In this document: positions 1 through 64,000 of the stretch, one piece after another
Layout of the letters: each line of letters begins with the position of its first letter
Numbering within the stretch: the first letter of the stretch is position 1
Assembly (NCBI RefSeq): GCF_022846255.1
Contig: NZ_AP025682.1
DNA from: Escherichia coli
GTDB lineage: Bacteria > Pseudomonadota > Gammaproteobacteria > Enterobacterales > Enterobacteriaceae
Strand: one strand, 5' to 3'
DNA length: 64,000 nucleotides
The notes under the pieces: generated by a model
Seen by the model: only the letters and a program-made list of their open reading frames with translations
What the model was told of the DNA's origin: nothing
Databases searched by the model: none
Translations under genes and position numbers: made by a program

Positions 1-45
1 CATTGGCGGCACGCGTTGCTAATTCACGATGGTGATTTTATTTCC

Positions 46-61
46 ACGCAAACGGTTTCGT
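46..61. promoter_or_regulatory. PurR operator (pur box) in the purL promoter
   Basis: 16-bp imperfect palindrome ACGCAAACGGTTTCGT about 75 bp upstream of the purL ATG, followed by TATAAT at 79-84; matches the PurR box consensus ACGCAAAC-GTTTGCGT. Confidence 0.55.
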
Positions 62-137
62 CAGCGCATCAGATTCTTTATAATGACGCCCGTTTCCCCC
101 CCTTGGGTACACCGAAAGCTTAGAAGACGAGAGACTT

Positions 138-3100
138 ATGATGGAAATTCTGCGTGGTTCGCCTGCATTGTCGGCATTCCGAATCAACAAACTGCTGGCA
201 CGTTTTCAGGCTGCCAGGCTCCTGGTTCACACTATTTACGCCGAGTATGTCCATTTTGCTGACCTCAATGCGCCGTTAAACGATGATGAGCACGCACAAC
301 TTGAACGCCTGCTGAAATATGGCCCGGCACTCGCCAGCCACGCCCCGCAAGGCAAACTCCTGCTGGTGACCCCGCGTCCTGGCACCATCTCTCCCTGGTC
401 TTCGAAAGCGACCGATATTGCCCATAACTGCGGGCTGCAACAGGTAAACCGCCTTGAGCGCGGCGTTGCTTACTATATAGAAGCCGGTACGCTGACCAAT
501 GAACAATGGCAGCAGGTTACCGCTGAACTGCACGACCGCATGATGGAAACGGTCTTTTTTGCTTTAGATGATGCAGAGCAGCTGTTTGCACACCATCAAC
601 CGACTCCGGTCACCAGCGTTGATTTGCTGGGGCAGGGCCGTCAGGCGCTAATCGACGCTAACCTGCGTCTTGGCCTGGCACTGGCGGAAGATGAAATTGA
701 CTATTTGCAGGATGCTTTCACAAAGCTTGGTCGTAACCCGAACGACATCGAACTGTATATGTTTGCCCAGGCGAACTCCGAGCACTGCCGCCACAAAATT
801 TTTAACGCCGACTGGGTTATCGATGGTGAACAGCAGCCGAAATCGCTATTTAAGATGATCAAAAACACCTTCGAAACCACGCCGGATCACGTTCTCTCTG
901 CTTATAAAGATAACGCCGCCGTAATGGAAGGTTCTGAAGTGGGCCGCTACTTTGCTGACCACGAAACGGGCCGCTACGATTTCCATCAGGAACCGGCGCA
1001 TATTCTGATGAAAGTCGAAACTCACAACCACCCGACGGCGATTTCTCCGTGGCCGGGCGCGGCGACCGGTTCCGGCGGTGAAATCCGCGATGAAGGTGCC
1101 ACCGGACGTGGCGCAAAGCCGAAAGCCGGTCTGGTTGGTTTCTCCGTATCCAACCTGCGAATTCCTGGCTTCGAACAGCCGTGGGAAGAAGATTTCGGTA
1201 AACCTGAGCGCATTGTTACCGCGCTGGACATCATGACCGAAGGCCCGCTGGGCGGTGCGGCGTTTAACAACGAATTTGGTCGTCCGGCACTGAACGGCTA
1301 CTTCCGTACTTATGAAGAAAAAGTGAACAGCCACAATGGCGAAGAGCTGCGCGGTTATCACAAACCGATCATGCTGGCGGGTGGGATCGGCAACATTCGC
1401 GCCGATCACGTACAAAAAGGCGAGATCAACGTTGGTGCGAAGCTGGTCGTTCTCGGCGGCCCGGCAATGAACATCGGTCTTGGCGGCGGCGCGGCGTCTT
1501 CCATGGCATCTGGTCAGTCTGATGCCGACCTCGACTTTGCTTCCGTACAGCGCGACAACCCGGAGATGGAGCGTCGCTGCCAGGAAGTGATCGACCGTTG
1601 CTGGCAGCTTGGTGATGCCAACCCAATCCTGTTTATCCACGACGTTGGCGCAGGCGGTCTTTCTAACGCCATGCCGGAACTGGTGAGCGACGGCGGGCGC
1701 GGCGGTAAATTTGAACTGCGCGATATCCTGAGCGACGAACCGGGCATGAGCCCGCTGGAAATCTGGTGTAACGAATCCCAGGAACGCTACGTGCTGGCGG
1801 TTGCTGCCGATCAGTTACCGCTGTTTGACGAACTGTGTAAGCGTGAGCGCGCACCCTACGCGGTGATTGGTGAAGCGACCGAAGAACTGCATCTTTCTTT
1901 GCACGATCGTCATTTTGATAATCAGCCGATTGATCTACCGCTGGACGTACTGCTTGGCAAAACGCCGAAGATGACCCGCGATGTACAAACGCTGAAAGCG
2001 AAAGGCGACGCGCTGGCCCGTGAAGGGATCACCATCGCTGACGCGGTGAAACGCGTGCTGCATCTGCCGACCGTGGCGGAGAAAACTTTCCTGGTGACCA
2101 TCGGTGACCGCAGCGTAACCGGCATGGTGGCGCGCGATCAGATGGTGGGGCCGTGGCAGGTGCCGGTCGCTAACTGCGCGGTCACTACCGCCAGCCTCGA
2201 CAGCTACTATGGCGAAGCGATGGCAATTGGCGAACGTGCGCCAGTTGCGCTGCTGGATTTCGCCGCTTCTGCCCGTCTGGCAGTCGGTGAAGCGCTAACC
2301 AACATCGCCGCAACACAAATTGGCGATATCAAACGCATTAAACTTTCCGCCAACTGGATGGCGGCGGCAGGCCACCCTGGTGAAGATGCTGGCCTGTATG
2401 AAGCCGTTAAAGCTGTGGGTGAAGAACTTTGTCCGGCGCTGGGCCTGACGATACCGGTGGGTAAAGACTCTATGTCGATGAAAACCCGCTGGCAGGAAGG
2501 TAACGAAGAGCGCGAAATGACGTCGCCGTTGTCGCTGGTGATTTCCGCATTTGCCCGCGTGGAAGATGTACGTCACACCATTACGCCGCAGCTTTCTACC
2601 GAAGATAACGCACTGTTGCTGATTGATTTGGGCAAAGGCAATAACGCGCTGGGCGCAACGGCACTGGCGCAGGTTTATCGTCAGCTTGGCGACAAACCGG
2701 CAGATGTACGCGATGTTGCCCAACTGAAAGGTTTCTATGACGCGATTCAGGCACTGGTTGCACAGCGTAAGCTGCTCGCGTACCACGACCGCTCTGACGG
2801 TGGCCTGCTGGTGACGCTGGCGGAAATGGCGTTTGCTGGTCATTGTGGCATTGACGCAGATATCGCCACTCTGGGTGACGATCGTCTGGCTGCATTGTTT
2901 AGCGAAGAACTGGGTGCGGTGATTCAGGTGCGAGCCGCTGACCGTGAAGCCGTTGAAGCGGTACTGGCACAGCATGGGCTTGCTGATTGCGTCCATTATG
3001 TTGGGCAGGCGGTTTCCGGTGACCGTTTTGTGATTACCGCCAACGGGCAGACTGTATTTAGCGAAAGCCGCACCACGTTGCGTGTCTGGTGGGCAGAAAC

Positions 3101-4025
3101 TACCTGGCAGATGCAGCGCCTGCGTGACAACCCGGAGTGTGCCGATCAGGAACATCAGGCGAAATCAAACGACGCCGATCCGGGCCTTAATGTGAAACTG
3201 TCGTTCGATATCAACGAAGATGTGGCAGCACCGTTTATTGCCACTGGCGCGCGTCCGAAAGTTGCTGTGCTGCGTGAGCAGGGCGTGAACTCCCATGTTG
3301 AAATGGCGGCAGCTTTCCACCGTGCAGGCTTCGATGCTATCGACGTGCATATGAGCGATCTGCTGGCTGGACGCACGGGCCTGGAGGGTTTCCACGCCCT
3401 GGTCGCGTGCGGTGGTTTTTCCTACGGTGATGTGCTGGGCGCTGGTGAAGGTTGGGCGAAGTCTATCCTGTTCAATGACCGTGTACGCGATGAGTTTGCA
3501 ACCTTCTTCCATCGTCCGCAAACGCTGGCGCTGGGGGTATGTAACGGTTGCCAGATGATGTCTAATCTGCGTGAACTGATCCCAGGTAGCGAGTTGTGGC
3601 CACGTTTTGTGCGTAACACCTCCGATCGCTTTGAAGCGCGTTTCAGTCTGGTAGAAGTAACCCAAAGCCCGTCGCTGCTGTTGCAGGGGATGGTGGGCTC
3701 GCAGATGCCGATTGCTGTCTCTCACGGTGAAGGGCGCGTTGAAGTGCGCGATGCGGCGCATCTGGCGGCACTGGAAAGCAAAGGGCTGGTGGCACTGCGC
3801 TATGTCGATAACTTCGGCAAAGTCACTGAAACCTACCCGGCTAACCCGAACGGTTCACCGAACGGTATTACGGCGGTCACGACTGAAAGTGGTCGAGTCA
3901 CCATTATGATGCCGCACCCGGAACGAGTTTTCCGTACTGTCAGCAACTCCTGGCATCCGGAAAACTGGGGCGAGGATGGCCCATGGATGCGCATTTTCCG
4001 CAATGCACGTAAGCAGTTGGGGTAA
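138..4025 (+). CDS. purL: phosphoribosylformylglycinamidine synthase (large single-chain FGAM synthase)
   Basis: 1295-aa ORF with N-terminal [20 protein letters not shown] and a C-terminal glutamine amidotransferase domain (GVCNGCQMM); full-length collinear match to enterobacterial PurL from memory. Confidence 0.97.
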
Positions 4026-4044
4026 GTCGTCAACCCATTGGTAT

Positions 4045-4080
4045 TGCAGCCCGGATGAGGCATTCACGCCGCATCCGGCA
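4045..4080. repeat. REP-like palindromic element downstream of purL
   Basis: GCCGGATG...CATCCGGC imperfect palindrome typical of enterobacterial REP units. Confidence 0.4.
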
Positions 4081-4103
4081 TTAAGCACCAACCGCTATTA
4101 TGA

Positions 4104-4127
4104 GCTCCCAACTTCGGGAGCTTTTTT
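4104..4127 (+). terminator. intrinsic terminator of purL
   Basis: GCTCCC-aacttc-GGGAGC hairpin immediately followed by TTTTTT. Confidence 0.6.
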
Positions 4128-4128
4128 G

Positions 4129-4242
4129 TGTCTGTAAATCACGACAATGGGTGGTTTGCCGTGTCGCTTTTTGGTGACACTTAACTCATTGATTTTAATA
4201 TTATCTAATAAGTTTATCTTAAGTTGTCTCTTTTTAGCGACA
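4129..4242 (+). promoter_or_regulatory. three TGTC-N10-GACA activator sites (GlrR/QseF-type) upstream of glmY
   Basis: TGTCtgtaaatcacGACA 4129-4146, TGTCgctttttggtGACA 4162-4179 and TGTCtctttttagcGACA 4225-4242, all with 10-bp spacers, 90-230 bp upstream of a sigma54 promoter. Confidence 0.6.
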
Positions 4243-4331
4243 CAGTGGCTGATTTACATTCAAATAGCGGAGAAGCCATAAACCCCTCAAAGCAGCGTAT
4301 AATCAGTATGTTACCAAACTATTTTCTTTAT

Positions 4332-4351
4332 TGGCACAGTTACTGCATAAT
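4332..4351 (+). promoter_or_regulatory. sigma54 (-24 TGGCAC / -12 CTGCA) promoter overlapping a sigma70 -10 (CATAAT) for glmY
   Basis: TGGCAC at 4332-4337 and CTGCA at 4343-4347 (GG-N10-GC spacing), with CATAAT at 4346-4351, about 8 nt upstream of the glmY 5' end. Confidence 0.65.
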
Positions 4352-4358
4352 AGTAAGC

Positions 4359-4544
4359 AGTGGCTCATTCGCCGACTTATGTCAGCCCCTTCGGGACGTG
4401 CTACATAAAATTCGAATGACGCACAACAAGGTGCCTGCCGTCCAACTTCTGATATCAGCGTAGCTATATCAACCATCGGGCGAAACGTCGAGTTAGGCAC
4501 CGCCTTATTCCATAACAAAGCCGGGTAATTCCCGGCTTTGTTGT
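4359..4544 (+). ncRNA. glmY: GlmY small RNA (regulator of glmS via GlmZ/RapZ)
   Basis: Begins AGTGGCTCATTC..., about 185 nt, ends in AAAGCCGGG-taat-CCCGGCTTT hairpin plus U-run at 4518-4544; sits immediately upstream of glrK as in K-12; no credible ORF. Confidence 0.8.
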
Positions 4545-4600
4545 ATCTGAACTTCCCCTCGGTTAGCATCAGGCTATTCGCGTCTGACGAGAGTAACGCC

Positions 4601-6028
4601 TTGAAACGCTGGCCCGTTTTTCCCCGCTCATTACGACAACTGGTAATGCTGGCATTTTTGCTGATTCTGCTGCCCCTGTTGGTGCTGGCATGGCAAGCCT
4701 GGCAAAGCCTGAATGCACTTAGCGATCAGGCGGCGCTGGTTAACCGCACTACGCTTATTGATGCCCGGCGCAGTGAAGCGATGACCAACGCGGCACTGGA
4801 GATGGAGCGCAGCTATCGTCAGTACTGCGTGCTGGACGACCCTACGCTTGCGAAGGTTTATCAAAGCCAGCGCAAGCGTTACAGCGAAATGCTCGATGCC
4901 CACGCAGGCGTGCTGCCGGACGATAAACTCTACCAGGCATTACGTCAGGATTTGAACAATCTGGCTCAACTTCAGTGTAACAACAGCGGTCCCGATGCTG
5001 CTGCCGCCGCGCGTCTGGAAGCCTTTGCCAGTGCCAATACCGAAATGGTGCAGGCCACGCGCACAGTGGTGTTCTCTCGTGGGCAGCAACTTCAGCGTGA
5101 AATCGCCGAACGTGGGCAATATTTTGGTTGGCAATCGCTGGTGCTATTTCTGGTGAGTCTGGTGATGGTACTGCTTTTCACGAGGATGATTATCGGTCCG
5201 GTGAAAAATATCGAGCGCATGATCAACCGGCTGGGGGAAGGGCGTTCTCTGGGCAATAGCGTCTCGTTCAGTGGACCGAGCGAGTTACGCTCGGTTGGGC
5301 AACGTATTCTTTGGTTAAGTGAGCGCCTGTCATGGCTGGAATCCCAACGCCATCAATTTTTAAGACATTTATCTCATGAATTAAAAACGCCACTGGCGAG
5401 TATGCGCGAGGGCACTGAATTACTGGCTGATCAGGTTGTCGGGCCGCTTACGCCAGAGCAAAAAGAGGTGGTGAGCATTCTTGATAGCAGCAGCCGCAAT
5501 TTGCAAAAGCTGATCGAACAACTGCTTGATTACAACCGTAAACAGGCGGACAGTGCGGTGGAACTGGAGAATGTTGAGTTAGCACCGCTGGTGGAGACAG
5601 TGGTTTCTGCTCATAGCCTGCCCGCACGGGCTAAAATGATGCATACCGACGTTGATCTCAAAGCAACAGCTTGCCTGGCGGAGCCAATGCTGCTGATGAG
5701 CGTACTGGATAATCTTTACTCCAATGCGGTGCACTACGGGGCTGAATCCGGTAACATTTGCCTTCGCAGCAGTTTACATGGTGCGCGGGTTTATATTGAT
5801 GTCATCAATACAGGCACGCCCATTCCGCAAGAGGAACGCGCCATGATCTTCGAACCCTTTTTTCAGGGAAGCCACCAGCGAAAAGGGGCGGTGAAGGGCA
5901 GCGGTCTGGGATTAAGCATTGCCAGGGATTGTATTCGCCGTATGCAAGGGGAACTGTATCTGGTCGACGAGAGCGGGCAAGACGTTTGTTTCCGCATTGA
6001 ATTACCGTCGTCGAAAAACACGAAATAA
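4601..6028 (+). CDS. glrK: sensor histidine kinase GlrK/QseE
   Basis: N-terminal TM segment, HAMP region, H-box SHELKTPL and HATPase motifs; start placed at TTG 4601 (MKRWPVFPRS...) rather than the upstream ATG 4538 of the ORF track, to match the known N-terminus. Confidence 0.88.
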   Translation: MKRWPVFPRSLRQLVMLAFLLILLPLLVLAWQAWQSLNALSDQAALVNRTTLIDARRSEAMTNAALEMERSYRQYCVLDDPTLAKVYQSQRKRYSEMLDAHAGVLPDDKLYQALRQDLNNLAQLQCNNSGPDAAAAARLEAFASANTEMVQATRTVVFSRGQQLQREIAERGQYFGWQSLVLFLVSLVMVLLFTRMIIGPVKNIERMINRLGEGRSLGNSVSFSGPSELRSVGQRILWLSERLSWLESQRHQFLRHLSHELKTPLASMREGTELLADQVVGPLTPEQKEVVSILDSSSRNLQKLIEQLLDYNRKQADSAVELENVELAPLVETVVSAHSLPARAKMMHTDVDLKATACLAEPMLLMSVLDNLYSNAVHYGAESGNICLRSSLHGARVYIDVINTGTPIPQEERAMIFEPFFQGSHQRKGAVKGSGLGLSIARDCIRRMQGELYLVDESGQDVCFRIELPSSKNTK

Positions 6029-6192
6029 TGCTAACAGCCCATCCCATCAGGCTATTTTATTTGTCAGTTCGGCCCCGGGCAGTGCTCGAAATCTTCACGT
6101 ACGACATGTACGCTCCGGTTTCTCCGCGCTGTCCATGTCCAAACTGCCTGCAACAATTACGCCCACTGGGATAGGCTTTAAGTCTGGTGAAT

Positions 6193-6906
6193 ATGCGACA
6201 CATTTTTCAACGATTATTGCCCCGACGGCTGTGGCTGGCAGGGCTGCCATGTCTGGCATTGCTGGGTTGCGTGCAGAGTCACAATAGGCCAGCCATTGAT
6301 ACGCCAGCAGAAGAAAAAATTCCGGTTTATCAACTGGCTGACTATCTTTCTACTGAATGTAGCGACATCTGGGCGCTGCAAGGTAAATCTACCGAAACCA
6401 ATCCGCTTTACTGGCTGCGGGCGATGGATTGTGCTGATCGTTTAATGCCTGCGCAGTCGCGTCAGCAAGCCCGCCAATATGACGACGGCAACTGGCAAAA
6501 TACCTTTAAACAAGGGATTTTGCTCGCCGACGCCAAAATTACTCCGTATGAGCGCCGCCAGCTGGTCGCGCGCATTGATGCGCTAAGTACCGAGATCCCG
6601 GCACAGGTTCGCCCACTGTATCAACTTTGGCGCGACGGTCAGGCGCTGCAACTGCAACTGGCGGAAGAGCGCCAACGCTACAGCAAACTCCAGCAGTCCA
6701 GCGACAGCGAGCTGGATACTTTGCGCCAGCAACATCACGTTCTACAACAGCAACTGGAACTCACTACCCGCAAGCTGGAAAACCTGACCGATATTGAACG
6801 CCAGCTCTCGACCCGCAAACCGGCCGGAAATTTCTCGCCGGATACGCCGCACGAGAGTGAAAAGCCCGCGCCATCCACCGATGAGGTCACTCCTGATGAG
6901 CCATAA
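6193..6906 (+). CDS. qseG: outer-membrane lipoprotein QseG/GlrP (accessory component of the GlrK-GlrR system)
   Basis: Signal peptide with lipobox LLGC, coiled-coil-rich C-terminus; lies between glrK and glrR. Confidence 0.85.
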   Translation: MRHIFQRLLPRRLWLAGLPCLALLGCVQSHNRPAIDTPAEEKIPVYQLADYLSTECSDIWALQGKSTETNPLYWLRAMDCADRLMPAQSRQQARQYDDGNWQNTFKQGILLADAKITPYERRQLVARIDALSTEIPAQVRPLYQLWRDGQALQLQLAEERQRYSKLQQSSDSELDTLRQQHHVLQQQLELTTRKLENLTDIERQLSTRKPAGNFSPDTPHESEKPAPSTDEVTPDEP

Positions 6907-8230
6907 ACCTGCGCATTTATTACTGGTCGATGACGATCCGGGATTGCTGAAACTGCTTGGCCTGCGCCTGACCAGCGAAGGCTACAGTGTGGTCACGGCG
7001 GAAAGTGGTGCTGAAGGATTGCGGGTACTGAATCGCGAAAAAGTAGATTTAGTCATCAGCGACCTGCGGATGGATGAAATGGACGGTATGCAGCTGTTTG
7101 CTGAAATCCAGAAAGTGCAGCCGGGAATGCCAGTAATTATTCTTACCGCGCATGGTTCTATTCCTGATGCCGTTGCTGCAACACAGCAGGGCGTGTTCAG
7201 TTTTCTCACCAAGCCTGTCGATAAAGATGCGCTATATCAGGCAATTGACGATGCGCTGGAACAATCCGCGCCAGCCACCGACGAACGTTGGCGCGAGGCG
7301 ATTGTCACCCGCAGCCCGCTGATGCTGCGCTTGCTGGAACAGGCGCGGCTGGTGGCACAATCAGACGTTAGCGTTTTGATTAACGGCCAGAGCGGCACCG
7401 GGAAAGAGATTTTCGCCCAGGCTATCCACAACGCCAGCCCGCGCAACAGCAAGCCATTTATTGCTATTAACTGTGGCGCATTACCCGAGCAATTGCTGGA
7501 GTCGGAGCTGTTTGGTCATGCACGTGGCGCGTTTACTGGCGCTGTCAGCAATCGCGAAGGTTTATTCCAGGCGGCGGAAGGCGGTACGCTATTTCTTGAT
7601 GAGATTGGCGATATGCCTGCACCGTTGCAGGTCAAACTGCTGCGCGTGTTGCAGGAGCGTAAAGTGCGCCCGCTGGGCAGTAACCGCGATATTGATATCG
7701 ACGTGCGGATTATTTCTGCGACCCACCGCGACCTGCCAAAAGCGATGGCGCGTGGGGAATTCCGTGAAGATCTTTATTACCGCCTCAATGTTGTCAGCCT
7801 GAAAATTCCGGCACTGGCGGAGCGCACAGAAGACATTCCGCTACTGGCAAATCACCTGTTGCGCCAGGCGGCAGAGCGACATAAACCGTTTGTCCGCGCG
7901 TTCTCCACCGATGCAATGAAACGCCTGATGACTGCGAGCTGGCCGGGCAACGTGCGCCAGTTGGTCAACGTGATTGAACAGTGCGTGGCGCTGACATCAT
8001 CTCCGGTAATTAGTGATGCGCTGGTGGAGCAGGCGCTGGAGGGCGAAAACACGGCGCTGCCAACCTTTGTTGAGGCGCGTAATCAGTTTGAACTCAACTA
8101 TTTGCGTAAGCTGCTGCAAATCACCAAAGGCAACGTCACCCACGCGGCGAGAATGGCGGGGCGCAACCGGACAGAATTTTATAAACTGCTTTCCCGACAC
8201 GAACTGGATGCAAACGATTTCAAGGAATGA
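6896..8230 (+). CDS. glrR: sigma54-dependent response regulator GlrR/QseF
   Basis: Receiver domain (LLVDDDPGLL), AAA+ sigma54-activation domain with Walker A GQSGTGKE and the GAFTGA motif, C-terminal HTH; ATG at 6896 overlaps the qseG stop by 11 nt. Confidence 0.92.
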   Translation: MSHKPAHLLLVDDDPGLLKLLGLRLTSEGYSVVTAESGAEGLRVLNREKVDLVISDLRMDEMDGMQLFAEIQKVQPGMPVIILTAHGSIPDAVAATQQGVFSFLTKPVDKDALYQAIDDALEQSAPATDERWREAIVTRSPLMLRLLEQARLVAQSDVSVLINGQSGTGKEIFAQAIHNASPRNSKPFIAINCGALPEQLLESELFGHARGAFTGAVSNREGLFQAAEGGTLFLDEIGDMPAPLQVKLLRVLQERKVRPLGSNRDIDIDVRIISATHRDLPKAMARGEFREDLYYRLNVVSLKIPALAERTEDIPLLANHLLRQAAERHKPFVRAFSTDAMKRLMTASWPGNVRQLVNVIEQCVALTSSPVISDALVEQALEGENTALPTFVEARNQFELNYLRKLLQITKGNVTHAARMAGRNRTEFYKLLSRHELDANDFKE

Positions 8231-8254
8231 ATTGGCGTTATGTGTTACGTTTAG

Positions 8255-8629
<375 letters not shown>

Positions 8630-8642
8630 AACGCGTCAAGGG

Positions 8643-8666
8643 TTGCCGGATGTGTCCATCCGGCAA
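8643..8666. terminator. perfect 10-bp inverted repeat between convergent glnB and hmp (putative bidirectional terminator or REP-like hairpin)
   Basis: TTGCCGGATG-tgtc-CATCCGGCAA. Confidence 0.35.
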
Positions 8667-8673
8667 CATCAAA

Positions 8674-9864
8674 TCACAGCACCTTATGCGGGCCAAAGCA
8701 TTCGTAATGAATGTTTTCCTGTTTCACGCCCAGATCCACTAACTGTTTCGCGGCAAACTGCATGAAGCCAACCGGGCCGCAGAGATAGAACTGCATTGTC
8801 GGATCGCTGAACGCACCTTCCAGTTTGCTCAAATCCATCAGACCTTCGCTATCAAACTGACCTTTAGCGCGATCGGCTTCGCTCGGCTGACGATACCAGG
8901 TGTGTGCGGTAAAGCGTGGCAGTGATTGACCCAGTTCCTTAACTTCATCGGCAAAGGCGTGAACATTGCCATTTTCTGCCGCATGGAACCAGTTCACTTG
9001 TGCTGTGTGGCCTGCTTTTGCCAGCGTGTCGAGCATTGCCAGCATTGGCGTTTGACCGACACCGGCAGAGATTAACGTCACTGGTGTGTCATCTGCGACA
9101 GCCATAAAGAAATCACCTGCCGGAGCGACCAGTTTCACGACATCGCCAACATTGGCGTGATTGTGCAGCCAGTTGGATACCTGCCCGCCATCTTCGCGTT
9201 TCACCGCAATACGATAGCCTTTGCCATCCGGTTTGCGAGTCAAAGAGTACTGACGAATTTCCTGATGCGGGAAACCTTCCGGCTTCAGCCAGACGCCGAG
9301 ATATTGCCCCGGACGGTATTCTGCCACTGCGCCACCGTCGACCGGCTCCAGTTCGAAGCTGGTGATAAGCGCGCTGCGCGGTGTTTTAGCCACAATGCGG
9401 AAATCGCGAGTACCTTCCCAACCACCGGCTTTGCTGGCGTTTTCGTTATAGATTTCCGCCTCGCGATTGATAAATACATTAGCCAGGACGCCATAGGCTT
9501 TACCCCACGCGTCCAGCACTTCCTGCCCCGGGCTGAACATTTCGTCCAGCGTTGCCAACAGGTGTTCACCGACGATGTTGTACTGTTCCGGTTTGATCTG
9601 GAAACTGGTGTGCTTCTGCGCGATTTTTTCTACCGCTGGCAGCAGCGCAGGCAGGTTTTCAATATTGCTGGCGTAGGCGGCAATAGCGTTAAACAGGGCT
9701 TCACGTTGATCGCCATTACGCTGGTTACTCATGTTAAAAATTTCTTTGAGTTCTGGGTTATGAGTAAACATACGGTCGTAGAAATGGGCGGTTAACTTTG
9801 GTCCCGTTTCCACCAGTAAAGGGATGGTGGCTTTTACTGTAGCGATGGTTTGAGCGTCAAGCAT
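8674..9864 (-). CDS. hmp: flavohemoglobin / nitric oxide dioxygenase
   Basis: 396 aa; N-terminal globin domain ([17 protein letters not shown]) fused to FAD/NAD(P)H ferredoxin-reductase-like domain. Confidence 0.96.
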
Positions 9865-9883
9865 ATGGTCTTCCTTTTTTTTT

Positions 9884-9915
9884 GCATCTTAATTGATGTA
9901 TCTCAAATGCATCTT
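9884..9915. promoter_or_regulatory. NsrR-type operator in the hmp promoter
   Basis: AT-rich palindrome AAGATGCATTTGAGATACATCAATTAAGATGC (read on the minus strand) 20-50 bp upstream of the hmp start; resembles the NsrR consensus AAGATGyATTT...AAATrCATCTT. Confidence 0.55.
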
Positions 9916-10193
9916 ATAAAAAATAGCCCTGCAATGTAAATGGTTCTTTGGTGTTTTTCAGAAAGAATGTGATGAAGTGAAAAATTTGCATCACAAACCT
10001 GAAAAGAAATCCGTTTCCGGTTGCAAGCTCTTTATTCTCCAAAGCCTTGCGCAGCCTGAAGGTAATCGTTTGCGTAAATTCCTTTGTCAAGACCTGTTAT
10101 CGCACAATGATTCGGTTATACTGTTCGCCGTTGTCCAACAGGACCGCCTATAAAGGCCAAAAATTTTATTGTTAGCTGAGTCAGGAGATGCGG

Positions 10194-11447
10194 ATGTTAA
10201 AGCGTGAAATGAACATTGCCGATTATGATGCCGAACTGTGGCAGGCTATGGAGCAGGAAAAAGTACGTCAGGAAGAGCACATCGAACTGATCGCCTCCGA
10301 AAACTACACCAGCCCGCGCGTAATGCAGGCGCAGGGTTCTCAGCTGACCAACAAATATGCTGAAGGTTATCCGGGCAAACGCTACTACGGCGGTTGCGAG
10401 TATGTTGATATCGTTGAACAACTGGCGATCGATCGTGCGAAAGAACTGTTCGGCGCTGACTACGCTAACGTCCAGCCGCACTCCGGCTCCCAGGCTAACT
10501 TTGCGGTGTACACCGCGCTGCTGGAACCAGGCGATACCGTTCTGGGTATGAACCTGGCGCATGGCGGTCACCTGACTCACGGTTCTCCGGTTAACTTCTC
10601 CGGTAAACTGTATAACATCGTTCCTTACGGTATCGATGCTACCGGGCATATCGACTACGCCGATCTGGAAAAACAAGCCAAAGAACACAAACCGAAAATG
10701 ATTATCGGTGGCTTCTCTGCATATTCCGGCGTGGTGGACTGGGCGAAAATGCGTGAAATCGCTGACAGCATCGGTGCTTACCTGTTCGTTGATATGGCGC
10801 ACGTTGCGGGCCTGGTTGCAGCTGGCGTCTACCCGAACCCGGTTCCTCATGCTCACGTTGTTACTACCACCACTCACAAAACCCTGGCGGGTCCGCGCGG
10901 CGGCCTGATCCTGGCGAAAGGTGGTAGCGAAGAGCTGTACAAAAAACTGAACTCTGCCGTTTTCCCTGGTGGTCAGGGTGGTCCGTTGATGCACGTAATC
11001 GCCGGTAAAGCGGTTGCTCTGAAAGAAGCAATGGAACCTGAGTTCAAAACTTACCAGCAGCAGGTCGCGAAAAACGCCAAAGCGATGGTAGAAGTGTTCC
11101 TCGAACGTGGCTACAAAGTGGTTTCTGGTGGTACTGATAACCACCTGTTCCTGGTTGATCTGGTTGATAAAAACCTGACCGGTAAAGAAGCAGACGCCGC
11201 TCTGGGCCGTGCTAACATCACCGTGAACAAAAACAGCGTACCGAACGATCCGAAGAGCCCGTTTGTGACTTCCGGTATTCGTGTAGGTACTCCGGCGATT
11301 ACCCGTCGTGGCTTTAAAGAAGCCGAAGCGAAAGAACTGGCTGGCTGGATGTGTGACGTGCTGGACAGCATCAATGATGAAGCCGTTATCGAGCGCATCA
11401 AAGGTAAAGTTCTCGACATCTGCGCACGTTACCCGGTTTACGCATAA
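10194..11447 (+). CDS. glyA: serine hydroxymethyltransferase
   Basis: 417 aa from ATG 10194 (AGGAG Shine-Dalgarno 6 nt upstream); PLP-lysine motif [14 protein letters not shown]. Confidence 0.96.
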
Positions 11448-11470
11448 GCGAAACGGTTAATCTGTTGAAA

Positions 11471-11494
11471 AAAGGCTTCCTTCGGGAAGCCTTT
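11471..11494. terminator. bidirectional intrinsic terminator between glyA and yphH
   Basis: AAAGGCTTCC-ttcg-GGAAGCCTTT hairpin flanked by an A-run upstream and T-rich sequence downstream. Confidence 0.6.
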
Positions 11495-11510
11495 CTACGT
11501 TATCGCGCCA

Positions 11511-12704
11511 TCAAATCTGCCGTAACTGCGCCTCAACATACAAATAGCCAATTCCCAGTACCTGTTGTGCGCGGCTTAATTGCCCAAAGCCAATCTGTGT
11601 CGCTTTCACGCTCGGTCCTTCGTCGCGGTCGAACGGGTTAAATCCCGTCTGGCGAATAATGGTATTAAGCCAGTTCTCACCAAAGGCACAACTGCGACCG
11701 TACAACCAAATCTGATTAATATTGAGGATGTTGAGGAAGTTATACAGACTCAAACCAATGGCGTTGGCACTGTGGTCAACCCAACTGGTGATCCACGGTT
11801 CTCCACTCTGCCAGGCAGCGATTAACTGCGCGGTAGTCAGTTTTTCAGGATCAAGCTGAGTATTAACCGGTTGTGATTTTAGCCATACCCGCGCCTGTTT
11901 TTTTAATGCGCTTAACGAGGCGACGGTTTCCAGGCAGCCATAACGTCCGCAGTCGCAGACGACGCCATCCGGATTAACGATGGTGTGACCAATCTGTCCG
12001 CTACCATACAAACTGCCGCGATAAATTTGCTCGTTAATCACGAACGACGAGCCAATGCCGTAATCAACGTTGATCACGCAGAAATCCCGGCCCTGCGAAT
12101 TATTTTGCCATTTCTCCGCCAGCGCCAGCATCACGCAGTCATTATCGACCATCACCCGAATGCCGAGCTTCTCTTCCAGCAGATATTTTACCTCAACCGG
12201 CGTTGTCCACGGCGCTTGCGGCATGGTTTGCGACACGCCGGTCACCGGATCAACCTGACCGTGGATTGCCAGCGCCAGGTTGATGGTACGGTCCGGCCAC
12301 AATTTACGGTGGCGATGCCAGCATTTTTCGATTTCGGACAGCAGCGCCTGCGGCGTCGGTGCATCAATCTGTAAATACTCAAATTCACCTTTCGGACTTA
12401 AACAAGCATTAGCAACCTGACACTCAATACTGGTGGGCGTCACGTTCAGGCACAGCGTCCAGTCACCTTCCGGCGCAATCAGCCATGTACCGCTACTATG
12501 CCCGCGCGTCTGGCTTTCATCGTCGATATTCACCACCCGTTTTTCGCTTTCCAGTTCCTGCAAAATATTACTGACTGCCGGAATCGAAATTTGCGCCAGC
12601 CGGGCCAGTGTCGATTTATTGGCGCGCTTTTGCCGGTACAGCAGTTCCAGAATCACGCATTTGTTATGGTGGCGAATCTGTTGATTATTAATGCAGGCTC
12701 TCAT
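11511..12704 (-). CDS. yphH: ROK-family (NagC/XylR-like) transcriptional regulator
   Basis: N-terminal wHTH (STLARLAQISIPAVSNILQELE) and ROK sugar-kinase-like fold with CxCGxxGC zinc motif (CDCGRYGC); start trimmed to the second ATG. Confidence 0.85.
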   Translation of the reverse strand: MRACINNQQIRHHNKCVILELLYRQKRANKSTLARLAQISIPAVSNILQELESEKRVVNIDDESQTRGHSSGTWLIAPEGDWTLCLNVTPTSIECQVANACLSPKGEFEYLQIDAPTPQALLSEIEKCWHRHRKLWPDRTINLALAIHGQVDPVTGVSQTMPQAPWTTPVEVKYLLEEKLGIRVMVDNDCVMLALAEKWQNNSQGRDFCVINVDYGIGSSFVINEQIYRGSLYGSGQIGHTIVNPDGVVCDCGRYGCLETVASLSALKKQARVWLKSQPVNTQLDPEKLTTAQLIAAWQSGEPWITSWVDHSANAIGLSLYNFLNILNINQIWLYGRSCAFGENWLNTIIRQTGFNPFDRDEGPSVKATQIGFGQLSRAQQVLGIGYLYVEAQLRQI

Positions 12705-12821
12705 CTTCACTAAACCTTGTTTAGTTAATTGCGTGATTATTCCACGAAAACATTGCCAGATTGTTCAATACACTGCCACAAATCTTTTAATTCAGTATGT
12801 CTTGTTAATATTGAGGGTACC

Positions 12822-15800
12822 ATGACTCCAGTAAAAGTGTGGCAAGAGCGCGTTGAGATCCCGACCTATGAAACCGGGCCGCAGGATATACATCCCATGT
12901 TCCTGGAAAATCGCGTTTATCAGGGATCGTCCGGCGCGGTTTATCCCTACGGCGTGACCGATACGCTGAGCGAGCAGAAAACCCTGAAATCCTGGCAGGC
13001 GGTGTGGCTGGAAAACGACTACATCAAAGTGATGATCCTGCCGGAACTGGGCGGTCGGGTGCATCGCGCGTGGGATAAAGTGAAACAGCGCGATTTTGTT
13101 TATCACAATGAAGTCATTAAACCGGCGCTGGTGGGACTGCTGGGGCCGTGGATCTCCGGCGGGATTGAGTTTAACTGGCCGCAACACCATCGCCCGACCA
13201 CCTTTATGCCCGTTGATTTCACCCTCGAAGCCCATGACGACGGCGCACAGACGGTGTGGGTCGGCGAAACGGAGCCGATGCACGGTTTACAGGTGATGAC
13301 AGGTTTCACCCTGCGCCCTGACCGGGCGGCGCTGGAAATCGCCAGTCGCGTCTATAACGGCAACGCCACGCCGCGTCATTTCTTGTGGTGGGCCAACCCG
13401 GCAGTGAAAGGGGGTGAAGGGCATCAGAGCGTTTTCCCACCGGATGTGACTGCGGTGTTTGATCACGGCAAACGGGCCGTCTCCGCTTTCCCCATCGCCA
13501 CCGGCACTTACTACAAAGTGGACTACTCCGCCGGAGTGGACATTTCTCGCTATAAAAATGTGCCCGTTCCAACCTCATATATGGCTGAAAAATCACAGTA
13601 CGATTTTGTTGGCGCGTGGTGTCACGATGAAGATGGTGGTTTGCTACACGTTGCCAACCACCATATTGCGCCAGGTAAAAAACAGTGGAGCTGGGGACAC
13701 AGTGAATTTGGCCAGGCGTGGGATAAGAGCCTGACCGACAATAACGGTCCGTATATCGAACTGATGACCGGTATTTTTGCCGATAACCAGCCTGATTTTA
13801 CCTGGCTTGATGCTTACGAGGAGAAGCGTTTCGAGCAGTATTTCCTGCCTTACCATTCTTTGGGCATGGTGCAAAACGCCTCCCGCGATGCGGTGATTAA
13901 ACTCCAGCGTAGCGAGCGGGGGATTGAGTGGGGGCTGTATGCCATCTCTCCGTTGAACGGATACCGTCTGGCGATCCGCGAAATCGGCAAATGCAACGCG
14001 TTGCTCGATGATGCGGTGGTCCTGACACCAGCGACCGCCATCCAGGGCGTGTTGCACGGTATCAATCCTGAAAGGCTGACCATTGAGCTCTCCGATGCCG
14101 ACGGCAATATTGTACTGAGTTATCAGGAACATCAGCCGCAAGCGTTGCCGTTGCCGGACGTCGCCAAAGCGCCACTGGCAGCACAAGACATTACCAGTAC
14201 AGATGAAGCCTGGTTTATCGGTCAACATCTGGAGCAATATCATCACGCCAGCCGTTCACCGTTCGATTACTATCTGCGCGGCGTGGCGCTGGATCCGCTG
14301 GATTATCGCTGTAATCTGGCGCTGGCAATGCTGGAATATAACCGTGCCGATTTCCCGCAAGCGGTGGTATATGCCAGTCAGGCACTGAAACGCGCACATG
14401 CGCTGAACAAAAATCCGCAGTGCGGACAGGCGAGTTTGATTCGCGCCAGCGCTTACGAACGTCAGGGGCAATATCAACAAGCCGAAGAGGATTTCTGGCG
14501 TGCGGTCTGGAGCGGCAACAGTAAAGCGGGCGGCTATTATGGTCTGGCACGACTGGCGGCGCGTAATGGTAACTTCGACACTGGTCTGGATTTTTGCCAA
14601 CAAAGTCTTCGCGCCTGCCCAACCAATCAGGAAGTGCTTTGCCTGCATAACCTGCTACTGGTGTTAAGTGGTCGTCAGGACAACGCGCGTTTGCAGCGCG
14701 AGAAACTGCTGCGTGATTATCCGCTGAACGCCACTCTGTGGTGGCTGAACTGGTTCGATGGTCGTAGCGAATCAGCCCTCGCGCAGTGGCGAGGTCTTTG
14801 TCAGGGACGCGACGTTAACGCCCTGATGACCGCCGGGCAACTGATTAACTGGGGCATGCCCGCCCTGGCGGCAGATATGCTGAACGCACTGGACTGTCAG
14901 CGCACGCTACCGCTTTACCTGCAAGCCAGTTTGCTACCAAAAGCTGAACGCGGAGAACTGGTCGTAAAAGCTATTGATGCCTTCCCGCAGTTTGTCCGTT
15001 TCCCTAATACGCTGGAAGAAGTGGCGGCGCTGGAGAGTATCGAAGAGTGCTGGTTTGCCCGGCATTTACTGGCCTGCTTCTACTACAACAAGCGTAGCTA
15101 CGGCAAAGCCATTGCCTTATGGCAGCGTTGCGTAGAGATGTCGCCGGAGTTTGCCGACGGCTGGCGCGGGTTGGCGATCCATGCGTGGAATAAGCAGCAC
15201 GATTATGAGCTGGCCGCGCGTTATCTTGATAATGCTTATCAGCTTGCGCCGCAGGATGCACGTCTGCTTTTCGAACGGGATTTGCTGGATAAGTTAAGCG
15301 GTGTCACACCGGAGAAACGACTGGCGCGTCTGGAAAATAATCTGGAAATTGCGCTGAAACGCGACGACATGACCGCAGAACTGCTCAATTTGTGGCATCT
15401 CACTGGTCAGGCAGACAAAGCGGCGGACATTCTCGCCACGCGCAAATTCCACCCGTGGGAAGGTGGGGAAGGGAAGGTCACCAGCCAGTTTATCCTCAAC
15501 CAGTTATTACGCGCCTGGCAGCATCTTGATGCCAGAGAGCCGCAGCAGGCCAGCGAACTGCTTCATGCCGCGCTGCATTATCCGGAGAATTTAAGCGAAG
15601 GCCGTTTACCGGGGCAAACTGACAACGACATCTGGTTCTGGCAGGCAGTATGCGCCAACGTGCAGGGCGATGAAACTGAAGCGACGCGTTGTTTACGTCT
15701 GGCGGCGACCGGCGATCGCACCATTAACATCCACAGTTATTACAACGATCAGCCGGTTGATTATCTCTTCTGGCAAGGAATGGCGCTGCGACTGCTGGGC

Positions 15801-16103
15801 GAACAACACACCGCACAGCAACTGTTTAGTGAAATGAAACAGTGGGCACAAGAGATGGCGAAAACCAGTATCGAAGCGGATTTCTTTGCCGTCTCGCAGC
15901 CTGACTTGTTGTCGCTGTATGGCGATTTACAACAGCAGCATAAAGAAAAATGCCTGATGGTGGCGATGCTGGCGGCCGCGGGATTAGGGGAGGTTGCGCA
16001 CTATGAATCTGCTCGCGCTGAATTGATGGCGATTAATCCAGCCTGGCCGAAAGCGGCATTATTCACCACCGTGATGCCTTTTATTTTTAGCTACGTTCAC
16101 TAA
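12822..16103 (+). CDS. yphG: large uncharacterized TPR-containing protein (DUF5107-type)
   Basis: About 1093-aa ORF from ATG 12822 (GAGGG Shine-Dalgarno); the upstream TTG start of the ORF track was rejected; C-terminal region rich in TPR-like helical repeats. Confidence 0.82.
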   Translation: MTPVKVWQERVEIPTYETGPQDIHPMFLENRVYQGSSGAVYPYGVTDTLSEQKTLKSWQAVWLENDYIKVMILPELGGRVHRAWDKVKQRDFVYHNEVIKPALVGLLGPWISGGIEFNWPQHHRPTTFMPVDFTLEAHDDGAQTVWVGETEPMHGLQVMTGFTLRPDRAALEIASRVYNGNATPRHFLWWANPAVKGGEGHQSVFPPDVTAVFDHGKRAVSAFPIATGTYYKVDYSAGVDISRYKNVPVPTSYMAEKSQYDFVGAWCHDEDGGLLHVANHHIAPGKKQWSWGHSEFGQAWDKSLTDNNGPYIELMTGIFADNQPDFTWLDAYEEKRFEQYFLPYHSLGMVQNASRDAVIKLQRSERGIEWGLYAISPLNGYRLAIREIGKCNALLDDAVVLTPATAIQGVLHGINPERLTIELSDADGNIVLSYQEHQPQALPLPDVAKAPLAAQDITSTDEAWFIGQHLEQYHHASRSPFDYYLRGVALDPLDYRCNLALAMLEYNRADFPQAVVYASQALKRAHALNKNPQCGQASLIRASAYERQGQYQQAEEDFWRAVWSGNSKAGGYYGLARLAARNGNFDTGLDFCQQSLRACPTNQEVLCLHNLLLVLSGRQDNARLQREKLLRDYPLNATLWWLNWFDGRSESALAQWRGLCQGRDVNALMTAGQLINWGMPALAADMLNALDCQRTLPLYLQASLLPKAERGELVVKAIDAFPQFVRFPNTLEEVAALESIEECWFARHLLACFYYNKRSYGKAIALWQRCVEMSPEFADGWRGLAIHAWNKQHDYELAARYLDNAYQLAPQDARLLFERDLLDKLSGVTPEKRLARLENNLEIALKRDDMTAELLNLWHLTGQADKAADILATRKFHPWEGGEGKVTSQFILNQLLRAWQHLDAREPQQASELLHAALHYPENLSEGRLPGQTDNDIWFWQAVCANVQGDETEATRCLRLAATGDRTINIHSYYNDQPVDYLFWQGMALRLLGEQHTAQQLFSEMKQWAQEMAKTSIEADFFAVSQPDLLSLYGDLQQQHKEKCLMVAMLAAAGLGEVAHYESARAELMAINPAWPKAALFTTVMPFIFSYVH

Positions 16104-16199
16104 ACCCTATTAACTGTAATATTTGAGCGGCACGCGCTGCCGCTCACGCTCAAATAATTAAAATAAGCCGTTGTAAATAAAAACCCTACAGGAGGCACT

Positions 16200-17183
16200 A
16201 TGCCTAAAAAAATGACAAGAACCCGTAATTTATTATTAATAGCTACGCTATTGGGTAGCGCACTATTTGCCAGGGCTTCTGATAAAGACATGACTATTGG
16301 CGCAATATACCTTGATACCCAGGGATATTACGCCGGAGTGCGTCAGGGCGTTCAGGATGCGGCAAAAGATTCTTCAGTACAGGTACAGTTAATTGAAACT
16401 AACGCTCAGGGCGATATTTCGAAAGAAAGTACCTTTGTTGATACCCTCGTGGCGCGTAATGTCGATGCCATTATTTTATCGGCAGTGTCTGAAAATGGCA
16501 GTAGCCGTACCGTTCGTCGCGCCAGTGAAGCGGGTATTCCGGTGATTTGCTACAACACCTGTATTAATCAAAAGGGTGTCGATAAATATGTCTCGGCATA
16601 TCTGGTTGGTGACCCGCTGGAATTTGGTAAAAAACTGGGTAACGCAGCCGCCGATTATTTTATTGCCAACAAAATTGACCAGCCGAAAATTGCCGTCATC
16701 AATTGCGAAGCCTTTGAAGTTTGTGTGCAGCGACGTAAAGGATTTGAAGAAGTATTAAAATCCCGCGTTCCCGGCGCGCAAATAGTCGCTAATCAGGAAG
16801 GGACTGTTTTAGATAAAGCGATTTCCGTTGGTGAAAAACTGATTATCTCCACGCCGGATCTCAACGCCATTATGGGGGAATCGGGCGGAGCGACACTCGG
16901 CGCGGTAAAAGCGGTACGTAATCAAAATCAGGCCGGAAAAATTGCTGTTTTCGGTTCGGATATGACCACTGAAATTGCTCAGGAGCTGGAAAACAATCAG
17001 GTGTTGAAAGCGGTGGTGGATATTTCCGGTAAGAAAATGGGCAATGCTGTTTTCGCGCAAACTTTGAAGGTTATCAATAAACAAGCCGACGGTGAAAAAG
17101 TGATTCAGGTGCCTATCGATCTCTATACCAAAACGGAAGACGGTAAACAGTGGCTGGCAACGCACGTTGATGGTCTGCCCTAA
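16200..17183 (+). CDS. yphF: periplasmic sugar-binding protein of an ABC transporter
   Basis: 327 aa with signal peptide (LLLIATLLGSALFARA), periplasmic-binding-protein type I fold. Confidence 0.88.
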   Translation: MPKKMTRTRNLLLIATLLGSALFARASDKDMTIGAIYLDTQGYYAGVRQGVQDAAKDSSVQVQLIETNAQGDISKESTFVDTLVARNVDAIILSAVSENGSSRTVRRASEAGIPVICYNTCINQKGVDKYVSAYLVGDPLEFGKKLGNAAADYFIANKIDQPKIAVINCEAFEVCVQRRKGFEEVLKSRVPGAQIVANQEGTVLDKAISVGEKLIISTPDLNAIMGESGGATLGAVKAVRNQNQAGKIAVFGSDMTTEIAQELENNQVLKAVVDISGKKMGNAVFAQTLKVINKQADGEKVIQVPIDLYTKTEDGKQWLATHVDGLP

Positions 17184-17205
17184 TCGCTGATTCGCAGAGG
17201 TCCCT

Positions 17206-18717
17206 ATGTTCACGGCAACAGAGGCAGTCCCGGTAGCAAAAGTGGTGGCAGGAAATAAGCGTTACCCCGGCGTCGTTGCGCTGGATAACGTTAACTTCAC
17301 GCTCAATAAAGGCGAAGTTCGCGCGCTGTTAGGCAAAAACGGTGCGGGAAAATCGACCCTCATTCGAATGCTGACCGGTAGCGAACGTCCGGATAGCGGT
17401 GATATCTGGATTGGCGAGACGCGACTGGAAGGTGACGAAGCTACGCTGACTCGCCGTGCCGCTGAACTGGGGGTTCGTGCGGTTTATCAGGAGTTAAGTC
17501 TGGTGGAAGGGCTGACAGTGGCGGAAAACCTCTGCCTCGGTCAGTGGCCCCGCCGCAACGGCATGATTGATTACCTGCAAATGGCGCAGGACGCCCAACG
17601 TTGCTTGCAGGCGTTGGGCGTTGACGTTAGTCCTGAACAACTTGTTTCAACACTAAGCCCGGCGCAAAAGCAACTGGTGGAAATTGCGCGGGTGATGAAG
17701 GGCGAGCCGCGCGTGGTCATTCTTGATGAACCCACCAGCTCGCTTGCCAGTGCGGAAGTTGAACTGGTGATCAGCGCGGTGAAAAAGATGTCGGCACTGG
17801 GCGTGGCGGTGATTTATGTCAGCCACCGGATGGAAGAAATTCGCCGCATTGCCTCCTGTGCCACCGTTATGCGCGATGGTCAGGTGGCGGGCGATGTGAT
17901 GCTCGAAAACACCTCTACGCATCATATTGTGTCGCTAATGCTCGGGCGCGATCACGTTGATATTGCGCCGGTTGCCCCTCAGGAAATTATGGATCAGGCC
18001 GTGCTGGAAGTCCGTGCGTTACGCCATAAGCCCAAGCTGGAGGATATCAGCTTTACGCTACGTCGCGGCGAAGTGCTCGGCATTGCTGGCCTGCTGGGGG
18101 CAGGGCGCAGTGAATTGCTGAAGGCGATTGTTGGGCTGGAGACGTATGAACAGGGCGAAATTGTTATCAACGGCGAGAAAATCACGCGCCCCGATTACGG
18201 CGACATGCTGAAACGCGGCATTGGCTATACGCCAGAAAACCGCAAAGAAGCGGGGATCATTCCCTGGCTGGGCGTTGACGAAAATACAGTGCTGACCAAT
18301 CGGCAAAAAATCAGCGCCAACGGTGTGCTGCAATGGTCCACCATCCGCCGCCTGACCGAAGAGGTGATGCAGCGGATGACGGTCAAGGCCGCCAGTAGCG
18401 AAACGCCCATCGGCACGCTTTCTGGCGGCAATCAGCAAAAAGTGGTGATCGGTCGTTGGGTCTATGCCGCCAGCCAGATTTTGTTGCTCGACGAGCCAAC
18501 GCGTGGCGTCGATATCGAAGCCAAACAGCAGATTTACCGTATTGTCCGCGAGCTGGCTGCCGAAGGAAAAAGCGTGGTGTTTATCTCCAGTGAAGTGGAG
18601 GAGTTGCCGCTGGTGTGTGACCGCATCCTGTTATTACAGCACGGCACGTTCTCGCAGGAGTTTCACTCTCCGGTCAATGTGGATGAGCTGATGTCCGCCA
18701 TTCTGTCTGTGCACTGA
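17206..18717 (+). CDS. yphE: sugar ABC transporter ATP-binding protein (tandem ATPase domains)
   Basis: 503 aa with two nucleotide-binding domains (Walker A GKNGAGKST, signature LSGGNQQK). Confidence 0.9.
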   Translation: MFTATEAVPVAKVVAGNKRYPGVVALDNVNFTLNKGEVRALLGKNGAGKSTLIRMLTGSERPDSGDIWIGETRLEGDEATLTRRAAELGVRAVYQELSLVEGLTVAENLCLGQWPRRNGMIDYLQMAQDAQRCLQALGVDVSPEQLVSTLSPAQKQLVEIARVMKGEPRVVILDEPTSSLASAEVELVISAVKKMSALGVAVIYVSHRMEEIRRIASCATVMRDGQVAGDVMLENTSTHHIVSLMLGRDHVDIAPVAPQEIMDQAVLEVRALRHKPKLEDISFTLRRGEVLGIAGLLGAGRSELLKAIVGLETYEQGEIVINGEKITRPDYGDMLKRGIGYTPENRKEAGIIPWLGVDENTVLTNRQKISANGVLQWSTIRRLTEEVMQRMTVKAASSETPIGTLSGGNQQKVVIGRWVYAASQILLLDEPTRGVDIEAKQQIYRIVRELAAEGKSVVFISSEVEELPLVCDRILLLQHGTFSQEFHSPVNVDELMSAILSVH

Positions 18718-18741
18718 TGAATTTTACCGAGGAACCTGAAG

Positions 18742-19740
18742 ATGTCTGCTTCGTCATTACCATTGCCGCAGGGCAAGAGCGTCTCGCTCAAACAATTTGT
18801 CAGTCGCCATATTAATGAGATCGGTTTGCTGGTGGTGATTGCCATTCTTTATCTGGTCTTCTCCCTGAACGCGCCTGGCTTTATCTCATTGAATAACCAG
18901 ATGAACGTGCTGCGCGATGCCGCCACCATCGGGATCGCCGCCTGGGCGATGACGCTGATTATTATCTCCGGTGAAATTGATGTCAGCGTTGGGCCGATGG
19001 TGGCTTTTGTTTCAGTGTGCTTGGCGTTTTTGCTGCAATTTGAAGTTCCGCTGGCGATTGCTTGTCTGCTGGTGTTGCTGTTAGGTGCGCTGATGGGAAC
19101 GCTGGCCGGGGTGCTGCGCGGCGTGTTTAATGTGCCAAGTTTTGTTGCCACGCTGGGTTTATGGAGCGCCCTGCGCGGAATGGGGCTGTTTATGACGAAC
19201 GCCTTGCCAGTGCCAATTAACGAAAACGAAGTGCTGGACTGGCTGGGCGGACAATTTCTCGGTGTGCCGGTATCCGCGCTGATCATGATGGTGTTATTTG
19301 CGCTGTTTGTGTTCATTAGCCGCAAAACCGCCTTCGGGCGCTCGGTTTTTGCTGTTGGCGGTAATGCCACTGCAGCGCAGTTGTGCGGTATTAACGTTCG
19401 TCGGGTACGCATTCTTATTTTTACCCTTTCGGGATTATTAGCGGCGGTGACCGGCATTTTGTTGGCGGCGCGCCTCGGTTCCGGTAACGCAGGTGCCGCA
19501 AACGGTCTGGAGTTTGACGTCATCGCCGCGGTCGTGGTCGGCGGTACGGCGCTTTCCGGTGGTCGCGGCTCGTTGTTCGGTACGCTGCTTGGCGTACTGG
19601 TGATTACGCTAATCGGTAACGGTCTGGTGCTGCTCGGGATTAACTCCTTTTTCCAGCAGGTGGTGCGCGGCGTCATCATCGTGGTGGCGGTGCTGGCGAA
19701 TATCTTGCTGACCCAGCGTAGCAGTAAAGCGAAACGCTAA
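18742..19740 (+). CDS. yphD: sugar ABC transporter permease
   Basis: 332 aa, highly hydrophobic multi-pass membrane protein of the ribose/xylose permease family. Confidence 0.88.
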   Translation: MSASSLPLPQGKSVSLKQFVSRHINEIGLLVVIAILYLVFSLNAPGFISLNNQMNVLRDAATIGIAAWAMTLIIISGEIDVSVGPMVAFVSVCLAFLLQFEVPLAIACLLVLLLGALMGTLAGVLRGVFNVPSFVATLGLWSALRGMGLFMTNALPVPINENEVLDWLGGQFLGVPVSALIMMVLFALFVFISRKTAFGRSVFAVGGNATAAQLCGINVRRVRILIFTLSGLLAAVTGILLAARLGSGNAGAANGLEFDVIAAVVVGGTALSGGRGSLFGTLLGVLVITLIGNGLVLLGINSFFQQVVRGVIIVVAVLANILLTQRSSKAKR

Positions 19741-19805
19741 ACCTTAACGCCCCTGGCGCGGGTGCGGCAGGGATGAAAATTAATCGTATTGTTAATGAGG
19801 GATTT

Positions 19806-20867
19806 ATGAAAACGATGCTGGCAGCTTATTTACCAGGAAATTCGACCGTCGATCTGCGGGAAGTTGCGGTGCCGACGCCGGGTATTAACCAGGTACTGAT
19901 CAAAATGAAATCCTCCGGAATTTGCGGAAGCGATGTCCACTATATCTACCACCAGCACCGCGCTACGGCGGCGGCACCCGATAAACCGTTATACCAGGGA
20001 TTTATCAACGGTCATGAACCGTGCGGGCAAATTGTGGCGATGGGGCAAGGCTGCCGCCATTTTAAAGAGGGCGACCGTGTGCTGGTGTATCATATTTCTG
20101 GCTGTGGTTTTTGCCCGAACTGCCGTCGTGGTTTTCCTATCTCTTGTACTGGCGAAGGAAAAGCGGCTTACGGCTGGCAGCGTGACGGCGGCCATGCTGA
20201 ATACCTGCTGGCGGAAGAAAAAGATCTGATCCTCCTGCCGGATGCACTGAGTTACGAAGATGGTGCGTTTATCAGTTGCGGCGTTGGTACAGCGTATGAA
20301 GGGATTTTGCGCGGCGAAGTTTCCGGCAGTGATAACGTGCTGGTGGTCGGTCTGGGGCCGGTCGGCATGATGGCGATGATGCTGGCAAAAGGTCGCGGTG
20401 CAAAAAGGATCATCGGCGTTGATATGCTGCCGGAACGTCTGGCGATGGCGAAACAGTTAGGAGTGATGGATCACGGCTATTTAGCGACTACCGAAGGTCT
20501 GTCGCAGATAATCGCCGAACTCACTCACGGCGGCGCGGATGTTGCGCTTGATTGTTCCGGTAATGCCGCAGGTCGCTTACTGGCACTGCAATCCACCGCT
20601 GACTGGGGACGCGTGGTTTACATTGGTGAAACCGGAAAAGTGGAGTTCGAGGTTAGCGCCGACCTGATGCACCATCAACGGCGGATTATCGGCTCCTGGG
20701 TGACCAGTTTGTTCCATATGGAAAAATGCGCCCACGATTTAACGGACTGGAAACTGTGGCCGCGTAACGCCATTACCCATCGTTTCTCGCTGGAACAGGC
20801 GGGAGATGCTTATGCACTGATGGCAAGCGGCAAATGTGGGAAAGTTGTGATTAATTTCCCGGATTAA
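19806..20867 (+). CDS. yphC: zinc-dependent medium-chain alcohol/polyol dehydrogenase
   Basis: 353 aa from ATG 19806; GHE zinc-ligand motif, structural-zinc cysteines CGFCPNCRRG, Rossmann GLGPVG. Confidence 0.85.
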   Translation: MKTMLAAYLPGNSTVDLREVAVPTPGINQVLIKMKSSGICGSDVHYIYHQHRATAAAPDKPLYQGFINGHEPCGQIVAMGQGCRHFKEGDRVLVYHISGCGFCPNCRRGFPISCTGEGKAAYGWQRDGGHAEYLLAEEKDLILLPDALSYEDGAFISCGVGTAYEGILRGEVSGSDNVLVVGLGPVGMMAMMLAKGRGAKRIIGVDMLPERLAMAKQLGVMDHGYLATTEGLSQIIAELTHGGADVALDCSGNAAGRLLALQSTADWGRVVYIGETGKVEFEVSADLMHHQRRIIGSWVTSLFHMEKCAHDLTDWKLWPRNAITHRFSLEQAGDAYALMASGKCGKVVINFPD

Positions 20868-20878
20868 GGAGTCTGCGG

Positions 20879-21751
20879 ATGACCATCTATACCTTATCTC
20901 ACGGGCCGCTAAAGCTGGACGTTTCTGATCAGGGCGGCGTAATCGAAGGCTTCTGGCGCGATACGACGCCGCTGCTACGTCCTGGTAAAAAAAGCGGTGT
21001 GGCAACCGATGCCTCTTGTTTTCCGCTGGTGCCGTTTGCAAACCGGGTGAGCGGCAATCGTTTTGTCTGGCAGGGGCGTGAGTATCAACTGCAACCGAAT
21101 GTTGAGTGGGATGCGCACTATCTGCACGGCGACGGCTGGCTGGGGCAGTGGCAATGTGTCTCGCGCAGCGAAGATAGCTTGTGTCTGGTGTATGAACATC
21201 GCAGCGGTGTTTATCACTATCGGGTAAGTCAGGCGTTTCATTTAACGGCAGATACGCTGACGGTGACGCTCTCTGTCACCAATCAAGGGGCAGAGACGCT
21301 GCCATTTGGTACCGGCTGGCATCCTTATTTTCCGTTGTCGCCGCAAACGCGGATTCAGGCACAGGCGAGCGGTTACTGGCTGGAGCGGGAGCAGTGGCTG
21401 GCGGGTGAATTTTGCGAGCAGCTACCGCAGGAACTGGATTTTAACCAGCTCACGCCGTTGCCGCGCCAGTGGGTAAACAATGGTTTTGCCGGATGGAATG
21501 GTAAGGCCCGCATCGAGCAGCCGCAGGAGGGTTATGCCATCATCATGGAAACGACGACACCTGCACCGTGTTATTTCATCTTTGTTTCAGACCCGGCGTT
21601 TGATAAAGGATATGCGTTTGATTTCTTCTGTCTGGAACCGATGAGCCATGCGCCGGATGACCATCATCGCCCGGAAGGTGGTGACCTCATTGCGCTTGCA
21701 CCAGGGGAATCAACAACTTCAGAGATGTCGTTGCGGGTTGCGTTACTGTAA
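20879..21751 (+). CDS. yphB: aldose 1-epimerase (mutarotase) family protein
   Basis: 290 aa; size and sequence consistent with galactose mutarotase-like fold. Confidence 0.8.
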   Translation: MTIYTLSHGPLKLDVSDQGGVIEGFWRDTTPLLRPGKKSGVATDASCFPLVPFANRVSGNRFVWQGREYQLQPNVEWDAHYLHGDGWLGQWQCVSRSEDSLCLVYEHRSGVYHYRVSQAFHLTADTLTVTLSVTNQGAETLPFGTGWHPYFPLSPQTRIQAQASGYWLEREQWLAGEFCEQLPQELDFNQLTPLPRQWVNNGFAGWNGKARIEQPQEGYAIIMETTTPAPCYFIFVSDPAFDKGYAFDFFCLEPMSHAPDDHHRPEGGDLIALAPGESTTSEMSLRVALL

Positions 21752-21760
21752 TTTATAAAA

Positions 21761-21792
21761 TGCCGGATAAGGCGTTCACGCCGCATCCGGCA
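21761..21792. repeat. REP element
   Basis: TGCCGGATAAGGCGTTCACGCCGCATCCGGCA palindrome between convergent yphB and yphA. Confidence 0.5.
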
Positions 21793-21798
21793 TCTTTC

Positions 21799-22221
21799 CT
21801 AACGGCGATCGAGAGAAATCGCCCCCGGCCCGGTAATTGCCAACAGCAGGAATGCGCCAGCGATACTGACATTCTTCCAGAAATTAATCATATTTGGCCC
21901 AACCGCATCGCCGGTCATATCCCAGTAATGGTGACCAATTACCGCTGTACCCAGCGTGTAGAAAATAAACAGCACCGCCAGCGGACGGGTGAAAAAGCCA
22001 AGCACGATTAATATCGCGGCGGGCACTTCCATAACTACCGCAATAATCGCTGCCAGCATCGGCATTGGCGCGCCCAGCGAGGCCATATATTGGACCGTAC
22101 CGTCAAAGCCCATCATTTTGGGAAAACCAAAAATAATGAAAATTAAGACCACGGCGATACGGGCAATTAATAACAAAACGGGGCGTGCAGCACCAAAATC
22201 AAAATAACGTAGTGTGTTCAT
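21799..22221 (-). CDS. yphA: DoxX-family inner-membrane protein
   Basis: 140 aa from the internal ATG (MNTLRYFDF...); four hydrophobic helices. Confidence 0.8.
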
Positions 22222-22317
22222 AACCAATCCCTTTGCAAGATAATGTGATTTAAACGTAATACACACTCTGGCACCTCGCCACGCCCCAGGAGTTGAGATA
22301 TTCGCTAATTGTCCTGG

Positions 22318-23529
<1,212 letters not shown>

Positions 23530-24342
23530 TTAAAGATCCAGCCCAGCCGCTACGTGGCGAATGCCGCGAATCGCTAAACCCGCATCAGCGTTGATCATCA
23601 CACCGCTTAATGCGCGATTATTGCGCCGCGATGCCAACATCACATACGGACCCGTAAAATCCGCCGGTTGCGGGAAAAATTGCAGCGGTAATATGGCGGC
23701 AATTTTCTCCGGCGTCAGAGACTGCATTATCGAGGTTTCACTTTGCCCGAGCGCCTGTGGGCCGCGCAGGTCGCTGGCCATACCACACGGGCCGACGCCA
23801 TTCACCCGCACTTTCGGTGCCAGTTCATAAGCCAGTTGGCGAATAAGTCCGGTTGCGGCATGTTTACTGGCGGTGTACAGCGGGCCACCGCCGCCGGGAT
23901 ACCAGGCGGCATTTGACAGTGTGAAAATCATGCTGCCTTCACTGGCGATTAACGCCGGAGCGCAGGCTTTTGCGCCCAGCAGGTAACCGAGTACGTTGAC
24001 GTTAAACAGCTCGTGGAAGCCGGTTTCGAGCGTCTCTGCGGGAGTATTAACCAGTGAGGCATTGTGATCCCAGATGCCCGCATTGCCGATAAAACAATCC
24101 AGTTTGCCAGAACGAGTCAGGATCTGATCGATCGCGCGTTGATAATCGGTATAACAGGTCACGTTGCCTTCCACCGCCAGAATATGTTCACCAAATCGCT
24201 GACGCAGACTGGCGACTTTCGCCGCCGACAGTTCCAACGTGGCAACCTGCGCGCCTTCTTCGATAAATCGCTCGACCAGCGCCAGGCCTAATCCCGAACC
24301 GCCGCCGGTAATAAAGATGGACTCGTTATGCAGATCGCTCAT
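23530..24342 (-). CDS. hcaB: cis-dihydrodiol dehydrogenase (SDR family)
   Basis: 270 aa short-chain dehydrogenase ([13 protein letters not shown] catalytic motif). Confidence 0.92.
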
Positions 24343-24658
24343 GGCTGCGCCTCCGGTAAGTCGATGAAGATGTCACCACCTTCAACGTGTACTGGATAAG
24401 TGGTTAGCGGATCGGTGGCGGGCAGGCATAATGCTTTCCCCGTTTTCAGGCAAAAACTGGCGGCGTGCAGCGGGCACTCCACCGTGGCGTCATCTTCCAG
24501 ATACCCTTCTGACATCGACGCATTACCATGGCTGCAACGATCGTTAATGGCATAAAACTCGCCGCCTACGTTGAACAGGGCGATGACGGGCGAGGTATCG
24601 ATCCGGAGAGCCTCACCCTCCGGCACATCCGCAACGGGACACGCATAAATTCGATTCA

Positions 24659-24659
<1 letters not shown>
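24339..24659 (-). CDS. hcaC: Rieske-type ferredoxin of the 3-phenylpropionate dioxygenase
   Basis: 106 aa; Rieske ligands CSH...CPLH; 4-nt overlap with hcaB. Confidence 0.92.
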
Positions 24660-26571
<1,912 letters not shown>

Positions 26572-26670
26572 CTATTTTTGTGCCATAAGGATGTTGCTGG
26601 TTGGTTGCTGATATGTGAAATAGTTAATTTCTACCAGCTGAGACGTTTTTTCGATAACAAGGGGAAGGTG

Positions 26671-27561
26671 ATGGAACTACGGCATTTACGCTATTTCGTC
26701 GCAGTGGCGCAGGCACTGAACTTTACCCGTGCGGCGGAAAAACTGCATACCTCACAGCCTTCGTTAAGCAGCCAGATCCGCGATCTTGAAAACTGTGTCG
26801 GTGTTCCGTTACTGGTGAGGGATAAGCGCAAAGTCGCGTTGACGGCGGCGGGAGAATGTTTTCTCCAGGACGCGCTGGCAATCCTCGAACAAGCGGAAAA
26901 TGCCAAATTACGGGCGCGGAAAATTGTTCAGGAAGACAGACAATTAACCATTGGCTTTGTGCCATCGGCGGAAGTGAATTTACTGCCAAAAGTATTACCG
27001 ATGTTTCGTCTCAGACAGCCAGACACCTTAATTGAGCTGGTGAGTTTAATCACCACGGAACAGGAAGAAAAAATTCGCCGTGGTGAACTCGACGTCGGCT
27101 TAATGCGCCATCCCGTTTATAGCCCGGAGATTGATTATCTGGAGCTTTTTGACGAACCATTAGTGGTGGTGTTACCGGTTGATCACCCTTTAGCACATGA
27201 AAAAGAGATCACTGCCGCGCAACTGGATGGCGTGAATTTCGTCAGTACTGATCCAGCGTATTCCGGTTCGCTTGCGCCGATCGTTAAAGCGTGGTTTGCG
27301 CAAGAAAACAGCCAGCCAAATATCGTCCAGGTGGCAACGAATATTCTGGTGACCATGAATCTGGTGGGGATGGGGCTGGGCGTCACTTTGATACCCGGTT
27401 ATATGAATAATTTTAATACCGGCCAGGTGGTATTTCGACCCATTGCCGGAAATGTGCCTGCCATTGCTTTACTGATGGCGTGGAAAAAAGGGGAGATGAA
27501 GCCGGCATTACGCGATTTCATCGCCATTGTGCAGGAACGTTTGGCATGCGTAACGGCATAA
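26671..27561 (+). CDS. hcaR: LysR-type transcriptional activator of the hca operon
   Basis: 296 aa from ATG 26671 (MELRHLRYFVAVAQALNFTRAAEKLHTSQPSLSSQI = LysR HTH); divergent from hcaE. Confidence 0.92.
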   Translation: MELRHLRYFVAVAQALNFTRAAEKLHTSQPSLSSQIRDLENCVGVPLLVRDKRKVALTAAGECFLQDALAILEQAENAKLRARKIVQEDRQLTIGFVPSAEVNLLPKVLPMFRLRQPDTLIELVSLITTEQEEKIRRGELDVGLMRHPVYSPEIDYLELFDEPLVVVLPVDHPLAHEKEITAAQLDGVNFVSTDPAYSGSLAPIVKAWFAQENSQPNIVQVATNILVTMNLVGMGLGVTLIPGYMNNFNTGQVVFRPIAGNVPAIALLMAWKKGEMKPALRDFIAIVQERLACVTA

Positions 27562-27720
27562 TTACGCATTATTTTTGCAACATGCGTCGCGGCTCGCAGT
27601 TTTTTAGTGCTTGTGAACTGGCGTTACAGACATCAGGAAGCAGGCTCGAATATTCTTATTTTTCAACTTGCACCAACATTCGATTAACCCCAGACTAACG
27701 CCTCCTGACGGGAGGGACTC

Positions 27721-28860
27721 ATGGTTTTGCAATCCACGCGCTGGTTGGCGCTCGGCTATTTCACATACTTTTTTAGTTACGGCATTTTTCTACCTTTCTG
27801 GAGCGTCTGGCTTAAAGGGATTGGTTTAACGCCAGAAACCATCGGCCTGTTATTGGGGGCGGGTCTGGTTGCCCGTTTCCTCGGGAGTTTGCTCATCGCG
27901 CCCCGCGTCAGCGATCCTTCCCGCCTGATTTCCGCCTTGCGCGTGCTGGCACTGCTGACACTTCTCTTTGCTGTCGCCTTCTGGGCGGGGGCGCACGTAG
28001 CGTGGCTGATGCTGGTGATGATTGGCTTTAACCTCTTTTTCTCACCGCTGGTACCGTTGACCGATGCACTGGCGAATACGTGGCAAAAGCAGTTCCCGCT
28101 TGATTACGGCAAAGTGAGACTGTGGGGCTCGGTGGCGTTTGTCATTGGCTCGGCGCTGACGGGCAAACTGGTCAGTATGTTTGATTATCGGGTGATCCTC
28201 GCGCTGTTGACGTTGGGCGTGGCATCCATGCTGCTCGGCTTTCTCATCCGTCCGACGATTCAGCCACAAGGGGCAAGCCGCCAGCAGGAGAGCACCGGCT
28301 GGTCTGCGTGGTTGGCGTTGGTTCGCCAGAACTGGCGCTTTCTGGCCTGCGTTTGTTTATTGCAGGGGGCACATGCGGCCTATTACGGTTTTAGCGCCAT
28401 TTACTGGCAGGCAGCTGGCTACTCGGCCTCGGCGGTGGGGTATTTGTGGTCGCTGGGCGTGGTGGCGGAAGTCATTATCTTTGCGCTGAGTAATAAACTT
28501 TTCCGCCGTTGTAGTGCACGCGATATGCTGTTGATCTCGGCGATTTGCGGCGTAGTGCGCTGGGGCATTATGGGAGCAACGACGGCGTTGCCGTGGTTGA
28601 TAGTGGTGCAAATTCTGCATTGCGGTACCTTCACGGTCTGCCACCTGGCTGCCATGCGCTATATTGCTGCTCGCCAGGGTAGCGAAGTCATCCGTTTACA
28701 GGCGGTTTACTCTGCCGTCGCGATGGGCGGCAGTATCGCCATCATGACCGTTTTCGCCGGTTTCCTGTATCAATATCTCGGCCACGGCGTGTTCTGGGTG
28801 ATGGCGCTGGTGGCGCTTCCGGCAATGTTTTTGCGCCCGAAAGTTGTTACCTCATGCTGA
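27721..28860 (+). CDS. hcaT: MFS transporter (putative 3-phenylpropionate permease)
   Basis: 379 aa, 12 predicted TM helices. Confidence 0.88.
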   Translation: MVLQSTRWLALGYFTYFFSYGIFLPFWSVWLKGIGLTPETIGLLLGAGLVARFLGSLLIAPRVSDPSRLISALRVLALLTLLFAVAFWAGAHVAWLMLVMIGFNLFFSPLVPLTDALANTWQKQFPLDYGKVRLWGSVAFVIGSALTGKLVSMFDYRVILALLTLGVASMLLGFLIRPTIQPQGASRQQESTGWSAWLALVRQNWRFLACVCLLQGAHAAYYGFSAIYWQAAGYSASAVGYLWSLGVVAEVIIFALSNKLFRRCSARDMLLISAICGVVRWGIMGATTALPWLIVVQILHCGTFTVCHLAAMRYIAARQGSEVIRLQAVYSAVAMGGSIAIMTVFAGFLYQYLGHGVFWVMALVALPAMFLRPKVVTSC

Positions 28861-30132
28861 TTCGAGCATTTTGCGGATCTGCTCCTGTTGATGTGTTGTC
28901 AATGTCAGGTCCGTATAGATCAGCGGTGGTGAAAAGAGCGGTAACGGCATGGTATAAGGCGCAATAATCAGTGCCGCGCCGCGCGGAGCGCCTGTCTGCA
29001 AAAATGCCTTTACCGACATATGTTTAATGTTGAGCGGCAGTAACGTTAGTTCGCGTAGCTGCTGCTCAATCTGCGCTTCTCGCTCGCTATCATTCCCGGT
29101 CAGTAGAATAATCTGTTTCTCATGCAGGTCGTTTTCCTGCATTAGCCAGGCACCAAAAATCACCGCTACCAGACCGCTTTCCTCATCAGAAAGATGGACG
29201 CCGTATTCACTTTCAAATCCGGCCAGCGCCGCGCGGGTGGTGCGCACCAGGCGTGGATACAGGCGGGCGAACTCTTCCGGCAGGGTGTTATCAATACCGA
29301 TGGCAAACAAACTGCGATTTAACGCCTGGGCGAGGTGGGTATAAAGCTGATCGCATAACCCCTGTTCATCATAAAAACGAACATTTCCCAGCTCACGAAA
29401 GTGGTTTACCAGACGTTTGATAGACTGACGCAGTTGTCTGTCCCGCTGATGCGCATCCCGCAGTGGATCGGGAACCCGCAACATGGAAAAGAGTAGAGCC
29501 ATAAACAGTGGCTCATCAGGCGGTACAGGCTGGAGTGCCCGACGCTGCCAGTGGCGTCCAATTTCCTGCGCTACCTGAAATTCAAGGCAGGATTCTGCCC
29601 AGCGACGTTGGAGCGGATTAAACTGAGGCGTAATTCCAGCGTGATGTTGCAACAAACAATATTGCAAATACAGACACAGGAAATGAATATCGCGCGTTTC
29701 AAAGCGTTTTTGCAGCCGTCGGGAGCAGAGATTCACTAACGCTTGTAGATTGGTATCGTCGTAAAAGTTACGCGCAATTCCGCGCCGCTTCAGTTCACTC
29801 TTCAGGGCGGGGGTGAATCGGCTGGTAATAAATGACGGACACAGACGGAAACCACGTCGTAGCCAGTGAAATAAACACAAACGTTGGTTAAGCACTGTAC
29901 CTTCAACCCGGTAGCTGCCGTCATAACCAGTAGTCAGTGTGAGTTGATGATAGCGCAGGATCTCCCGTCCTGTTTCGCTGATATCAAGACTGGCAATATC
30001 ATCATCCACACCATTAAGCTCGCTGAAAGTTGCCGTGGTGGCGGTCAACCCCGGCTGAAAGAGCGTCAGCAAGATCTGGCAGCGGCGCTGGGGAGCCGAA
30101 AGGACAGATGGTGGAGCAAGCGTAGGCATCAT
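28852..30132 (-). CDS. csiE: stationary-phase-inducible protein CsiE
   Basis: 426 aa from the MMPTLAPPSVL start; 3' end overlaps the hcaT 3' end by 9 nt (convergent). Confidence 0.85.
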   Translation of the reverse strand: MMPTLAPPSVLSAPQRRCQILLTLFQPGLTATTATFSELNGVDDDIASLDISETGREILRYHQLTLTTGYDGSYRVEGTVLNQRLCLFHWLRRGFRLCPSFITSRFTPALKSELKRRGIARNFYDDTNLQALVNLCSRRLQKRFETRDIHFLCLYLQYCLLQHHAGITPQFNPLQRRWAESCLEFQVAQEIGRHWQRRALQPVPPDEPLFMALLFSMLRVPDPLRDAHQRDRQLRQSIKRLVNHFRELGNVRFYDEQGLCDQLYTHLAQALNRSLFAIGIDNTLPEEFARLYPRLVRTTRAALAGFESEYGVHLSDEESGLVAVIFGAWLMQENDLHEKQIILLTGNDSEREAQIEQQLRELTLLPLNIKHMSVKAFLQTGAPRGAALIIAPYTMPLPLFSPPLIYTDLTLTTHQQEQIRKMLESA

Positions 30133-30322
30133 CTGTAGATCTCCCATAAGCATAATTGATAAGAATAGCTAAAGTTTGCTCAGGGAAATGGCGAAGGGAA
30201 TGCTAATCATCAGAAATGTTGGCAAGCATCACAGAATTTTTCTCATTTTAAACTGTTCTGACCAGTGGATTAGCATGTCTTAAGGTGGTTTTGTGAATGA
30301 TTATCGTGCTAGTGATCATGGG

Positions 30323-31177
30323 TTAGTTCTGCGGATTCAACGCGCTAAGAATAAAATCCACCATCTGTTCGCGATAAACATCGCCGTGACGATCGGAAAA
30401 AGCATCAATGTGTTCGCCATCCGGGATTAGGATCAACCGTTTTGGTTCTTTTGCCAGGCTATACAACTTTTCACTGTGCTGCCATGGGATAACGTGATCA
30501 GCTTTACCGTGAATGAGTAAAAGCGGGATCGGGCTGACGCTGGCGATGTAATTTTCGCCGCTGTAACTCTCATCAAGTAAGTAGCCACTGCCGGGGATCA
30601 TCTGGTTGGCAATGGTCGCATAAGAGGCAAATGTGGAGTCGAGGATCACCGCACGTATGCCTTCACGATCACCCTGACCAATAACATCCAGAATATTCGC
30701 CCCGCCAATACTCTGCCCGAACAGCACCAGCCGTTGTGGGTTTACATCGCTGCGATGGCGCACCACATTGATGGCACTTTGCGTATCGTCCAGCAATCCG
30801 GCCTGGGACGGTGTGCCTTTTGATTTACCAAACCCGCGATAATCAAACATAAAAACGTTGAAATTACGCTCGGGTAACCAACTGACCAGCGGCCAGTGGG
30901 CGGACATATTTCCGGCATTGCCGTGAGCATGAATGATGGTTGCGATGGCGTTGTCAGCAGGGCCCGTCGAAGAAGGAATAAACCAGCCTTGCAGACGAGT
31001 ACCGTCCTTAGCCGTAAATTCGACGGATTCCGCCGACCAGGGGTCGGGACCGTATATTTTATCGTCAGGATAATAGAAGAAGTTGATGGCGACGCGCGGC
31101 ACTAAATAAACGCAGAAGGCAACAACAAAGAGAATAAACAGAATTTTGAGAACGCGTTTGTTCACTGGCAGCGCCAT
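30323..31177 (-). CDS. yfhR: alpha/beta-hydrolase (S9-type peptidase/esterase family) membrane-anchored protein
   Basis: 284 aa from the internal ATG (MALPVNKRVLKILFILFVVAF TM anchor); nucleophile elbow GQSIGG. Confidence 0.85.
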   Translation of the reverse strand: MALPVNKRVLKILFILFVVAFCVYLVPRVAINFFYYPDDKIYGPDPWSAESVEFTAKDGTRLQGWFIPSSTGPADNAIATIIHAHGNAGNMSAHWPLVSWLPERNFNVFMFDYRGFGKSKGTPSQAGLLDDTQSAINVVRHRSDVNPQRLVLFGQSIGGANILDVIGQGDREGIRAVILDSTFASYATIANQMIPGSGYLLDESYSGENYIASVSPIPLLLIHGKADHVIPWQHSEKLYSLAKEPKRLILIPDGEHIDAFSDRHGDVYREQMVDFILSALNPQN

Positions 31178-31321
31178 AACCTTTCCTTGCGACTTCTTTA
31201 TCATCCATTAATCGGGGAAAGATGGTGGGAGAGTGACGAAAGAAAGTAAAGCGGTGAGGAAGTATTTCGGAATAGCGCCTGAAAGGCGAGGGCGGGTGAG
31301 TGATATCACCCGCCTGAGTCA

Positions 31322-32125
31322 TTAACGCTTCAGAGCGTCGCTTAACTCGTCACGCATGTTCGCCAGCATGGCTTTAACAACGCGCGGGTTACCAGCAACG
31401 ATGTTACCGGTCAGCATATAGTTATGACCACCGGTGAAGTCGCTGACGATGCCGCCTGCTTCACGAACCAGCAGCTCGCCTGCCGCGAAATCCCACGGGC
31501 GCAGACCGATTTCAAAGAAACCGTCAACACGACCCGCAGCGACGTAAGCCAGATCCAGCGCCGCAGAACCGGTACGACGGAAGTCTGCACATTCGTTGAA
31601 CAGTTTGCCGACGATATTGATGTAGGTAGTGGCGTACTGTTTTGCTTTGAACGGGAAGCCGGTCGCCAGAATAGTACCGTCGAGATCGCGAGCGGTGCTG
31701 CCGCGCAGACGGTAGCCGTTCAGCTGTGCGCCCTGACCGCGAGTGGCGGTGAACAGTTCGTTACGCATAGGATCGTATACCACAGCAACTTCGGTGCGGC
31801 CTTTGATACGAACGGCGATAGATACCGCGAAGTGCGGCAGACGTTTGATAAAGTTGGTAGTGCCATCCAGTGGATCGATAACCCATTGAACATCCTGATC
31901 GGTACCTTCAAGTTCACCGCTTTCTTCGGTGATGATGGTGTGCTGTGGGTAAGATTTACGAATCGTGTCGATAATCACCGCTTCGGCAGCTTTATCTACG
32001 TTGGTCACGAAATCGTTACTGCCTTTCTGGCTCGCTTCTACAGCGTCCGGGGTTTCATAGTTTTTGGCAATTAAATTACCCGCCTTGCGCGCTGCGCGCA
32101 CGGCGATGTTCAGCATCGGATGCAT
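31322..32125 (-). CDS. suhB: inositol monophosphatase
   Basis: 267 aa; IMPase motifs WVIDPLDGTTNF and FEIGLRPWDFAAG. Confidence 0.95.
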   Translation of the reverse strand: MHPMLNIAVRAARKAGNLIAKNYETPDAVEASQKGSNDFVTNVDKAAEAVIIDTIRKSYPQHTIITEESGELEGTDQDVQWVIDPLDGTTNFIKRLPHFAVSIAVRIKGRTEVAVVYDPMRNELFTATRGQGAQLNGYRLRGSTARDLDGTILATGFPFKAKQYATTYINIVGKLFNECADFRRTGSAALDLAYVAAGRVDGFFEIGLRPWDFAAGELLVREAGGIVSDFTGGHNYMLTGNIVAGNPRVVKAMLANMRDELSDALKR

Positions 32126-32243
32126 CGGTCTCTCTCACTGGATGTTAAAGAACGGGAAAACGGCGCAGAGTATAGCAGCGAGATCGGCATCTGTCTTCGT
32201 TTTATGATAAGATGCGTGAATAATCTTTAGATGAAGAAAGACA

Positions 32244-32984
32244 ATGCTGCAAAATATTCGAATTGTGCTGGTGGAGACGTCACACACCGGCAATATGGGT
32301 TCTGTTGCCCGTGCCATGAAAACAATGGGATTAACCAATCTGTGGCTGGTTAATCCACTAGTGAAACCTGACTCCCAGGCGATTGCCCTGGCAGCAGGAG
32401 CCAGCGATGTGATTGGTAATGCTCACATCGTCGATACGCTCGACGAAGCGTTAGCCGGTTGTAGTCTGGTGGTGGGCACCAGCGCTCGCTCCCGCACGCT
32501 GCCGTGGCCGATGCTCGACCCGCGCGAATGCGGTCTGAAAAGCGTCGCTGAAGCGGCAAATACCCCGGTGGCGCTGGTGTTTGGTCGCGAGCGCGTCGGC
32601 TTGACCAATGAAGAGTTGCAGAAATGCCATTATCATGTCGCGATTGCGGCTAACCCGGAATACAGTTCGCTGAACCTGGCGATGGCGGTTCAGGTTATTG
32701 CCTATGAAGTGCGCATGGCCTGGCTGGCAACTCAGGAAAATGGCGAGCAGGTCGAGCATGAAGAGACGCCGTATCCGCTGGTCGATGATCTGGAGCGTTT
32801 TTATGGTCATCTGGAGCAAACGCTGCTGGCAACCGGTTTTATCCGTGAAAACCATCCGGGGCAGGTGATGAATAAATTGCGCCGTCTGTTTACCCGTGCA
32901 CGCCCGGAAAGCCAGGAATTGAATATCCTGCGCGGGATTCTGGCTTCTATTGAGCAGCAGAATAAAGGTAACAAGGCCGAATAA
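32244..32984 (+). CDS. trmJ: tRNA (cytidine/uridine-2'-O-)-methyltransferase TrmJ (SpoU family)
   Basis: 246 aa SPOUT methyltransferase ([25 protein letters not shown]). Confidence 0.93.
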
Positions 32985-32991
32985 CAGTGGT

Positions 32992-33078
32992 TGCCTGATG
33001 CGATGCTTAACGCGTCTTATCAGGCCTGTAAGTGCACGGAATCCCAGGTCGGATAAGGTGTTCACACCGCATCCGACA
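32992..33078. repeat. pair of REP-like palindromes (BIME-like) downstream of trmJ
   Basis: GCCTGATGCG...CGTCTTATCAGGC and GTCGGATAAGGTGTTCACACCGCATCCGAC. Confidence 0.5.
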
Positions 33079-33139
33079 ACAGGTACAAACGCCACGATAA
33101 AAAATGGCACTGAAGGTTAAATACCCGACTAAATCAGTC

Positions 33140-33215
33140 AAGTAAATAGTTGACCAATTTACTCGGGAATGTCAGACTTGACCCTGCTATGCAATACCCC
33201 CACTTTTACAATAAA
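33140..33215 (+). promoter_or_regulatory. iscR promoter region with IscR autoregulatory sites
   Basis: ATAGTTGACCAATTTACTCGGGAATGTCAGACTTGACCC: two TTGACC elements within AT-rich dyad-like sequence 40-110 bp upstream of iscR, consistent with known type-1 IscR operators. Confidence 0.5.
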
Positions 33216-33253
33216 AAACCCCGGGCAGGGGCGAGTTTGAGGTGAAGTAAGAC

Positions 33254-33742
33254 ATGAGACTGACATCTAAAGGGCGCTATGCCGTGACCGCAATGCTTGA
33301 CGTTGCGCTCAACTCTGAAGCGGGCCCGGTACCGTTGGCTGATATTTCCGAACGTCAGGGAATTTCCCTTTCTTATCTGGAACAACTGTTTTCCCGTCTG
33401 CGTAAAAATGGTCTGGTTTCCAGCGTACGTGGACCAGGCGGTGGTTATCTGTTAGGCAAAGATGCCAGCAGCATCGCCGTTGGCGAAGTGATTAGCGCCG
33501 TTGACGAATCTGTAGATGCCACCCGTTGTCAGGGTAAAGGCGGCTGCCAGGGCGGCGATAAATGCCTGACCCACGCGCTGTGGCGTGATTTGAGCGACCG
33601 TCTTACCGGTTTTCTCAATAACATTACTTTAGGCGAACTGGTTAATAACCAGGAAGTGCTGGATGTGTCTGGTCGTCAGCATACTCACGACGCGCCACGC
33701 ACCCGCACACAAGACGCGATCGACGTTAAGTTACGCGCTTAA
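33254..33742 (+). CDS. iscR: Fe-S cluster regulator IscR (Rrf2 family)
   Basis: 162 aa; Rrf2 HTH and cluster-ligand cysteines ([13 protein letters not shown]). Confidence 0.96.
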
Positions 33743-33853
33743 TAAAAAGAATTCAGAATCAGGCCGGAGTGCCAAACACTCCGTAAACACGGTCGTACAT
33801 CCAGCCGGTAGCCTGGTTCCTTGCATTGAGTGATGTACGGAGTTTATAGAGCA

Positions 33854-35068
33854 ATGAAATTACCGATTTATCTCGACTACTCCGCAACCACGCCGGTGGA
33901 CCCGCGTGTTGCCGAGAAAATGATGCAGTTTATGACGATGGACGGAACCTTTGGTAACCCGGCCTCCCGTTCTCACCGTTTCGGCTGGCAGGCTGAAGAA
34001 GCGGTAGATATCGCCCGTAATCAGATTGCCGATCTGGTCGGCGCTGATCCGCGTGAAATCGTCTTTACCTCTGGTGCAACCGAATCTGACAACCTGGCGA
34101 TCAAAGGTGCAGCCAACTTTTATCAGAAAAAAGGCAAGCACATCATCACCAGTAAAACCGAACATAAAGCGGTACTGGATACCTGCCGTCAGCTGGAGCG
34201 CGAAGGTTTTGAAGTCACTTACCTGGCACCGCAGCGTAATGGCATTATCGACCTGAAAGAACTCGAAGCAGCGATGCGTGACGACACCATCCTTGTTTCC
34301 ATCATGCACGTAAATAACGAAATCGGCGTGGTGCAGGATATCGCGGCTATCGGCGAAATGTGCCGTGCTCGTGGCATTATCTATCACGTTGATGCAACCC
34401 AGAGCGTGGGCAAACTGCCTATCGACCTGAGCCAGTTGAAAGTTGACCTGATGTCTTTCTCCGGTCACAAAATCTATGGCCCGAAAGGTATTGGTGCGCT
34501 GTATGTGCGTCGTAAACCGCGCGTACGTATCGAAGCACAAATGCATGGCGGCGGTCACGAGCGCGGTATGCGTTCCGGCACTCTGCCTGTTCACCAGATC
34601 GTCGGTATGGGCGAAGCCTATCGCATCGCAAAAGAAGAGATGGCGACCGAGATGGAACGTCTGCGCGGCCTGCGTAACCGTCTGTGGAACGGCATCAAAG
34701 ATATCGAAGAAGTTTACCTGAACGGTGACCTGGAACACGGTGCGCCGAACATTCTCAACGTCAGCTTCAACTACGTTGAAGGTGAGTCGCTGATTATGGC
34801 GCTGAAAGACCTCGCGGTTTCTTCAGGTTCCGCCTGTACGTCAGCAAGCCTCGAACCGTCCTACGTGCTGCGCGCGCTGGGGCTGAACGACGAGCTGGCA
34901 CATAGCTCTATCCGTTTCTCTTTAGGTCGTTTTACTACTGAAGAAGAGATCGACTACACCATCGAGTTAGTTCGTAAATCCATCGGTCGTCTGCGTGACC
35001 TTTCTCCGCTGTGGGAAATGTACAAGCAGGGCGTGGATCTGAACAGCATCGAATGGGCTCATCATTAA
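33854..35068 (+). CDS. iscS: cysteine desulfurase IscS
   Basis: 404 aa from ATG 33854 ([15 protein letters not shown]); PLP lysine in [12 protein letters not shown]; catalytic Cys in SSGSACTS. Confidence 0.96.
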
Positions 35069-35095
35069 TCGGTATCGGAATCAGGAGAATTTATA

Positions 35096-35482
35096 ATGGC
35101 TTACAGCGAAAAAGTTATCGACCATTACGAGAATCCGCGTAACGTGGGTTCCTTTGACAACAACGACGAGAACGTCGGCAGCGGCATGGTGGGTGCACCG
35201 GCCTGTGGCGACGTGATGAAGTTGCAGATTAAAGTCAACGATGAAGGTATCATTGAAGACGCGCGTTTTAAAACTTACGGCTGCGGTTCCGCTATCGCTT
35301 CCAGCTCCCTGGTCACCGAATGGGTGAAAGGGAAGTCTCTCGACGAAGCACAGGCGATCAAAAACACCGATATTGCTGAAGAACTTGAACTGCCGCCGGT
35401 GAAAATTCACTGTTCTATTCTGGCAGAAGACGCGATCAAAGCCGCCATTGCGGACTATAAAAGCAAACGTGAAGCAAAATAA
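35096..35482 (+). CDS. iscU: Fe-S cluster scaffold IscU
   Basis: 128 aa; conserved Cys ligands (GAPACGDVM, TYGCGSAIAS, HCSILAEDAI) and the LPPVK motif. Confidence 0.97.
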   Translation: MAYSEKVIDHYENPRNVGSFDNNDENVGSGMVGAPACGDVMKLQIKVNDEGIIEDARFKTYGCGSAIASSSLVTEWVKGKSLDEAQAIKNTDIAEELELPPVKIHCSILAEDAIKAAIADYKSKREAK

Positions 35483-35498
35483 GAGTTGAGGTTTGGTT

Positions 35499-35822
35499 AT
35501 GTCGATTACACTGAGCGACAGTGCAGCAGCGCGAGTAAATACCTTTCTGGCTAACCGCGGTAAAGGGTTTGGCCTGCGTCTGGGCGTGAGAACCTCCGGG
35601 TGTTCAGGTATGGCTTATGTACTGGAATTTGTTGACGAACCGACGCCGGAAGACATCGTGTTTGAAGACAAAGGCGTGAAAGTCGTGGTCGATGGCAAAA
35701 GCCTGCAATTTCTGGACGGTACGCAGCTGGACTTCGTCAAAGAAGGCCTTAACGAAGGGTTTAAATTCACCAACCCGAACGTCAAAGATGAGTGTGGTTG
35801 CGGCGAAAGCTTCCACGTTTGA
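35499..35822 (+). CDS. iscA: A-type Fe-S carrier IscA
   Basis: 107 aa; C-terminal CGCGESF motif. Confidence 0.95.
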
Positions 35823-35917
35823 TGCGCATACCGATAACCCCACCGTGGTCGCCTGCGCGTGGGGTTTGTTTTACCTGATTCGCCGTTATCGCGGCGGATC
35901 GCAGCCCTGAGAATGTT

Positions 35918-36433
35918 ATGGATTACTTCACCCTCTTTGGCTTGCCTGCCCGTTATCAACTCGATACCCAGGCGCTGAGCCTGCGTTTTCAGGATCTACA
36001 ACGTCAGTATCATCCTGATAAATTCGCCAGCGGAAGCCAGGCGGAACAACTCGCCGCCGTACAGCAATCCGCGACCATTAACCAGGCCTGGCAAACGCTG
36101 CGTCATCCGTTAATGCGCGCGGAATATTTGCTTTCTTTGCACGGTTTTGATCTCGCCAGCGAGCAGCATACTGTGCGCGACACCGCGTTCCTGATGGAAC
36201 AGCTGGAACTGCGCGAAGAACTGGACGAGATCGAACAGGCGAAAGATGAAGCGCGGCTGGAAAGCTTTATCAAACGTGTGAAAAAGATGTTTGATACCCG
36301 CCATCAGTTGATGGTTGAACAGTTAGACAACGAGACGTGGGACGCGGCGGCGGATACCGTGCGTAAGCTGCGTTTTCTCGATAAACTGCGGAGCAGTGCC
36401 GAACAACTCGAAGAAAAACTGCTCGATTTTTAA
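35918..36433 (+). CDS. hscB: J-domain co-chaperone HscB
   Basis: 171 aa; J-domain HPD motif (QRQYHPDKF). Confidence 0.95.
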
Positions 36434-36449
36434 TTTCTGGAAGCTAAAC

Positions 36450-38300
36450 ATGGCCTTATTACAAATTAGTGAACCTGGTTTGAGTGCTGCGCCGCATCAG
36501 CGTCGCCTGGCGGCCGGTATTGACCTGGGCACAACCAACTCGCTGGTGGCAACAGTGCGCAGCGGTCAGGCCGAAACGTTAGCTGACCATGAAGGCCGTC
36601 ACCTGCTGCCATCTGTTGTTCACTATCAACAGCAAGGGCATTCGGTGGGTTATGACGCGCGTACTAATGCAGCGCTCGATACCGCCAACACAATTAGTTC
36701 TGTTAAACGCCTGATGGGGCGCTCGCTGGCTGATATCCAGCAACGCTATCCGCATCTGCCTTATCAATTCCAGGCCAGCGAAAACGGCCTTCCGATGATT
36801 GAAACGGCGGCGGGGCTGCTGAACCCGGTGCGCGTTTCTGCGGACATCCTCAAAGCACTGGCGGCGCGGGCAACTGAAGCCCTGGCAGGCGAGCTGGATG
36901 GTGTCGTTATCACCGTTCCGGCGTACTTTGACGATGCCCAGCGTCAGGGCACCAAAGACGCGGCGCGTCTGGCGGGCCTTCACGTCCTGCGCTTACTTAA
37001 CGAACCGACCGCTGCGGCTATCGCCTACGGGCTGGATTCCGGTCAGGAAGGCGTGATCGCTGTTTATGACCTCGGCGGCGGGACGTTTGATATTTCCATT
37101 CTGCGCTTAAGTCGCGGCGTGTTTGAAGTGCTGGCAACCGGCGGTGATTCCGCGCTCGGCGGCGATGATTTCGACCATTTGCTGGCGGATTATATTCGCG
37201 AGCAGGCGGGCATTCCTGATCGTAGCGATAACCGCGTTCAGCGTGAACTGCTGGATGCCGCCATTGCAGCCAAAATCGCGCTGAGTGATGCGGACTCCGT
37301 GACCGTTAACGTTGCGGGCTGGCAGGGCGAAATCAGCCGTGAACAATTCAATGAACTGATCGCGCCACTGGTAAAACGAACCTTACTGGCTTGTCGTCGC
37401 GCGCTGAAAGACGCGGGTGTAGAAGCTGATGAAGTGCTGGAAGTGGTGATGGTGGGCGGTTCTACTCGCGTGCCGCTGGTGCGTGAACGGGTAGGCGAAT
37501 TTTTCGGTCGTCCACCGCTGACTTCCATCGACCCGGATAAAGTCGTCGCTATTGGCGCGGCGATTCAGGCGGATATTCTGGTGGGTAACAAGCCAGACAG
37601 CGAAATGCTGCTGCTTGATGTGATCCCACTGTCGCTGGGCCTCGAAACGATGGGCGGCCTGGTGGAGAAAGTGATTCCGCGTAATACCACGATTCCGGTG
37701 GCTCGCGCCCAGGATTTCACCACCTTTAAAGATGGTCAGACGGCGATGTCTATCCATGTAATGCAGGGTGAGCGTGAACTGGTGCAGGACTGCCGCTCGC
37801 TGGCGCGTTTTGCGCTGCGTGGTATTCCGGCGCTACCGGCTGGCGGTGCGCATATTCGCGTGACGTTCCAGGTCGATGCCGACGGTCTTTTGAGCGTGAC
37901 GGCGATGGAGAAATCCACCGGCGTTGAGGCATCTATTCAGGTCAAACCGTCTTATGGTCTGACCGACAGCGAAATCGCCTCGATGATCAAAGACTCAATG
38001 AGCTATGCCGAGCAGGACGTAAAAGCCCGAATGCTGGCAGAACAAAAAGTAGAAGCGGCGCGTGTGCTGGAAAGTCTGCACGGTGCGCTGGCTGCTGATG
38101 CCGCGCTGTTAAGCGCCGCAGAACGTCAGGATATCGACGATGCTGCCGCTCACCTGAGTGAAGTGGCGCAGGGCGATGATGTTGACGCCATCGAACAAGC
38201 GATTAAAAACGTAGACAAACAAACCCAGGATTTCGCCGCTCGCCGCATGGACCAGTCGGTTCGCCGTGCGCTGAAAGGCCATTCCGTGGACGAGGTTTAA
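36450..38300 (+). CDS. hscA: Hsp70-type chaperone HscA
   Basis: 616 aa from ATG 36450 ([10 protein letters not shown]); DnaK-like ATPase motifs ([17 protein letters not shown]). Confidence 0.96.
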
Positions 38301-38301
38301 T

Positions 38302-38637
38302 ATGCCAAAGATTGTTATTTTGCCTCATCAGGATCTCTGCCCTGATGGCGCTGTTCTGGAAGCGAATAGTGGTGAAACCATTCTCGACGTTGCGCTGCGT
38401 AACGGTATCGAGATTGAACACGCCTGTGAAAAATCCTGTGCTTGCACCACCTGCCACTGCATCGTTCGCGAAGGTTTTGACTCGCTGCCGGAAAGCTCAG
38501 AGCAGGAAGACGACATGCTGGACAAAGCCTGGGGACTGGAGCCGGAAAGCCGTTTAAGCTGCCAGGCGCGCGTTACTGACGAAGATTTAGTGGTCGAAAT
38601 CCCGCGTTACACTATCAACCATGCGCGTGAGCATTAA
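38302..38637 (+). CDS. fdx: [2Fe-2S] ferredoxin (adrenodoxin-type)
   Basis: 111 aa; Cys ligands [12 protein letters not shown]...C. Confidence 0.95.
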
Positions 38638-38648
38638 CAGAGGTTACT

Positions 38649-38849
38649 ATGGGACTTAAGTGGACCGATAGCCGCGAAATTGGCGAAGCACTGTACGATG
38701 CGTATCCCGATCTTGATCCGAAAAGGGTTCGATTCACCGATATGCATCAGTGGATTTGCGATCTGGAAGATTTCGACGACGACCCGCAGGCATCCAACGA
38801 AAAAATCCTCGAAGCGATTTTGTTGGTCTGGCTGGACGAAGCCGAGTAA
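38649..38849 (+). CDS. iscX: Fe-S assembly protein IscX
   Basis: 66-aa acidic protein [24 protein letters not shown] at the end of the isc operon. Confidence 0.93.
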
Positions 38850-38907
38850 ATGAACGGGCTGCCTGGGGGTAGCCCGTTTTGCTGTTAAACGAATAAGGAT
38901 AACTAAA

Positions 38908-40191
38908 ATGACAGAAGCGATGAAAATTACCCTCTCTACCCAACCTGCCGATGCGCGCTGGGGAGAAAAAGCAACTTACAGCATTAATAATGATGGCATT
39001 ACCCTGCATTTGAACGGGGCAGACGATCTGGGGCTGATCCAGCGTGCGGCGCGCAAGATTGATGGTCTGGGCATCAAGCATGTTCAGCTAAGCGGAGAAG
39101 GCTGGGATGCGGATCGCTGCTGGGCATTCTGGCAAGGTTACAAAGCCCCGAAAGGCACGCGTAAAGTGGAGTGGCCGGATCTGGACGATGTCCAGCGCCA
39201 GGAACTGGATAACCGCCTGATGATCATCGACTGGGTGCGTGACACCATTAACGCACCGGCGGAAGAGCTGGGGCCATCGCAACTGGCACAGCGTGCTGTT
39301 GATCTGATCAGCAATGTCGCGGGCGATCGTGTGACTTACCGGATCACCAAAGGCGAAGATCTGCGTGATCAAGGTTATATGGGACTGCACACGGTCGGAC
39401 GCGGTTCAGAACGTTCTCCGGTATTGCTGGCGCTGGATTACAACCCAACTGGCGATAAAGAAGCGCCAGTGTACGCGTGCCTGGTTGGTAAAGGCATCAC
39501 TTTTGACTCCGGCGGCTACAGCATCAAACAGACCGCATTTATGGACTCGATGAAGTCGGACATGGGCGGCGCGGCAACGGTTACCGGGGCGCTGGCGTTT
39601 GCCATTACGCGCGGACTGAATAAGCGCGTGAAGCTGTTCCTCTGCTGTGCGGATAACCTGATCAGCGGCAACGCGTTCAAACTGGGCGATATTATTACCT
39701 ATCGCAACGGTAAAAAAGTCGAAGTGATGAACACCGATGCCGAAGGGCGTCTGGTGCTGGCCGATGGCCTGATTGATGCCAGTGCGCAGAAACCGGAACT
39801 GATCATTGATGCGGCGACCCTCACCGGGGCGGCGAAAACTGCGCTGGGTAATGATTATCACGCGTTGTTCAGTTTTGACGATGCGCTTGCCGGTCGTTTG
39901 CTGGCGAGTGCCTCACAAGAGAACGAACCGTTCTGGCGTCTGCCGCTTGCGGAATTCCACCGCAGCCAGCTGCCGTCTAACTTTGCCGAACTGAACAATA
40001 CCGGAAGCGCGGCGTATCCGGCAGGTGCAAGTACGGCTGCGGGCTTCCTGTCGCACTTTGTTGAGAACTATCAGCAAGGCTGGCTGCATATCGACTGCTC
40101 GGCGACTTACCGTAAAGCGCCGGTTGAACAGTGGTCTGCGGGTGCTACGGGACTTGGTGTGCGCACGATTGCTAATCTGTTAACGGCGTAA
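38908..40191 (+). CDS. pepB: aminopeptidase B (M17 family)
   Basis: 427 aa; M17 motif NTDAEGRL. Confidence 0.95.
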
Positions 40192-40199
40192 ACTAATAT

Positions 40200-40296
<97 letters not shown>

Positions 40297-40332
40297 ACTT
40301 GCTCCCCGAACGTTGAATGAATTGTGGTTCTT

Positions 40333-41109
40333 ATGTCCGAAACAAAAAACGAACTTGAAGACCTGCTGGAAAAAGCAGCAACCGAACCGGCTCACCGCCC
40401 GGCCTTTTTCCGTACTCTACTGGAATCCACCGTCTGGGTGCCTGGTACGGCGGCGCAGGGCGAGGCAGTAGTTGAAGATAGCGCGCTTGATTTACAGCAC
40501 TGGGAAAAAGAAGACGGCACCAGCGTCATTCCTTTTTTTACCTCGTTAGAAGCACTTCAACAGGCGGTTGAAGACGAACAGGCATTTGTCGTAATGCCCG
40601 TTCGCACATTGTTTGAGATGACCCTTGGCGAAACGCTCTTCCTTAATGCCAAACTGCCAACCGGTAAAGAGTTTATGCCGCGTGAAATCAGTTTGTTGAT
40701 TGGTGAAGAAGGGAATCCGCTGAGTAGCCAGGAAGTACTGGAAGGCGGTGAATCGCTGATATTATCGGAAGTCGCAGAGCTGCCAGCACAAATGATTGAT
40801 TCACTCACCACCTTATTTAAAACCATTAAGCCGGTGAAGCGTGCTTTTATTTGTTCAATTAAAGAGAACGAAGAGGCACAGCCTAATTTACTTATTGGCA
40901 TTGAAGCCGATGGTGATATCGAAGAAATTATTCAGGTGGCGGGAAGTGTAGCGACCGATACATTACCTGGCGATGAGCCCATCGATATTTGTCAGGTGAA
41001 AAAAGGGGAAAAAGGAATTAGCCACTTTATTACCGAACATATTGTGCCATTCTATGAACGTCGCTGGGGTGGTTTTTTGCGTGACTTTAAACAGAGTCGG
41101 ATAATCTAA
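40333..41109 (+). CDS. sseB: SseB (enhanced serine sensitivity protein B)
   Basis: 258 aa from ATG 40333 (MSETKNELEDLLEKAATEPAHRPAFF). Confidence 0.9.
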   Translation: MSETKNELEDLLEKAATEPAHRPAFFRTLLESTVWVPGTAAQGEAVVEDSALDLQHWEKEDGTSVIPFFTSLEALQQAVEDEQAFVVMPVRTLFEMTLGETLFLNAKLPTGKEFMPREISLLIGEEGNPLSSQEVLEGGESLILSEVAELPAQMIDSLTTLFKTIKPVKRAFICSIKENEEAQPNLLIGIEADGDIEEIIQVAGSVATDTLPGDEPIDICQVKKGEKGISHFITEHIVPFYERRWGGFLRDFKQSRII

Positions 41110-41420
41110 AATATGCCGCCCCAAAGGGCGGCATTCGGGCTTACTTGCTGCTCTGAAGTTTGTTAACCACCAGTAAATTGTCGCCGGAGAGACTCCGGTT
41201 ATTATTTACCTCGGTTAACAGCGCACCAGAAACAATAAGTACGATACAGAAGCACCGTATCTTCATTGTGCGGTCCATGCGAAGACCGCATCACGACAGC
41301 ACCACTGGCGATATTGCCGCGATAGCAAGCGCTGTGAAACACCTGCATTTACGGCCATGGAACATCCTTTCCTTAAGCCAGCGCCCGTTTGCGAGACGGC
41401 GGAAAGGGCCGGTGTCGATA
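41105..41420 (-). ncRNA. ryfA: RyfA-like transcript (about 310 nt; probably a small-protein mRNA, TimP/RyfA family)
   Basis: Minus-strand unit bounded by a 9-bp GC-rich hairpin (41113-41134) plus U-run at its 3' end and promoter-like elements near 41420-41461; position between sseB and sseA and size match enterobacterial ryfA; the 5' end is approximate. Confidence 0.55.
41141..41278 (-). CDS. candidate small hydrophobic peptide (TimP-like putative type I toxin), 45 aa, or 41 aa from the second ATG
   Basis: Minus-strand ORF MDRTMKIRCFCIVLIVSGALLTEVNNNRSLSGDNLLVVNKLQSSK inside the RyfA-like transcript; hydrophobic N-terminal segment then polar tail; weak Shine-Dalgarno; below the 60-aa cutoff of the supplied ORF track. 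Confidence 0.35.
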   Translation of the reverse strand: MDRTMKIRCFCIVLIVSGALLTEVNNNRSLSGDNLLVVNKLQSSK

Positions 41421-41489
41421 ATACGCTAAATAAACAATGATTGCTCTCTTTCGCTTGACAAAAAGAGAGTTACTGGCGAGTATTGCTTT

Positions 41490-41592
41490 GCTGTGAAGCA
41501 CCTGCGTTGCTCATGCAACACAAGCCAATCTGCTGGAAAGGCCGCGAACCAAACCAGCAACAAATAACCGCCTGATTTTGGCGGTTTTTTGT
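41490..41592 (+). ncRNA. candidate small RNA unit 1 (about 100 nt), divergent from the RyfA-like transcript; putative antitoxin (TimR/RyfB-like)
   Basis: TTGACA (41455-41460) - 17 bp - GAGTAT (41478-41483) promoter, then about 100 nt ending in AACCGCC-tgatttt-GGCGGTT hairpin plus TTTTTTGTTG; the 5' end (41490-41505, GCTGTGAAGCACCTGC) is complementary to the RyfA-like RNA; no ORF. Confidence 0.45.
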
Positions 41593-41767
41593 TGTTTAAA
41601 GAAAGTGAAATTACACGTTTAAGTAATATCTTTTACCAGTTAGTATTTTAATATTAAGCGGGATTTGTTTATATTTGTCTGAATTCGGACTGATAAGCCA
41701 AATGAATTCAAAATCTATCCTTTTTTATCTACTTGACATCGTTGATGCATAAAGCGAGTATTGAGTA

Positions 41768-41856
41768 GACGAGATACACTTGCAGTAATACAACCTGCTG
41801 GAAAGGCCGCGAACCAGACCAGCAATAAAAAACCGCCAAATTCGGCGGTTTTTTAT
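41768..41856 (+). ncRNA. candidate small RNA unit 2 (paralog of unit 1, about 90 nt); its terminator also serves convergent sseA
   Basis: Second TTGACA (41733-41738) - 17 bp - GAGTAT (41756-41761) promoter; 3' 60 nt (CTGCTGGAAAGGCCGCGAACCAGACCAGCAA...) near-identical to unit 1; ends in AAAACCGCC-aaattc-GGCGGTTTTTT bidirectional terminator directly after the sseA stop. Confidence 0.4.
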
Positions 41857-41870
41857 TGCCTGTAAAAAGC

Positions 41871-42716
41871 TTATTTTACGGGCTCAACCGGTAAATCTGC
41901 TCGTGCGCCCCATTCACTCCATGCGCCGTCGTACAGTTTCACGTTTGGCACATCAAGTGTCGCGAGTGCCAACAAAACCACGGCTGCCGTTACACCAGAG
42001 CCGCAGCTGACGATAATAGGTTTGTCATAACTTACGCCGCGACCAAAAAATATCGCATCCAGTTCATCGGTCGTTTTTAGTTCACCTTCGCGCACCAGTT
42101 CCGTCCACGGAACATTTAGTGCACCGGGAATATGTCCGCGACGTAAACCTGGGCGAGGTTCATCAACTTCTGCGTTAAAACGTGCAGCCGGGCGGGCATC
42201 GATAATTTGCGCCGTATTTTCATGGCTTGCCAATAACACATCGGTTACTTTCACCACGGCTTCAGGATTAAACGCGGCGTTAAACTCTCCTTCCGGCAGC
42301 TCTACTGCGCCTTCTTCTAATAGCAGATCATCACGCTGCCAGCCTGCAAGTCCACCACCCAGAATCGACACTTTCTCTACACCAAAGGTGCGCAGCATCC
42401 ACCATGCTCGTGGGGCTGAGAAAAGATTACCTTCGTCATAGACAATCAGGTGCTTATCCTGGTTAACGCCTAATTCACGCATCGCCACGGCGAACGTTTC
42501 CGGGCGCGGCAGCATGTGCGGAAGCGGGGAAGTGTGATCAGAAAGCGCTTCTATATCAAAAAACACTGCGCCGGGAATATGTCCATTCAGATACTCCTGA
42601 GCAACGTTACGATCTTCCTGTCCAGGCGACGCCATGCGGGCATCGATAATCTGAATTTCCGGGTCATCAATATGTTCGGCGAGCCAGTCGGCTCCTACAA
42701 ACCATGTCGTGGACAT
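41871..42716 (-). CDS. sseA: 3-mercaptopyruvate sulfurtransferase (tandem rhodanese domains)
   Basis: 281 aa from internal ATG 42716 (MSTTWFVGADWL); active-site CGSGVTA. Confidence 0.93.
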   Translation of the reverse strand: MSTTWFVGADWLAEHIDDPEIQIIDARMASPGQEDRNVAQEYLNGHIPGAVFFDIEALSDHTSPLPHMLPRPETFAVAMRELGVNQDKHLIVYDEGNLFSAPRAWWMLRTFGVEKVSILGGGLAGWQRDDLLLEEGAVELPEGEFNAAFNPEAVVKVTDVLLASHENTAQIIDARPAARFNAEVDEPRPGLRRGHIPGALNVPWTELVREGELKTTDELDAIFFGRGVSYDKPIIVSCGSGVTAAVVLLALATLDVPNVKLYDGAWSEWGARADLPVEPVK

Positions 42717-42922
42717 AGGCATCTCCATTTTTGCCGGGGTTAGGCTAAATTGTCGGATGTTTAGTGAAAGGCGACAAGCAAAAGAGGCTGATTTGGCTGT
42801 CTGAGCCACAATTCTCACTAAAATTCGGATTGTATGGGCGTGATACTGAATTACATAACGTAAATTCTCACGCATAATAATTATTCGACGTTGCTAACGG
42901 GCCATTGTGGCAGGGATGAAAA

Positions 42923-45900
42923 ATGAAAAAGTTACGCGTAGCCGCCTGCATGCTAATGCTGGCGCTGGCAGGGTGCGACAACAACGATAACGCGCCAACA
43001 GCGGTGAAAAAAGATGCGCCTTCTGAAGTTACTAAAGCGGCCTCTTCAGAAAACGTGAGTTCAGCAAAACTTTCCGCGCCAGAGCGACAAAAACTGGCCC
43101 AACAGAGTGCCGGTAAGGCGCTGACATTGCTGGATCTCTCTGAAGTTCAACTTGATGGCGCAGCCACGCTGGTGCTGACATTCTCCATCCCTCTCGACCC
43201 GGATCAGGAATTCTCACGCGTTATCCATGTCGTCGATAAGAAAAGCGGCAAAGTGGATGGTGCCTGGGAGCTGTCAGATAATCTTAAAGAGTTGCGTTTA
43301 CGCCACCTCGAACCGAAACGTGATTTGATCGTCACTATTGGCAAGGAGGTCAAAGCACTCAACAACGCAACCTTCAGTAAAGATTACGAAAAAACTATAA
43401 CTACCCGAGATATCCAACCCAGCGTCGGTTTTGCCAGCCGTGGCTCGTTGTTACCTGGTAAAGTTATTGAAGGGCTGCCGGTAATGGCGCTCAACGTTAA
43501 CAATGTCGATGTTAACTTCTTCCGTGTTAAGCCAGAATCTCTGCCTGCATTCATTAGCCAATGGGAATACCGCAATTCGCTGGCGAACTGGCAGTCTGAC
43601 AAACTGCTGCAGATGGCGGATCTGGTTTATACCGGACGGTTTGATCTCAATTCTGCGCGTAACACCCGTGAAAAATTATTGCTGCCGCTGGGCGATATCA
43701 AACCGCTTCAGCAGGCAGGCGTGTATCTGGCTGTGATGAATCAGGCTGGACGTTACGATTACAGTAATCCCGCGACGCTGTTTACGTTAAGTGATATCGG
43801 CGTTTCAGCTCACCGTTATCACAATCGTCTGGATATCTTTACCCAAAGCCTGGAAAACGGCGCGGCCCAGCAAGGAGTTGAAGTCTCATTATTAAATGAG
43901 AAAGGGCAGACTCTGACTCAGGCAACCAGTGATGCCCAGGGGCATGTGCAGCTGGAAAATGATAAAAACGCGGCATTACTGTTGGCGCGTAAAGACGGTC
44001 AGACAACGCTACTCGATTTAAAACTTCCGGCGCTGGACTTAGCAGAATTTAACATTGCTGGCGCGCCAGGCTATAGCAAACAGTTTTTCATGTTTGGCCC
44101 GCGCGATCTTTATCGCCCTGGTGAAACAGTCATCCTCAATGGTTTATTGCGTGATGCAGATGGTAAAGCATTGCCCGATCAACCCATCAAGTTAGACGTG
44201 ATTAAACCCGACGGGCAGGTACTCAGGAGCGTCGTTAGTCAGCCGGAGAATGGCCTCTACCACTTTACCTGGCCACTCGATAGCAATGCGGCAACCGGTA
44301 TGTGGCATATTCGCGCTAACACGGGCGATAACCAGTATCGGATGTGGGATTTCCACGTCGAAGATTTTATGCCAGAGCGCATGGCGCTGAATCTGACCGG
44401 TGAGAAAACCCCGCTAACGCCGAAAGATGAAGTGAGATTCTCCGTGGTGGGGTACTACCTGTATGGTGCGCCTGCTAATGGTAATACTTTGCAAGGGCAA
44501 CTTTTCCTGCGCCCACTGCGTGAAGCTGTGTCAGCCTTACCTGGTTTCGAATTCGGCGATATAGCTGCCGAAAATCTTTCCCGCACGCTGGATGAAGTTC
44601 AGTTGACGCTGGATGATAAAGGGCGTGGCGAAGTTTCTACAGAAAGCCAGTGGAAGGAAACGCATTCCCCATTACAGGTTATTTTCCAGGGTAGTTTGTT
44701 GGAATCGGGCGGTCGCCCGGTGACGCGCCGCGCTGAGCAGGCTATCTGGCCTGCTGATGCATTGCCGGGGATCCGTCCGCAGTTCGCCTCGAAATCGGTT
44801 TACGATTATCGCACCGACAGCACGGTGAAACAGCCCATTGTTGATGAAGGCAGTAACGCCGCTTTTGACATCGTTTATAGCGATGCGCAAGGCGTGAAAA
44901 AAGCCGTATCGGGCTTGCAGGTGCGCCTGATTCGCGAACGCCGCGATTACTACTGGAACTGGTCGGAATATGAAGGCTGGCAGTCACAGTTTGAGCAAAA
45001 AGATCTGATCGAAAATGAACAAACTCTGGATCTGAAAGCGGACGAAACCGGTAAGGTCAGTTTCCCGGTAGAGTGGGGCGCTTATCGTCTGGAAGTTAAA
45101 GCGCCGAATGAAGCGGTCAGTAGTGTGCGTTTCTGGGCTGGCTATAGCTGGCAGGACAACAGCGACGGGAGCGGTGCCGTGCGACCCGACCGTGTCACGC
45201 TGAAACTGGATAAAGCCAGTTATCGCCCTGGCGATACCATTAAGTTGCATATTGCCGCGCCAACGGCGGGTAAAGGTTATGCGATGGTCGAGTCCAGTGA
45301 AGGGCCGCTGTGGTGGCAAGAGATTGATGTTCCGGCTCAAGGGCTGGATCTGACGATTCCGGTCGATAAAACCTGGAATCGTCATGATTTGTATTTAAGT
45401 ACGCTGGTGGTACGTCCTGGCGATAAATCTCGCTCCGCGACGCCAAAACGCGCAGTTGGGGTGTTGCATCTGCCGCTTGGCGATGAAAACCGTCGTCTCG
45501 ATCTGGCGCTGGAAACCCCCACCAAAATGCGCCCCAATCAGCCATTAACCGTGAAAATTAAAGCCAGCAATAAAAATGGTGAGATGCCAAAACAGGTGAA
45601 TGTGCTGGTGTCTGCCGTTGATAGCGGTGTGCTGAATATTACTGATTACGTTACCCCCGATCCGTGGCAGGCGTTCTTTGGTCAGAAACGCTATGGTGCA
45701 GACATTTACGATATTTACGGTCAGGTCATTGAAGGTCAGGGGCGTCTGGCAGCTCTGCGTTTTGGTGGCGATGGTGATGAGCTGAAACGTGGTGGTAAAC
45801 CGCCGGTCAATCACGTCAATATTGTCGCGCAGCAGGCGCTGCCGGTAACGCTCAACGAACAGGGTGAAGGCTCGGTTACACTGCCGATTGGTGATTTTAA

Positions 45901-47884
45901 CGGTGAATTGCGCGTCATGGCGCAAGCCTGGACGGCAGATGACTTCGGAAGCAACGAAAGCAAAGTGATTGTTGCTGCACCGGTGATTGCTGAACTGAAC
46001 ATGCCACGCTTTATGGCGAGTGGCGATACCTCGCGCCTGACGCTGGATATCACTAATCTTACCGATAAACCGCAAAAACTTAATGTTGCTCTGACCGCCA
46101 GTGGCTTGCTTGAACTGGTGAGTAATTCCCCCGCACCTGTTGAATTAGCGCCAGGGGTGCGTACTACGCTGTTTATCCCGGTGCGTGCATTGCCGGGTTA
46201 TGGCGATGGAGACATTCAGGCCACCATTAGCGGGTTAGCGTTACCCGGGGAAACCGTTGCCGATCAGCATAAGCAGTGGACAATCGGCGTCCGTCCGGCA
46301 TTCCCGGCACAAACGGTCAATTACGGTACGGCGTTACAGCCTGGTGAAACCTGGGCGCTCCCGGCTGATGGATTGCAAAACTTCTCGCCTGTTACGCTGG
46401 AAGGGCAATTGTTGTTGAGCGGCAAACCACCGCTGAACATCGCACGTTATATCAAAGAGTTAAAAGCGTATCCGTACGGCTGTCTCGAGCAAACCACCAG
46501 CGGCCTGTTCCCGTCACTTTATACCAATGCAGCCCAACTGCAGGCGTTGGGCATCAAAGGCGACAGTGATGAGAAACGCCGTGCATCGGTCGATATCGGC
46601 ATTTCCCGTTTGCTGCAAATGCAACGTGATAACGGCGGCTTTACGCTGTGGGATAAAAACGGTGACGAAGAGTACTGGCTGACGGCTTACGTGATGGATT
46701 TCCTGGTCCGCGCAGGCGAACAGGGTTACAGCGTACCGACAGACGCCATTAACCGGGGTAATGAGCGTCTGCTGCGCTATTTACAAGATCCGGGCATGAT
46801 GTCGATCCCGTACGCTGATAATCTCAAAGCCAGTAAATTCGCCGTACAGTCTTACGCTGCGCTGGTGTTGGCCCGTCAGCAAAAAGCACCACTGGGTGCG
46901 TTGCGTGAAATCTGGGAGCATCGTGCAGATGCCGCTTCTGGTTTACCGCTGCTGCAACTTGGCGTTGCGCTGAAAACCATGGGTGATGCAATGCGTGGTG
47001 AAGAAGCGATTGTGCTGGCGCTGAAAACGCCGCGTAATAGTGATGAGCGGATATGGCTGGGTGATTACGGTAGTCCACTGCGCGACAGCGCGTTGATGCT
47101 CTCATTGCTGGAAGAGAACAAACTGCTACCCGATGAGCAGTACTCCCTGTTGAACACACTTTCGCAGCAGGCGTTCGGTGAACGCTGGCTATCGACGCAG
47201 GAAAGTAACGCGTTGTTCCTGGCTGCCCGTACTCTTCAGGATTTACCGGGCAAATGGCAGGCGCAAACCACTTTCTCTGCTGAGCCGCTGACAGGCGAGA
47301 AAGCGCAAACCAGCAATCTGAATAGCGATCAACTTGCCACCTTGCAGGTGACCAACAGTGGCGATCAGCCGTTATGGCTGCGTGTGGATGCCAGCGGTTA
47401 TCCGCAATCCGCACCTTTACCGGCGAGCAATGTGCTGCAAATTGAGCGTCATATTCTGGGTACTGACGGTAAGAGCAAATCGCTGGACTCGTTACGTAGC
47501 GGCGATCTGGTGCTGGTGTGGTTGCAGGTTAAAGCCAGTAACAGTGTACCGGATGCGTTAGTCGTGGATCTGTTGCCTGCGGGGCTGGAACTGGAAAACC
47601 AGAATCTGGCGAACGGCAGCGCCAGCCTGGAGCAAAGTGGTGGTGAAGTGCAGAACTTGCTGAACCAGATGCAGCAGGCGAGCATTAAGCACATAGAGTT
47701 CCGTGACGATCGCTTTGTGGCGGCGGTTGCCGTTGATGAATATCAACCGGTAACGCTGGTGTATCTGGCGCGGGCGGTGACGCCGGGAACGTATCAGGTG
47801 CCGCAGCCTATGGTGGAATCAATGTATGTTCCTCAATGGCGGGCGACTGGTGCGGCTGACGATCTGTTGATAGTCAGACCGTAA
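42923..47884 (+). CDS. yfhM: alpha-2-macroglobulin family lipoprotein (ECAM) with intact thioester site
   Basis: 1653 aa; lipobox LAGC at the N-terminus; thioester motif CLEQ in KAYPYGCLEQTTSG. Confidence 0.93.
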   Translation: MKKLRVAACMLMLALAGCDNNDNAPTAVKKDAPSEVTKAASSENVSSAKLSAPERQKLAQQSAGKALTLLDLSEVQLDGAATLVLTFSIPLDPDQEFSRVIHVVDKKSGKVDGAWELSDNLKELRLRHLEPKRDLIVTIGKEVKALNNATFSKDYEKTITTRDIQPSVGFASRGSLLPGKVIEGLPVMALNVNNVDVNFFRVKPESLPAFISQWEYRNSLANWQSDKLLQMADLVYTGRFDLNSARNTREKLLLPLGDIKPLQQAGVYLAVMNQAGRYDYSNPATLFTLSDIGVSAHRYHNRLDIFTQSLENGAAQQGVEVSLLNEKGQTLTQATSDAQGHVQLENDKNAALLLARKDGQTTLLDLKLPALDLAEFNIAGAPGYSKQFFMFGPRDLYRPGETVILNGLLRDADGKALPDQPIKLDVIKPDGQVLRSVVSQPENGLYHFTWPLDSNAATGMWHIRANTGDNQYRMWDFHVEDFMPERMALNLTGEKTPLTPKDEVRFSVVGYYLYGAPANGNTLQGQLFLRPLREAVSALPGFEFGDIAAENLSRTLDEVQLTLDDKGRGEVSTESQWKETHSPLQVIFQGSLLESGGRPVTRRAEQAIWPADALPGIRPQFASKSVYDYRTDSTVKQPIVDEGSNAAFDIVYSDAQGVKKAVSGLQVRLIRERRDYYWNWSEYEGWQSQFEQKDLIENEQTLDLKADETGKVSFPVEWGAYRLEVKAPNEAVSSVRFWAGYSWQDNSDGSGAVRPDRVTLKLDKASYRPGDTIKLHIAAPTAGKGYAMVESSEGPLWWQEIDVPAQGLDLTIPVDKTWNRHDLYLSTLVVRPGDKSRSATPKRAVGVLHLPLGDENRRLDLALETPTKMRPNQPLTVKIKASNKNGEMPKQVNVLVSAVDSGVLNITDYVTPDPWQAFFGQKRYGADIYDIYGQVIEGQGRLAALRFGGDGDELKRGGKPPVNHVNIVAQQALPVTLNEQGEGSVTLPIGDFNGELRVMAQAWTADDFGSNESKVIVAAPVIAELNMPRFMASGDTSRLTLDITNLTDKPQKLNVALTASGLLELVSNSPAPVELAPGVRTTLFIPVRALPGYGDGDIQATISGLALPGETVADQHKQWTIGVRPAFPAQTVNYGTALQPGETWALPADGLQNFSPVTLEGQLLLSGKPPLNIARYIKELKAYPYGCLEQTTSGLFPSLYTNAAQLQALGIKGDSDEKRRASVDIGISRLLQMQRDNGGFTLWDKNGDEEYWLTAYVMDFLVRAGEQGYSVPTDAINRGNERLLRYLQDPGMMSIPYADNLKASKFAVQSYAALVLARQQKAPLGALREIWEHRADAASGLPLLQLGVALKTMGDAMRGEEAIVLALKTPRNSDERIWLGDYGSPLRDSALMLSLLEENKLLPDEQYSLLNTLSQQAFGERWLSTQESNALFLAARTLQDLPGKWQAQTTFSAEPLTGEKAQTSNLNSDQLATLQVTNSGDQPLWLRVDASGYPQSAPLPASNVLQIERHILGTDGKSKSLDSLRSGDLVLVWLQVKASNSVPDALVVDLLPAGLELENQNLANGSASLEQSGGEVQNLLNQMQQASIKHIEFRDDRFVAAVAVDEYQPVTLVYLARAVTPGTYQVPQPMVESMYVPQWRATGAADDLLIVRP

Positions 47885-50197
47885 ATGCCTCGCCTGTTAA
47901 CCAAACGCGGCTGCTGGATAATGCTGGCAGCCGCGCCTTTTATCATCATTCTGGCAGCATGGGCAGCAGATAAACTCTGGCCTCTGCCATTGCAAGAAGT
48001 GAATCCTGCACGCGTGGTGGTGGCGCAGGATGGTACGCCACTCTGGCGTTTCGCCGATGCTGACGGCATCTGGCGTTATCCGGTAACAATCGAAGATGTT
48101 TCTCCACGTTACCTTGAAGCGCTGATCAATTATGAAGATCGCTGGTTCTGGAAGCATCCGGGGGTGAATCCGTTCTCGGTGGCGCGTGCAGCCTGGCAAG
48201 ATCTCACGTCGGGTCGGGTCATTTCCGGCGGCAGCACGCTCACCATGCAGGTGGCGCGCCTGCTTGATCCTCACCCCAAAACGTTTGGCGGCAAAATTCG
48301 CCAGCTCTGGCGCGCGTTGCAACTGGAATGGCATCTGTCTAAACGTGAAATTCTGACCTTGTATCTTAACCGTGCCCCGTTTGGCGGTACGTTGCAGGGG
48401 ATTGGTGCGGCAAGTTGGGCTTACCTCGGGAAATCGCCTGCGAATTTAAGCTATTCCGAGGCGGCAATGCTGGCGGTGTTGCCGCAAGCGCCCAGCCGTC
48501 TTCGCCCGGATCGTTGGCCGGAGCGTGCCGAAGCCGCGCGTAATAAAGTGCTCGAACGGATGGCCGTGCAAGGTGTGTGGTCCCATGAGCGGGTAAAAGA
48601 GTCAAGGGAAGAACCCATCTGGCTGGCACCCCGACAAATGCCGCAACTGGCACCGCTGTTTTCGCGCATGATGCTCGGTAAAAGCAAAAGCGACAAAATC
48701 GTTACTACGCTGGATGCCGGTCTTCAACGACGTCTGGAAGAACTGGCGCAAAACTGGAAAGGACGATTACCACCGCGCAGCTCACTGGCGATGATCGTGG
48801 TTGATCATACCGATATGCGTGTTCGCGGCTGGGTGGGTTCGGTTGATCTCAACGATGATTCACGCTTTGGTCATGTTGATATGGTCAATGCGATCCGATC
48901 GCCAGGATCGGTGCTCAAACCGTTTGTTTACGGTCTGGCGCTGGATGAAGGCTTGATCCACCCGGCATCGCTGTTGCAAGACGTCCCCCGGCGTACCGGT
49001 GATTACCGACCTGGCAACTTTGACAGCGGTTTTCATGGCCCGATCAGCATGAGCGAGGCGCTGGTGCGCTCGCTGAATTTACCAGCTGTGCAGGTGCTGG
49101 AAGCCTATGGACCGAAACGGTTTGCGGCAAAATTACGCAATGTTGGATTGCCGTTGTATCTGCCCAACGGTGCTGCGCCGAATCTTTCGCTCATTCTCGG
49201 CGGCGCTGGTGCAAAACTGGAAGATATGGCGGCGGCCTATACCGCGTTTGCTCGCCACGGCAAGGCAGGTAAATTGCGCTTACAGCCTGACGATCCGCTG
49301 CTTGAACGGCCTTTAATGTCGTCGGGGGCTGCGTGGATCATTCGCCGGATTATGGCTGATGAAGCGCAACCCTTGCCGGATGGTGCCTTGCCGCGCGTCG
49401 CCCCACTGGCATGGAAAACGGGCACCAGCTATGGCTATCGTGATGCCTGGGCGATTGGGGTTAACGCTCGCTATGTCATTGGGATCTGGACTGGCAGACC
49501 GGACGGCACGCCCGTTGTTGGTCAGTTTGGCTTTGCCAGTGCCGTACCGCTGTTGAATCAGGTTAATAATATCTTACTGTCGCGCAGTGTGAATTTGCCG
49601 GAAGACCCACGTCCTGACTCTGTAAGTCGTGGCGTTATCTGCTGGCCGGGCGGACAGTCTTTGCCGGAAGGTGACGGTAACTGTCGCCGCCGCCTGGCAA
49701 CCTGGCTGCTGGACGGGAGCCAGCCGCCAACTCTATTACTGCCGGAGCAGGAAGGCATTAATGGCATTCGTTTCCCCATCTGGCTGGATGAAAACGGCAA
49801 ACGTGTTGCCGCTGATTGCCCTCAGGCGCGACAAGAAATGATAAATGTCTGGCCGCTATCGCTGGAACCCTGGCTGCCCGCATCAGAACGTCGCGCTGTG
49901 CGCTTGCCACCGGCCTCGACAATTTGCCCGCCATACGGTCACGATGCACAACTCCCGCTGCAGCTAACAGGTGTGCGCGATGGCGCGATTATTAAACGTT
50001 TACCGGGCGCAGCGGAAGCGACTTTGCCGTTGCAATCAAGTGGAGGGGCAGGTGAACGCTGGTGGTTTCTGAATGGCGAACCGTTAACTGAACGTGGGCG
50101 CAACGTGACCCTGCATTTGACGGATAAAGGCGATTATCAATTGCTGGTGATGGATGACGTGGGGCAAATAGCGACAGTGAAATTTGTCATGCAATAG
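47885..50197 (+). CDS. pbpC: penicillin-binding protein 1C (bifunctional glycosyltransferase/transpeptidase)
   Basis: 770 aa; GT51 motifs and transpeptidase KTG(T/S) motif (WKTGTSYGYRDAWA); ATG directly abuts the yfhM stop (TAAATG). Confidence 0.93.
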   Translation: MPRLLTKRGCWIMLAAAPFIIILAAWAADKLWPLPLQEVNPARVVVAQDGTPLWRFADADGIWRYPVTIEDVSPRYLEALINYEDRWFWKHPGVNPFSVARAAWQDLTSGRVISGGSTLTMQVARLLDPHPKTFGGKIRQLWRALQLEWHLSKREILTLYLNRAPFGGTLQGIGAASWAYLGKSPANLSYSEAAMLAVLPQAPSRLRPDRWPERAEAARNKVLERMAVQGVWSHERVKESREEPIWLAPRQMPQLAPLFSRMMLGKSKSDKIVTTLDAGLQRRLEELAQNWKGRLPPRSSLAMIVVDHTDMRVRGWVGSVDLNDDSRFGHVDMVNAIRSPGSVLKPFVYGLALDEGLIHPASLLQDVPRRTGDYRPGNFDSGFHGPISMSEALVRSLNLPAVQVLEAYGPKRFAAKLRNVGLPLYLPNGAAPNLSLILGGAGAKLEDMAAAYTAFARHGKAGKLRLQPDDPLLERPLMSSGAAWIIRRIMADEAQPLPDGALPRVAPLAWKTGTSYGYRDAWAIGVNARYVIGIWTGRPDGTPVVGQFGFASAVPLLNQVNNILLSRSVNLPEDPRPDSVSRGVICWPGGQSLPEGDGNCRRRLATWLLDGSQPPTLLLPEQEGINGIRFPIWLDENGKRVAADCPQARQEMINVWPLSLEPWLPASERRAVRLPPASTICPPYGHDAQLPLQLTGVRDGAIIKRLPGAAEATLPLQSSGGAGERWWFLNGEPLTERGRNVTLHLTDKGDYQLLVMDDVGQIATVKFVMQ

Positions 50198-50260
50198 TCT
50201 GTTTTGTCCCTGATTGTTGCTTAAACTGGGTTTATTTTAAAAAAATGTTACCTTCATCAA

Positions 50261-50289
50261 TAGTCAACGGCCCTGTTGCTCATTATAAT
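50261..50289 (+). promoter_or_regulatory. putative sigma70 promoter of ndk
   Basis: TAGTCA (-35) - 17 bp - TATAAT (-10) about 55 bp upstream of the ndk ATG. Confidence 0.4.
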
Positions 50290-50345
50290 CCGCGCCATCT
50301 CGTACGCTGGTACAGACAACAACAGAACAATTTACAGAGGTAAAA

Positions 50346-50777
50346 ATGGCTATTGAACGTACTTTTTCCATCATCAAACCGAACGCGGTAGCAAAAAACG
50401 TGATTGGTAGTATCTTTGCGCGCTTTGAAGCTGCAGGGTTCAAAATTGTCGGCACCAAAATGCTGCACCTGACCGTTGAACAGGCTCGTGGCTTTTATGC
50501 TGAACACGATGGAAAACCGTTCTTTGATGGTCTGGTTGAATTCATGACTTCTGGCCCGATCGTTGTTTCCGTGCTGGAAGGTGAAAATGCTGTTCAGCGT
50601 CACCGCGATCTGCTGGGCGCGACCAATCCGGCAAATGCACTGGCCGGTACTCTGCGTGCTGATTACGCTGACAGCCTGACCGAAAATGGTACCCACGGTT
50701 CTGATTCCGTCGAATCTGCCGCTCGCGAAATCGCTTATTTCTTCGGCGAAGGCGAAGTGTGCCCGCGCACCCGTTAA
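50346..50777 (+). CDS. ndk: nucleoside diphosphate kinase
   Basis: 143 aa; active-site NGTHGSDS. Confidence 0.97.
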
Positions 50778-50840
50778 TAATTTCGTAAATGCCGCGTGCA
50801 AACGTGGCATCCGTGCGCCAGAATTTGTACAATGCAGCGC

Positions 50841-50880
50841 CCCCGGACGAGCAGCCGCTCACCGGGGCGTTTCTTTTTTC
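50841..50880 (+). terminator. putative intrinsic terminator downstream of ndk
   Basis: CCCCGG...CCGGGG stem followed by a T-rich tract (CGTTTCTTTTTTC). Confidence 0.4.
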
Positions 50881-50926
50881 AACCCTCCAGGGGCCATAAC
50901 GTGTAATAACGAGGCCGGAATAGCAT

Positions 50927-52081
50927 ATGTCTGAACAATTAGTCACACCTGAAAACGTCACCACGAAAGATGGAAAAATCAACCTGCTGGATCTCAACCG
51001 TCAGCAGATGCGGGAGTTTTTTAAAGATTTAGGTGAAAAACCCTTCCGCGCCGATCAGGTGATGAAGTGGATGTATCACTATTGCTGCGACAACTTTGAT
51101 GAGATGACCGACATCAATAAAGTGTTGCGCGGCAAACTGAAAGAGGTGGCGGAAATCCGTGCACCGGAAGTGGTTGAAGAACAGCGTTCATCTGACGGCA
51201 CCATTAAATGGGCGATCGCCGTTGGCGATCAGCGCGTTGAAACGGTGTATATCCCGGAAGACGACCGTGCCACGCTCTGCGTCTCTTCGCAGGTGGGGTG
51301 TGCGCTGGAGTGTAAATTCTGTTCCACCGCCCAGCAGGGCTTTAACCGCAACCTGCGGGTATCGGAAATTATCGGCCAGGTGTGGCGTGCGGCGAAAATT
51401 GTCGGCGCAGCAAAAGTCACCGGTCAGCGCCCAATCACTAACGTAGTGATGATGGGTATGGGCGAGCCGCTGCTCAACCTGAACAACGTCGTTCCGGCGA
51501 TGGAAATCATGCTTGATGATTTCGGTTTTGGCCTGTCAAAACGTCGCGTCACGCTTTCCACTTCCGGTGTGGTTCCGGCGCTGGATAAACTGGGCGATAT
51601 GATCGACGTAGCGCTGGCAATTTCCCTGCACGCGCCGAACGACGAAATTCGTGACGAAATTGTGCCGATCAACAAAAAGTACAATATCGAAACGTTCCTT
51701 GCGGCGGTGTGCCGTTATCTGGAGAAATCCAACGCCAATCAGGGCCGAGTCACTATTGAATACGTGATGCTTGACCACGTTAACGACGGCACTGAACACG
51801 CGCACCAACTGGCAGAACTGCTGAAAGATACGCCGTGTAAGATCAACCTGATCCCGTGGAACCCGTTCCCGGGCGCGCCGTATGGACGCAGTTCGAACAG
51901 CCGTATCGACCGTTTCTCAAAAGTGCTGATGAGCTACGGTTTCACCACTATTGTGCGTAAAACTCGTGGTGATGACATTGATGCTGCTTGTGGTCAGTTG
52001 GCGGGCGATGTTATCGACCGTACGAAACGTACTCTGCGTAAGCGGATGCAGGGTGAAGCCATCGACATTAAAGCGGTCTGA
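50927..52081 (+). CDS. rlmN: 23S rRNA/tRNA adenine C2-methyltransferase RlmN (radical SAM)
   Basis: 384 aa; radical-SAM CxxxCxxC motif (CALECKFC). Confidence 0.96.
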
Positions 52082-52087
52082 TAGCCA

Positions 52088-52127
52088 TTACGCCACGGTT
52101 ACTTTATGTACCGTGGCGTAATCTTTT
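52088..52127 (+). terminator. intrinsic terminator of rlmN
   Basis: TTACGCCACGG-loop-CCGTGGCGTAA 11-bp stem followed by TCTTTT. Confidence 0.6.
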
Positions 52128-52365
52128 ATGAATGAAGTATTAAGTTGCAATTGTCTGGTCAATATTAACGGTGCGTTTTTGCTGACTTTAAGGCAGTATG
52201 TAACGATGCAACAGTAAGTTAGCCTTAGCGAATGTGGGCTTTGTCACGAGCACACAGACGGTCTTATACTGTATGATAACGGTTAACTTAACGGATGTTT
52301 CGCGGTGTGGGTGGGCATGATGGTTCACCGGCATCTCAATTCTCATTTAAACGTACCTGCAGCGA

Positions 52366-53373
52366 ATGAATACTGAAGCCACGCACGACCAAAATGAAGC
52401 ACTTACTACCGGCGCTCGCCTGCGTAATGCTCGCGAACAACTAGGACTTAGTCAACAGGCCGTTGCCGAGCGACTTTGCCTGAAGGTTTCCACGGTACGC
52501 GACATTGAAGAAGATAAGGCACCCGCCGATCTTGCTTCAACATTCCTGCGCGGATATATCCGCTCTTATGCGCGTCTGGTACATATTCCAGAAGAAGAAC
52601 TGCTGCCAGGGCTGGAAAAGCAGGCTCCACTACGGGCTGCAAAAGTTGCGCCGATGCAGAGTTTTTCCCTCGGTAAACGCCGCAAAAAACGTGACGGCTG
52701 GCTGATGACCTTCACCTGGCTGGTGTTGTTTGTGGTTATTGGCCTGAGCGGTGCCTGGTGGTGGCAAGACCACAAAGCTCAGCAGGAAGAGATCACCACT
52801 ATGGCCGATCAATCTTCTGCGGAACTGAATAATAATCAAAGCCAGAGTGTACCGTTAGATACGTCGACAACCACAGATCAGGCTATGGCGACCACGCCGA
52901 CATCACCTGTGGATACCACCGCAACCAACACGCAAACACCTGCCGTAACTGCGCCAGCACCAGCTGTTGATCCGCAACAGAATGCGGTTGTTCCACCTTC
53001 GCAGGCAAATGTTGATACCGCTGCGACTCCGGCACCAGCGGCAACAACAACACCAGATGGCGCTGCGCCGTTGCCAACCGATCAGGCTGGCGTGACCACG
53101 CCGGCGGTTGACCCGAATGCGCTGGTGATGAACTTTACTGCCGATTGCTGGCTGGAAGTCACCGATGCTACCGGTAAAAAACTGTTTAGCGGTATGCAGC
53201 GTAAAGACGGTAATTTGAACTTAACCGGCCAGGCACCGTACAAACTGAAAATTGGTGCGCCAGCCGCAGTACAGATCCAGTATCAAGGGAAACCTGTCGA
53301 TCTGAGTCGTTTTATCAGAACTAACCAGGTTGCGCGTCTGACCCTCAATGCCGAACAATCACCGGCGCAGTAA
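52366..53373 (+). CDS. rodZ: cytoskeleton protein RodZ
   Basis: 335 aa; N-terminal XRE-type HTH, single TM segment, Pro/Thr/Ala-rich periplasmic linker, C-terminal domain. Confidence 0.93.
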
Positions 53374-53399
53374 CAGACGGGTAACGCGGGAGATTTTTC

Positions 53400-54518
53400 A
53401 TGCATAACCAGGCTCCAATTCAACGTAGAAAATCAACACGTATTTACGTTGGGAATGTGCCGATTGGCGATGGTGCTCCCATCGCCGTACAGTCCATGAC
53501 CAATACGCGTACGACAGACGTCGAAGCAACGGTCAATCAAATCAAGGCGCTGGAACGTGTTGGCGCTGATATCGTCCGTGTCTCCGTACCGACGATGGAC
53601 GCGGCAGAAGCGTTCAAACTCATCAAACAGCAGGTTAACGTGCCGCTGGTGGCTGACATCCACTTCGACTATCGCATTGCGCTGAAAGTAGCGGAATACG
53701 GCGTCGATTGTCTGCGTATTAACCCTGGCAATATCGGTAATGAAGAGCGTATTCGCATGGTGGTTGACTGTGCGCGCGATAAAAACATTCCGATCCGTAT
53801 TGGCGTTAATGCCGGATCGTTGGAAAAAGATCTGCAAGAAAAGTATGGCGAACCGACGCCGCAGGCGTTGCTGGAATCTGCCATGCGTCATGTTGATCAT
53901 CTCGATCGCCTGAACTTCGATCAGTTCAAAGTCAGCGTGAAAGCGTCTGACGTCTTCCTCGCTGTTGAGTCTTATCGTTTGCTGGCAAAACAAATCGATC
54001 AGCCGCTGCATCTGGGGATCACCGAAGCCGGTGGTGCGCGTAGCGGGGCAGTAAAATCCGCTATTGGTTTAGGTCTGCTGCTGTCTGAAGGCATCGGCGA
54101 CACGCTGCGCGTATCGCTGGCGGCCGATCCGGTCGAAGAGATCAAAGTCGGTTTCGATATTTTGAAATCGCTGCGTATCCGTTCGCGCGGGATCAACTTC
54201 ATCGCCTGCCCGACCTGTTCGCGTCAGGAATTTGATGTTATCGGTACGGTTAACGCGCTGGAGCAACGCCTGGAAGATATCATCACTCCGATGGACGTTT
54301 CGATTATCGGCTGCGTGGTGAATGGCCCTGGTGAGGCGCTGGTTTCTACACTCGGCGTCACTGGCGGCAACAAGAAAAGCGGCCTCTATGAAGATGGCGT
54401 GCGCAAAGACCGTCTGGACAACAACGATATGATCGATCAGCTGGAAGCGCGCATTCGTGCGAAAGCCAGTCAGCTGGACGAAGCGCGTCGAATTGACGTT
54501 CAGCAGGTTGAAAAATAA
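53400..54518 (+). CDS. ispG: 4-hydroxy-3-methylbut-2-enyl diphosphate synthase (IspG/GcpE)
   Basis: 372 aa; [4Fe-4S] ligands in [12 protein letters not shown] and GCVVNGPGE. Confidence 0.96.
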
Positions 54519-54628
54519 TAACGTGATGGGAAGCGCCTCGCTTCCCGTGTATGATTGAACCCGCATGGCTCCCGAAACATTGAGGGAAGCGTTGAGGGTT
54601 CATTTTTATATTCAGAAAGAGAATAAAC

Positions 54629-55903
54629 GTGGCAAAAAACATTCAAGCCATTCGCGGCATGAACGATTACCTGCCTGGCGAAACGGCCATCTGGCAGCGC
54701 ATTGAAGGCACACTGAAAAACGTGCTCGGCAGCTACGGTTACAGTGAAATCCGCTTGCCGATTGTAGAGCAGACCCCGCTATTCAAACGTGCGATTGGTG
54801 AAGTCACCGACGTGGTTGAAAAAGAGATGTACACCTTTGAGGATCGCAATGGCGACAGCCTGACTCTGCGCCCTGAAGGGACGGCGGGCTGTGTACGCGC
54901 CGGCATCGAGCATGGTCTTCTGTACAATCAGGAACAGCGTCTGTGGTATATCGGGCCTATGTTCCGTCACGAGCGTCCGCAGAAAGGGCGTTATCGTCAG
55001 TTCCATCAGTTGGGCTGCGAAGTTTTCGGTCTGCAAGGTCCGGATATCGACGCCGAACTGATTATGCTCACTGCCCGCTGGTGGCGCGCGCTGGGTATTT
55101 CCGAGCACGTAACTCTTGAGCTGAACTCTATCGGTTCGCTGGAAGCTCGTGCGAATTACCGCGATGCGCTGGTGGCATTCCTTGAGCAGCATAAAGAAAA
55201 GCTGGACGAAGACTGCAAACGCCGCATGTACACTAACCCGTTGCGCGTACTGGATTCAAAAAATCCGGAAGTGCAGGCGCTTCTCAACGACGCTCCGGCA
55301 TTAGGCGATTATCTGGACGAGGAATCTCGTGAGCACTTTGCCGGTCTGTGCAAACTGCTTGAGAGCGCGGGGATCGCTTACACCGTAAACCAGCGTCTGG
55401 TGCGCGGTCTGGATTACTATAACCGTACCGTTTTCGAGTGGGTGACTAACAGCCTCGGTTCCCAGGGCACCGTGTGTGCAGGTGGTCGTTATGACGGTCT
55501 GGTGGAACAACTGGGTGGTCGTGCAACACCGGCAGTCGGTTTTGCGATGGGCCTCGAACGTCTTGTATTGTTAGTTCAGGCCGTTAATCCGGAATTTAAA
55601 GCCGATCCTGTTGTCGATATATACCTGGTGGCTTCAGGTGCTGACACACAATCTGCGGCTATGGCATTAGCAGAGCGTCTGCGTGATGAATTACCGGGCG
55701 TGAAACTGATGACCAACCACGGCGGCGGCAACTTTAAGAAACAGTTTGCCCGTGCTGATAAATGGGGTGCCCGCGTTGCTGTGGTGCTGGGTGAGTCTGA
55801 AGTGGCTAACGGCACAGCAGTAGTGAAGGATTTGCGCTCTGGTGAGCAAACTGCAGTTGCGCAGGATAGCGTAGCCGCGCATTTGCGCACGTTACTGGGT
55901 TAA
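54629..55903 (+). CDS. hisS: histidine--tRNA ligase
   Basis: 424 aa with GTG start ([18 protein letters not shown]); class II aaRS motifs. Confidence 0.96.
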
Positions 55904-55920
55904 GGAAGGAGAAGGACAGC

Positions 55921-56541
55921 GTGGAAATTTACGAGAACGAAAACGACCAGGTTGAAGCGGTTAAACGCTTTTTTGCTGAAAATGGCAAAGCACTGGCTGT
56001 TGGGGTGATTTTGGGCGTTGGCGCACTGATTGGCTGGCGCTACTGGAACAGCCATCAGGTTGATTCTGCACGCTCCGCTTCTCTTGCCTATCAAAATGCG
56101 GTTACCGCAGTGAGCGAAGGCAAACCGGATAGCATCCCAGCGGCGGAAAAATTTGCTGCTGAAAATAAAAATACTTATGGTGCGCTGGCTTCTTTGGAAC
56201 TTGCGCAGCAATTTGTTGACAAAAATGAACTAGAGAAAGCTGCCGCCCAGTTACAACAGGGGCTGGCAGACACGAGCGATGAAAATCTCAAAGCCGTGAT
56301 AAATCTGCGTCTTGCTCGCGTTCAGGTACAGCTCAAGCAGGCTGATGCCGCGCTAAAAACCCTTGATGCTATCAAAGGTGAAGGGTGGGCTGCCATTGTT
56401 GCCGACCTGCGTGGTGAAGCATTGCTGAGCAAAGGTGATAAGCAAGGTGCGCGTAGTGCATGGGAAGCAGGCGTGAAAAGCGATGTTACCCCGGCACTGA
56501 GCGAAATGATGCAGATGAAAATTAATAATTTGTCCATCTGA
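55921..56541 (+). CDS. yfgM: TPR-like membrane-anchored protein YfgM (ancillary SecYEG/PpiD partner)
   Basis: 206 aa with GTG start (MEIYENENDQVEAVKRFFAENGK), single N-terminal TM helix. Confidence 0.9.
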   Translation: MEIYENENDQVEAVKRFFAENGKALAVGVILGVGALIGWRYWNSHQVDSARSASLAYQNAVTAVSEGKPDSIPAAEKFAAENKNTYGALASLELAQQFVDKNELEKAAAQLQQGLADTSDENLKAVINLRLARVQVQLKQADAALKTLDAIKGEGWAAIVADLRGEALLSKGDKQGARSAWEAGVKSDVTPALSEMMQMKINNLSI

Positions 56542-56551
56542 GAGGGACCCG

Positions 56552-64000: not shown

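Follow-up and report, generated by a model that had tools for sequence, protein, structure and literature searches.

Positions 46 to 137 of the window, our term for the whole 64,000-nucleotide stretch of Escherichia coli DNA that was analysed, are the regulatory region of purL. The gene itself begins at position 138, an assignment made from its open reading frame and from the annotation of matching E. coli genomes. On the other side lies mltF, transcribed divergently from purL. The mltF-purL intergenic region measures 257 bp and the window begins inside it, with the mltF start codon 120 bp before window position 1.

The strain that supplied the window is not K-12, but its purL regulatory region is the same as that of K-12. 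Positions 20-120 are 100% identical to K-12 MG1655, and a by-eye comparison found a match over positions 1-150. Because of this identity, published K-12 data apply directly to the window. Positions 1-400 are also 100% identical to APEC strain IMT5155 and to several other complete E. coli chromosomes, and the region was found in 5425 of 5426 complete E. coli genomes, chromosomal in every case. The purL promoter with its PurR operator is already known as a feature, recorded in RegulonDB and as a ChIP-chip site. It is a real textbook regulatory site that can be recognised from raw sequence alone, and the comparative picture below is our only addition to it. The elements of the region are as follows, with promoter coordinates given relative to the start site.

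37 to 44, plus strand: A/T-rich block TTTATTTC, -55 to -48, directly upstream of the operator
46 to 61, no strand assigned: PurR operator (pur box) ACGCAAACGGTTTCGT, -46 to -31, with its central CpG at 53-54
56 to 61, plus strand: -35 position, TTTCGT, -36 to -31, set off by a 17-nt spacer and lying inside the operator's promoter-proximal half-site
73 to 78, plus strand: conserved spacer element ATTCTT (consensus ATTCTY), not a TGn extended -10
79 to 84, plus strand: -10 hexamer TATAAT, -13 to -8, matching the consensus at 6 of 6 positions
85 to 91, plus strand: GC-rich discriminator GACGCCC, -7 to -1
92, plus strand: transcription start site, a G, +1, 46 nt before the ATG and 8 nt after T84
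92 to 137, plus strand: purL leader of 46 nt, +1 to +46, unstructured
138 to 4025, plus strand: purL coding sequence, 1295 aa, phosphoribosylformylglycinamidine synthase

Matrix scoring identifies the palindrome at 46-61 as a PurR operator. Operators of the LacI/GalR family are short palindromes centred on a CG, and a dimer controlled by a small-molecule ligand binds them. PurR needs its corepressor, hypoxanthine or guanine, in order to bind, whereas LacI is released by its inducer. The original operator binding data for purL are reportedly those of He et al. in 1990. A preliminary description of this DNA had placed a canonical pur box at 46-61, and ACGCAAACGGTTTCGT is present at exactly those positions. 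The word canonical holds for the intact CpG and for 14 of the 16 positions of the ideal palindrome ACGCAAACGTTTGCGT, but not for G55 and T58, which both deviate and both fall in the promoter-proximal half-site. The box is self-complementary at 12 of 16 positions, and no other exact copy occurs within the 64-kb window.

The score of the box is high by several measures. Our PurR matrix excludes purL and draws on the other 27 ChIP-chip motifs that Cho et al. 2011 (PMC3159470) give in their Table 1. The matrix scan that had been proposed as a check bore out the assignment: in this leave-one-out setting the box scored 21.79 of a possible 24.72 bits, ranking 9th among 28 in vivo PurR sites that range from 12.1 to 24.7 bits. 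The exact P value is 1.75e-8 per position, so that 64 kb should hold 0.002 matches by chance and a 4.64 Mb genome 0.16. Across 30 shuffled versions of the window, top matrix scores had a mean of 14.5 bits and stayed at or below 20.3. Extending the search upstream, as had also been suggested, showed the 120 bp before the window, up to mltF, to be free of a second PurR site. The next best match in the full 257-bp intergenic region scores 3.5 bits, and we rejected it as a further operator.

Published work on the identical K-12 sequence documents corepressor-dependent PurR occupancy in vivo. Cho et al. 2011 (PMC3159470) report a purL ChIP-chip peak at 2,693,490-2,693,714 in K-12, with a log2 enrichment of 1.88 in the presence of adenine and no peak in its absence, and a motif at 2,693,642-2,693,657. 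Their purL motif, ACGAAACCGTTTGCGT, is the reverse complement of the box, and with the purL ATG (position 138) set at 2,693,565 its coordinates agree exactly with the window. Table 2 of PMC2585596 lists RegulonDB PurR sites, and the 16-mer of the box is its first entry. Genes of the IMP pathway are repressed by PurR (Cho et al. 2011, PMC3159470), and purL is one of the purR-regulated genes that Meng et al. 1990 name in their title. The purL site is one among about a dozen operators by which PurR ties purine availability to de novo synthesis.

The purL promoter pairs a perfect -10 with a poor -35. TATAAT stands at 79-84, where the preliminary description had it, with exactly 17 nt between box and hexamer. 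The claimed overlap of the box with the -35 region stands as a matter of position, the operator at -46 to -31 covering it, but the hexamer itself fits only in part. TTTCGT agrees with the consensus TTGACA at 2 of 6 positions, and 2 of 6 is the best agreement found at spacers of 16, 17 and 18 nt. A consensus promoter scan missed the purL promoter because of this poor -35. Given its mapped start site, the promoter is active with a weak -35. The A/T-rich block at 37-44 may function as a distal UP-element subsite, or else may belong to a divergent -10.

Transcription of purL starts at G92 in two independent published data sets, which fits the proposed -10. One 454 read in Mendoza-Vargas et al. 2009 (PMC2760140, Table S1) puts the purL start 46 nt ahead of the start codon; the authors pair this start with the -10 box 'attcTTTATAATgacg' and found no -35. 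SMRT-Cappable-seq (PMC6131387, Supplementary Data 2) gives purL starts at NC_000913.3 positions 2,695,589 and 2,695,578; with the purL start codon at 2,695,543, these correspond to window G92 and T103. T103 comes immediately after a C7 tract, and the DNA upstream of it lacks a -10-like hexamer. Because it follows that tract and because 5' poly-C was trimmed from the reads in SMRT-Cappable-seq (PMC6131387), T103 is probably a trimming artefact rather than the product of a second promoter. An IHF site, TAACTCATTGATTTTAAT, is tabulated for purL at -107 to -90 (Mendoza-Vargas et al. 2009, PMC2760140, supplementary file 6). Inspection by eye found this string absent from the purL-mltF intergenic sequence, and the entry may be a mis-assignment in that table.

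Among the Enterobacterales sampled, four features are near-frozen amid drifting DNA: the slightly off-consensus operator, its 17-nt distance to the -10, the discriminator and bases +1 to +9 of the transcript. We collected purL loci with a degenerate DNA pattern for the PurL N-terminus only, taking one genome per species, a search that carried no promoter information. It gave at least 120 loci, and all the identifiable ones among those listed are Enterobacterales. In the 117 listed loci with at least 200 bases extracted, we sought the best PurR-matrix hit within 260 bp upstream. Only three box variants were found among them: ACGCAAACGGTTTCGT in 84, GCGCAAACGGTTTCGT in 28 and ACGCAAACGGTTACGT in 5. 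In each of the 118 listed sequences exactly 17 nt separate the box from the -10, which reads TATAAT in 115 and TATACT in 3. The distance from the end of the box to the second ATG codon is variable, at 69-124 nt in the listed loci.

Conservation at each column was computed from the 118 distinct sequences among the loci listed, in an alignment anchored on the box. Anchoring makes the invariance of the box columns partly a matter of construction, so the unconstrained matrix search is the fairer test of the operator. For the 118 listed sequences the columns, numbered as in the window, read as follows.

Columns 1-36: 0.0-0.5 bits
Columns 37-44, mostly A/T: 0.5-1.4 bits
Columns 46-61, box: 14 of 16 invariant, partly fixed by the anchoring
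Columns 63-72, spacer: 0.15-0.8 bits
Columns 73-78, ATTCTY: 1.1-2.0 bits, with T74 invariant
Columns 79-84, -10: five of six invariant
Columns 87-91, discriminator: C or G in at least 94%
Columns 92-100, GTTTYCCCC: 1.0-2.0 bits

Across the 118 listed Enterobacterales, ATTCTY and GTTTYCCCC are almost as conserved as the -10 itself. Position 92, the mapped start, is a G in 104 of the 118 listed species. At closer range, we examined four divergent relatives, of which three are E. coli strains and one is E. albertii, and neither the box nor the -10 differs in them; within E. coli and E. albertii, positions 1-150 show indel variation only in the length of the C tract at 96-102. The frozen pattern points to constraints on the purL promoter beyond PurR binding alone.

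We conclude with high confidence that the region is a sigma-70 promoter with a perfect -10, a poor -35 and a start at G92, on which a single PurR operator acts to lower purL transcription. Once hypoxanthine or guanine has loaded the PurR dimer, the dimer binds 46-61. Bound PurR would most likely keep RNA polymerase, by way of sigma region 4, off the promoter, and could possibly also keep the alpha C-terminal domains off the adjacent A/T-rich DNA. Plentiful purines would in this way lower purL transcription. The geometry is the one that the preliminary description had expected for occlusion: the operator at -46 to -31 covers the -35 position and lies within the polymerase-contacted DNA upstream of +1. 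Steric exclusion is the usual reading of LacI-family operators that lie over the -35, and we infer from the geometry that PurR excludes RNA polymerase in this manner at purL. With the -35 at 2 of 6, the contact that PurR would block is a weak one.

A poor -35 can also be read in another way. The promoter may need its conserved upstream A/T-rich contacts at 37-44 together with its perfect -10, and PurR at 46-61 could then repress a later step, isomerisation or promoter escape, or act mainly by blocking alpha-CTD contacts at 37-44. The operator nevertheless falls inside the normal polymerase footprint, and Cho et al. 2011 (PMC3159470), who find PurR sites mostly in the -35 to -10 region, assign sites in that region to the regulation of initiation; we consider action at a later step or on the alpha-CTD unlikely. 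The position of the box between two genes raises the further question of whether it also, or instead, controls the divergent mltF. On the minus strand, CTGACG and TAAAAT, separated by 18 nt at 64..35, bracket the box, which would place the operator in the spacer of a promoter facing the nearby mltF start codon. This minus-strand match reaches only 9 of 12, however, and conservation of its hexamers is poor, with variation at columns 62-64 and an A at column 35 in 48 of the 118 listed sequences. Nearer to mltF, beyond the window, there is a second sigma-70-like candidate (L001 2489..2461). The ChIP-chip peak is assigned to purL only (Cho et al. 2011, PMC3159470), and no yfhD entry was found in the tables of Mendoza-Vargas et al. 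2009 (PMC2760140). Searching the start-site tables of Mendoza-Vargas 2009 and SMRT-Cappable-seq turned up no entry for mltF. PurR control of mltF is unsupported, and we regard it as very improbable.

Short palindromes do arise by chance, and the 16-mer could in principle be a functionless match of this kind. The 0.002 matches expected per window, the in vivo occupancy of the identical sequence (Cho et al. 2011, PMC3159470) and the near-invariance of the box in 117 listed species beside freely varying flanks leave that account a vanishingly small probability.

The purL operator is built like those of other pur genes. It shows no difference from its K-12 counterpart, sharing the identical 16-mer, flanks (1-150), gene and orientation. 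The purEK, purMN, cvpA-purF, purHD, purT and purC promoters likewise combine a sigma-70 promoter with a 16-bp pur box, which has a central CpG and adjoins or overlies the promoter. The position of the operator relative to the -10 is as follows.

purL: operator 17 nt before the -10
K-12 purEK: operator 16 nt before the likely -10 (TATTCT)
K-12 purMN and cvpA-purF: operators 7 nt before the -10
K-12 purT: operator 1 nt before the -10
K-12 purHD: operator directly abutting the -10
K-12 purC: operator downstream of the likely -10

The purB and purR sites share the repressor and the motif family with purL but lie downstream of the transcription start, where they act as roadblocks to elongation (Cho et al. 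2011, PMC3159470). The purL box is upstream of +1, so it is not a site of the roadblock kind.

The purL promoter could carry a further layer of control. ATTCTY and GTTTYCCCC are specific to purL when set against the other K-12 pur promoters examined. GC-rich discriminators, by comparison, are shared with four of these promoters: purL has GACGCCC, and at the K-12 loci L126, L128, L129 and L131 the -10 is followed by TGCGCCG at purMN, GCGCCCC at cvpA-purF, GCGGGCG at purHD and GCGCGCG at purT. A GC-rich discriminator is a hallmark of promoters inhibited by ppGpp/DksA. At the level of sequence, the shared discriminators suggest that stringent-type control may extend across the regulon. A full-text literature search on ppGpp control of purL returned nothing direct, and a link of purL to stringent control is something we only infer. 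We give a low chance to the presence of a second, undescribed control element besides PurR, consisting of ATTCTY, the discriminator and a GUUUYCCCC transcript start with a variable C tract. If present, these elements could mark direct sensing of ppGpp/DksA or of the initiating nucleotide. Alternatively, they could form a leader element that tunes promoter escape or translation, with C-tract length serving as a strain-level dial on expression.

The 46-nt leader of E. coli purL is unstructured. It consists of a conserved 5' block GTTTCCCCC (92-100), a C tract (96-102) and a ribosome-binding block GAAGACGAGAGA (123-134), with the C7 tract occupying +5 to +11. We considered a structured leader RNA and rejected it, the RNA from 92 to 160 folding worse than 199 of 200 shuffles. 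The leader fold has an energy of -7.5 kcal/mol against a shuffle mean of -14 kcal/mol (z = +2.3), making it less structured than the shuffles. Rfam returned no match at E <=1 over window positions 1-400, and RNAalifold found no consensus structure in 119 listed leaders or in 28 E. coli-like short leaders.

Leader sequences vary within E. coli and between genera. GTTTCCCC is a purL-specific element alongside ATTCTT. Among complete E. coli genomes, the C tract is C6 in O121:H19 FWSEC0006, C7 in the window and K-12, and C11 in strain 48; these length differences could be true slippage variation or homopolymer assembly error. In many Enterobacterales leaders, the 5' block and the ribosome-binding block are separated by an additional GC-rich insert able to form a hairpin. 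Carriers include Enterobacter, Serratia, Pantoea, Erwinia and Yersinia (loci L005, L007, L011, L013 and many others), and the insert differs in sequence by genus, for example AAGCGCC...GGCGCTT in L007 and AGCACTGT...TCAGTGTCT in L013. The purL leaders of E. coli, Citrobacter and Kluyvera are without it.

The window contains other box-like sequences. We rejected one of them, at 49112-49127, as a chance match: it has 3 mismatches and no central CpG and falls outside the top matrix hits. Two more are published PurR sites, placed here on a gene map that assumes the window to be collinear with strain IMT5155. At 8208-8223 on the minus strand, TTGAAATCGTTTGCAT scores 13.5 bits, about 70-80 bp upstream of glnB and overlapping the end of glrR. 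At 10060-10075, AGGTAATCGTTTGCGT scores 21.9 bits and lies about 120-130 bp upstream of glyA.

Follow-up and report, generated by a model that had tools for sequence, protein, structure and literature searches.

The glmY small RNA locus of an Escherichia coli chromosome: predicted GlrR/QseF sites and overlapping promoter elements for sigma-54 and sigma-70 that match those of K-12

The small RNA gene glmY, its three GlrR sites, its IHF sites and its promoters for sigma-54 and sigma-70, which overlap, are already known, having been published and experimentally dissected between 2009 and 2018. The K-12 glmY promoter was reportedly described by Reichenbach et al. in 2009 (Mol Microbiol 74:1054), whose findings reached us through later papers from the same laboratory. 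Control of the K-12 promoter by GlrR/QseF, IHF, sigma-54 and sigma-70 is the subject of Göpel et al. 2011 (PMC3045617). GlrR activates glmY through three TGTCN10GACA motifs lying more than 100 bp upstream (ABS1-3), and promoter activity requires ABS2 and ABS3 but can do without ABS1; two IHF-like sites flank ABS3, with IHF and site 1 needed for the sigma-54 promoter only, and both mutagenesis and EMSA support the function of the sites in K-12 (PMC3045617). The multiple sites may aid formation of the GlrR hexamer, and IHF may permit looping (PMC4152352). The GlrK/GlrR system is itself encoded downstream of glmY in K-12 (PMC3045617, PMC4152352, PMC6075780). The K-12 primary transcript of 184 nt is processed to an active form of 148 nt, and GlmY, which is without complementarity to glmS, acts as a decoy for RapZ (PMC4152352).

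We analyzed a 64-kb stretch of E. coli DNA, here called the window, and one region of it is almost certainly the E. coli glmY gene together with its own transcriptional control region. The presence, position, uniqueness and conservation of the elements described below, the Rfam membership of the RNA and the identity of the neighboring genes are direct observations on this DNA. The protein-coding genes surrounding the region are the following.

138-4025, plus strand: purL (phosphoribosylformylglycinamidine synthase), a 1,295-aa open reading frame upstream of glmY (NCBIfam NF003672, 2270.9 bits), named purL in K-12 and in strain 95-3322
4601-6028, plus strand: qseE/glrK sensor histidine kinase, TTG start, 475 aa, matching histidine-kinase families
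6187-6906, plus strand: qseG (yfhG) lipoprotein (NCBIfam NF007997, 359.5 bits)
6896-8230, plus strand: glrR/qseF sigma-54-dependent response regulator, 444 aa (NCBIfam equivalog NF011695, 982.9 bits)
8291-8629, plus strand: glnB, PII protein (NCBIfam NF008111, 243.2 bits)

The K-12 annotation gives the gene order purL, qseE, qseG, glrR, glnB, hmpA, and the qseE start at 4601 (TTG) is that annotation carried over by alignment. An earlier note on this DNA had placed a glrK-qseG-glrR two-component system directly 3' of the small RNA, with a GAFTGA sigma-54-activation motif in its regulator. The NCBIfam and histidine-kinase matches bear out the former, and the GlrR translation carries the GAFTGA loop as well as receiver residue D56. 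GlrR, encoded near the glmY promoter, fits the cognate enhancer-binding protein expected of such a promoter, one with a receiver, an AAA+ domain containing GAFTGA and an HTH.

A 615-bp query around glmY found a match in 5,425 of 5,426 complete E. coli genomes, chromosomal every time; strain 95-3322 is 100% identical, K-12 BW25113 is about 97% identical, and 903 genomes were at least 99% identical to the allele of the window. Two open reading frames across the region (4224-4463, plus strand, 79 aa; 4303-4569, minus strand, 88 aa) were rejected as genes, as they span the promoter and the small RNA. We take them to be mechanical because conservation follows motif and RNA-structure patterns rather than codon patterns. 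The RefSeq/PGAP annotation contains only qseE and purL here, with no glmY ncRNA feature in BW25113, in 95-3322 or among the matches listed, so that an annotation-based filter would wrongly call the region empty.

The small RNA and its terminator occupy two adjoining segments.

4359-4506, plus strand: GlmY sRNA core, covariance match to Rfam RF00128 (GlmY_tke1)
4507-4544, plus strand: GlmY 3' tail and intrinsic terminator, stem 4513-4541, from the fold; removed by processing according to the K-12 literature

The whole window was scanned with Rfam 15 at gathering thresholds. GlmY_tke1 matched at 4359-4506 with 143.6 bits (gathering score 33, E = 6e-32), covering positions 1-163 of the 163 in the model; the earlier note had let its identification hang on a match of this family within 4359-4544. 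The match spans 148 nt, equal to the published length of processed, active GlmY. Folding of the 186 nt from 4359 to 4544 gives -69.3 kcal/mol, compared with -46.6 ± 3.7 kcal/mol for shuffled sequences (z = -6.1), and the minimum-free-energy fold reproduces both Rfam domains and their helices, followed by a terminal hairpin of 14 bp, ACAAAGCCGGG-loop-CCCGGCTTTGT. By this fold the transcript would end near 4541-4544, at the hairpin. The structured RNA of about 185 nt and the terminator claimed from the letters alone are where they had been placed; the processing from 184 to 148 nt had been overlooked. A generic terminator scan of the window passed over the glmY hairpin, a miss that we put down to its interrupted T-run (TTTGTTGT) rather than to a missing terminator, as the fold shows the hairpin clearly. 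The consensus structure holds across 16 orthologues and comprises 54 predicted pairs, 7 of which show compensatory double changes, six of these within the stem of the terminator; the core helices hardly vary, and covariation there is therefore uninformative either way.

Upstream of the RNA, the control region contains the following elements, with distances given relative to the start nucleotide A4359.

4129-4146, unstranded: predicted GlrR/QseF site ABS1, TGTCTGTAAATCACGACA, starting at -230
4162-4179, unstranded: predicted GlrR/QseF site ABS2, TGTCGCTTTTTGGTGACA, starting at -197
4182-4194, minus strand: IHF-like motif AATCAATGAGTTA, between ABS2 and ABS3
4225-4242, unstranded: predicted GlrR/QseF site ABS3, TGTCTCTTTTTAGCGACA, starting at -134
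4301-4313, plus strand: IHF-like motif AATCAGTATGTTA, between ABS3 and the promoter
4332-4347, plus strand: sigma-54 promoter TGGCAC-N5-CTGCA, GG at -26/-25 and GC at -14/-13
4346-4351, plus strand: CATAAT, the sigma-70 -10 hexamer, which overlaps the -12 element of the sigma-54 promoter, ends 7 nt before A4359 and is the same as in K-12

Across the 64 kb, TGTC-N10-GACA is matched at exactly three places (4129-4146, 4162-4179 and 4225-4242), in agreement with the three enhancer sites that had been proposed between 4129 and 4242. Center to center, the sites are separated by 33 and 63 bp, close to three and six turns of the helix, so all three probably lie on one face of it, and a GlrR hexamer could be assembled from three dimers along that face. 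Both IHF-like motifs match the consensus WATCARNNNNTTR. Judging from the text of the K-12 study, the motifs at 4182-4194 and 4301-4313 are probably its two IHF-like sites (PMC3045617). An earlier reader, given the raw sequence alone, had recovered the complete regulatory architecture of sites and promoters correctly; the two IHF-like motifs, which serve the sigma-54 promoter, had escaped notice.

The sigma-54 element proposed in that reading is at 4332-4347 and is the sole match to TGGCACN5YTGCW in the window. Together with the preceding T, the 17-mer at 4331-4347 reads TTGGCACAGTTACTGCA, identical to the motif given for glmY in a sigma-54 ChIP-seq study (TTGGCACAGTTACTGCA; PMC4591121). The overlapping CATAAT is the characterized glmY -10 in K-12 (PMC3045617). 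No acceptable -35 precedes CATAAT, and a generic sigma-70 scan did not report the glmY promoter, a miss that we attribute to the lack of a good -35. Since there is no -35 and the scan is silent, the sigma-70 promoter rests on K-12 mutagenesis (PMC3045617) rather than on the sequence; the hexamer is where it had been said to be, and its function as a promoter comes from that mutagenesis.

In order to compare the locus across species, a genome collection of species representatives was scanned with GGTGCCN3CGNCCAN{20,50}AGGCACC, a pattern from within GlmY, yielding at least 120 loci. Among the matches listed, most are chance occurrences in GC-rich genomes, for example Streptomyces and Pseudomonas, and 15 are glmY loci, chosen by their 5' GCTCATTC/CGAATGA motifs. 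Because the scan pattern is too loose, the comparison set is the core Enterobacteriaceae; Yersinia, Serratia and Proteus were covered through the literature alone. As in the window, purL is upstream and glrK/qseE downstream in every one of the 15 that has enough flank, which confirms the choice. The 16-sequence alignment contains the window, K-12 and 14 of these loci, one from E. albertii and 13 from species in other genera of the Enterobacteriaceae, and the window base serves as reference. Identity to the window base across the 16 sequences is as follows.

ABS1 halves: 98% / 97%
ABS2 halves: 98% / 97%
ABS3 halves: 84% / 94%
TGGCAC: 97%
CTGCA: 90%
CATAAT: 90%
Spacers in and between sites: 38-67%

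Identity in the spacer DNA next to the half-sites and the sigma-54 element is 38-52%. TGGCA and TGC of the sigma-54 promoter are invariant across the 16 sequences. CATAAT is present in 12 of the 16 aligned species and missing in Pseudocitrobacter, Siccibacter, Mangrovibacter and Shimwellia, which agrees with the published view that only some genera have the sigma-70 overlap. ABS1 has zero mismatches in 13 of the 16 and deviates in a few, and the left half of ABS3 is TGTT in many genera (TGTT...GACA); this variation fits published work, where ABS1 and ABS3 are named as the main places of deviation (PMC3045617). In other species with exact sites, the ABS spacings of 32-33 and 62-63 bp are retained. 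Column conservation of the IHF-like motifs is 83% at 4182-4194 and 74% at 4301-4313, the latter with an invariant CA and T (16 sequences). The enhancer sites had been expected to recur in other enterobacterial glmY upstream regions, and they are found in register at 14 other purL-glmY-glrK loci and in K-12.

The half-sites are short, with 4 + 4 specified bases, and it might be argued that the three sites and the sigma-54-like sequence arose by chance in AT-rich intergenic DNA and that glmY is transcribed by sigma-70 only. Shuffling the window gives an expectation of 0.80 TGTC-N10-GACA matches per window, with at least three matches somewhere in 3 of 100 shuffles, and TGGCACN5YTGCW occurs at least once in 22 of 100. 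However, all three sites are packed into 114 bp directly upstream of a gene that adjoins the cognate regulator, and the expectation for such a cluster, calculated from the shuffle rate as L*lambda^3*w^2/2, is about 8e-7 (roughly 1e-6). Moreover, conservation across 16 sequences holds for the half-sites and their spacing, against about 40-50% identity in the intervening DNA, the sigma-54 17-mer equals a mapped ChIP-seq site, and published mutagenesis and EMSA support function (PMC3045617). The conservation pattern, the mutagenesis and the ChIP-seq data together already refute an origin by chance, to which we assign next to no probability. A different objection accepts the locus as glmY and holds that its regulation differs materially in this non-K-12 strain, through co-transcription with qseEGF or an altered balance between sigma-54 and sigma-70. 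Ten substitutions relative to K-12, including those at -2 (4357), in an IHF-like motif (4309) and in the ABS2 spacer (4171 and 4175), could be cited in its favor, as could the interrupted U-tract of the terminator and a glmY-qseE-qseG-qseF operon reported for Proteus mirabilis (PMC8745638). Against this, zero core motif positions are changed, the terminator and the 57-nt spacer are as in K-12 save one base, and read-through from glmY into qseEGF is virtually absent in K-12 (PMC6075780). We therefore consider materially different regulation very improbable, and we retain the reading of the locus as glmY under K-12-like control.

In K-12, qseEGF has its own weak sigma-70 promoter, which starts transcription 25 bp upstream of qseE and is not autoregulated (PMC6075780). 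A transcription start 25 bp 5' of the qseE TTG at 4601 would place the qseE start near 4576, and inspection by eye suggests one candidate there.

4541-4576, plus strand: candidate qseEGF sigma-70 promoter, -35 TTGTAT at 4541-4546 and -10 TAGCAT at 4564-4569, hexamers chosen by eye

A generic promoter scan reported nothing at 4541-4576. The candidate -35 TTGTAT sits on the tail of the glmY terminator.

The spacer between purL and the enhancer sites contains two further elements.

4050-4081, unstranded: REP-like palindrome GCCCGGATGAGGCATTCACGCCGCATCCGGC, in the stretch that separates purL from its terminator, complete in the window
4102-4127, plus strand: purL intrinsic terminator, an 8-bp stem followed by a T-run, listed by the terminator scan at 4102-4123 and abutting ABS1

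K-12 BW25113 is without 18 bp of the REP-like palindrome, whereas the copy in the window is complete, and these missing 18 bp account for the many E. coli matches that begin at query position 44 or 52. E. albertii is 92.7% identical to the window in purL and 89.9% identical from the sigma-54 promoter onward. Its spacer (strain NBRC 107761) measures 1,003 bp (L014, 8923-9925) compared with 306 bp in the window (4026-4331) and holds an open reading frame for a GNAT acetyltransferase on the minus strand (8991-9572, Pfam PF00583). By BLAST, the 1,003-bp spacer of E. albertii shows no similarity to the 306-bp one of E. coli, and a search of 5,426 E. coli genomes with the segment upstream of glmY in E. 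albertii gave no match. In E. albertii, the three ABS nevertheless stay in register with their spacing, as do both IHF-like motifs and the sigma-54 promoter, and each ABS there has 1-2 half-site mismatches (GACG). Citrobacter sp. FP75 has about 1 kb in the purL-glmY spacer, from which the GNAT homologue is absent. It is possible, though we think it unlikely, that glmY enhancer DNA turns over completely between sister species while the architecture stays fixed. If this were true, through recombination in one lineage with the sites re-acquired or carried in, the locus would represent a clean natural replacement of an enhancer under architectural constraint.

The same Rfam scan found four other RNA elements in the window, all above their gathering scores and all known in E. 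coli.

33743-33852, plus strand: iscRS stability element, 135.1 bits
41108-41412, minus strand: ryfA, 311.7 bits
41548-41724, minus strand: IS128, 164.8 bits
54518-54609, plus strand: sroE, 116.6 bits

There are 13 matches to the IHF consensus WATCARNNNNTTR in the whole window compared with 3.9 ± 2.0 in shuffled sequences, and none of 100 shuffles reached 13. Three of the matches (40686, 40789 and 41565) are around the ryfA/IS128 region.

For the allele in the window, binding of the sites, the sigma dependence of each promoter, the shared start, the need for IHF, the processing and the RapZ decoy function would follow published K-12 experiments. By analogy with these, GlrK (QseE) would phosphorylate GlrR (QseF) with the assistance of the lipoprotein QseG, and phospho-GlrR would bind the TGTC-N10-GACA sites at -230, -197 and -134. 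IHF, bound around ABS3, would bend the DNA and so allow the activator to reach the closed complex of sigma-54 polymerase at 4332-4347, where ATP hydrolysis by the GAFTGA-bearing AAA+ domain would open the promoter for a start at A4359. The weak sigma-70 promoter (CATAAT) would use the same start nucleotide, provide basal expression and be partly occluded by bound sigma-54. The 184-nt transcript is predicted to stop at the hairpin around 4541-4544, and 3' trimming would leave the 148-nt form from 4359 to about 4506. Trimmed GlmY would then mimic GlmZ and sequester RapZ, the adaptor of RNase E; GlmZ would be spared from RNase E and could activate glmS translation, raising GlmS when glucosamine-6-phosphate is scarce.

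A related system is that of GlmZ (Rfam RF00083, in the same clan CL00011 as GlmY), a base-pairing sRNA whose 5' and central stem-loops are homologous to those of GlmY. In E. coli, glmZ has a sigma-70 promoter only. Many other genera, Yersinia and Salmonella among them, share the glmY promoter layout at glmZ, where a sigma-54 promoter is combined with two IHF sites and three ABS (PMC3045617). The RNA in the window is distinguished from GlmZ in that its best Rfam match within the clan is GlmY and it adjoins qseEGF. The P2 promoter of E. coli rpoE also depends on QseF/GlrR and sigma-54, and similar upstream activating sequences have been reported for it (PMC6075780); although it shares its activator with glmY, it belongs to a different gene outside the window.

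The closest system is K-12 glmY itself (sroF/tke1, b4441). Between 4125 and 4544, the window differs from K-12 by ten substitutions (4171, 4175, 4265, 4273, 4276, 4295, 4309, 4357, 4371 and 4412), none of which falls in an ABS half-site, in the -24/-12 elements or in the -10 hexamer. Two are in the spacer of ABS2 (4171 and 4175), which is otherwise the same; 4309 (T/C) is inside one IHF-like motif, and 4357 (G/C) is at -2. Within GlmY, the window has G for A at +13 (4371) and U for A at +54 (4412). In the predicted fold, these two positions are in an internal loop beside the first helix, where G13 could pair with C55. Save for one base, the K-12 letters are also found throughout the terminator and the 57-nt spacer that precedes qseE. 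The ten differences and the 18 bp by which the REP-like palindrome is longer are ordinary strain-level polymorphisms. The window and K-12 agree fully in the ABS half-sites, TGGCAC-N5-CTGCA and CATAAT as well as in the start nucleotide and terminator, and they carry one and the same gene at one chromosomal position, purL-glmY-qseE-qseG-glrR-glnB.

Follow-up and report, generated by a model that had tools for sequence, protein, structure and literature searches.

The window analysed here is a stretch of 64,000 nucleotides of Escherichia coli chromosomal DNA, and the part of interest carries the known E. coli locus glmY-glrK(qseE)-qseG-glrR(qseF)-glnB, flanked by purL and hmp (Table 1). Of 5426 complete E. 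coli genomes, 5425 carry positions 4400-8300 at an identity of at least 95%. The original prediction, made from the letters alone, had named a kinase, a lipoprotein and a response regulator in the order glrK, qseG and glrR, and both the order and the identities are borne out by domain and family matches and by RefSeq mapping. The annotation of a 99.8%-identical genome (STEC299) maps to qseE at 4601-6028, qseG at 6193-6906 and glrR at 6896-8230. QseG matches PF13942 with 270.2 bits (cut-off 27) and the NCBIfam equivalog model NF007997 with 358.5 bits (cut-off 234). GlrR matches the equivalog model NF011695 with 982.3 bits (cut-off 763), aligned over residues 1-444, and contains the domains Response_reg (from residue 9), Sigma54_activat and AAA_lid_14. 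The kinase encoded upstream of qseG contains HAMP, HisKA and HATPase_c domains; no NCBIfam equivalog model scored above its cut-off for this protein, the best being CreC with 140.9 bits against 356. The name QseE/GlrK thus rests on near-identity and synteny, the kinase DNA being 99.8% identical to that of a genome in which the gene is annotated as QseE/GlrK. The three genes are consecutive, as had been proposed, but glrK does not adjoin qseG, from which it is separated by a spacer of 164 nt.

Table 1. Coordinates of the genes, control sites and candidate start codons at the locus (positions in the window)
Feature	Position	Strand	Basis or remark
purL	138-4025
TGT-N12-ACA site, GlrR/QseF upstream activating sequence of glmY	4129-4146	+	pattern search
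TGT-N12-ACA site, GlrR/QseF upstream activating sequence of glmY	4162-4179	+	pattern search
TGT-N12-ACA site, GlrR/QseF upstream activating sequence of glmY	4225-4242	+	pattern search
glmY sigma-54 promoter, TGGCAC-N5-CTGCA	4332-4347	+	1 mismatch to consensus
glmY sRNA gene, GlrR target	4359-4542	+	Rfam RF00128 and mapped K-12 annotation
glrK/qseE sensor histidine kinase	4601-6028	+	RefSeq coordinates; HAMP, HisKA, HATPase_c; TTG start
glrK-qseG spacer (164 nt)	6029-6192	+	almost all ~147-bp imperfect-palindrome repeat
qseG (yfhG) outer-membrane lipoprotein gene	6193-6906	+	RefSeq, PF13942, NF007997
qseG signal peptide	6193-6267	+
QseG lipobox LLGC	6259-6270	+
QseG lipidated Cys26	6268-6270	+
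glrR-frame candidate start TTG	6794		relative codon -33
glrR-frame candidate start GTG	6857		relative codon -12
glrR-frame candidate start ATG	6881		relative codon -4
glrR Shine-Dalgarno GAGGT	6883-6887	+	anti-SD duplex -6.3 kcal/mol
glrR-frame candidate start ATG	6896		relative codon 1
qseG/glrR overlap ATGAGCCATAA	6896-6906	+	11 nt, glrR start codon to qseG stop codon
glrR/qseF sigma-54-dependent response regulator	6896-8230	+	NF011695
glrR-frame candidate start TTG	6944		relative codon 17
glnB (PII)	8291-8629	+	conserved downstream neighbour
hmp	8674-9864	opposite

The description of these genes as a three-component signalling unit agrees with how QseE/QseG/QseF are presented in the literature (PMC6075780, PMC12691602), where QseG is reported to bind QseE and to be needed for phosphorylation of QseF; the QseG-QseE complex has been solved by cryo-EM (PMC12691602). 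The operon status of glrK-qseG-glrR is taken from PMC6075780. No promoter-like or terminator-like site was found on the + strand within 6029-8230, and the spacer holds no sigma-70-like site on that strand that could serve as an internal promoter, a possibility raised by Göpel & Görke as a hypothesis only. The kinase gene starts with TTG (4601-4603) behind a weak Shine-Dalgarno (SD) sequence with a duplex of -3.4 kcal/mol, and this combination fits the kinase being undetectable in a proteomics study, as cited by PMC6075780. The SD of qseG is likewise weak, at -3.3 kcal/mol for ATG 6193 and -4.8 kcal/mol for GTG 6187. The latter codon had been taken as the qseG start and has to give way to the curated ATG two codons further on; the mature protein is identical either way.

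Upstream of the kinase gene, RF00128 matches glmY with 143.6 bits (gathering score 33) over 4359-4506. Three upstream activating sequences with a TGT-N12-ACA consensus have been described (PMC6075780), and three sites of this pattern lie within 114 nt just upstream of glmY. The number of such sites across the window is at chance level (14 found, 15 expected); the informative part is their clustering only. The sigma-54 promoter ends 12 nt before the 5' end of glmY. The three sites and the sigma-54 promoter in front of glmY match the published regulatory architecture (PMC6075780).

The lipoprotein assignment of QseG is confirmed by a lipobox, L-L-G-C, at residues 23-26, which follows a basic n-region MRHIFQRLLPRR and a hydrophobic core. 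The N-terminus reads MRHIFQRLLPRRLWLAGLPCLA-LLGC-VQS, and the +2 residue is Val and not Asp. The signal peptide and lipobox were judged from the motif [LVI][ASTVIL][GAS]C and from alignment: Cys26 is invariant among 16 aligned QseG homologues, and a lipobox precedes the aligned Cys in every locus scanned, LAGC being the commonest form. In most Enterobacteriaceae (loci L016, L022, L037 and others), a second qseG ATG lies upstream and overlaps the glrK stop as ATGA, giving an N-terminal extension that begins MNLSLVS-M-S-H. This extension accounts for the numbering of the lipidated Cys as residue 37 in work on Salmonella. In E. coli (6175-6195), the upstream qseG ATG has been cut off by an insertion and by TAG 6172-6174, which leaves ATG 6193 or GTG 6187.

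At its other end, QseG carries an acidic tail beyond its Pfam domain, which ends at residue 217. The solved structures 7x6f, 9m06 and 9m08 cover residues 33-210, a Salmonella QseG construct of residues 37-221 still binds QseE (PMC12691602), and the homologue alignment finds the tail rich in indels except for its last ~5 codons, (Q)E(D/E)V(K/T)P. On the strength of the structures ending near residue 210, the Salmonella binding and the indels, the acidic tail is dispensable. The Glu and Asp codons of the tail (GAG GAT, GAG GTn) spell the SD of glrR, and since they do so, conservation of the extreme C-terminus would be best explained at the nucleotide level.

The spacer between glrK and qseG consists almost entirely of a ~147-bp repeat, for which an RNA fold of -54.7 kcal/mol (z = -3.5) is predicted. 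Copies of this repeat number a median of 5 per E. coli genome, with 6 in K-12. At this junction it is present in four E. coli-like loci (L001-L004); E. albertii, the L006 lineage and most other genera lack it. The alignment places its insertion exactly at the ancestral junction of the glrK stop and the qseG start, and in many repeat-free genera the glrK stop overlaps the upstream qseG ATG as ATGA or TAATG. The repeat ends resemble inverted repeats, AGCC(C/T)ATCCCA and TGGGATAGGCT, with TAA on both flanks. The element resembles the "RSA" repeats, a family of 152 bp with 6 copies in K-12, and may belong to them. Nothing is annotated at the spacer repeat in K-12 MG1655, and our literature search confirmed no published name for it. 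Other names were tried and set aside: the repeat matches neither the RU-2 and RU-3 sequences printed by Delihas nor the ERIC/RU-1 consensus. The Rfam matches within the spacer, sX9 (32.3 bits against a gathering score of 44) and isrL (16.6 against 35), fall below threshold and were taken as chance. A 48-codon open reading frame (6028-6174) begins at the ATG of a TAATG that overlaps the glrK stop, the former upstream qseG start. It crosses the palindromic element and ends with TAG 18 nt before the qseG ATG, and in E. whittamii (L004) the equivalent frame runs in frame into qseG. That this reading frame could relay ribosomes from glrK to qseG is pure speculation.

At the junction of qseG and glrR, the two genes overlap. 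The original prediction had placed the glrR ATG 11 nt inside the qseG frame, and direct reading agrees: the glrR ATG occupies 6896-6898, the qseG-frame stop TAA occupies 6904-6906, and 11 nt are common to both. The junction reads ...GAT GAG GTC ACT CCT GAT GAG CCA TAA, the overlap being the last 11 bases. The two genes share the same 11 nt in K-12 MG1655 (qseG 2688793-2689506, glrR 2687469-2688803), and the overlap is also annotated in the three other E. coli genomes that were read (STEC299 and two junction variants of 94% and 98%). A 50-nt probe of the junction found one match per genome in all but one of the 5426 complete E. coli genomes (5425). At this operon junction, the overlap is real and fixed, of an ordinary kind, and annotated already. 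Gene overlap as such is not unusual, as about a quarter of co-directional gene pairs in E. coli lie within -8 to +6 nt of each other, and among longer overlaps the phase of -8, -11 and -14 is enriched genome-wide (PMC10666635). The overlap lengths of 8, 11 and 14 nt found among qseG/glrR junctions match this enriched phase.

The position of the overlap depends on the glrR start codon, for which five candidates exist in frame (Table 1). ATG 6896 is preceded by GAGGT at a distance of 8 nt, within codons of the acidic tail of QseG, and the anti-SD duplex there is stronger than that of every other 17-nt stretch of the qseG body. This SD is conserved, with a median of -6.9 kcal/mol over 89 loci, and an ATG is found at the position equivalent to 6896 or one codon upstream in 88 of the 89, that is, in all loci with a callable start. 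The alternative is that glrR starts elsewhere, either at the upstream ATG 6881, which would give a 26-nt overlap, or at a downstream codon that does not overlap qseG. ATG 6881 is indeed in frame with no intervening stops, and TTG 6944 and several CTG codons lie downstream. However, ATG 6881 is without an SD (-0.1 kcal/mol) and occurs only in Escherichia, and was rejected. A non-overlapping downstream start had been named as the finding that would overturn the predicted overlap, and it does not hold up: the first canonical in-frame codon is TTG 6944, codon 17, and starting there would delete beta-1 and D12-D14 of the GlrR receiver domain. D12-D14 form the acidic pocket of CheY-like receivers. 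No non-overlapping start gives an intact receiver, because the Pfam match begins at residue 9 and D12-D14 precede codon 17. Given also that the GlrR equivalog model of NCBIfam covers the protein from residue 1 and that 6896 is used by all curated annotations, a start elsewhere is exceedingly improbable, and we keep to ATG 6896.

A comparison of the overlap across enterobacteria had been suggested with the original prediction. To make it, 16 QseG homologues were aligned and one locus was then fetched per species, for 80 Enterobacteriaceae species. The overlap is kept in 79 of the 80, with variable geometry. A 4-nt overlap, ATGA, is the commonest form (51 of 80 species), followed by a 14-nt form, ATGACGAxCCGTAA, in the 15 species of Klebsiella/Raoultella, part of Enterobacter and Superficieibacter. 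A 1-nt overlap, TAATG, occurs in 7 species, three of which are ambiguous as ATGATG, and an 8-nt overlap is found once, in Kluyvera. The 11-nt form of E. coli belongs to the five Escherichia species only (5 of 80). The one species out of 80 with no overlap is Leclercia adecarboxylata NCTC13032 (L035), in which the qseG-frame stop lies 42 nt before the glrR ATG. It is the sole Enterobacteriaceae locus with an early qseG stop (~3590-3680 of that locus), which is either a true truncation of the tail or an assembly indel.

Beyond the family, eight distant QseG lineages (27-48% identity) were collected by a representative search and contig look-ups. Their junctions show overlaps of 4, 4, 4, 4, 11 and 41 nt and gaps of 1 and 2 nt, and all eight keep the order purL-kinase-qseG-regulator. 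Seven of the eight distant loci have glnB downstream; L088 has another gene there, and the contig of L089 ends inside the regulator gene. L089 (GCA_051645985.1), with a QseG of 27% identity, is also the locus with the 41-nt overlap (3267-3307; gene call and script), the only long overlap seen. Altogether, orthologous junctions span -14 to +2 nt with two exceptions.

The alignment of these junctions suggests how the forms relate to one another. Every 8-, 11- or 14-nt form is without one base directly before the ATG, relative to GCCATGA, and ATGA at the glrR start is retained in 86 of 88 loci. The -11 junction and the ATGA (-4) junction differ by one base, CCTGATG against CCATGATG. The 11-nt geometry thus looks like an Escherichia-specific derivative of an ancestral 4-nt ATGA through a 1-nt deletion before the start, with the direction of change inferred from counts and alignment and not from a rooted phylogeny. 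Such a deletion would have shifted the qseG frame off its TGA and on to the next out-of-frame stop. In E. coli, the change would have run from CCATGATGAGC, a form present in some Citrobacter and corresponding to the ATGATG/ATGA ancestor, to CCTGATGAGC; the first ATG and the in-frame TGA would have been lost, so that qseG would end at the TAA in glrR codons 3-4 (CAT AAA). This is a small, tidy example of a junction whose geometry drifts by single-base indels while the junction itself stays tight, as each 1-nt deletion that leads to an 8-, 11- or 14-nt form lands on a nearby out-of-frame stop.

The original prediction had read the overlap as implying translational coupling of the lipoprotein and the response regulator. 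Our literature search found no experiment on the qseG/glrR junction, and coupling there is undiscussed in PMC6075780 and PMC12691602, the word "translational" being absent from both main texts. We consider it fairly probable that coupling is partial and is added to SD-driven initiation of glrR, meaning that translation of qseG helps and is not strictly required. In such a scheme, glrR is translated from ATG 6896, where GAGGT 6883-6887 positions the ribosomes. Ribosomes that finish qseG could plausibly reinitiate at glrR, because they reach the qseG stop a mere 8 nt beyond the glrR start. Reinitiation is favoured by distances of -8 to +10 nt (PMC10666635, PMC6728339); the 11-nt overlap falls just outside this range, which Huber et al. 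treat as predictive.

Coupling could also be strict, GlrR being made only by ribosomes that have just terminated on qseG, which would tie the output of regulator and lipoprotein. After at least ~7 apparent changes of geometry, 79 of the 80 Enterobacteriaceae species still have an overlap, and no spacer ever evolved there, in contrast to the glrK/qseG junction, which accepted a 147-bp insertion. All lineages with a shifted frame have short overlaps (8-14 nt), and the same shift would give at least 35 nt in ~48% of the ATGA-type species; the rough odds of all overlaps being short are 0.52^7, or ~0.01, with the events counted by eye. In published tests, 13 of 14 overlapping pairs were strictly coupled, 4 of 5 in E. 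coli, and an SD often assisted reinitiation (PMC6728339). Nevertheless, we think strict coupling unlikely. The RNA structures that Huber et al. invoke for strict coupling in E. coli (PMC6728339) have no counterpart here: the region 6846-6945 shows no masking structure, its minimum free energy of -21.7 kcal/mol being no lower than the mean of shuffled sequences (-23.3; z = +0.49), and 130 of 200 shuffles are at least as stable. An RNA structure occluding the glrR start was rejected on this z value, and nothing of this kind blocks de novo initiation locally. The SD of glrR is well placed and the strongest in the gene. A global proteomics study, as cited by Göpel & Görke, gives ~36 QseF and ~11 QseG molecules per cell, or about three times as much QseF as QseG, these being the numbers of one study, near detection limits, in which lipoproteins may be under-counted. 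QseG resides in the periplasm at the outer membrane and GlrR in the cytoplasm, and the two do not assemble together; because they occupy different compartments, the rationale of a stoichiometric complex (PMC10666635) is missing.

Further evidence against strict coupling comes from a strain in which the two genes were separated. The chromosomal QseG-3xFLAG allele of Göpel & Görke (primers BG1305 and BG1306) places a tag and an FRT scar between the genes, so that qseF sits behind the AGGAGG ribosome-binding site (RBS) of the cassette, and full activation of glmY is kept. The system still works with the genes apart and a synthetic RBS in place. This RBS is a strong one. From the strain it follows that coupling can be done without once something replaces it, not that the wild type lacks it.

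At the other extreme, the overlap would be a neutral by-product of compaction and a small indel, without functional coupling, and glrR would be translated purely de novo. Its own conserved SD and the lack of a masking structure would suit such independence, and so would the free drift of the geometry among 1, 4, 8, 11 and 14 nt. Moreover, qseG is translated weakly (SD of -3.3 kcal/mol; ~11 molecules per cell in the proteomics data as cited by Göpel & Görke), and few terminating ribosomes would therefore be available. The pair bioBF documents that overlapping genes in E. coli may lack coupling (PMC6728339). This reading seems rather improbable to us all the same, given that overlap or abutment is nearly universal even at ~27-48% QseG identity, that junctions of this type have a high base rate of coupling, and that partial coupling was observed even in synthetic pairs spaced by 50 nt (PMC6728339). 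Partial coupling on top of SD-driven initiation is thus the reading that we prefer.

A bolder proposal can be built on the same data, namely that selection holds the qseG stop near the glrR start since coupling sets the ratio of the two products, and that the repeat broke an ancestral chain of ATGA junctions. If true, the junction would have survived at least ~7 independent indel or substitution events without opening, and coupling would set the lipoprotein-to-regulator ratio. The ancestor would have been chained as glrK-ATGA-qseG-ATGA-glrR, and the palindromic mobile repeat of E. coli would have broken the first link. Synthesis of QseG would then be uncoupled from that of the kinase, which could contribute to QseG being a limiting component. 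We regard this proposal as doubtful.

The junction can be set beside the termination-reinitiation pairs of the ATGA/TGATG type (Huber et al. 2019, 2023). Both involve co-directional genes on one operon transcript, with the stop only a few nt away from the start of the downstream gene and the SD inside the upstream gene, and the orthologous qseG/glrR junctions are mostly of the canonical ATGA form. Unlike those pairs, the E. coli junction has the rarer -11 form instead of -4, -1 or -8, QseG and GlrR are not subunits of one complex, and no blocking RNA structure is predicted. Short stop/start overlaps are among the commonest operon features of bacteria. A second comparison concerns the position of the lipoprotein gene. 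The genes nlpE and rcsF are not known to be encoded inside the operons of their kinases and regulators, whereas qseG is flanked by the kinase gene and the regulator gene and overlaps the latter. QseG is otherwise like NlpE with CpxA and RcsF with RcsCDB, in that an outer-membrane lipoprotein modulates an inner-membrane histidine kinase (comparison in PMC12691602).

The genes are the same as those of QseE/QseG/QseF (GlrK/YfhG/GlrR) in E. coli K-12, EHEC and Salmonella, and 5425 E. coli genomes match the window at 95-99.8% identity. The operon, its lipoprotein cofactor and the overlap have all been described or annotated before, and the observation matters little beyond good annotation. What is added here includes the cross-species geometry of the junction. 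One practical caution concerns engineering: because the SD and start codon of glrR lie in the last ~25 nt of qseG, a C-terminal tag, a deletion or a changed stop codon in qseG will alter glrR expression unless the junction is rebuilt, as Göpel & Görke did.

With respect to QseEGF of K-12, there is no difference at the level of the system, and only a few SNPs distinguish the window. Among the 5425 genomes matched by the 50-nt junction probe, 3993 differ from the window by about one base. One such polymorphism is at position 6880, adjoining the glrR SD, where the window has G (GAT, Asp in QseG) and K-12 and most genomes have C (CAT, His). Despite this polymorphism, the overlap is unchanged in the junction variants that were inspected.

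Follow-up and report, generated by a model that had tools for sequence, protein, structure and literature searches.

How are two divergently transcribed genes, hmp and glyA, controlled from a single short gap, and which elements within it answer to which regulator? The gap lies in a stretch of 64,000 nucleotides (hereafter the window) that belongs to the E. coli chromosome: the 901 bases around the locus were matched in 5425 of 5426 complete E. coli genomes at an identity of at least 95%, where they are annotated as glyA and hmpA. The initial annotation had designated positions 9865-10193 as a divergent hmp-glyA control region, which was confirmed by the open reading frame (ORF) list and by MG1655 and RefSeq annotation; the interval is exactly the non-coding gap from the hmp ATG (9864, minus strand) to the glyA ATG (10194). 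The ORF list gives glyA from 10188, and its annotated start (MLKREMN...) is the ATG at 10194 in the MG1655 annotation. The hmp gene is delimited as follows.

9864 down to 8674, minus strand: hmp coding sequence (ORF list; RefSeq annotation of matching E. coli as hmpA, NO-inducible flavohemoprotein)
9862-9864, minus strand: hmp start codon (ORF list and RefSeq annotation)

Organisation and conservation of the hmp-glyA gap

The gap measures 329 bp here as compared to 327 bp in K-12 MG1655, and in pairwise alignment the two differ only in the T run at 9875-9883, which is longer by two here, and by a SNP at 10052. The SNP, C here and T in MG1655, falls in an unconserved stretch between two of the regulator sites described below, MetR box B and the pur box.

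By scanning for the Hmp protein with one genome per species, we collected 80 Enterobacteriaceae loci, of which 78 carry glyA divergently beside hmp, with a gap of 272-345 bp. We then aligned 79 gaps, including those of 78 other Enterobacteriaceae species, to obtain a conservation profile. The aligned gaps display discrete, footprint-like conserved blocks separated by variable stretches, and these blocks coincide with regulator sites:

9893-9950: NsrR site and hmp promoter from the -10 through the spacer to the -35, with some 10 nt beyond it upstream
9978-10013: two MetR-like boxes
10040-10049: block outside the sites of the four regulators
10060-10103: pur box and -35 region
10111-10124: TATACT
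10171-10193: glyA translation initiation region

Several other kinds of element were sought in the same interval. Consensus scans of the gap found no Fur box within 7 mismatches and no NarL/NarP 7-2-7 site, and a CRP site was rejected because its matches were weak, with 3 mismatches each. An Rfam scan of the leaders (E ≤ 1) returned only three sub-threshold chance matches, at 14.7-18.3 bits against gathering scores of 50-55; with nothing above the gathering scores, a structured RNA or riboswitch in the hmp or glyA leader was discarded. Mechanical ORF calling also listed four short frames in the gap (29-58 aa) that open with TTG or GTG; these were set aside because the conservation pattern in the 79-sequence alignment is block-like and not codon-like.

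An NsrR operator over the hmp promoter

The initial annotation placed a long AT-rich palindrome next to hmp, in the form of a 32-bp dyad at 9884-9915. The stretch is indeed AT-rich, with a GC content of 0.31 as compared to 0.52 for the window, but it is not a palindrome: 12 of its 32 positions are self-complementary, an ordinary level met by 19.5% of the window's 32-mers, and a repeat search reported no inverted repeat at 9884-9915. What this search did report is a direct repeat, TGCATCTTA, at 9883-9891 and 9908-9916, which bounds the claimed dyad and from which its apparent symmetry stems. That 9884-9915 might nevertheless be a genuine AT-rich palindrome of at least 32 bp, with a role as a single long operator, in cruciform formation or as a structural element, would find some support in its base composition and in the GCATCTT present at both of its ends; these copies are, however, direct and not inverted. 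When the region was resampled with a first-order Markov model, 42% of the resamples contained a direct repeat of this length (9 nt); the left copy of TGCATCTTA (9883-9891) is kept in only 4 of the 79 aligned sequences, and outside register 9893 the NsrR position weight matrix (PWM) gives strongly negative scores. We therefore regard a long palindrome as scarcely credible.

The proposal that an NsrR-type operator lies over the hmp promoter was borne out, but for a shorter site:

9893-9915, both strands: NsrR operator, an 11-1-11 imperfect inverted repeat, TTGATGTATCTCAAATGCATCTT (literature identity, PWM, conservation)

The 23-bp site reads TTGATGTATCT-C-AAATGCATCTT, with 7 of 11 arm pairs complementary, a degree of pairing within the window's top 1%, yet equalled or beaten by five other 23-mers of the gap. 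A check with an NsrR matrix had been suggested at the outset, and we scanned the whole window with a symmetrised matrix built from 25 distinct CFT073 sites, from which the hmp site was left out. With this leave-one-out matrix, 9893-9915 stands above background at 17.99 bits, rank 1 of 63,978 positions, the runner-up scoring 11.69; the same score was attained in 6 of 5000 shuffles of the gap and in 6 of 200 shuffles of the 64-kb window. The published list of 27 NsrR sites of 11-1-11 type in E. coli CFT073 gives TTGATGTATCTCAAATGCATCTT as its hmp entry, with a ChIP-seq peak (PMC5320621, Table 4). The two halves of the operator contribute unequally: the proximal half-site AAGATGCATTT (9905-9915, minus strand) agrees with the half-site consensus and, at 15.6 bits, is the best 11-mer in the window, while the distal half is weak and adds almost nothing to the score by the 11-bp half-site matrix. 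Across the alignment the NsrR site is found in 79 of 79 sequences, with scores of 17.2-30.5 bits and a median of 26; it begins 18-39 nt from the hmp ATG.

The elements of hmp expression lie around this operator.

9903, minus strand: hmp transcription start, +1 (published mapped start placed on the window sequence)
9935-9940, minus strand: hmp -35 hexamer TTTACA (promoter scan; invariant in 79/79)
9911-9918, minus strand: hmp -10 region TATAAGAT, read as TAAGAT (9916-9911) or TATAAG (9918-9913) (promoter scan, literature)
9870-9876, minus strand: hmp Shine-Dalgarno AAGGAAG (read from the sequence)
9875-9883, minus strand: A9 homopolymer in the hmp 5' UTR, T9 on the plus strand (alignment with MG1655)

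The experimentally mapped start is the A that follows TATAAGATGCATTTG and precedes GATACA in Fig. S3 of PMC1274295, a figure in which the hmp -35 hexamer is also conserved in Yersinia and Erwinia and a GGAAG/GGAGG is aligned upstream of enterobacterial hmp. Our promoter scan of the hmp side returned TTTACA, an 18-nt spacer and TAAGAT, and PMC3946193 gives the promoter as TTTACA-16-TATAAG, with the same -35 and an overlapping -10; ATCTTA, in the -10 region, is invariant in 74 of the 79 aligned sequences. Relative to the mapped start, the NsrR operator covers -12 to +11 and overlaps the -10 region, and this placement over the -10 and the start is the classic position of a repressor.

On the opposite (glyA, plus) strand, the promoter-like pair TTGATG-16-TATAAA at 9893-9920 overlaps the hmp promoter in antisense. 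It is named as the 'glyA' promoter in a genomic SELEX study (PMC3946193), about 270 bp upstream of the glyA ATG, and may represent either a divergent or antisense promoter or no more than a computational choice.

Downstream in the hmp leader, the A9 run stands directly upstream of the Shine-Dalgarno sequence, where K-12 has A7. The identical 80-mer 9845-9924, A9 included, is present in 4 of 5425 complete E. coli genomes, and the A9 leader may be a rare allele or a homopolymer sequencing error.

An FNR box nested in the NsrR operator

The initial annotation of the gap had overlooked a further site, which lies within the NsrR operator:

9893-9906, both strands: FNR box TTGATGTATCTCAA, within the NsrR operator's distal half (consensus scan)

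This box agrees with TTGAT-N4-ATCAA at 9 of 10 positions and spans -3 to +11 of the hmp start; it is the one match in the gap, against 0.32 expected. At one mismatch or fewer, an FNR box is found in only 11 of the 79 aligned sequences, and a candidate FNR site in hmp was described as conserved only in E. coli and Salmonella (PMC1274295). Judged from these alignments, the hmp FNR site appears to be lineage-specific rather than absent. Control of hmp by FNR, MetR and NsrR, together with weak control by Fur, is described in PMC2884951 and PMC5320621, and FNR regulation of hmp also in PMC1274295.

The Escherichia operator has the lowest NsrR score of all 79 aligned sequences (17.2 bits against a median of 26), and the Klebsiella- or Enterobacter-type dyad reads ATGATGTATTTTAAATGCATCTT. 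Compared between species, the more mismatches a sequence has to the FNR consensus, the higher its NsrR score tends to be (Spearman 0.45, p = 3e-5, uncorrected for phylogeny), which suggests a trade-off between the two overlapping sites. The weak Escherichia operator and this correlation fit the view, put forward in PMC1274295, of an FNR site confined to close relatives.

MetR-like boxes and further conserved blocks

Between the two promoters lie tandem boxes resembling the sites of MetR, a LysR-type regulator, at positions that the initial annotation did not locate.

9978-9990, both strands: MetR-like box A, the one nearer hmp, TGAAAAATTTGCA (TGAA-N5-TTCA with 1 mismatch; centre at -81 of the hmp start)
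10000-10012, both strands: MetR-like box B, glyA-proximal, TGAAAAGAAATCC (2 mismatches to TGAA-N5-TTCA)

Counting matches to TGAA-N5-TTCA in the gap gave 4, as compared to 2.2 expected in shuffles, and is not above chance. Boxes A and B are each present with at most 2 mismatches in 78 of the 79 aligned sequences, and their start-to-start spacing is 22 bp, about two helical turns, again in 78 of 79. Work by Steiert/Stauffer and Lorenz/Stauffer reportedly describes a glyA control region with a PurR operator and tandem MetR sites. Two MetR sites in the hmp-glyA region are also stated in a passage of PMC5002191. We base the assignment to MetR on conservation and on this literature statement of two sites, not on consensus counting, and 9978-9990 and 10000-10012 are accordingly described as putative MetR sites. 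An inverted repeat flanking box A, TGTGATG/CATCACA (9968-9974 / 9989-9995), was set aside as its left arm is unconserved.

Three conserved blocks, at 9926-9950, 10040-10049 and 10171-10193, fall outside what NsrR, FNR, MetR and PurR explain. The second of these, AAAGCCTTGC, is situated between MetR box B and the pur box. The first can be entered as follows.

9926-9950, both strands: conserved block enclosing the hmp -35 and reaching upstream of it (conservation profile, motif scans)

Conservation here extends beyond the -35 hexamer, and the block reads weakly both as MetR-like (ATGTAAATGGTTCTT, 2 mismatches) and as NsrR half-site-like (AAGAACCATTT, 7.4 bits).

MetR box A is separated from the hmp -35 block by a spacer (9948-9977 in the window) whose length is bimodal across species: 41 have 31 nt and 23 have 9 nt. 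The 22-nt indel that separates the two classes corresponds to about two helical turns, and the short form is found in loci L023, L032, L041 and L066 among others. In many genera with the long spacer, an inverted repeat GTAAC-N14-GTTAC aligns to 9951-9975 (loci L009, L035 and L040 among others); E. coli lacks it, and in those genera it may be a binding site for another factor.

Alternative readings of the hmp operator

The assignment of 9893-9915 to NsrR was weighed against a reading in which the dyad is primarily an operator for FNR, of the CRP/FNR family, with NsrR secondary. The near-consensus match of TTGATGTATCTCAA and the published FNR repression of hmp speak for this reading, but a good FNR match is confined to 11 of 79 sequences in which the NsrR site is universal, and the best-conserved half of the dyad, AAATGCATCTT, lies mostly outside the FNR box. 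NsrR occupancy by ChIP-seq has moreover been recorded in CFT073 on the identical sequence, and PMC1274295 arrived at the same conclusion against a primarily FNR-directed dyad, which we consider highly improbable. The FNR and NsrR readings are in any case compatible, as the sites overlap and both are documented.

A second possibility is that NsrR at hmp also uses auxiliary 11-bp half-sites, in which case the longer element originally claimed would be a real multi-half-site operator. Two candidates exist, AAGATGCAAAA at 9880-9890 in the leader and AAGAACCATTT at 9938-9948 over the -35; both reach 7.4 bits, within the top 0.07% of the window's 11-mers, the latter lies inside a conserved block, the canonical distal half is weak in Escherichia, and a single 11-bp motif can suffice as an NsrR site (PMC5320621). 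Against this, about 0.4 such matches are expected by chance in 329 bp on both strands. The candidate at 9880-9890 is not conserved outside Escherichia and was rejected as a third half-site, its score being within chance expectation, while that at 9938-9948 shares bases with the invariant -35 hexamer and is no less conserved in species whose dyad is strong, so that its conservation needs no NsrR explanation. Auxiliary half-sites thus seem unlikely to us. Unlikely, too, is a combined proposal in which the Escherichia operator has been remodelled, its distal NsrR half turned into an FNR box and its function left to one consensus half-site with auxiliary half-sites, and in which, separately, 9926-9950 is a third MetR-type site. 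If the remodelling were true, repression of hmp would rest on the AAGATGCATTT-type consensus half plus 9880-9890 and/or 9938-9948; if the block were a third MetR-type site, its helical phase with box A would be kept, at 43 bp or 21 bp according to spacer class. We retain the 23-bp NsrR operator with its nested FNR box.

A complete pur box upstream of glyA

On the glyA side, the initial annotation had noted a half pur-box-like element. The sequence in question, AATCGTTTGCGT, is present at 10064-10075, but it constitutes the right-hand 12 nt of AGGTAATCGTTTGCGT, a complete 16-bp operator and not a half:

10060-10075, plus strand: PurR operator AGGTAATCGTTTGCGT, 16-bp pur box (ChIP-chip identity, PWM, conservation)

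The match to ACGNAAACGTTTGCNT, the pur-box consensus of the LacI-family regulator PurR, extends over 16 bp and includes the central CG step. With a PurR PWM built without three listed operators (glyA, purL and guaB), AGGTAATCGTTTGCGT scores 21.5 bits and ranks 1 in the window, a score reached in 1 of 200 shuffles of the 64-kb window. In the alignment, a pur box is found in 79 of 79 sequences at 15.1-25.4 bits, always on the plus strand and 110-136 nt from the glyA ATG. Table 1 of PMC3159470 lists AGGTAATCGTTTGCGT as the glyA PurR motif of MG1655, with a ChIP-chip log ratio of 2.08 with adenine and 1.13 without, and the glyA PurR site is rated 'confirmed' in RegulonDB on the strength of footprinting and site mutation (PMC3548332).

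Elsewhere in the window, the same scan recovered, as an internal positive control, the purL operator ACGAAACCGTTTGCGT (46-61, minus strand, at the left edge) at 21.45 bits. It also picked up TTGAAATCGTTTGCAT (8208-8223, minus strand), a weaker pur-box-like site of 12.2 bits that lies a short way upstream of glnB, for which regulation by PurR has been reported in the literature.

Candidate elements of the glyA promoter, and the translation start

Downstream of the pur box, the TATACT that had been put forward as a -10-like element of glyA was found at 10117-10122 and is a conserved candidate.

10117-10122, plus strand: glyA -10 candidate TATACT (invariant in 72/79)
10084-10102, plus strand: glyA promoter-upstream block, -35 region, with TTGTCA at 10084-10089 (conservation)
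10183-10196, plus strand: glyA Shine-Dalgarno AGGAG (10183-10187) and start codon (10194-10196) (sequence, conservation, MG1655 annotation)

TATACT has no good -35 at a distance of 16-18 bp, and the conserved TTGTCA lies 27 bp upstream; TTGTCA itself is invariant in 69 of 79 sequences, and the promoter scan read it as part of TTGTCA-16-AATGAT, in which AATGAT is poorly conserved. We infer both the start site that follows from TATACT and the -35 hexamer of glyA. Were glyA transcription to start near 10129, the pur box would span roughly -69 to -54, with the centres of the MetR boxes falling near -123 and -145. Directly before the glyA ATG, a near-invariant stretch of 23 nt (10171-10193) holds the Shine-Dalgarno sequence. 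The distances between elements on this side of the gap are all but fixed: MetR box B lies 48 nt from the pur box in 77 of 79 sequences, and the pur box 42 nt from TATACT in 72 of 79. Together with the constant spacing of the two MetR boxes, these distances make the glyA side architecturally rigid.

A model for the whole region

Taken together, this analysis leads us to conclude with high confidence that 9865-10193 is the textbook E. coli hmp-glyA divergent control region, with NsrR, FNR, MetR and PurR inputs. What this analysis itself supplies is the sites with their matrix scores, their conservation and their placement against the published hmp start; in vivo occupancy and the direction of regulation come from the literature. 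The region would comprise a pair of sigma-70 promoters, arranged back to back some 225 bp from each other and each under a repressor operator of its own, and two MetR boxes shared between them. On the hmp side, holo-[Fe-S] NsrR seated on the -10 and the start site would block RNA polymerase; nitric oxide (NO) would damage the NsrR cluster, causing NsrR to leave and hmp to be induced. The distal operator half would double as an FNR box, providing an anaerobic repression of hmp that NO can relieve. On the glyA side, PurR with hypoxanthine or guanine would bind the pur box just upstream of the -35 region and lower glyA expression, while MetR with homocysteine would activate glyA from the two tandem boxes, and the same sites would also influence hmp.

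The initial annotation had named the right regulators, NsrR, MetR and PurR, and the NsrR and PurR sites each rank 1 in the window by PWM. Its statement that two unrelated regulons share one region held as regards the sharing, but not as regards their being unrelated, as MetR and homocysteine link the regulation of hmp and glyA (Membrillo-Hernandez 1998, as cited in passages of PMC2884951 and PMC5002191). The region is already known in detail: all four regulator inputs are published, and the NsrR and PurR operator sequences are identical to published ones. It is among the best-characterised divergent promoters in E. coli and carries little weight as a discovery; its value is that of a calibration case, in which a reading of sequence alone was right on the regulators, over-extended the dyad and under-called the pur box. 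The residual points, namely the NsrR/FNR trade-off, the phase-preserving 22-nt indel, the extra conserved blocks and the A9 allele, bear only on the fine-tuning of NO-stress gene expression.

Comparison with known systems

Within E. coli, the correspondence with described control regions is close. Both differences between this sequence and the K-12 hmp-glyA gap fall outside all regulator sites. The CFT073 hmp NsrR site has the same 23-bp sequence as 9893-9915, and in the K-12/CFT073 hmp promoter the operator for NsrR, a member of the Rrf2 family, with its overlapping FNR site, occupies the same position over the -10 and start as here. In the glyA control region of MG1655, as mapped by PurR ChIP-chip (Cho et al. 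2011), the 16-bp pur box is identical to the one found here, and the two TGAA-N5-TTCA-like boxes stand 22 bp apart, as described for MetR sites.

Beyond E. coli, Citrobacter, Salmonella, Klebsiella, Enterobacter and others share the divergent gene order, the NsrR site, the pur box, the 22-bp MetR spacing, TTTACA and TATACT. Other Enterobacteriaceae genera differ in possessing a much better NsrR dyad (median 26 as compared to 17.2 bits) and in mostly missing the FNR box, and in 23 Enterobacteriaceae species, unlike in E. coli, the spacer from the hmp -35 block to MetR box A is shorter by a 22-nt segment.

Follow-up and report, generated by a model that had tools for sequence, protein, structure and literature searches.

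Organization and conservation of the yph locus

The window analyzed here, a stretch of 64,000 nucleotides (64 kb) from an Escherichia coli genome (contig NZ_AP025682.1), carries between positions 11511 and 22221 eight open reading frames, yphH to yphA, all of which were found intact in an ORF check and are present as the same genes with the same lengths in the RefSeq annotation of matching E. coli genomes. On the minus strand, yphH (11511..12704; supported by ORF and RefSeq) encodes a ROK-family transcriptional regulator of 397 amino acids and is divergent from yphG (12822..16103), the gene for a 1093-residue cytoplasmic DUF5107 and TPR protein. Downstream of yphG and likewise on the plus strand lie the genes for a periplasmic sugar-binding protein of a CUT2-type ABC importer (yphF, 16200..17183), a tandem-domain sugar ABC ATPase (yphE, 17206..18717), an ABC permease of the RbsC/AraH type (yphD, 18742..19740), a zinc-dependent MDR dehydrogenase (yphC, 19773 or 19806 to 20867, with the Shine-Dalgarno sequence favoring the start at 19806) and an aldose 1-epimerase family protein (yphB, 20879..21751; structure 3NRE). 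The first-pass annotation had described a carbohydrate-utilization cluster comprising a divergent ROK regulator, a complete sugar ABC transporter, a zinc-dependent polyol dehydrogenase and a mutarotase-like protein. A sugar-type cluster with these elements was confirmed, the importer being of the CUT2 type, as was the view that the substrate is not evident from sequence, none of the eight proteins reaching an NCBIfam equivalog cut-off. Its inclusion of yphA (21799..22221, minus strand), which encodes a DoxX-family membrane protein and is the convergent neighbor of yphB, was not upheld. The position of this gene relative to the cluster shifts between genera (Lelliottia has it beside glyA, at the opposite side), and its presence in only 5 of 80 surveyed loci, at varying positions, rules it out as part of the conserved unit. 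The unit as first delimited was retained in part, with YphH, YphG, a transporter and YphB as its core, the ABC transporter and YphC as lineage-specific components and yphA outside.

Promoter and terminator scans of the locus gave nothing above chance, so we infer co-transcription of yphGFEDCB from gene spacing only. The control region contains a conserved non-coding box of 31 bp, TTCACTAAACCTTGTTTAGTTAATTGCGTGA, at 12706..12736, 2-32 nt upstream of the yphH start codon. It was found in all 15 aligned ROK-yphG spacers, from Aeromonas to Escherichia, with ATTGCGTGA invariant within it while the rest of the spacer drifts, and it is unique in the 64-kb window, against a chance expectation of 0 matches; we regard it as a putative operator for YphH. 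On the plus strand, a -10-like TAnACT box (TACACT, 12769..12774), about 48 nt upstream of the yphG ATG, is a candidate promoter element that was not called by the consensus promoter scanner; in most of the 15 spacers, TACACT, TAAACT, TAGACT or TATACT occurs at the corresponding place in the alignment. The 96-nt yphG-yphF spacer contains a nested hairpin (16120..16156, plus strand) with a predicted RNA folding energy of -22.5 kcal/mol (z -2.1), devoid of a T-run and not called by the terminator scan. At the end of the operon, the yphB-yphA spacer carries an element, GCCGGATAAGGCGTTCACGCCGCATCCGGCA (21762..21792), which we take to be a REP sequence, and other strains have an extra 112 bp or IS1397 at this site.

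YphH matched the Pfam ROK family (E 6e-32), with a weak MarR/winged-helix HTH match at residues 17-54, and scored below the NagC and Mlc equivalog cut-offs. The ROK zinc motif GH..C.CG..GC is present (GHTIVNPDGVVCDCGRYGC), whereas the DxGxT kinase motif is replaced by LCLNVTPTS. With a ROK domain, an N-terminal HTH and no kinase ATP motif, the protein is by its sequence features of the ROK-family repressor type, and it has been described as the third, uncharacterized ROK repressor of E. coli (PMC4288165).

Of 5426 complete E. coli genomes, 5425 carried the yph region and 5419 a full-length yphG. Every yph gene had a dN/dS of 0.005-0.14 in comparisons with E. albertii and Enterobacter, indicating strong purifying selection, with values of 0.03-0.05 for yphH and 0.005-0.03 for yphC. 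Disruption of yphG, raised earlier as an observation that would undermine the cluster, did not materialize, the gene being a core gene rather than a pseudogene, with a dN/dS of 0.06-0.08 (0.057-0.078) and an alignment free of gaps. A locus that is cryptic or in decay and no longer functions in E. coli would be in keeping with literature searches that turned up neither a growth phenotype nor an inducer, with a nonsense codon at yphG codon 811 in one E. coli genome and with the truncated YphG forms included in the protein database. However, the selection and conservation data largely refute this explanation and make it highly improbable. The YphF protein has moreover been detected in vivo, at 3- to 4.6-fold higher levels on levoglucosan than on fructose and together with other sugar transporters (PMC8753852), and in uropathogenic E. 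coli a yphF mutant was among those selected on the basis of defects in vivo or in vitro. The locus is real and conserved, a chance pattern being excluded, and in E. coli yphGFEDCB constitutes an intact sugar operon of the core genome that diverges from yphH, the gene for the ROK regulator.

The importer and its accompanying enzymes

YphFED comprises a binding protein with a signal peptide (...LFARA|SDKD), a single-polypeptide tandem ATPase and an RbsC-type permease, as expected of a CUT2 system, and has been termed "putative" in the literature. Its substrate cannot be read from homology because all matches fell below equivalog cut-offs. YphF matched allose, MglB, LsrB, rhizopine and ribose binding proteins weakly and far below the cut-offs, and its best PDB match was 5HSG (E 9e-25). 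YphE, with a Walker A motif at residue 43 and LSGG at residue 405, matched AraG, XylG, AlsA, MglA and RbsA with E values of 1e-115 to 1e-136, none at equivalog cut-off, the closest being AraG, XylG and AlsA. YphD was closest to RbsC (226 bits in NCBIfam) and AraH (221 bits), both under cut-off.

YphC possesses the catalytic zinc ligands (Cys, and the His-Glu of GHE), the structural zinc motif and the Rossmann GxGxxG of Zn-dependent medium-chain dehydrogenases, with GHE at residues 80-82, the four-cysteine motif CGFCPNCRRGFPISC at residues 111-125 and GLGPVG at residue 193, followed by GVD. Its best NCBIfam matches, Tdh and IolM, scored about 170 bits, below their cut-offs, and its PDB matches were xylitol, threonine and sorbitol dehydrogenases. 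YphB corresponds to PDB entry 3nre_A (E 1e-201) and keeps the LHGDGW, GWHPYF and CLEP motifs, and with them the catalytic His, His and Glu of aldose 1-epimerases.

YphG and its relation to the sugar mutarotases

The ATG of yphG is preceded by a GAGGG Shine-Dalgarno sequence; a longer ORF beginning with TTG at 12729 was unsupported. No signal peptide was detected in YphG, which is cytoplasmic. Residues 39-324 matched Pfam DUF5107 (PF17128; E 5e-55, model positions 5-281 of 310), and a TPR_16 match was also obtained. The AlphaFold2 model (pLDDT 95.3, pTM 0.93) depicts a single rigid body composed of three parts, all encoded on the plus strand. These are a galactose-mutarotase-fold beta-sandwich corresponding to DUF5107 (residues 1-345, 12822..13856), probably the catalytic or ligand-binding domain, a second, small beta domain (residues 357-435, 13890..14126) and a solenoid of about 630 residues (residues 460-1092, 14199..16097) with about 33 helices in about 16 TPR-like hairpins, which match TPR profiles and form a superhelix. 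Fold comparisons returned aldose 1-epimerases and TPR superhelices. The earlier characterization of YphG as a TPR protein is misplaced in emphasis, since nearly all invariant residues lie in the N-terminal mutarotase-fold domain, the solenoid contributing an invariant R782 and a conserved FHPWEGGEG loop (residues 876-884). Nor did the glycoside-hydrolase or lyase domain suggested for inspection emerge, as YphG had no sequence or profile match to the catalytic domains of described glycoside-hydrolase and polysaccharide-lyase families. The catalytic or core domain of the GH174 endo-fucanase and of GH186 (OpgD/OpgG) is also a large beta-sandwich, but no sequence similarity to YphG was found for either family, and both are devoid of a TPR solenoid.

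The likeness to aldose 1-epimerases (PF01263; GalM and YphB) is one of fold rather than of direct sequence similarity, as YphG had no Aldose_epim match even at E ≤ 10 and its direct HHalign comparisons with the GalM and YphB alignments were not significant. A sequence link can be drawn only transitively, via DUF4432-like proteins ("aldose epimerase family", from Paenibacillus and others), in which Pfam PF01263, PF14486 and PF17128 matches occur together and which aligned both with YphG (HHalign probability 97%, E 7e-11) and with YphB (probability 91.5%). These single-domain proteins of about 310 amino acids, the nearest sequence relatives of the YphG N-terminal domain outside DUF5107, are encoded directly downstream of YphG homologues and keep the mutarotase His and Glu motifs (invariant H95, H159 and E276). 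The acid histidine of YphB (in GWHPYF) and of the DUF4432-like family (H159) aligned, with a probability of 96-98%, with N192 of YphG, which lies in the WWANPA motif and is conserved as Asn in at least 90% of the 73 family members compared; for this reason YphG is unlikely to be a classical mutarotase. The second His motif of mutarotases (DHGE or LHGDGW) falls in a segment absent from YphG. The local alignment stops before the LEP motif with its Glu base. The invariant E313 of YphG aligns with the strand ahead of this motif, and residues 321-325 (DNQPD) may be the equivalent of the base.

YphG also differs from GalM and YphB in having its own set of invariant polar residues, clustered in the N-terminal domain, and in being fused to the second beta domain and the TPR solenoid. 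E116, H122, H123, R124, N179, H215, E313 and D325, together with R782 and E880 of the solenoid, would form its active site, and the conserved residues presumably share one pocket. One of the closest known proteins, PDB entry 5CD6 (BDI_1685 of Parabacteroides distasonis, a structural-genomics "TPR-domain containing protein"), is half as long, has a much shorter solenoid and is only 17-21% identical; its entry title gives no function, and searches by PDB or locus code returned no paper. Literature searches likewise found no biochemical or genetic data on any YphG family member. YphG is best described as a remodeled sugar-mutarotase-fold protein from a large family without a characterized member, and is probably an enzyme.

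Gene neighborhoods and the proposed function of YphG

Neighborhoods of yphG were surveyed in 80 genomes, with 15 gamma-proteobacterial and 65 other loci. A monosaccharide-type transporter was encoded within 5 kb at 12/15 and 37/65 loci, respectively, an AraC or ROK regulator within 3 kb at 14/15 and 39/65, and a mutarotase-like partner at 11/15 and 11/65, with a YphB-type gene within 5 kb at 11 of the 15 gamma-proteobacterial loci. The conserved unit consists of a regulator, YphG, a monosaccharide-type transporter and a mutarotase-family partner. The transporter of most relatives is an XylE-like sugar-porter MFS protein, which in E. coli is replaced by the ABC system YphFED, arriving together with the dehydrogenase YphC. 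No kinase family occurred among the recurrent neighbor clusters in the 80 genomes.

Outside the gamma-proteobacteria, YphG is found beside beta- or alpha-galactosidase-like genes (GH2_20-like, GH35-like, GH97 and GH36-like). A galactosidase-type glycoside hydrolase lay within 10 kb at 38 of the 65 loci, and neither it nor a transporter was nearby at 12, while this association was absent from all but two gamma-proteobacterial loci. Citrobacter FP75 has MelB and a GH36-like enzyme in place of the sugar porter, and Photobacterium has a MelB homologue with a GH2. The neighboring GH2 had as its nearest matches the BT4151 exo-beta-1,4-galactosidase model and PDB 8U01, of subfamily GH2_20, which has beta-galactosidase activity. 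In Firmicutes, YphG shares compact operons, in which stop and start codons overlap, with exo-glycosidases of GH2 and GH35 that are cytoplasmic, in what looks like a glycosidase set acting on one glycan; translational coupling to GH2 occurs in some Firmicutes and in Bifidobacterium. A distant subset of the family carries signal peptides, and a DUF5107 orthogroup marks phagotrophic stramenopiles together with digestive enzymes (PMC8163842). These secreted homologues and the phagotroph orthogroup indicate that YphG would need no cytoplasmic cofactor.

With the other CUT2 ABC operons of E. coli (rbs, als, xyl, mgl and ytf), yph has in common the logic of a regulator, a binding-protein-dependent importer and cytoplasmic enzymes. 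The yih sulfoquinovose cluster pairs its pathway enzyme with a private mutarotase, YihR, as does yph (PMC5902678). In contrast to classical sugar operons, yph lacks genes for a kinase, isomerase or aldolase belonging to any known family, and its presumed central enzyme belongs to a family without a characterized member.

We tentatively propose, with a probability of roughly 0.4, that YphG is the cofactor-independent, glycosidase-like key enzyme of a pathway for a small galactose-related sugar. YphG could instead be an anomer-specific isomerase or epimerase that converts an uncommon imported monosaccharide into a housekeeping hexose, with YphB supplying the anomer and no glycosidic bond being broken. 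CUT2 ABC systems and bacterial sugar porters are normally monosaccharide carriers, and the transporter types found here suit an isomerase at least as well as they suit a glycosidase. A mutarotase partner would be equally expected for an anomer-specific isomerase, as in the pairs RhaM/RhaA and FucU/FucI, which weakens the argument for a glycosidase. Minimal units of regulator, MFS transporter and YphG contain no other enzyme and a kinase is never linked, so the product of YphG must be a common sugar. Furthermore, the mutarotase fold already opens sugar rings, and the conserved His122, His123 and His215 with Glu residues resemble the acid/base sets by which cofactor-free sugar epimerases and isomerases operate. 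Nevertheless, the secreted homologues and the association with phagotroph digestive enzymes fit a hydrolase better, the tight Firmicutes operons with exo-glycosidases also speak against an isomerase, and the mutarotase fold occurs in no known isomerase, which leaves this function possible though rather unlikely.

We consider it improbable that YphG is an outsized mutarotase, or a pyranose/furanose ring-form isomerase, for the imported sugar. The sequence link to the aldose-epimerase superfamily and, as for GalM, the occurrence alongside sugar importers and enzymes that release galactose would suit such a role, but a conserved Asn stands where the acid histidine is expected, the segment bearing the second His motif is missing, a canonical mutarotase (YphB, GalM or DUF4432-like) often adjoins the YphG gene and would make it redundant, and the extra 750 residues, conserved in length across phyla, are hard to explain by mutarotation alone. 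Similarly doubtful is a non-catalytic sensor or scaffold whose mutarotase-like domain binds the sugar and whose solenoid interacts with regulator, transporter or partner enzymes. Protein-protein contacts are the usual role of TPR solenoids, the canonical catalytic His is lost, a regulator gene recurs next to yphG at the frequencies given by the survey, and the coupling to GH2 would also be compatible with a scaffold. Against this, the regulator (ROK or AraC) and the transporter (ABC or MFS) vary while the length and invariant residues of YphG stay constant, those residues are catalytic in type and concentrated in a sugar-binding fold, a pTM of 0.93 argues for one rigid body with no free interaction arm, and secreted homologues exist.

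If YphG is glycosidase-like, YphFED (or an MFS transporter in other genera) would import a small galactose-related sugar, either a monosaccharide-sized glycoside or a limit product of beta- or alpha-galactosidases, which YphG would cleave with release of one anomer of a common hexose. YphB would then equilibrate the anomers of this hexose for the housekeeping kinases, and YphC, acquired with the ABC transporter, may add a branch for a related polyol or keto form. YphH, bound to the conserved 31-bp box, would repress the operon until the sugar is present.

Organization and conservation of the yph locus

About one third of E. coli genes still lack an assigned function, and the yph cluster has been annotated in this species for decades as y-genes. 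The ORF map drawn for window positions 9500-24500 and the RefSeq annotation, with the same eight genes and lengths, confirmed the cluster that the first-pass annotation had placed at 11511-22221: yphH (11511-12704, minus strand), then on the plus strand yphG (12822-16103, 1093 aa), yphF (16200-17183), yphE (17206-18717), yphD (18742-19740), yphC (19773 or 19806 to 20867) and yphB (20879-21751), and finally yphA (21799-22221, minus strand). The region is flanked upstream by glyA and downstream by ORFs sized like HcaD, HcaB and HcaC, and its YphG is 100% identical to BDH32415.1 of E. coli TRECRb50. A longer ORF for yphG, starting at a TTG (12729), was rejected because a GAGGG Shine-Dalgarno sequence precedes the ATG at 12822; all 73 homologues compared (73/73) begin 1-6 residues from MTPVKVW or carry unrelated extensions ahead of it. 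The start of yphC is ambiguous between the RefSeq position 19773 (364 aa, poor Shine-Dalgarno) and an ATG at 19806 (353 aa, GAGGG Shine-Dalgarno), the latter giving the ORF length found in strain RIT691 and Budvicia diplopodorum.

The spacers from yphF through yphB measure 11-32 nt and that between yphG and yphF 96 nt, with a recognisable Shine-Dalgarno sequence before most genes. Scans for consensus promoters and terminators returned counts at or near the shuffled expectation and no call at the expected sites, so that it is spacing and orientation that suggest co-transcription of the yph genes. The yphG-yphF spacer holds a nested inverted repeat at 16120-16156, TATTTGAGCG GCACGCGCTGCCGCTCA CGCTCAAATA (-22.5 kcal/mol, z -2.1), which is not followed by a T-run and could stabilise the mRNA, or serve as a site of its processing, between yphG and the transporter genes. 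The yphB-yphA spacer contains a palindromic element at 21762-21792, GCCGGATAAGGCGTTCACGCCGCATCCGGCA, which we take to be REP-like; at this site strain A3 carries 112 bp extra and FDAARGOS_144 an IS1397, with flanking genes intact in both. Beyond yphA, from 22318-24659 onward, minus-strand ORFs of 400, 270 and 106 aa have the sizes of HcaD, HcaB and HcaC, and hcaT directly adjoins yphA in the best-matching strains A3, L1PEag1 and FDAARGOS_144; next to this locus, the hca phenylpropionate dioxygenase genes are thus polymorphic for presence or absence. Rfam families had no match within the yph locus and gathering-score matches elsewhere in the window, namely GlmY (4359-4506), the iscRS stability element (33743-33852), ryfA (41108-41412), IS128 (41548-41724) and sroE (54518-54609).

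Of 5426 complete E. coli genomes, 5425 contained the yph region by Megablast, on the chromosome every time, and yphG reached at least 80% coverage in 5419 of the 5426, as a single ungapped 3282-nt piece in all listed full-length rows (24 of the 25 rows of a spread sample). Relative to E. albertii and Enterobacter sp. BIGb0383, dN/dS was 0.005-0.14 for every yph gene and 0.057-0.078 for yphG, over 1093 codons with zero gaps. The idea that yphG might be a pseudogene or frame-disrupted in related genomes, which the first-pass annotation had given as a refuting condition, was rejected on the basis of this purifying selection and of the near-universal full-length presence of the gene. The operon is conserved and under selection, its genes being functional and not decaying, and a cryptic remnant is a less likely reading of the cluster. 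Rare disruptions of yphG comprise truncated forms in the protein database and a nonsense mutation at codon 811 in one genome. The latter belongs to E. coli SCPM-O-B-8794 (L010:2379-5657), the E. coli entry of the one-genome-per-species collection, where yphG is a strain-level pseudogene of an otherwise core gene. Synonymous divergence from strain L1PEag1 varied about four-fold among neighbouring genes (dS of 0.03 for yphG and yphD, 0.115 for yphH) and the E. coli alleles of yphG formed two classes (99% or above in 605 genomes, 95-99% in 4797), which suggests a recombination mosaic.

Architecture and relatives of YphG

At the system level, yph is an ordinary repressor-controlled, binding-protein-dependent sugar operon; what falls outside known kinds is its central protein YphG, of family DUF5107. 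YphG lacks a signal peptide and matched DUF5107 at aa 39-324 (E 5e-55), with weak TPR repeats within aa 499-954. Its family comprises at least 1147 cluster representatives (50% identity, E <= 1e-30), with at least 598 matches in the one-genome-per-species collection, and includes members from Bacteroidota, Firmicutes, Bifidobacterium and Vibrionaceae, many of them full-length (about 1100 aa) at identities down to 28%. Distant full-length relatives (28-31% identity) carry N-terminal signal or lipoprotein-like peptides, and shorter DUF5107 proteins of 300-730 aa also exist, one of them from the stramenopile Aureoumbra; cytoplasmic, secreted and eukaryotic forms thus occur within the family.

In the 73-sequence alignment, the invariant or near-invariant residues lay mostly within the first 345 positions (G77, G78, R79, K100, W110, S112, G113, G114, E116, N118, P120, H122, H123, R124, N179, W190, N192, H215, E313, N322, Q323, P324 and D325), the helical part contributing few (R782, E818 and an F876-E880-G881 loop with consensus FHPWEGGEG). 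AlphaFold2 produced from this alignment a very confident single-body model (pLDDT 95.3, pTM 0.93) in which aa 5-345 form one beta domain and aa 357-435 another, and about 33 helices span aa 460-1092. The earlier description of YphG as a giant TPR protein thus captured the solenoid, which is present, but not the centre of conservation, which is the mutarotase-fold N-domain. The search for glycoside-hydrolase or lyase domains proposed at that stage matched no described family by sequence, and a fold search of AFDB50 with YphG returned in every case an unannotated 'DUF5107 domain-containing protein'. Our literature searches found no functional study of the yph genes, DUF5107 (PF17128), BDI_1685/5CD6, DUF4432 or DUF4380, and those for 5CD6, b2549 and P76585 gave noise alone.

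When the YphG N-domain was compared by profile with alignments of GalM or YphB directly, the match stayed below significance. The relationship emerged through a bridge family of DUF4432-like proteins of about 310 aa, whose genes in Paenibacillus and others immediately follow those for YphG homologues. This family matched the YphG N-domain at 96-98% probability (E 7e-11 with a 42-sequence alignment) and YphB at 90-92%, and its members carry precomputed PF01263 and PF14486 (DUF4432), sometimes with PF17128, all at once. The acid-histidine position of mutarotases (GWHPYF in YphB, invariant H159 in the bridge family) aligned with YphG N192 (WWANPA), a position occupied by Asn in at least 90% of the family, and the second-histidine motif (LHGDGW / PDHGEVW) falls in a stretch missing from YphG; YphB retains all three mutarotase motifs. 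The fold has thus been kept and at least one defining catalytic residue lost, and a different invariant polar set appears to have taken over. YphG is related to mutarotases, whose fold it shares, but would not be a classical member, since it lacks their catalytic histidine, and a plain mutarotase activity is less likely for it. By model and alignment, YphG is a rigid protein of mutarotase fold and TPR solenoid whose conserved site has been remodelled.

Partner proteins and gene neighbourhoods

The 117-nt yphH-yphG spacer contains a 31-bp box at 12706-12736, TTCACTAAACCTTGTTTAGTTAATTGCGTGA, which starts 2 nt upstream of the yphH start codon and occurs once in the 64-kb window. The box was found in all 15 aligned spacers (15/15), from Aeromonas to Escherichia, with ATTGCGTGA invariant and its surroundings drifting, and a TAnACT box recurred across spacers about 48 nt upstream of the yphG ATG. 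We consider the 31-bp box a putative YphH operator; it does not look like NagC/Mlc or CRP sites. A CRP reading of ATTGCGTGA, centred at about -41.5 from the TAnACT box, was not called because the right half-site is neither CRP-like nor conserved among genera. In YphH the ROK Zn motif is accompanied by an N-terminal wHTH and the kinase phosphate-binding motif is missing; the protein has been termed the third, uncharacterised ROK repressor of E. coli (PMC4288165).

None of the eight yph proteins attained an NCBIfam equivalog cut-off, in agreement with the initial view that the substrate is not evident from sequence. YphF carries a signal peptide and weakly resembles binding proteins for allose, galactose, AI-2, rhizopine and ribose; its best PDB match was an unliganded structural-genomics entry, and homology gave no clue to its substrate. 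YphE, a tandem ATPase, comes closest to AraG, XylG and AlsA, and YphD resembles RbsC and AraH, all three transporter proteins remaining under equivalog cut-offs. YphC is a bona fide Zn-dependent MDR dehydrogenase (GHE, Cys4 motif) in which GLGPVG followed by GVD suggests NAD, its nearest relatives being threonine, scyllo-inosose, xylitol and sorbitol dehydrogenases; YphB is an aldose 1-epimerase with a solved structure (3NRE). The YphF protein has been detected at 3-4.6-fold higher levels on levoglucosan than on fructose, with XylF, MalE, YtfQ, MglA and UgpB rising alongside (PMC8753852); because these climb too, we set aside levoglucosan-specific induction and read the rise as general catabolite derepression. 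The ABC mutants of uropathogenic E. coli that were pursued further for fitness defects included one in yphF (PMC11032443).

A divergent ROK gene followed by YphG, a sugar-porter MFS and a YphB-type epimerase was found in Aeromonas, Serratia, Lelliottia, a record labelled Martelella alba, Citrobacter, Cedecea, Hafnia and Budvicia aquatica, and the same genes in the order YphG, epimerase, MFS in Rahnella; the ABC transporter and YphC were absent from the unit in all these genera. YphG-FED-C-B followed by the MFS gene occurred in Enterobacter BIGb0383, Enterobacteriaceae RIT691 and B. diplopodorum, and FED-C-B without MFS in Escherichia. The ABC genes and yphC thus behave like a single inserted module, E. 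coli having lost the original MFS, and the clusters with both transporters look like intermediates between the MFS-only and the Escherichia ABC-only forms. Given its co-insertion, the module plausibly, if speculatively, adds uptake and oxidation of a related polyol. The gene yphA, counted as a cluster member in the first-pass annotation, lies on the opposite side of the cluster in Lelliottia and is missing at most loci, and is therefore a neighbour. In Photobacterium indicum, a NanA-like lyase, ROK kinase, enolase-family dehydratase and TRAP transporter were dismissed as an unrelated adjacent cluster.

Among the 65 loci from Bacteroidota, Firmicutes and Bifidobacterium, an AraC-family regulator lay within 5 kb of the yphG homologue in 42, a sugar porter or CUT2 ABC transporter within 5 kb in 37 and a galactosidase-type glycosidase within 10 kb in 38; a mutarotase-like partner (GalM or DUF4432-like) was present in 11. 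No kinase, aldolase or other pathway enzyme figured among the recurrent neighbour families. The conserved core thus consists of a regulator, YphG, a monosaccharide-type importer and a mutarotase-family partner, and outside gamma-proteobacteria YphG is associated with galactose-releasing enzymes.

The neighbouring GH2 enzyme closely resembles the BT4151 exo-beta-1,4-galactosidase model as well as PDB 8U01, of subfamily GH2_20 with beta-galactosidase activity (PMC12243196). A neighbour of 700-780 aa matched NCBIfam GH35 weakly in its N-terminal region (E 2e-9, about 60 residues), the rest of its GH35-like assignment being our reading of the sequence; further neighbours resemble GH97 retaining alpha-galactosidases and GH36 enzymes. 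The Bacteroidota versions of these glycosidases have signal peptides, which the Firmicutes versions and the co-located YphG homologues (about 40% identity) lack. In Citrobacter FP75, MelB and a GH36-like enzyme replace the sugar porter, and in Photobacterium pectinilyticum ROK and YphG are joined by a MelB homologue and a GH2. Zobellia, Maribacter and other marine Flavobacteriia showed a recurrent block of MFS, secreted SGNH-like esterase (called by sequence reading, with no library match), GH2 and YphG (loci L035, L043, L044, L049, L079, L082 and L086), flanked at most of these loci by sulfatases and at several by a second GH2, which looks like a locus for sulfated or acetylated galactan. In Bifidobacterium choladohabitans (L041:9989-16029) and Bacillus solitudinis (L067:9932-16118), the yphG homologue overlaps the next GH2 gene by 4-8 nt, which suggests translational coupling and possibly a physical complex.

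Proposed activity of YphG

We propose that YphG would be the catalytic step that turns an imported small sugar into a substrate for housekeeping metabolism. It would work without a cytoplasmic cofactor, since a distant branch of the family is secreted and since a DUF5107 orthogroup marks phagotrophic stramenopiles, together with digestive enzymes (PMC8163842). The favoured reaction would be a glycosidase-like hydrolysis of a monosaccharide-sized, galactose-related glycoside, possibly one left as a limit product by the exo-galactosidases nearby, one with a small aglycone or an intramolecular one. Hydrolysis is favoured by the secreted relatives, by the exo-glycosidases sharing operons with YphG, by the loss of the mutarotase acid histidine, by two invariant or near-invariant glutamates and by a private mutarotase partner, as is likewise found in the sulfoquinovose system. 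It is also favoured by the beta-sandwich-plus-solenoid build, typical of glycan-active enzymes.

The main rival is an anomer-specific isomerisation or epimerisation of a rare monosaccharide, which agrees with the transporter types at least as well as hydrolysis does; the operon-sharing exo-glycosidases and secreted relatives speak for hydrolysis. A non-catalytic sensor, for a protein whose conserved residues cluster in a mutarotase-fold domain, is less likely. Hydrolysis would in its fullest form make YphG/DUF5107 the founders of a new carbohydrate-active enzyme class, a mutarotase fold without the acid histidine, clamped by a TPR solenoid and hydrolysing without cofactor glycosides the size of a monosaccharide, such as limit galactosides or intramolecular (anhydro) forms, a tentative proposal to which we assign a probability of roughly 0.3.

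The six-gene yph operon is present in essentially all E. coli genomes, and the family of its central protein has no characterised member. For what was a giant TPR protein of unknown function there is now a specific, testable enzyme hypothesis that names residues, partners, a candidate operator and a candidate class of substrates, and the E. coli protein itself is tractable and has a high-confidence model. The YphG family adjoins galactosidases and sugar importers in polysaccharide-utilisation loci, and because of that neighbourhood its activity is probably a missing step in finishing galactose-containing glycans in gut, soil and marine bacteria. Should YphG prove to be an enzyme on a remodelled mutarotase fold, a new catalytic family would be added; the proposed class, if real, would be encoded, beside galactosidases and sugar porters, by the E. 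coli K-12 core genome as well as by hundreds of species from gut, soil and marine habitats.

Follow-up and report, generated by a model that had tools for sequence, protein, structure and literature searches.

The hcaT and csiE genes of Escherichia coli meet tail to tail with no intergenic DNA between them, so that each mRNA must run into the partner gene. The locus therefore raises the question of where and by what means the two transcripts end, and of whether the arrangement is a dedicated regulatory device or an ordinary overlap between unrelated genes. We addressed it in a 64,000-nt stretch of an E. coli chromosome (contig NZ_AP025682.1), hereinafter the window. Here hcaT (27721..28860, + strand) codes for a 379-aa MFS transporter, as given by the ORF list and the homologous RefSeq gene, and csiE (28852..30132, - strand) for a 426-aa PRD-domain protein; the csiE ORF could be extended to 30153, but RefSeq, in which csiE is 1281 nt long, places the start at 30132. 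Both are genuine protein-coding genes on opposite strands, since Pfam recognizes an MFS_1_like domain in residues 8-359 of the 379 of HcaT (E=5.9e-54) and a PRD domain in CsiE (E=1.4e-24), RefSeq annotates both genes, and orthologues of both are present in 35 of 36 species loci.

Direct reading of the sequence shows that the 9 nt at 28852..28860, TCATGCTGA, are common to both gene ends. The 3' overlap that a sequence-only reading had claimed for hcaT (+) and csiE (-) is thus borne out by the sequence itself, by the ORF list and by the RefSeq annotation, which records an identical 9-nt overlap in three E. coli genomes. The shared segment consists of the two stop codons and one codon between them, and the two frames are codon-aligned in phase 123:321. 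The hcaT ORF closes with ACC TCA TGC TGA (T S C stop), and the csiE ORF, on the - strand, with GAA TCA GCA TGA (E S A stop); the complement of the hcaT TGA is the TCA of Ser425 in csiE, and that of the csiE TGA is the TCA of Ser378 in hcaT. Each stop codon lies at or beyond that of the partner (28860 versus 28852), as in other convergent overlapping CDS pairs, and the last ~13-20 residues of HcaT, including those encoded in the overlap, fall beyond the MFS_1_like domain. As the overlap contains the stop codons of both genes, an mRNA for the full protein of either gene cannot end before it, and an overlap of the two transcripts is logically required. The arrangement is all but universal in the species: a 901-nt query spanning the junction was found at 90% identity or more in 5424 of 5426 complete E. 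coli genomes, with one chromosomal copy in each.

The overlap is no more than is expected of its class. Lillo & Krakauer (2007; PMC2174442) put the number of convergent CDS overlaps in E. coli at 58; phase 123:321 accounts for 33% of convergent overlaps of at least 5 nt, and a model of stop-codon mutation, to which their origin is mainly attributed, gives a good fit to the phase frequencies. The hcaT/csiE pair resembles these short overlaps in its opposite strands, its 3' overlap of a few bases, its phase, and stops that derive from TCA/TTA/CTA complements with an origin through stop mutation, and it shows no material difference from them (PMC2174442). Its 9 nt slightly exceed the modal 4 nt, since, by codon reasoning, 6 nt is the shortest overlap open to a pair of TGA stops. 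The 50-kb RefSeq stretch around the locus has six convergent junctions: two are overlaps, of 4 nt in tadA/mltF and 9 nt in hcaT/csiE, and the remaining four leave 31-159 nt between the genes. The tadA/mltF overlap lies at 42-45 of the E. coli E2348/69 locus (L039), ~25 kb from hcaT/csiE, its equivalent in the window is probably near ~3000, and mltF-tadA also appears in the published excludon list. The hcaT/csiE overlap is itself already annotated; statistical treatments of its class date back to 2007, and a 2025 catalogue of excludons names the pair. Being present in every RefSeq annotation, of a known class and catalogued, it carries little weight as a discovery.

Our preferred reading, which we consider probable, is that this is an ordinary and ancient overlap between unrelated genes, arising neutrally from the complementarity of stop codons, and not a dedicated regulatory device. 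The overlap owes its existence to TGA being the reverse complement of TCA. A conserved Ser codon near the end of CsiE (...L-E-S) supplies the hcaT stop on the other strand, and a Ser codon in the unconserved cytoplasmic tail of HcaT likewise supplies the csiE stop.

The variation of the junction across species bears directly on this reading. A scan for CsiE with one genome per species gave 36 loci, 35 of them with a convergent hcaT orthologue and 34 with a measurable junction. Overlaps of 4-14 nt are present in 29 of the 34: 9 nt (TCAnnnTGA) in nine, from Escherichia, Citrobacter amalonaticus, C. sedlakii, Pseudenterobacter and Intestinirhabdus; 6 nt (TCATGA/TCATAG) in five, from other Citrobacter and from Salmonella arizonae and diarizonae; 4 nt (TTAG, CTAA, TTAA, CTAG) in eight; and 14 nt in seven, from Buttiauxella. 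The genes abut exactly in two further loci, so that a spacer is absent in 31 of the 34, and gaps of 38, 89 and 186 nt separate them in the remaining three. The gap sequences fold strongly (-57 kcal/mol at ~5237-5325 of L022, -18.7 kcal/mol at ~5237-5274 of L023 and -80 kcal/mol at ~4152-4337 of L031), and by eye their palindromic repeats resemble REP/ERIC elements, which suggests that they were inserted secondarily, the ancestral junction having had no spacer. Conservation of CsiE extends to the final residues (...IRKMLES), and the tail of HcaT after ...LRPKV is freely variable (...KVVTSC, ...KVAASA, ...VAAR, ...YCVNTQ); the length of the overlap tracks the type of stop codon and these variable C-terminal tails. 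By these comparisons, the absence of a spacer predates the divergence of these genera, the exact overlap having drifted with the choice of stop codon, and the variation in length at an always-tight junction looks as would be expected for drift.

Two natural variants were seen within E. coli. In strain E69 (L004 ~3625-3640), whose CsiE is 88% identical, an extra TAA triplet (GAA TAA TCA GCA TGA) creates an earlier csiE stop that abuts the hcaT stop, reducing the overlap from 9 to 0 nt and providing a naturally uncoupled form. In strain EC77 (L002 2659-3332), truncated forms of hcaE and hcaT are joined through a deletion and carry pseudogene annotations; the portion of hcaT that overlaps csiE at the 3' end survives, and csiE therefore keeps its normal stop codon.

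That the junction is overlapped or abutting across so many genera is an argument against a neutral reading, as is the elevated synteny of excludon pairs (ExcludonFinder, PMC12288877). However, a spacer-less junction is self-perpetuating, because there is little dispensable C-terminus to shorten and a rearrangement would damage one of the genes; the physical overlap alone blocks rearrangement and accounts for the synteny without regulatory selection. Hence, conserved tightness is not by itself proof of selection for coupling. The spacer-less state of csiE/hcaT across the Enterobacteriaceae, even where the hca operon is lacking, could also be taken to mean that the junction is a selected coupling device, through which the stationary-phase induction of CsiE would tune the MFS transporter "HcaT", or the reverse. 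If so, csiE and hcaT would form a functional pair and the main role of HcaT would not be the uptake of phenylpropionate, but we hold such a device to be improbable.

How the two transcripts end was approached through a search for terminators. No intrinsic or bidirectional terminator, in the form of a G+C-rich hairpin with a U-tract and an A-tract, is present at the hcaT/csiE junction. A consensus terminator scan gave no site downstream of either stop codon. Our own scan, for hairpins of -6 kcal/mol or below with four or more U among the next 8 nt, came up empty over the 650 nt after the csiE stop; past the hcaT stop it gave three candidates only, all of them feeble (-6.1 to -7.6 kcal/mol). The earlier proposition that the overlap leaves no room for a classical terminator therefore holds in its outcome, in that the scans gave no credible one on either strand, even inside the partner gene. 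It does not hold as a deduction: an overlap does not of itself entail the lack of a terminator, as terminators can sit within the partner CDS, where one is predicted for ~20% of E. coli genes in convergent overlaps (PMC2174442). Two individual candidates were rejected. The first is a weak imperfect palindrome across the junction, ATGCT-GATTCG-AGCAT (28854..28869), with 5 bp, two of them G-C, and TTTG after it on the + strand; the 31-nt segment that holds it folds at only about -5 to -6 kcal/mol and fails the scan. The second, at 28806-28823, is the sole + strand hairpin with a T-run, and as the hcaT terminator it would give a non-stop mRNA, lying 37 nt before the stop codon.

The junction likewise lacks conserved elements of other kinds. 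On the hcaT side, the segment 28861-28925 folds at -18.6 kcal/mol (RNAfold), and a stable stem-loop without a U-tract lies in the presumed hcaT 3' UTR (28872..28915, + strand), antisense to csiE codons ~406-420. Folding of the whole segment across the junction was no better than that of shuffles on either strand (z = -0.96 and -0.90). RNAalifold of the two 3' UTRs across 16 genera gave no conserved structure and essentially no covariation, with consensus energies of -3.2 kcal/mol for hcaT and -0.01 kcal/mol for csiE. Synonymous-site diversity in the last ~50 codons of the two genes falls at the 17th-96th percentile of gene windows, indicating no constraint there; such constraint is seen only at the 5' ends of both genes. 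An Rfam scan of 26000-32000 (E<=1) gave no match at the junction. Elsewhere in the scanned region, between yfhR and suhB (31262-31315, + strand), it gave a sub-threshold match to the Pseudomonas sRNA P26 (RF00630; 32.4 bits against a gathering score of 36, E=7.5e-4), which may represent the complement of the suhB terminator region.

For csiE, published 3'-end mapping, which the sequence-only reading had named as the appropriate check, places the end past the overlap, so that the transcripts do overlap. The Term-seq data of Adams et al. (2021) for MG1655 grown in LB to OD600 2.0 contain a single 3' end at the locus, 2666762 (+), with a mean of 1,664 reads, classed as "primary" for csiE and "antisense" to hcaT. 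Placed by its 61-nt upstream sequence, of which 59 of 61 positions match the - strand of the window from 28855 to 28795, this end lies at 28795, within hcaT and 57 nt beyond the csiE stop. The csiE 3' UTR accordingly spans 28795..28851 (- strand) and lies antisense to the final ~22 hcaT codons. For hcaT itself, none of the conditions in the same Term-seq study yielded a 3' end. The 57-nt csiE 3' UTR folds at -12.6 kcal/mol (RNAfold) and contains two small GC-rich hairpins (28804..28841, - strand), a candidate structure for protection against exonucleases. The final one, GCGC-CACCA-GCGC (28816 to 28804), stands 9 nt before the mapped end and has no U-tract; a steady-state end directly after a stem-loop of this kind is thus found for csiE only.

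Such an end recalls the transcripts studied by Dar & Sorek (2018; PMC6061677), which are terminated by Rho and trimmed back to a protective stem-loop. The csiE end similarly lies just past a GC stem-loop without a U-tract and has C-rich sequence further downstream, but its hairpin is small, with a 4-bp closing stem, and is not conserved outside Escherichia. A composition scan found a C-rich, G-poor stretch on each strand: 29111..29228 (+; C/G up to 2.2), which an hcaT transcript would reach 250-370 nt past its stop, and 28504..28631 (-; C/G ~2.1), at 220-350 nt past the stop for a csiE transcript. As candidate zones for the loading of Rho and for termination, these are suggestive only. They are no more than moderately unusual, which weighs against the Rho step: such windows make up 0.6% of those on the + strand and 3.1% of those on the - strand, and 10% and 32%, respectively, of random 400-nt stretches contain one. 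The data with and without bicyclomycin (Adams et al. 2021; LB, OD 0.5, at which csiE is weakly expressed) show no Rho region within MG1655 26664xx-26669xx, and the TERMITe supplementary data mention neither csiE nor hcaT. On balance, we slightly favor Rho-dependent termination inside the partner gene. Beyond the stop codon, where ribosomes have come off, the RNA is antisense and without translation, and Rho would most likely end it within a few hundred nucleotides; the csiE RNA would then be trimmed to the local GC hairpin, giving the mapped end at 28795, and the hcaT end is predicted to form by the same route. Both Rho dependence and trimming, like the weakness of any cross-regulation, are what we infer from these observations.

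A different way of setting both 3' ends would dispense with Rho. A single-molecule and SEnd-seq study proposes that, for convergent E. coli genes, head-on and trailing collisions between RNA polymerases bring about termination, with stem-loops in the nascent RNA being required, and stem-loops do lie near the junction on both strands, at 28804-28841 (-) and 28872-28915 (+). That model was built on intergenic bidirectional terminators, though, and the hairpin flanked by A- and U-tracts that characterizes them is absent here. Moreover, both genes are weakly expressed, the ~1,660 reads at the csiE end comparing with tens of thousands at neighbouring ends, and no hcaT end was detected; at such levels of expression, frequent collisions of multiple polymerases are unlikely. 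Termination driven by converging polymerases consequently seems a poor prospect at this locus.

With the csiE end at 28795, the mature csiE and hcaT mRNAs are complementary over at least 66 nt (28795-28860), and head-on encounters of polymerases or pairing of the RNAs could take place when both genes are active, with an effect that is probably small. The sequence-only reading had likewise raised transcriptional interference and antisense pairing as possibilities. The physical premise of that suggestion is documented, both by the Term-seq end of csiE within hcaT and by the ExcludonFinder listing (NAR 2025, PMC12288877), which explicitly includes csiE-hcaT among the 165 convergent excludons of MG1655 as present in at least 50% of 58 transcriptomes, the transcript overlap being backed by Term-seq. 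A meaningful regulatory effect is another matter, and the position of the dsRNA, the stability of the hcaT mRNA and the lack of conservation give no evidence of one.

In its strong form, the regulatory case is that of a functional convergent excludon, in which csiE and hcaT would be mutually exclusive through interference and cleavage of the duplex by RNase III. Polymerases and antisense RNA set off by the stationary-phase induction of csiE would enter hcaT from its 3' end, those from hcaT would likewise enter csiE, and selection for this coupling would maintain the tight junction. Apart from the place of the pair in the MG1655 "excludome", such a role would fit the 57-nt reach of the csiE mRNA into hcaT, the adjacency kept in 35 of the 36 species loci, and the lower single-cell co-expression and higher synteny reported for the class. 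However, expression alone is enough to place a pair with overlapping CDSs on such a list, and an anticorrelation specific to this pair is not reported. The catalogued excludons also have overlapping terminators, predicted by Transterm HP, in 146 of 165 cases (PMC12288877), whereas our scans gave no credible one for csiE-hcaT. On mutual exclusion and RNase III processing, the two hallmarks of the excludon concept (PMC12288877), the indirect hints for this pair are negative, and the overlap region is without conserved sequence or structure, as described above.

The validated E. coli precedent, mscL-arfA (Morra et al. 2023, PMC10070815), helps to define what a functional pair looks like. Like csiE-hcaT, mscL and arfA are convergent neighbours in the Enterobacterales with complementary 3' UTR or 3' CDS, and their CDSs overlap in some species and are separated by a short gap in others. 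In that case, by contrast, antisense regulation and RNase III cleavage have been shown experimentally, and the 3' CDS of arfA carries a known regulatory stem-loop (PMC10070815); for csiE-hcaT, no such effect or stem-loop is known, and we found no conserved structure.

In a p19-capture dataset of double-stranded RNA (dsRNA), csiE is scored as a "Full" overlap, with more than 50% of its CDS covered by dsRNA reads. The captured, RNase III-cleaved dsRNA, however, maps to U00096.2 2663459-2664122, equivalent to ~29467-30130 of the window, in the 5' half of csiE and away from the junction. Under the growth conditions used, the p19 tables contain no entry for hcaT and no cluster at the junction, although a low level of duplex may still form there. 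Convergent 3' overlaps as a whole yield ~38-fold fewer p19 reads than 5' overlaps. The same table reports antisense start sites within csiE on the + strand of the window at ~29433, ~29632 and ~30010. The first of these is preceded, at a distance of 7 nt, by an extended -10-like motif, TGaTAGACT (29418-29426), and the dsRNA cluster begins just downstream of this start. Any antisense control of csiE thus seems to come from internal promoters and not from hcaT. It might still be supposed that most of the antisense RNA over csiE, and with it the extensive dsRNA there, stems from read-through from hcaT, which has no intrinsic terminator. Yet the clusters stop at ~29467, directly downstream of the ~29433 start and its TGaTAGACT motif, and the region 28861-29466, which read-through would have to cross, has no cluster; in addition, the C-rich zone at 29111-29228 could halt hcaT transcripts earlier. 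Read-through as the principal source is, accordingly, very hard to credit.

Both genes are linked to stationary phase, hcaT having been implicated in survival in that phase, and this link speaks against a purely neutral reading. Expression of csiE depends on sigma-S and cAMP-CRP. However, hcaT mRNA is invariant across strains, temperatures and growth stages, to the extent that it was adopted as a reference gene for qPCR, and, although the design of those experiments was not aimed at the effect of csiE induction, such invariance is hard to reconcile with strong silencing of hcaT by the stationary-phase induction of csiE. Taken with the position of the dsRNA, it makes a functional excludon of csiE and hcaT unlikely.

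The neighbourhood of the pair adds a historical perspective. In the window, yphA, hcaDBCFE and hcaR (21808-27561) lie upstream of hcaT (27721-28860). A terminator-like hairpin with a T-run is seen at the hcaR stop codon (27546-27579, + strand), and it accords with the report that hcaT is served by a promoter of its own within the 160-nt gap (PMC10249474). The association of hcaT with these genes is, nevertheless, restricted. hcaR/hcaE adjoin hcaT only in some genomes of the E. coli clade (the window, L006 and, as a fragment, the EC77 locus) and are absent beside it in E. albertii, E. whittamii, E2348/69, Es_ST80 and every other genus sampled. More generally, the 5' neighbour of hcaT, compared between the window and loci L001 and L003-L039, is variable, being yphA in 8 of 38 cases. 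Judged by gene order, the csiE/hcaT pair seems to be the older, the hca operon having been inserted later between it and yphA. As hcaT is paired with csiE across genera and adjoins hca only in some E. coli, it may have been named for a late-arriving neighbour, and the pairing with csiE offers a modest lead for re-examining the role of the transporter.

The tight junction also has a practical consequence. The primer for the original Keio deletion of csiE was misplaced and also removes the 3' end of hcaT, with its last transmembrane helix, and the Keio library holds both correct and incorrect csiE mutants (PMC9431181), the site corresponding to 28852-28900 of the window. Because this primer artefact truncates hcaT, phenotypes assigned to Keio knockouts of either csiE or hcaT need to be interpreted with care.

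Follow-up and report, generated by a model that had tools for sequence, protein, structure and literature searches.

An intact isc operon preceded by two adjacent matches to the IscR Type-1 operator in an Escherichia coli genome

The 64-kb window (the whole stretch of E. coli DNA analysed in this study) contains eight uninterrupted open reading frames on the plus strand at 33254-38849, which are arranged in the canonical order iscR-iscS-iscU-iscA-hscB-hscA-fdx-iscX according to the open reading frame map. The features of this locus are listed in Table 1. The true ATG codons of iscS, iscA and hscA are located within longer mechanical open reading frames. Neither an internal stop nor a frameshift is seen in the eight genes. 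All eight proteins match NCBIfam models end to end, with scores above the curated cut-offs. The best model for HscA is a subfamily model, and all others are equivalogs. The ligand and catalytic residues of the proteins were checked with established residue numbers. The residues E43, C92, C98, C104 and H107 of IscR, H104, D180, Q183, K206 and C328 of IscS, C37, D39, C63, H105 and C106 of IscU, C35, C99 and C101 of IscA, and C42, C48, C51 and C87 of Fdx are all found, as are the LPPVK motif at position 99 of IscU and the HPD motif at positions 32-34 of HscB. The cluster ligands of IscR are also given by PMC6599224. These results agree with the first-pass annotation, in which all isc genes had been described as full length with preserved motifs, and the end of the interval reported there (38849) coincides with the iscX stop codon.

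Table 1. Features of the isc locus and of its upstream region (positions in the 64-kb window; promoter positions are relative to the probable transcription start)
Feature	Position	Strand	Description
IscR Type-1 operator site A	33121-33145		ATACCCGACTAAATCAGTCAAGTAA; −65 to −41
IscR Type-1 operator site B	33146-33170		ATAGTTGACCAATTTACTCGGGAAT; −40 to −16; overlaps the −35 hexamer
First TTGACC	33150-33155	+	left half-site of site B; probable −35 hexamer of PiscR, −36 to −31
−10-like hexamer CAGACT	33173-33178	+	putative assignment; −13 to −8; 17-bp spacer from the −35 hexamer
Second TTGACC	33178-33183	+	−8 to −3; outside both Type-1 matches
Transcription start and iscR 5′ leader	33186-33253	+	probable start at G 33186; leader of 68 nt
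iscR	33254-33742	+	[2Fe-2S] Rrf2-family regulator, 162 aa; NF008110 (IscR equivalog), 344.7 bits (cut-off 275); identical to K-12
iscRS, 'iscR stability element'	33743-33852	+	structured iscR-iscS spacer RNA; Rfam RF01517
iscS	33854-35068	+	cysteine desulfurase, 404 aa; NF010611, 817 bits (cut-off 548); identical to K-12
iscU	35096-35482	+	scaffold protein, 128 aa; TIGR01999, 237.9 bits (cut-off 192.4); identical to K-12
iscA	35499-35822	+	A-type carrier, 107 aa; NF007049, 231.8 bits (cut-off 181); identical to K-12
hscB	35918-36433	+	J-type co-chaperone, 171 aa; NF003449, 291.1 bits (cut-off 189); identical to K-12
hscA	36450-38300	+	Hsp70-type chaperone, 616 aa; NF003520, 1087.8 bits (cut-off 620); V561D compared with K-12
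fdx	38302-38637	+	ISC [2Fe-2S] ferredoxin, 111 aa; TIGR02007, 209 bits (cut-off 132.1); A30V compared with K-12
iscX	38649-38849	+	66 aa; TIGR03412, 110 bits (cut-off 40.4); T26R compared with K-12
Terminator-like hairpin	38852-38886	+	directly 3′ of iscX; GAACGGGCUGCC-UGGG-GGUAGCCCGUUU, then UGCUGUU

The isc locus of E. coli K-12 MG1655 (b2531-b2524) has the same gene order, the same gene lengths and the same internal spacers. Five proteins of the operon are the same as in K-12, and each of the other three differs by one residue, which is located outside the ligand residues in all three cases (Table 1). At the nucleotide level, 73 silent or near-silent differences from K-12 are distributed across the eight isc genes. 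The outer spacers differ in size between the two strains. The trmJ-iscR spacer contains one 91-bp REP-pair unit in the present strain and three in K-12, and the iscX-pepB spacer is 58 bp in the present strain and 177 bp in K-12. The outer spacers of strain ATCC 11775 (phylogroup B2) are equal in length to those of the present strain (269 and 58 bp), and its iscR, iscS, iscU and iscA genes are nucleotide-identical. Divergence from ATCC 11775 jumps from hscB on, with 30 differences in hscA and 50 differences in pepB. The exact sequence of HscA, which is named HSCA_ECOSM, occurs commonly in E. coli (at least 1000 contigs), that of Fdx is shared with ATCC 11775, and that of IscX is found on 6 contigs only.

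The DNA that flanks the operon is unusually divergent, such that the best complete E. coli genome is at most 98.4% identical over 8-31 kb and at most 98.1% identical over 36.3-40.2 kb of the window. This divergence might suggest that the isc locus is intact in looks only and is functionally decayed or a diverged paralogue, as might occur in a host-restricted lineage. However, the genes lack frameshifts and internal stops, the substitutions in the three proteins that differ from K-12 leave the ligand residues untouched, and the locus is present in a single copy that is syntenic with suhB-trmJ and pepB-sseB. Decay of the locus or its conversion into a pseudogene is refuted by the NCBIfam cut-offs, the identity to K-12 and the ligand residues, which all hold, and its probability is negligible.

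The spacer between iscR and iscS contains the iscRS element, which is absent from the first-pass annotation and belongs to the isc system. This spacer matches the Rfam model RF01517 at full length (1-110 of 110) with 135.1 bits, as compared with a gathering score of 40, and the match is located where it is expected, in the iscR-iscS interval, without a notable difference from the family. Three substitutions distinguish the spacer from that of K-12. They appear to keep the pairing as judged by reading of the fold, in such a way that the U17-A74 pair is changed to a U-G pair and a hairpin tip gains a G-C pair. The role of the iscRS element and the control by RyhB are described in PMC12533949. 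The interaction energy calculated for whole RyhB and the iscR-iscS spacer is −57.5 kcal/mol, and 25% of the background slices are as good. When nucleotides 31-70 of RyhB are scanned along the operon with intramolecular structure ignored, the iscS start region is not among the top eight matches. The top match of the same scan is located inside hscA at 37425-37474, with −36.3 kcal/mol as compared with a mean of −16.4 (sd 4.5). At the other end of the operon, the 71-nt region 38840-38910 that contains the hairpin following iscX has a folding energy of −25.6 kcal/mol (z −3.89), which is not reached by any of 200 shuffled sequences. This hairpin is not among the matches of a simple terminator scan. 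It is terminator-like in sequence and probably functions as such.

Type-1 operators were searched for as a 25-bp imperfect palindrome with the consensus ATASYYGACTRWWWYAGTCRRSTAT (PMC6599224, PMC3899308). Site A, with 1 mismatch to this consensus, ranks first among the matches in the 64-kb window, and site B, with 3 mismatches, ranks second. The next best match in the window has 6 mismatches, and Type-1 matches are not found in 100 shuffled sequences. The main claim of the first-pass annotation, that the isc operon is intact and is preceded by putative sites of IscR autoregulation, had been made dependent on the presence of an IscR motif upstream of iscR, and the detection of two adjacent Type-1 matches at this position by the consensus scan bears this claim out. 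Sites A and B are both identical to those of K-12, and together they span −65 to −16, at or over the core promoter, when the start position is taken from K-12. The positions of the two boxes, −65/−41 and −40/−16, result from setting +1 at 33186. The footprint coordinates in E. coli are presumably the same, as corroborated only by this geometry.

According to PMC11572966, there are two IscR sites in the Pisc promoter. In K-12, the sequence of which is identical, [2Fe-2S]-IscR is known to bind preferentially and to cause repression (PMC12594620, PMC11572966), suggesting by homology that IscR binds to sites A and B and represses the promoter in the present strain as well. A literature search with the exact sequences of the operator sites finds no paper. 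The best match to the Type-2 IscR motif in the region 33000-33300 has 8 mismatches out of 26 and is located at the 5′-leader hairpin at 33212-33240. It is rejected as a Type-2 site, because it is no better than the matches at about 200 other positions of the window.

The 155-bp region up to the iscR ATG is identical to that of K-12, including the IscR boxes, the promoter hexamers and the leader, and of 5424 complete E. coli genomes, 5420 carry the region 33110-33256 with an identity of at least 99%. By analogy with K-12, transcription in the present strain probably starts at 33186. According to PMC11572966, nucleotide 98 of the transcript, counted from its start, falls at the end of codon 10, which gives a leader length of 68 nt. 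The small RNAs FnrS and OxyS target the iscR 5′ leader of K-12, to which the leader of the present strain is identical in sequence. The fold of the region 33186-33290 is not more stable than those of shuffled sequences (z +1.69). The geometry of the promoter suggests that the first TTGACC is the −35 hexamer. The −10-like hexamer CAGACT matches at 3 of the 6 positions, which is too weak for a simple promoter scan. The 14 promoters that were aligned all share GTCAGAC without variation, and the last T of CAGACT is absent only in Pluralibacter. A generic promoter scan does not pick up PiscR, because its −10 hexamer is weak, and gives two unrelated matches inside genes, fewer than in shuffled sequences.

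The first-pass annotation had considered a pair of TTGACC elements in an AT-rich context to be consistent with Type-1 operators. The AT content of the region 33100-33253 is 57%, as compared with 48% for the window. If the two hexamers were the cores of both Type-1 operators, these operators would be located at around 33146-33170 and 33174-33198. TTGACC and the Type-1 half-site YYGACT agree at 5 of the 6 positions, the copies at 33150 and 33178 form the only pair on the same strand within 40 bp in the window, and the first of them is truly a half-site of site B. However, the window contains 16 copies of TTGACC on the plus strand and 14 on the minus strand, and the pairing alone is weak evidence, because roughly 0.16 such pairs are expected by chance. 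None of the best ten Type-1 matches in 33000-33300, the tenth of which has 10 mismatches, overlaps with the second TTGACC. The frame that places this hexamer on the half-site positions has 11 mismatches by hand count, a number that is equalled or bettered at thousands of positions in the window. In other Enterobacterales, the second TTGACC is replaced by TTGATC, TTATCC, TTGGCC, TTGCCC or TTGCGC, while both of its flanks are conserved. A far better second operator is available upstream in the form of site A, which has half-sites of CCGACT and AGTCAA and does not contain TTGACC. The second TTGACC thus fails the test for a Type-1 operator both in its match to the consensus and in its conservation across species, and nothing in the sequence marks it as an operator. 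It is highly improbable that the two hexamers are the cores of both operators. The first-pass proposal is correct for the first hexamer, as a half-site of site B, but not for the second, which is located outside both sites; the real second operator is site A. The annotation is corrected accordingly: the 25-bp boxes at 33121-33170, rather than two TTGACC hexamers, constitute the operators, and the regulatory region begins upstream of the reported interval, the start of which (33140) cuts through site A, 19 bp downstream of the beginning of this site.

The second TTGACC could instead be a functional element that is specific to the lineage. It might belong to site C, or it might serve as a −35 hexamer that is paired with TACAAT at 33207-33212 in a secondary promoter. 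PMC6599224 mentions for the E. coli iscR regulatory region a site C that is minor and non-conserved, the second TTGACC is essentially fixed in E. coli, as is evident from the near-invariance of 33110-33256, and TACAAT is a good −10-like hexamer downstream of it. However, this invariance covers the whole 147 bp and does not single out the second TTGACC. In addition, the spacing of 23 bp between TTGACC and TACAAT is too long for a sigma-70 promoter, and the generic promoter scan finds no promoter at these hexamers. A functional element of either kind is therefore quite unlikely. Giel (2013) is said to have found that site C is dispensable for repression. It is very unlikely that the second TTGACC is a lineage-specific element in the form of the core of site C, which is poorly characterized, or of a start-site-proximal contact. 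If it were such an element, it would tune isc autoregulation in Escherichia differently from its relatives.

The arrangement of sites A and B is not restricted to E. coli. Among 52 loci from other genera, 48 have iscR 64-109 nt downstream of the site-B core, although the conservation of site B in this set is partly circular, given that a site-B pattern served to retrieve the loci. An adjoining A-like Type-1 palindrome with at most 7 mismatches is found in 47 of these 52 loci, and the site A box is located outside the search pattern. In PiscR of Pseudomonas aeruginosa PAO1, too, two Type-1 boxes of 25 bp adjoin each other just upstream of the start, where site B overlies the promoter, and both boxes are located inside a region protected from DNase I. 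Site B of the present strain shares 20 of 25 letters with P. aeruginosa site B, ATAGTTGACCTAATTACTCGGATAA, which is located at −42 to −18 in this protected region (PMC6599224). The mapped P. aeruginosa sites (−67/−43 and −42/−18) parallel the E. coli sites (−65/−41 and −40/−16). The sequence of site A is poorly conserved and has 7 mismatches to the consensus in P. aeruginosa PA7. Binding of IscR is sequential or cooperative in Pseudomonas, whereas it is independent in E. coli (PMC6599224).

The locus is almost certainly a canonical E. coli iscRSUA-hscBA-fdx-iscX operon with IscR feedback and small-RNA control, and no sequence features that contradict this assignment are seen. IscS provides the sulfur, which it takes from cysteine, IscU serves as the scaffold for building the cluster, and Fdx supplies electrons. 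Release of the cluster by HscB and HscA proceeds via the LPPVK motif in IscU. IscA is a cluster carrier, and IscX modulates IscS. The identity or near-identity of the eight proteins to those of K-12 suggests that they assemble Fe-S clusters in vivo. Transcription would start from 33186 by means of the −35 hexamer TTGACC and the weak −10 hexamer CAGACT. When clusters are ample, IscR would acquire a [2Fe-2S] cluster and bind to the adjacent sites A and B, the latter of which covers the −35 hexamer. IscR bound to these sites would block RNA polymerase, and the resulting negative feedback would report the demand for Fe-S clusters. FnrS and OxyS would act upon the iscR 5′ leader, and RyhB would cause the iscSUA part of the mRNA to be lost, whereas the iscR part would be protected by the structured iscR-iscS spacer. 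This small-RNA control is likely to operate in the present strain, considering its homology to K-12 and the literature.

The isc operon and self-repression by IscR at this locus are already known and ordinary, and the isc/IscR feedback loop is among the best-studied regulatory circuits of E. coli. Every circuit-defining element of the present isc copy is the version of the model strain.

The whole window was scanned with the published Type-1 IscR consensus ATASYYGACTRWWWYAGTCRRSTAT (PMC6599224, PMC3899308). The results are summarized in the table. Exactly two matches, sites A and B, are detected, and these 25-bp boxes lie side by side upstream of iscR. Because they are the only matches (one and three mismatches), the third-best position in the whole window has six mismatches, and no match arises in any of 100 shuffled sequences, the possibility that no IscR motif is present upstream of iscR fails decisively, and the autoregulatory sites proposed by the first-pass annotation find their counterpart in two adjoining Type-1 motifs. 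When the K-12 start given by a 68-nt iscR leader (PMC11572966) is carried over, transcription in the strain of the window would begin at 33186. The AT-rich context ascribed to this region is moderate, with 57% AT in the upstream region versus 48% in the window. A Type-2 IscR motif scan finds nothing, and a generic promoter scan does not pick up PiscR. Sites A and B were reportedly footprinted at -65/-41 and -40/-16 by Giel et al. in 2006. Agreement of the box positions with these E. coli footprints is supported by the geometry and by analogy with the sites mapped in P. aeruginosa at -67/-43 and -42/-18 (PMC6599224).

Positions of the isc genes, control elements and neighboring features in the window (+1, K-12 start carried over)
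Feature	Position	Strand	Relative to +1	Remark
Site A	33121-33145		-65 to -41	ATACCCGACTAAATCAGTCAAGTAA; 1 mismatch to Type-1 consensus
Site B	33146-33170		-40 to -16	ATAGTTGACCAATTTACTCGGGAAT; 3 mismatches to Type-1 consensus
First TTGACC	33150-33155		-36 to -31	putative -35 hexamer
CAGACT	33173-33178		-13 to -8	putative weak -10, 17-bp spacer
Second TTGACC	33178-33183		-8 to -3	
Leader hairpin	33219-33231			CCCCGGGCAGGGG
iscR	33254-33742	+		
iscRS element	33743-33852			Rfam RF01517
iscS	33854-35068	+		
iscU	35096-35482	+		
iscA	35499-35822	+		
hscB	35918-36433	+		
hscA	36450-38300	+		
RyhB duplex in hscA	37425-37474			predicted
fdx	38302-38637	+		
iscX	38649-38849	+		
Downstream hairpin	38852-38886			plausible terminator
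REP-like unit	32985-33100			trmJ-iscR spacer
GlmY	4359-4506	+		Rfam gathering level
ryfA	41108-41412	-		Rfam gathering level
IS128	41548-41724	-		Rfam gathering level
sroE	54518-54609	+		Rfam gathering level

Two TTGACC hexamers had been taken as the operator pair. Nowhere else in the window do two copies lie within 40 bp of each other on one strand, but this pairing alone is weak evidence, because the hexamer is as frequent as expected (16 copies on the + strand and 14 on the - strand of the 64 kb). The first TTGACC is the left half-site of site B (right half, ACTCGG) and probably also the -35 hexamer, and this double role would be how IscR binding occludes RNA polymerase. The second TTGACC is contained in no Type-1 match, and the frames overlapping it are absent from the ten best positions of 33000-33300, which stop at 10 mismatches; when it is placed on the half-site positions, 11 mismatches to the consensus are counted by hand. 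In an alignment of 14 species, GTCAGAC is invariant, and the positions of the second TTGACC are occupied by TTGATC, TTATCC, TTGGCC, TTGCCC, TTGGTC or TTGCGC; TTATCC is the Salmonella form. Because the hexamer varies in this alignment, there is no sign of constraint on it outside Escherichia, and therefore the picture of paired TTGACC operators is not supported; its first member stands as a half-site of site B, but its second member is unconserved and lies outside every Type-1 match. A 'minor, non-conserved site C' of E. coli is mentioned in PMC6599224, and the Escherichia-specific TTGACC might be a functional lineage-specific element, such as part of this site, but this is very improbable. The real operator pair is site A and site B, and site A begins 19 bp upstream of the start coordinate assigned to the locus by the first-pass annotation.

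The site-B core ATAGTTGACCWWWTTACTCGG was scanned in one genome per species, and 52 loci are retrieved, site B itself being the search pattern. These loci are from Escherichia albertii, Salmonella, Klebsiella, Raoultella, Enterobacter, Buttiauxella, Pantoea, Pseudomonas, Alcanivorax, Thiobacillus and others. At 48 of the 52 loci, the start of an iscR homologue follows the site-B box by 64-109 nt, and a Raoultella locus (L046), whose end cuts off the sequence past the box, is outside these 48. At a Thiobacillus locus (L051), a site-B-like box (2825-2849) precedes a cysE-like ORF, which is followed by a full isc operon in the order iscR-iscS-iscU-iscA-hscB-hscA-fdx-iscX (3696-9983). No isc genes are detected at two other loci bearing the 21-bp core, L014 (6601-6625, another Thiobacillus contig) and L023 (3504-3528, a contig labelled Chloroherpeton). 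At 47 of the 52 loci, the 25 bp directly 5' of the site-B box, which are outside the search pattern, make up a Type-1-like palindrome with seven or fewer mismatches; only 10 sites across the window reach this threshold.

The chromosome segment has the E. coli-type order suhB-trmJ-isc-pepB-sseB, and its eight co-oriented isc ORFs correspond one-to-one with the annotated genes of K-12 and ATCC 11775. The mechanical ORF starts of iscS, iscA and hscA are upstream GTG or TTG codons, and ATG starts, which give the lengths of the annotated genes, were adopted. None of the eight genes contains an internal stop, and all eight proteins match their NCBIfam models end to end and over the curated cut-offs (IscR, 344.7 bits versus 275; IscS, 817 versus 548; HscA, 1087.8 versus 620; IscX, 110 versus 40.4). 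All residues checked are kept: Glu43, Cys92, Cys98, Cys104 and His107 of IscR; His104, Asp180, Gln183, Lys206 and Cys328 of IscS; Cys37, Asp39, Cys63, His105, Cys106 and the LPPVK motif of IscU; Cys35, Cys99 and Cys101 of IscA; the HPD motif of HscB; and Cys42, Cys48, Cys51 and Cys87 of Fdx. The ORFs, the NCBIfam scores, the identity to K-12 and the ligand and catalytic residues all agree that the isc operon is intact, as had been claimed.

The 155 bp preceding the iscR ATG (33099-33253) are identical in the window, K-12 MG1655 and ATCC 11775, and the first upstream difference is one base in the length of an A-run. Of 5424 complete E. coli genomes, 5420 share the 147-bp region 33110-33256 at 99% identity or more. 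The protein sequences of IscR, IscS, IscU, IscA and HscB match those of K-12 exactly, whereas HscA, Fdx and IscX carry the conservative-looking single-residue variants V561D, A30V and T26R, respectively; the other coding differences are synonymous, and the seven intra-operon spacers are equal in length. The variant form of HscA is frequently encountered in E. coli. T26R distinguishes IscX from that of both K-12 and ATCC 11775, and this exact IscX sequence is present on only 6 contigs in a collection of 15 billion proteins; identical copies of HscA, Fdx and PepB occur on about 1000 or more contigs each. Upstream of the operators, a 91-bp REP-pair unit, an inverted pair of REP-like sequences, is present in one copy in the window versus three tandem copies in K-12, and the trmJ-iscR spacer is 269 bp versus 451 bp. 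The iscX-pepB spacer (38850-38907) is 58 bp versus 177 bp in K-12. Both spacers are equal in length to those of ATCC 11775. The differences from K-12 leave the circuit untouched.

The region 30000-36000 differs from ATCC 11775 by 0-4 nucleotides per kb, with iscRSUA nucleotide-identical, whereas the flanking kilobases differ by 10-68 per kb, a pattern that points to mosaic ancestry. None of 5426 complete E. coli genomes exceeds an identity of 98.4% over 8-31 kb, 98.1% over 36.3-40.2 kb or 96.4% over 40.2-64 kb; the source lineage is thus poorly represented among complete genomes. The ATCC 11775 region, which aligns on either side, lacks a counterpart of a stretch of approximately 5.3 kb (22300-27630), and the matching DNA in other E. 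coli is annotated with hca (3-phenylpropionate dioxygenase) genes. The known small RNAs GlmY, ryfA, IS128 and sroE are detected as expected for the region.

At the RNA level, the iscR-iscS spacer, on which the first-pass annotation does not comment, contains a full-length 'iscR stability element' (135.1 bits versus a gathering score of 40). Its three substitutions relative to K-12 appear to keep pairing, with U17-A74 replaced by U-G and one G-C pair gained at a hairpin tip. The iscSUA portion of the transcript is lost through the action of RyhB, the iscR portion accumulates owing to 'strong secondary structure' of the spacer, and hscBA-fdx-iscX is treated as a further RyhB-controlled transcript (PMC12533949). 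Unconstrained RyhB duplex predictions do not recover the known iscS target. The strongest duplex of RyhB nt 31-70 among the 60-nt slices of the operon, with intramolecular structure ignored, lies inside hscA (-36.3 kcal/mol versus a mean of -16.4, sd 4.5) and includes a perfect CUGGAAG/CUUCCAG match. The K-12 5' leader is a target of FnrS, which represses at the ribosome-binding site, and of OxyS, which activates (PMC11572966); the iscR leader of the window is identical, and small-RNA control would probably operate in its strain as well. Taken as a whole, this leader shows no unusual stability. It contains a small hairpin immediately 5' of the ribosome-binding site, which on the opposite strand scores like a terminator. 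A hairpin with other stem letters, such as UCCG...CGGA in Pantoea and Mixta, occupies this position in other Enterobacterales. Past the end of iscX, a stable hairpin is followed by a U-rich tail (-25.6 kcal/mol for a 71-nt stretch, z -3.89), and this predicted structure is plausibly the operon terminator.

Every defining feature examined is present; only the second TTGACC fails as a Type-1 site. The locus is almost certainly a canonical isc operon under IscR feedback; it is the already known isc system of K-12 itself in another E. coli lineage. Transcription from PiscR would yield a polycistronic isc mRNA. In the ISC pathway, clusters are assembled by IscS, IscU and Fdx and released by HscB and HscA, with IscA and IscX in assisting roles. 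IscR is itself a client of this pathway, and [2Fe-2S]-IscR would bind the Type-1 boxes A and B and thereby silence the promoter. Under increased Fe-S demand or upon oxidation of the cluster, IscR binding would become weaker and the operon would be derepressed (PMC12594620).
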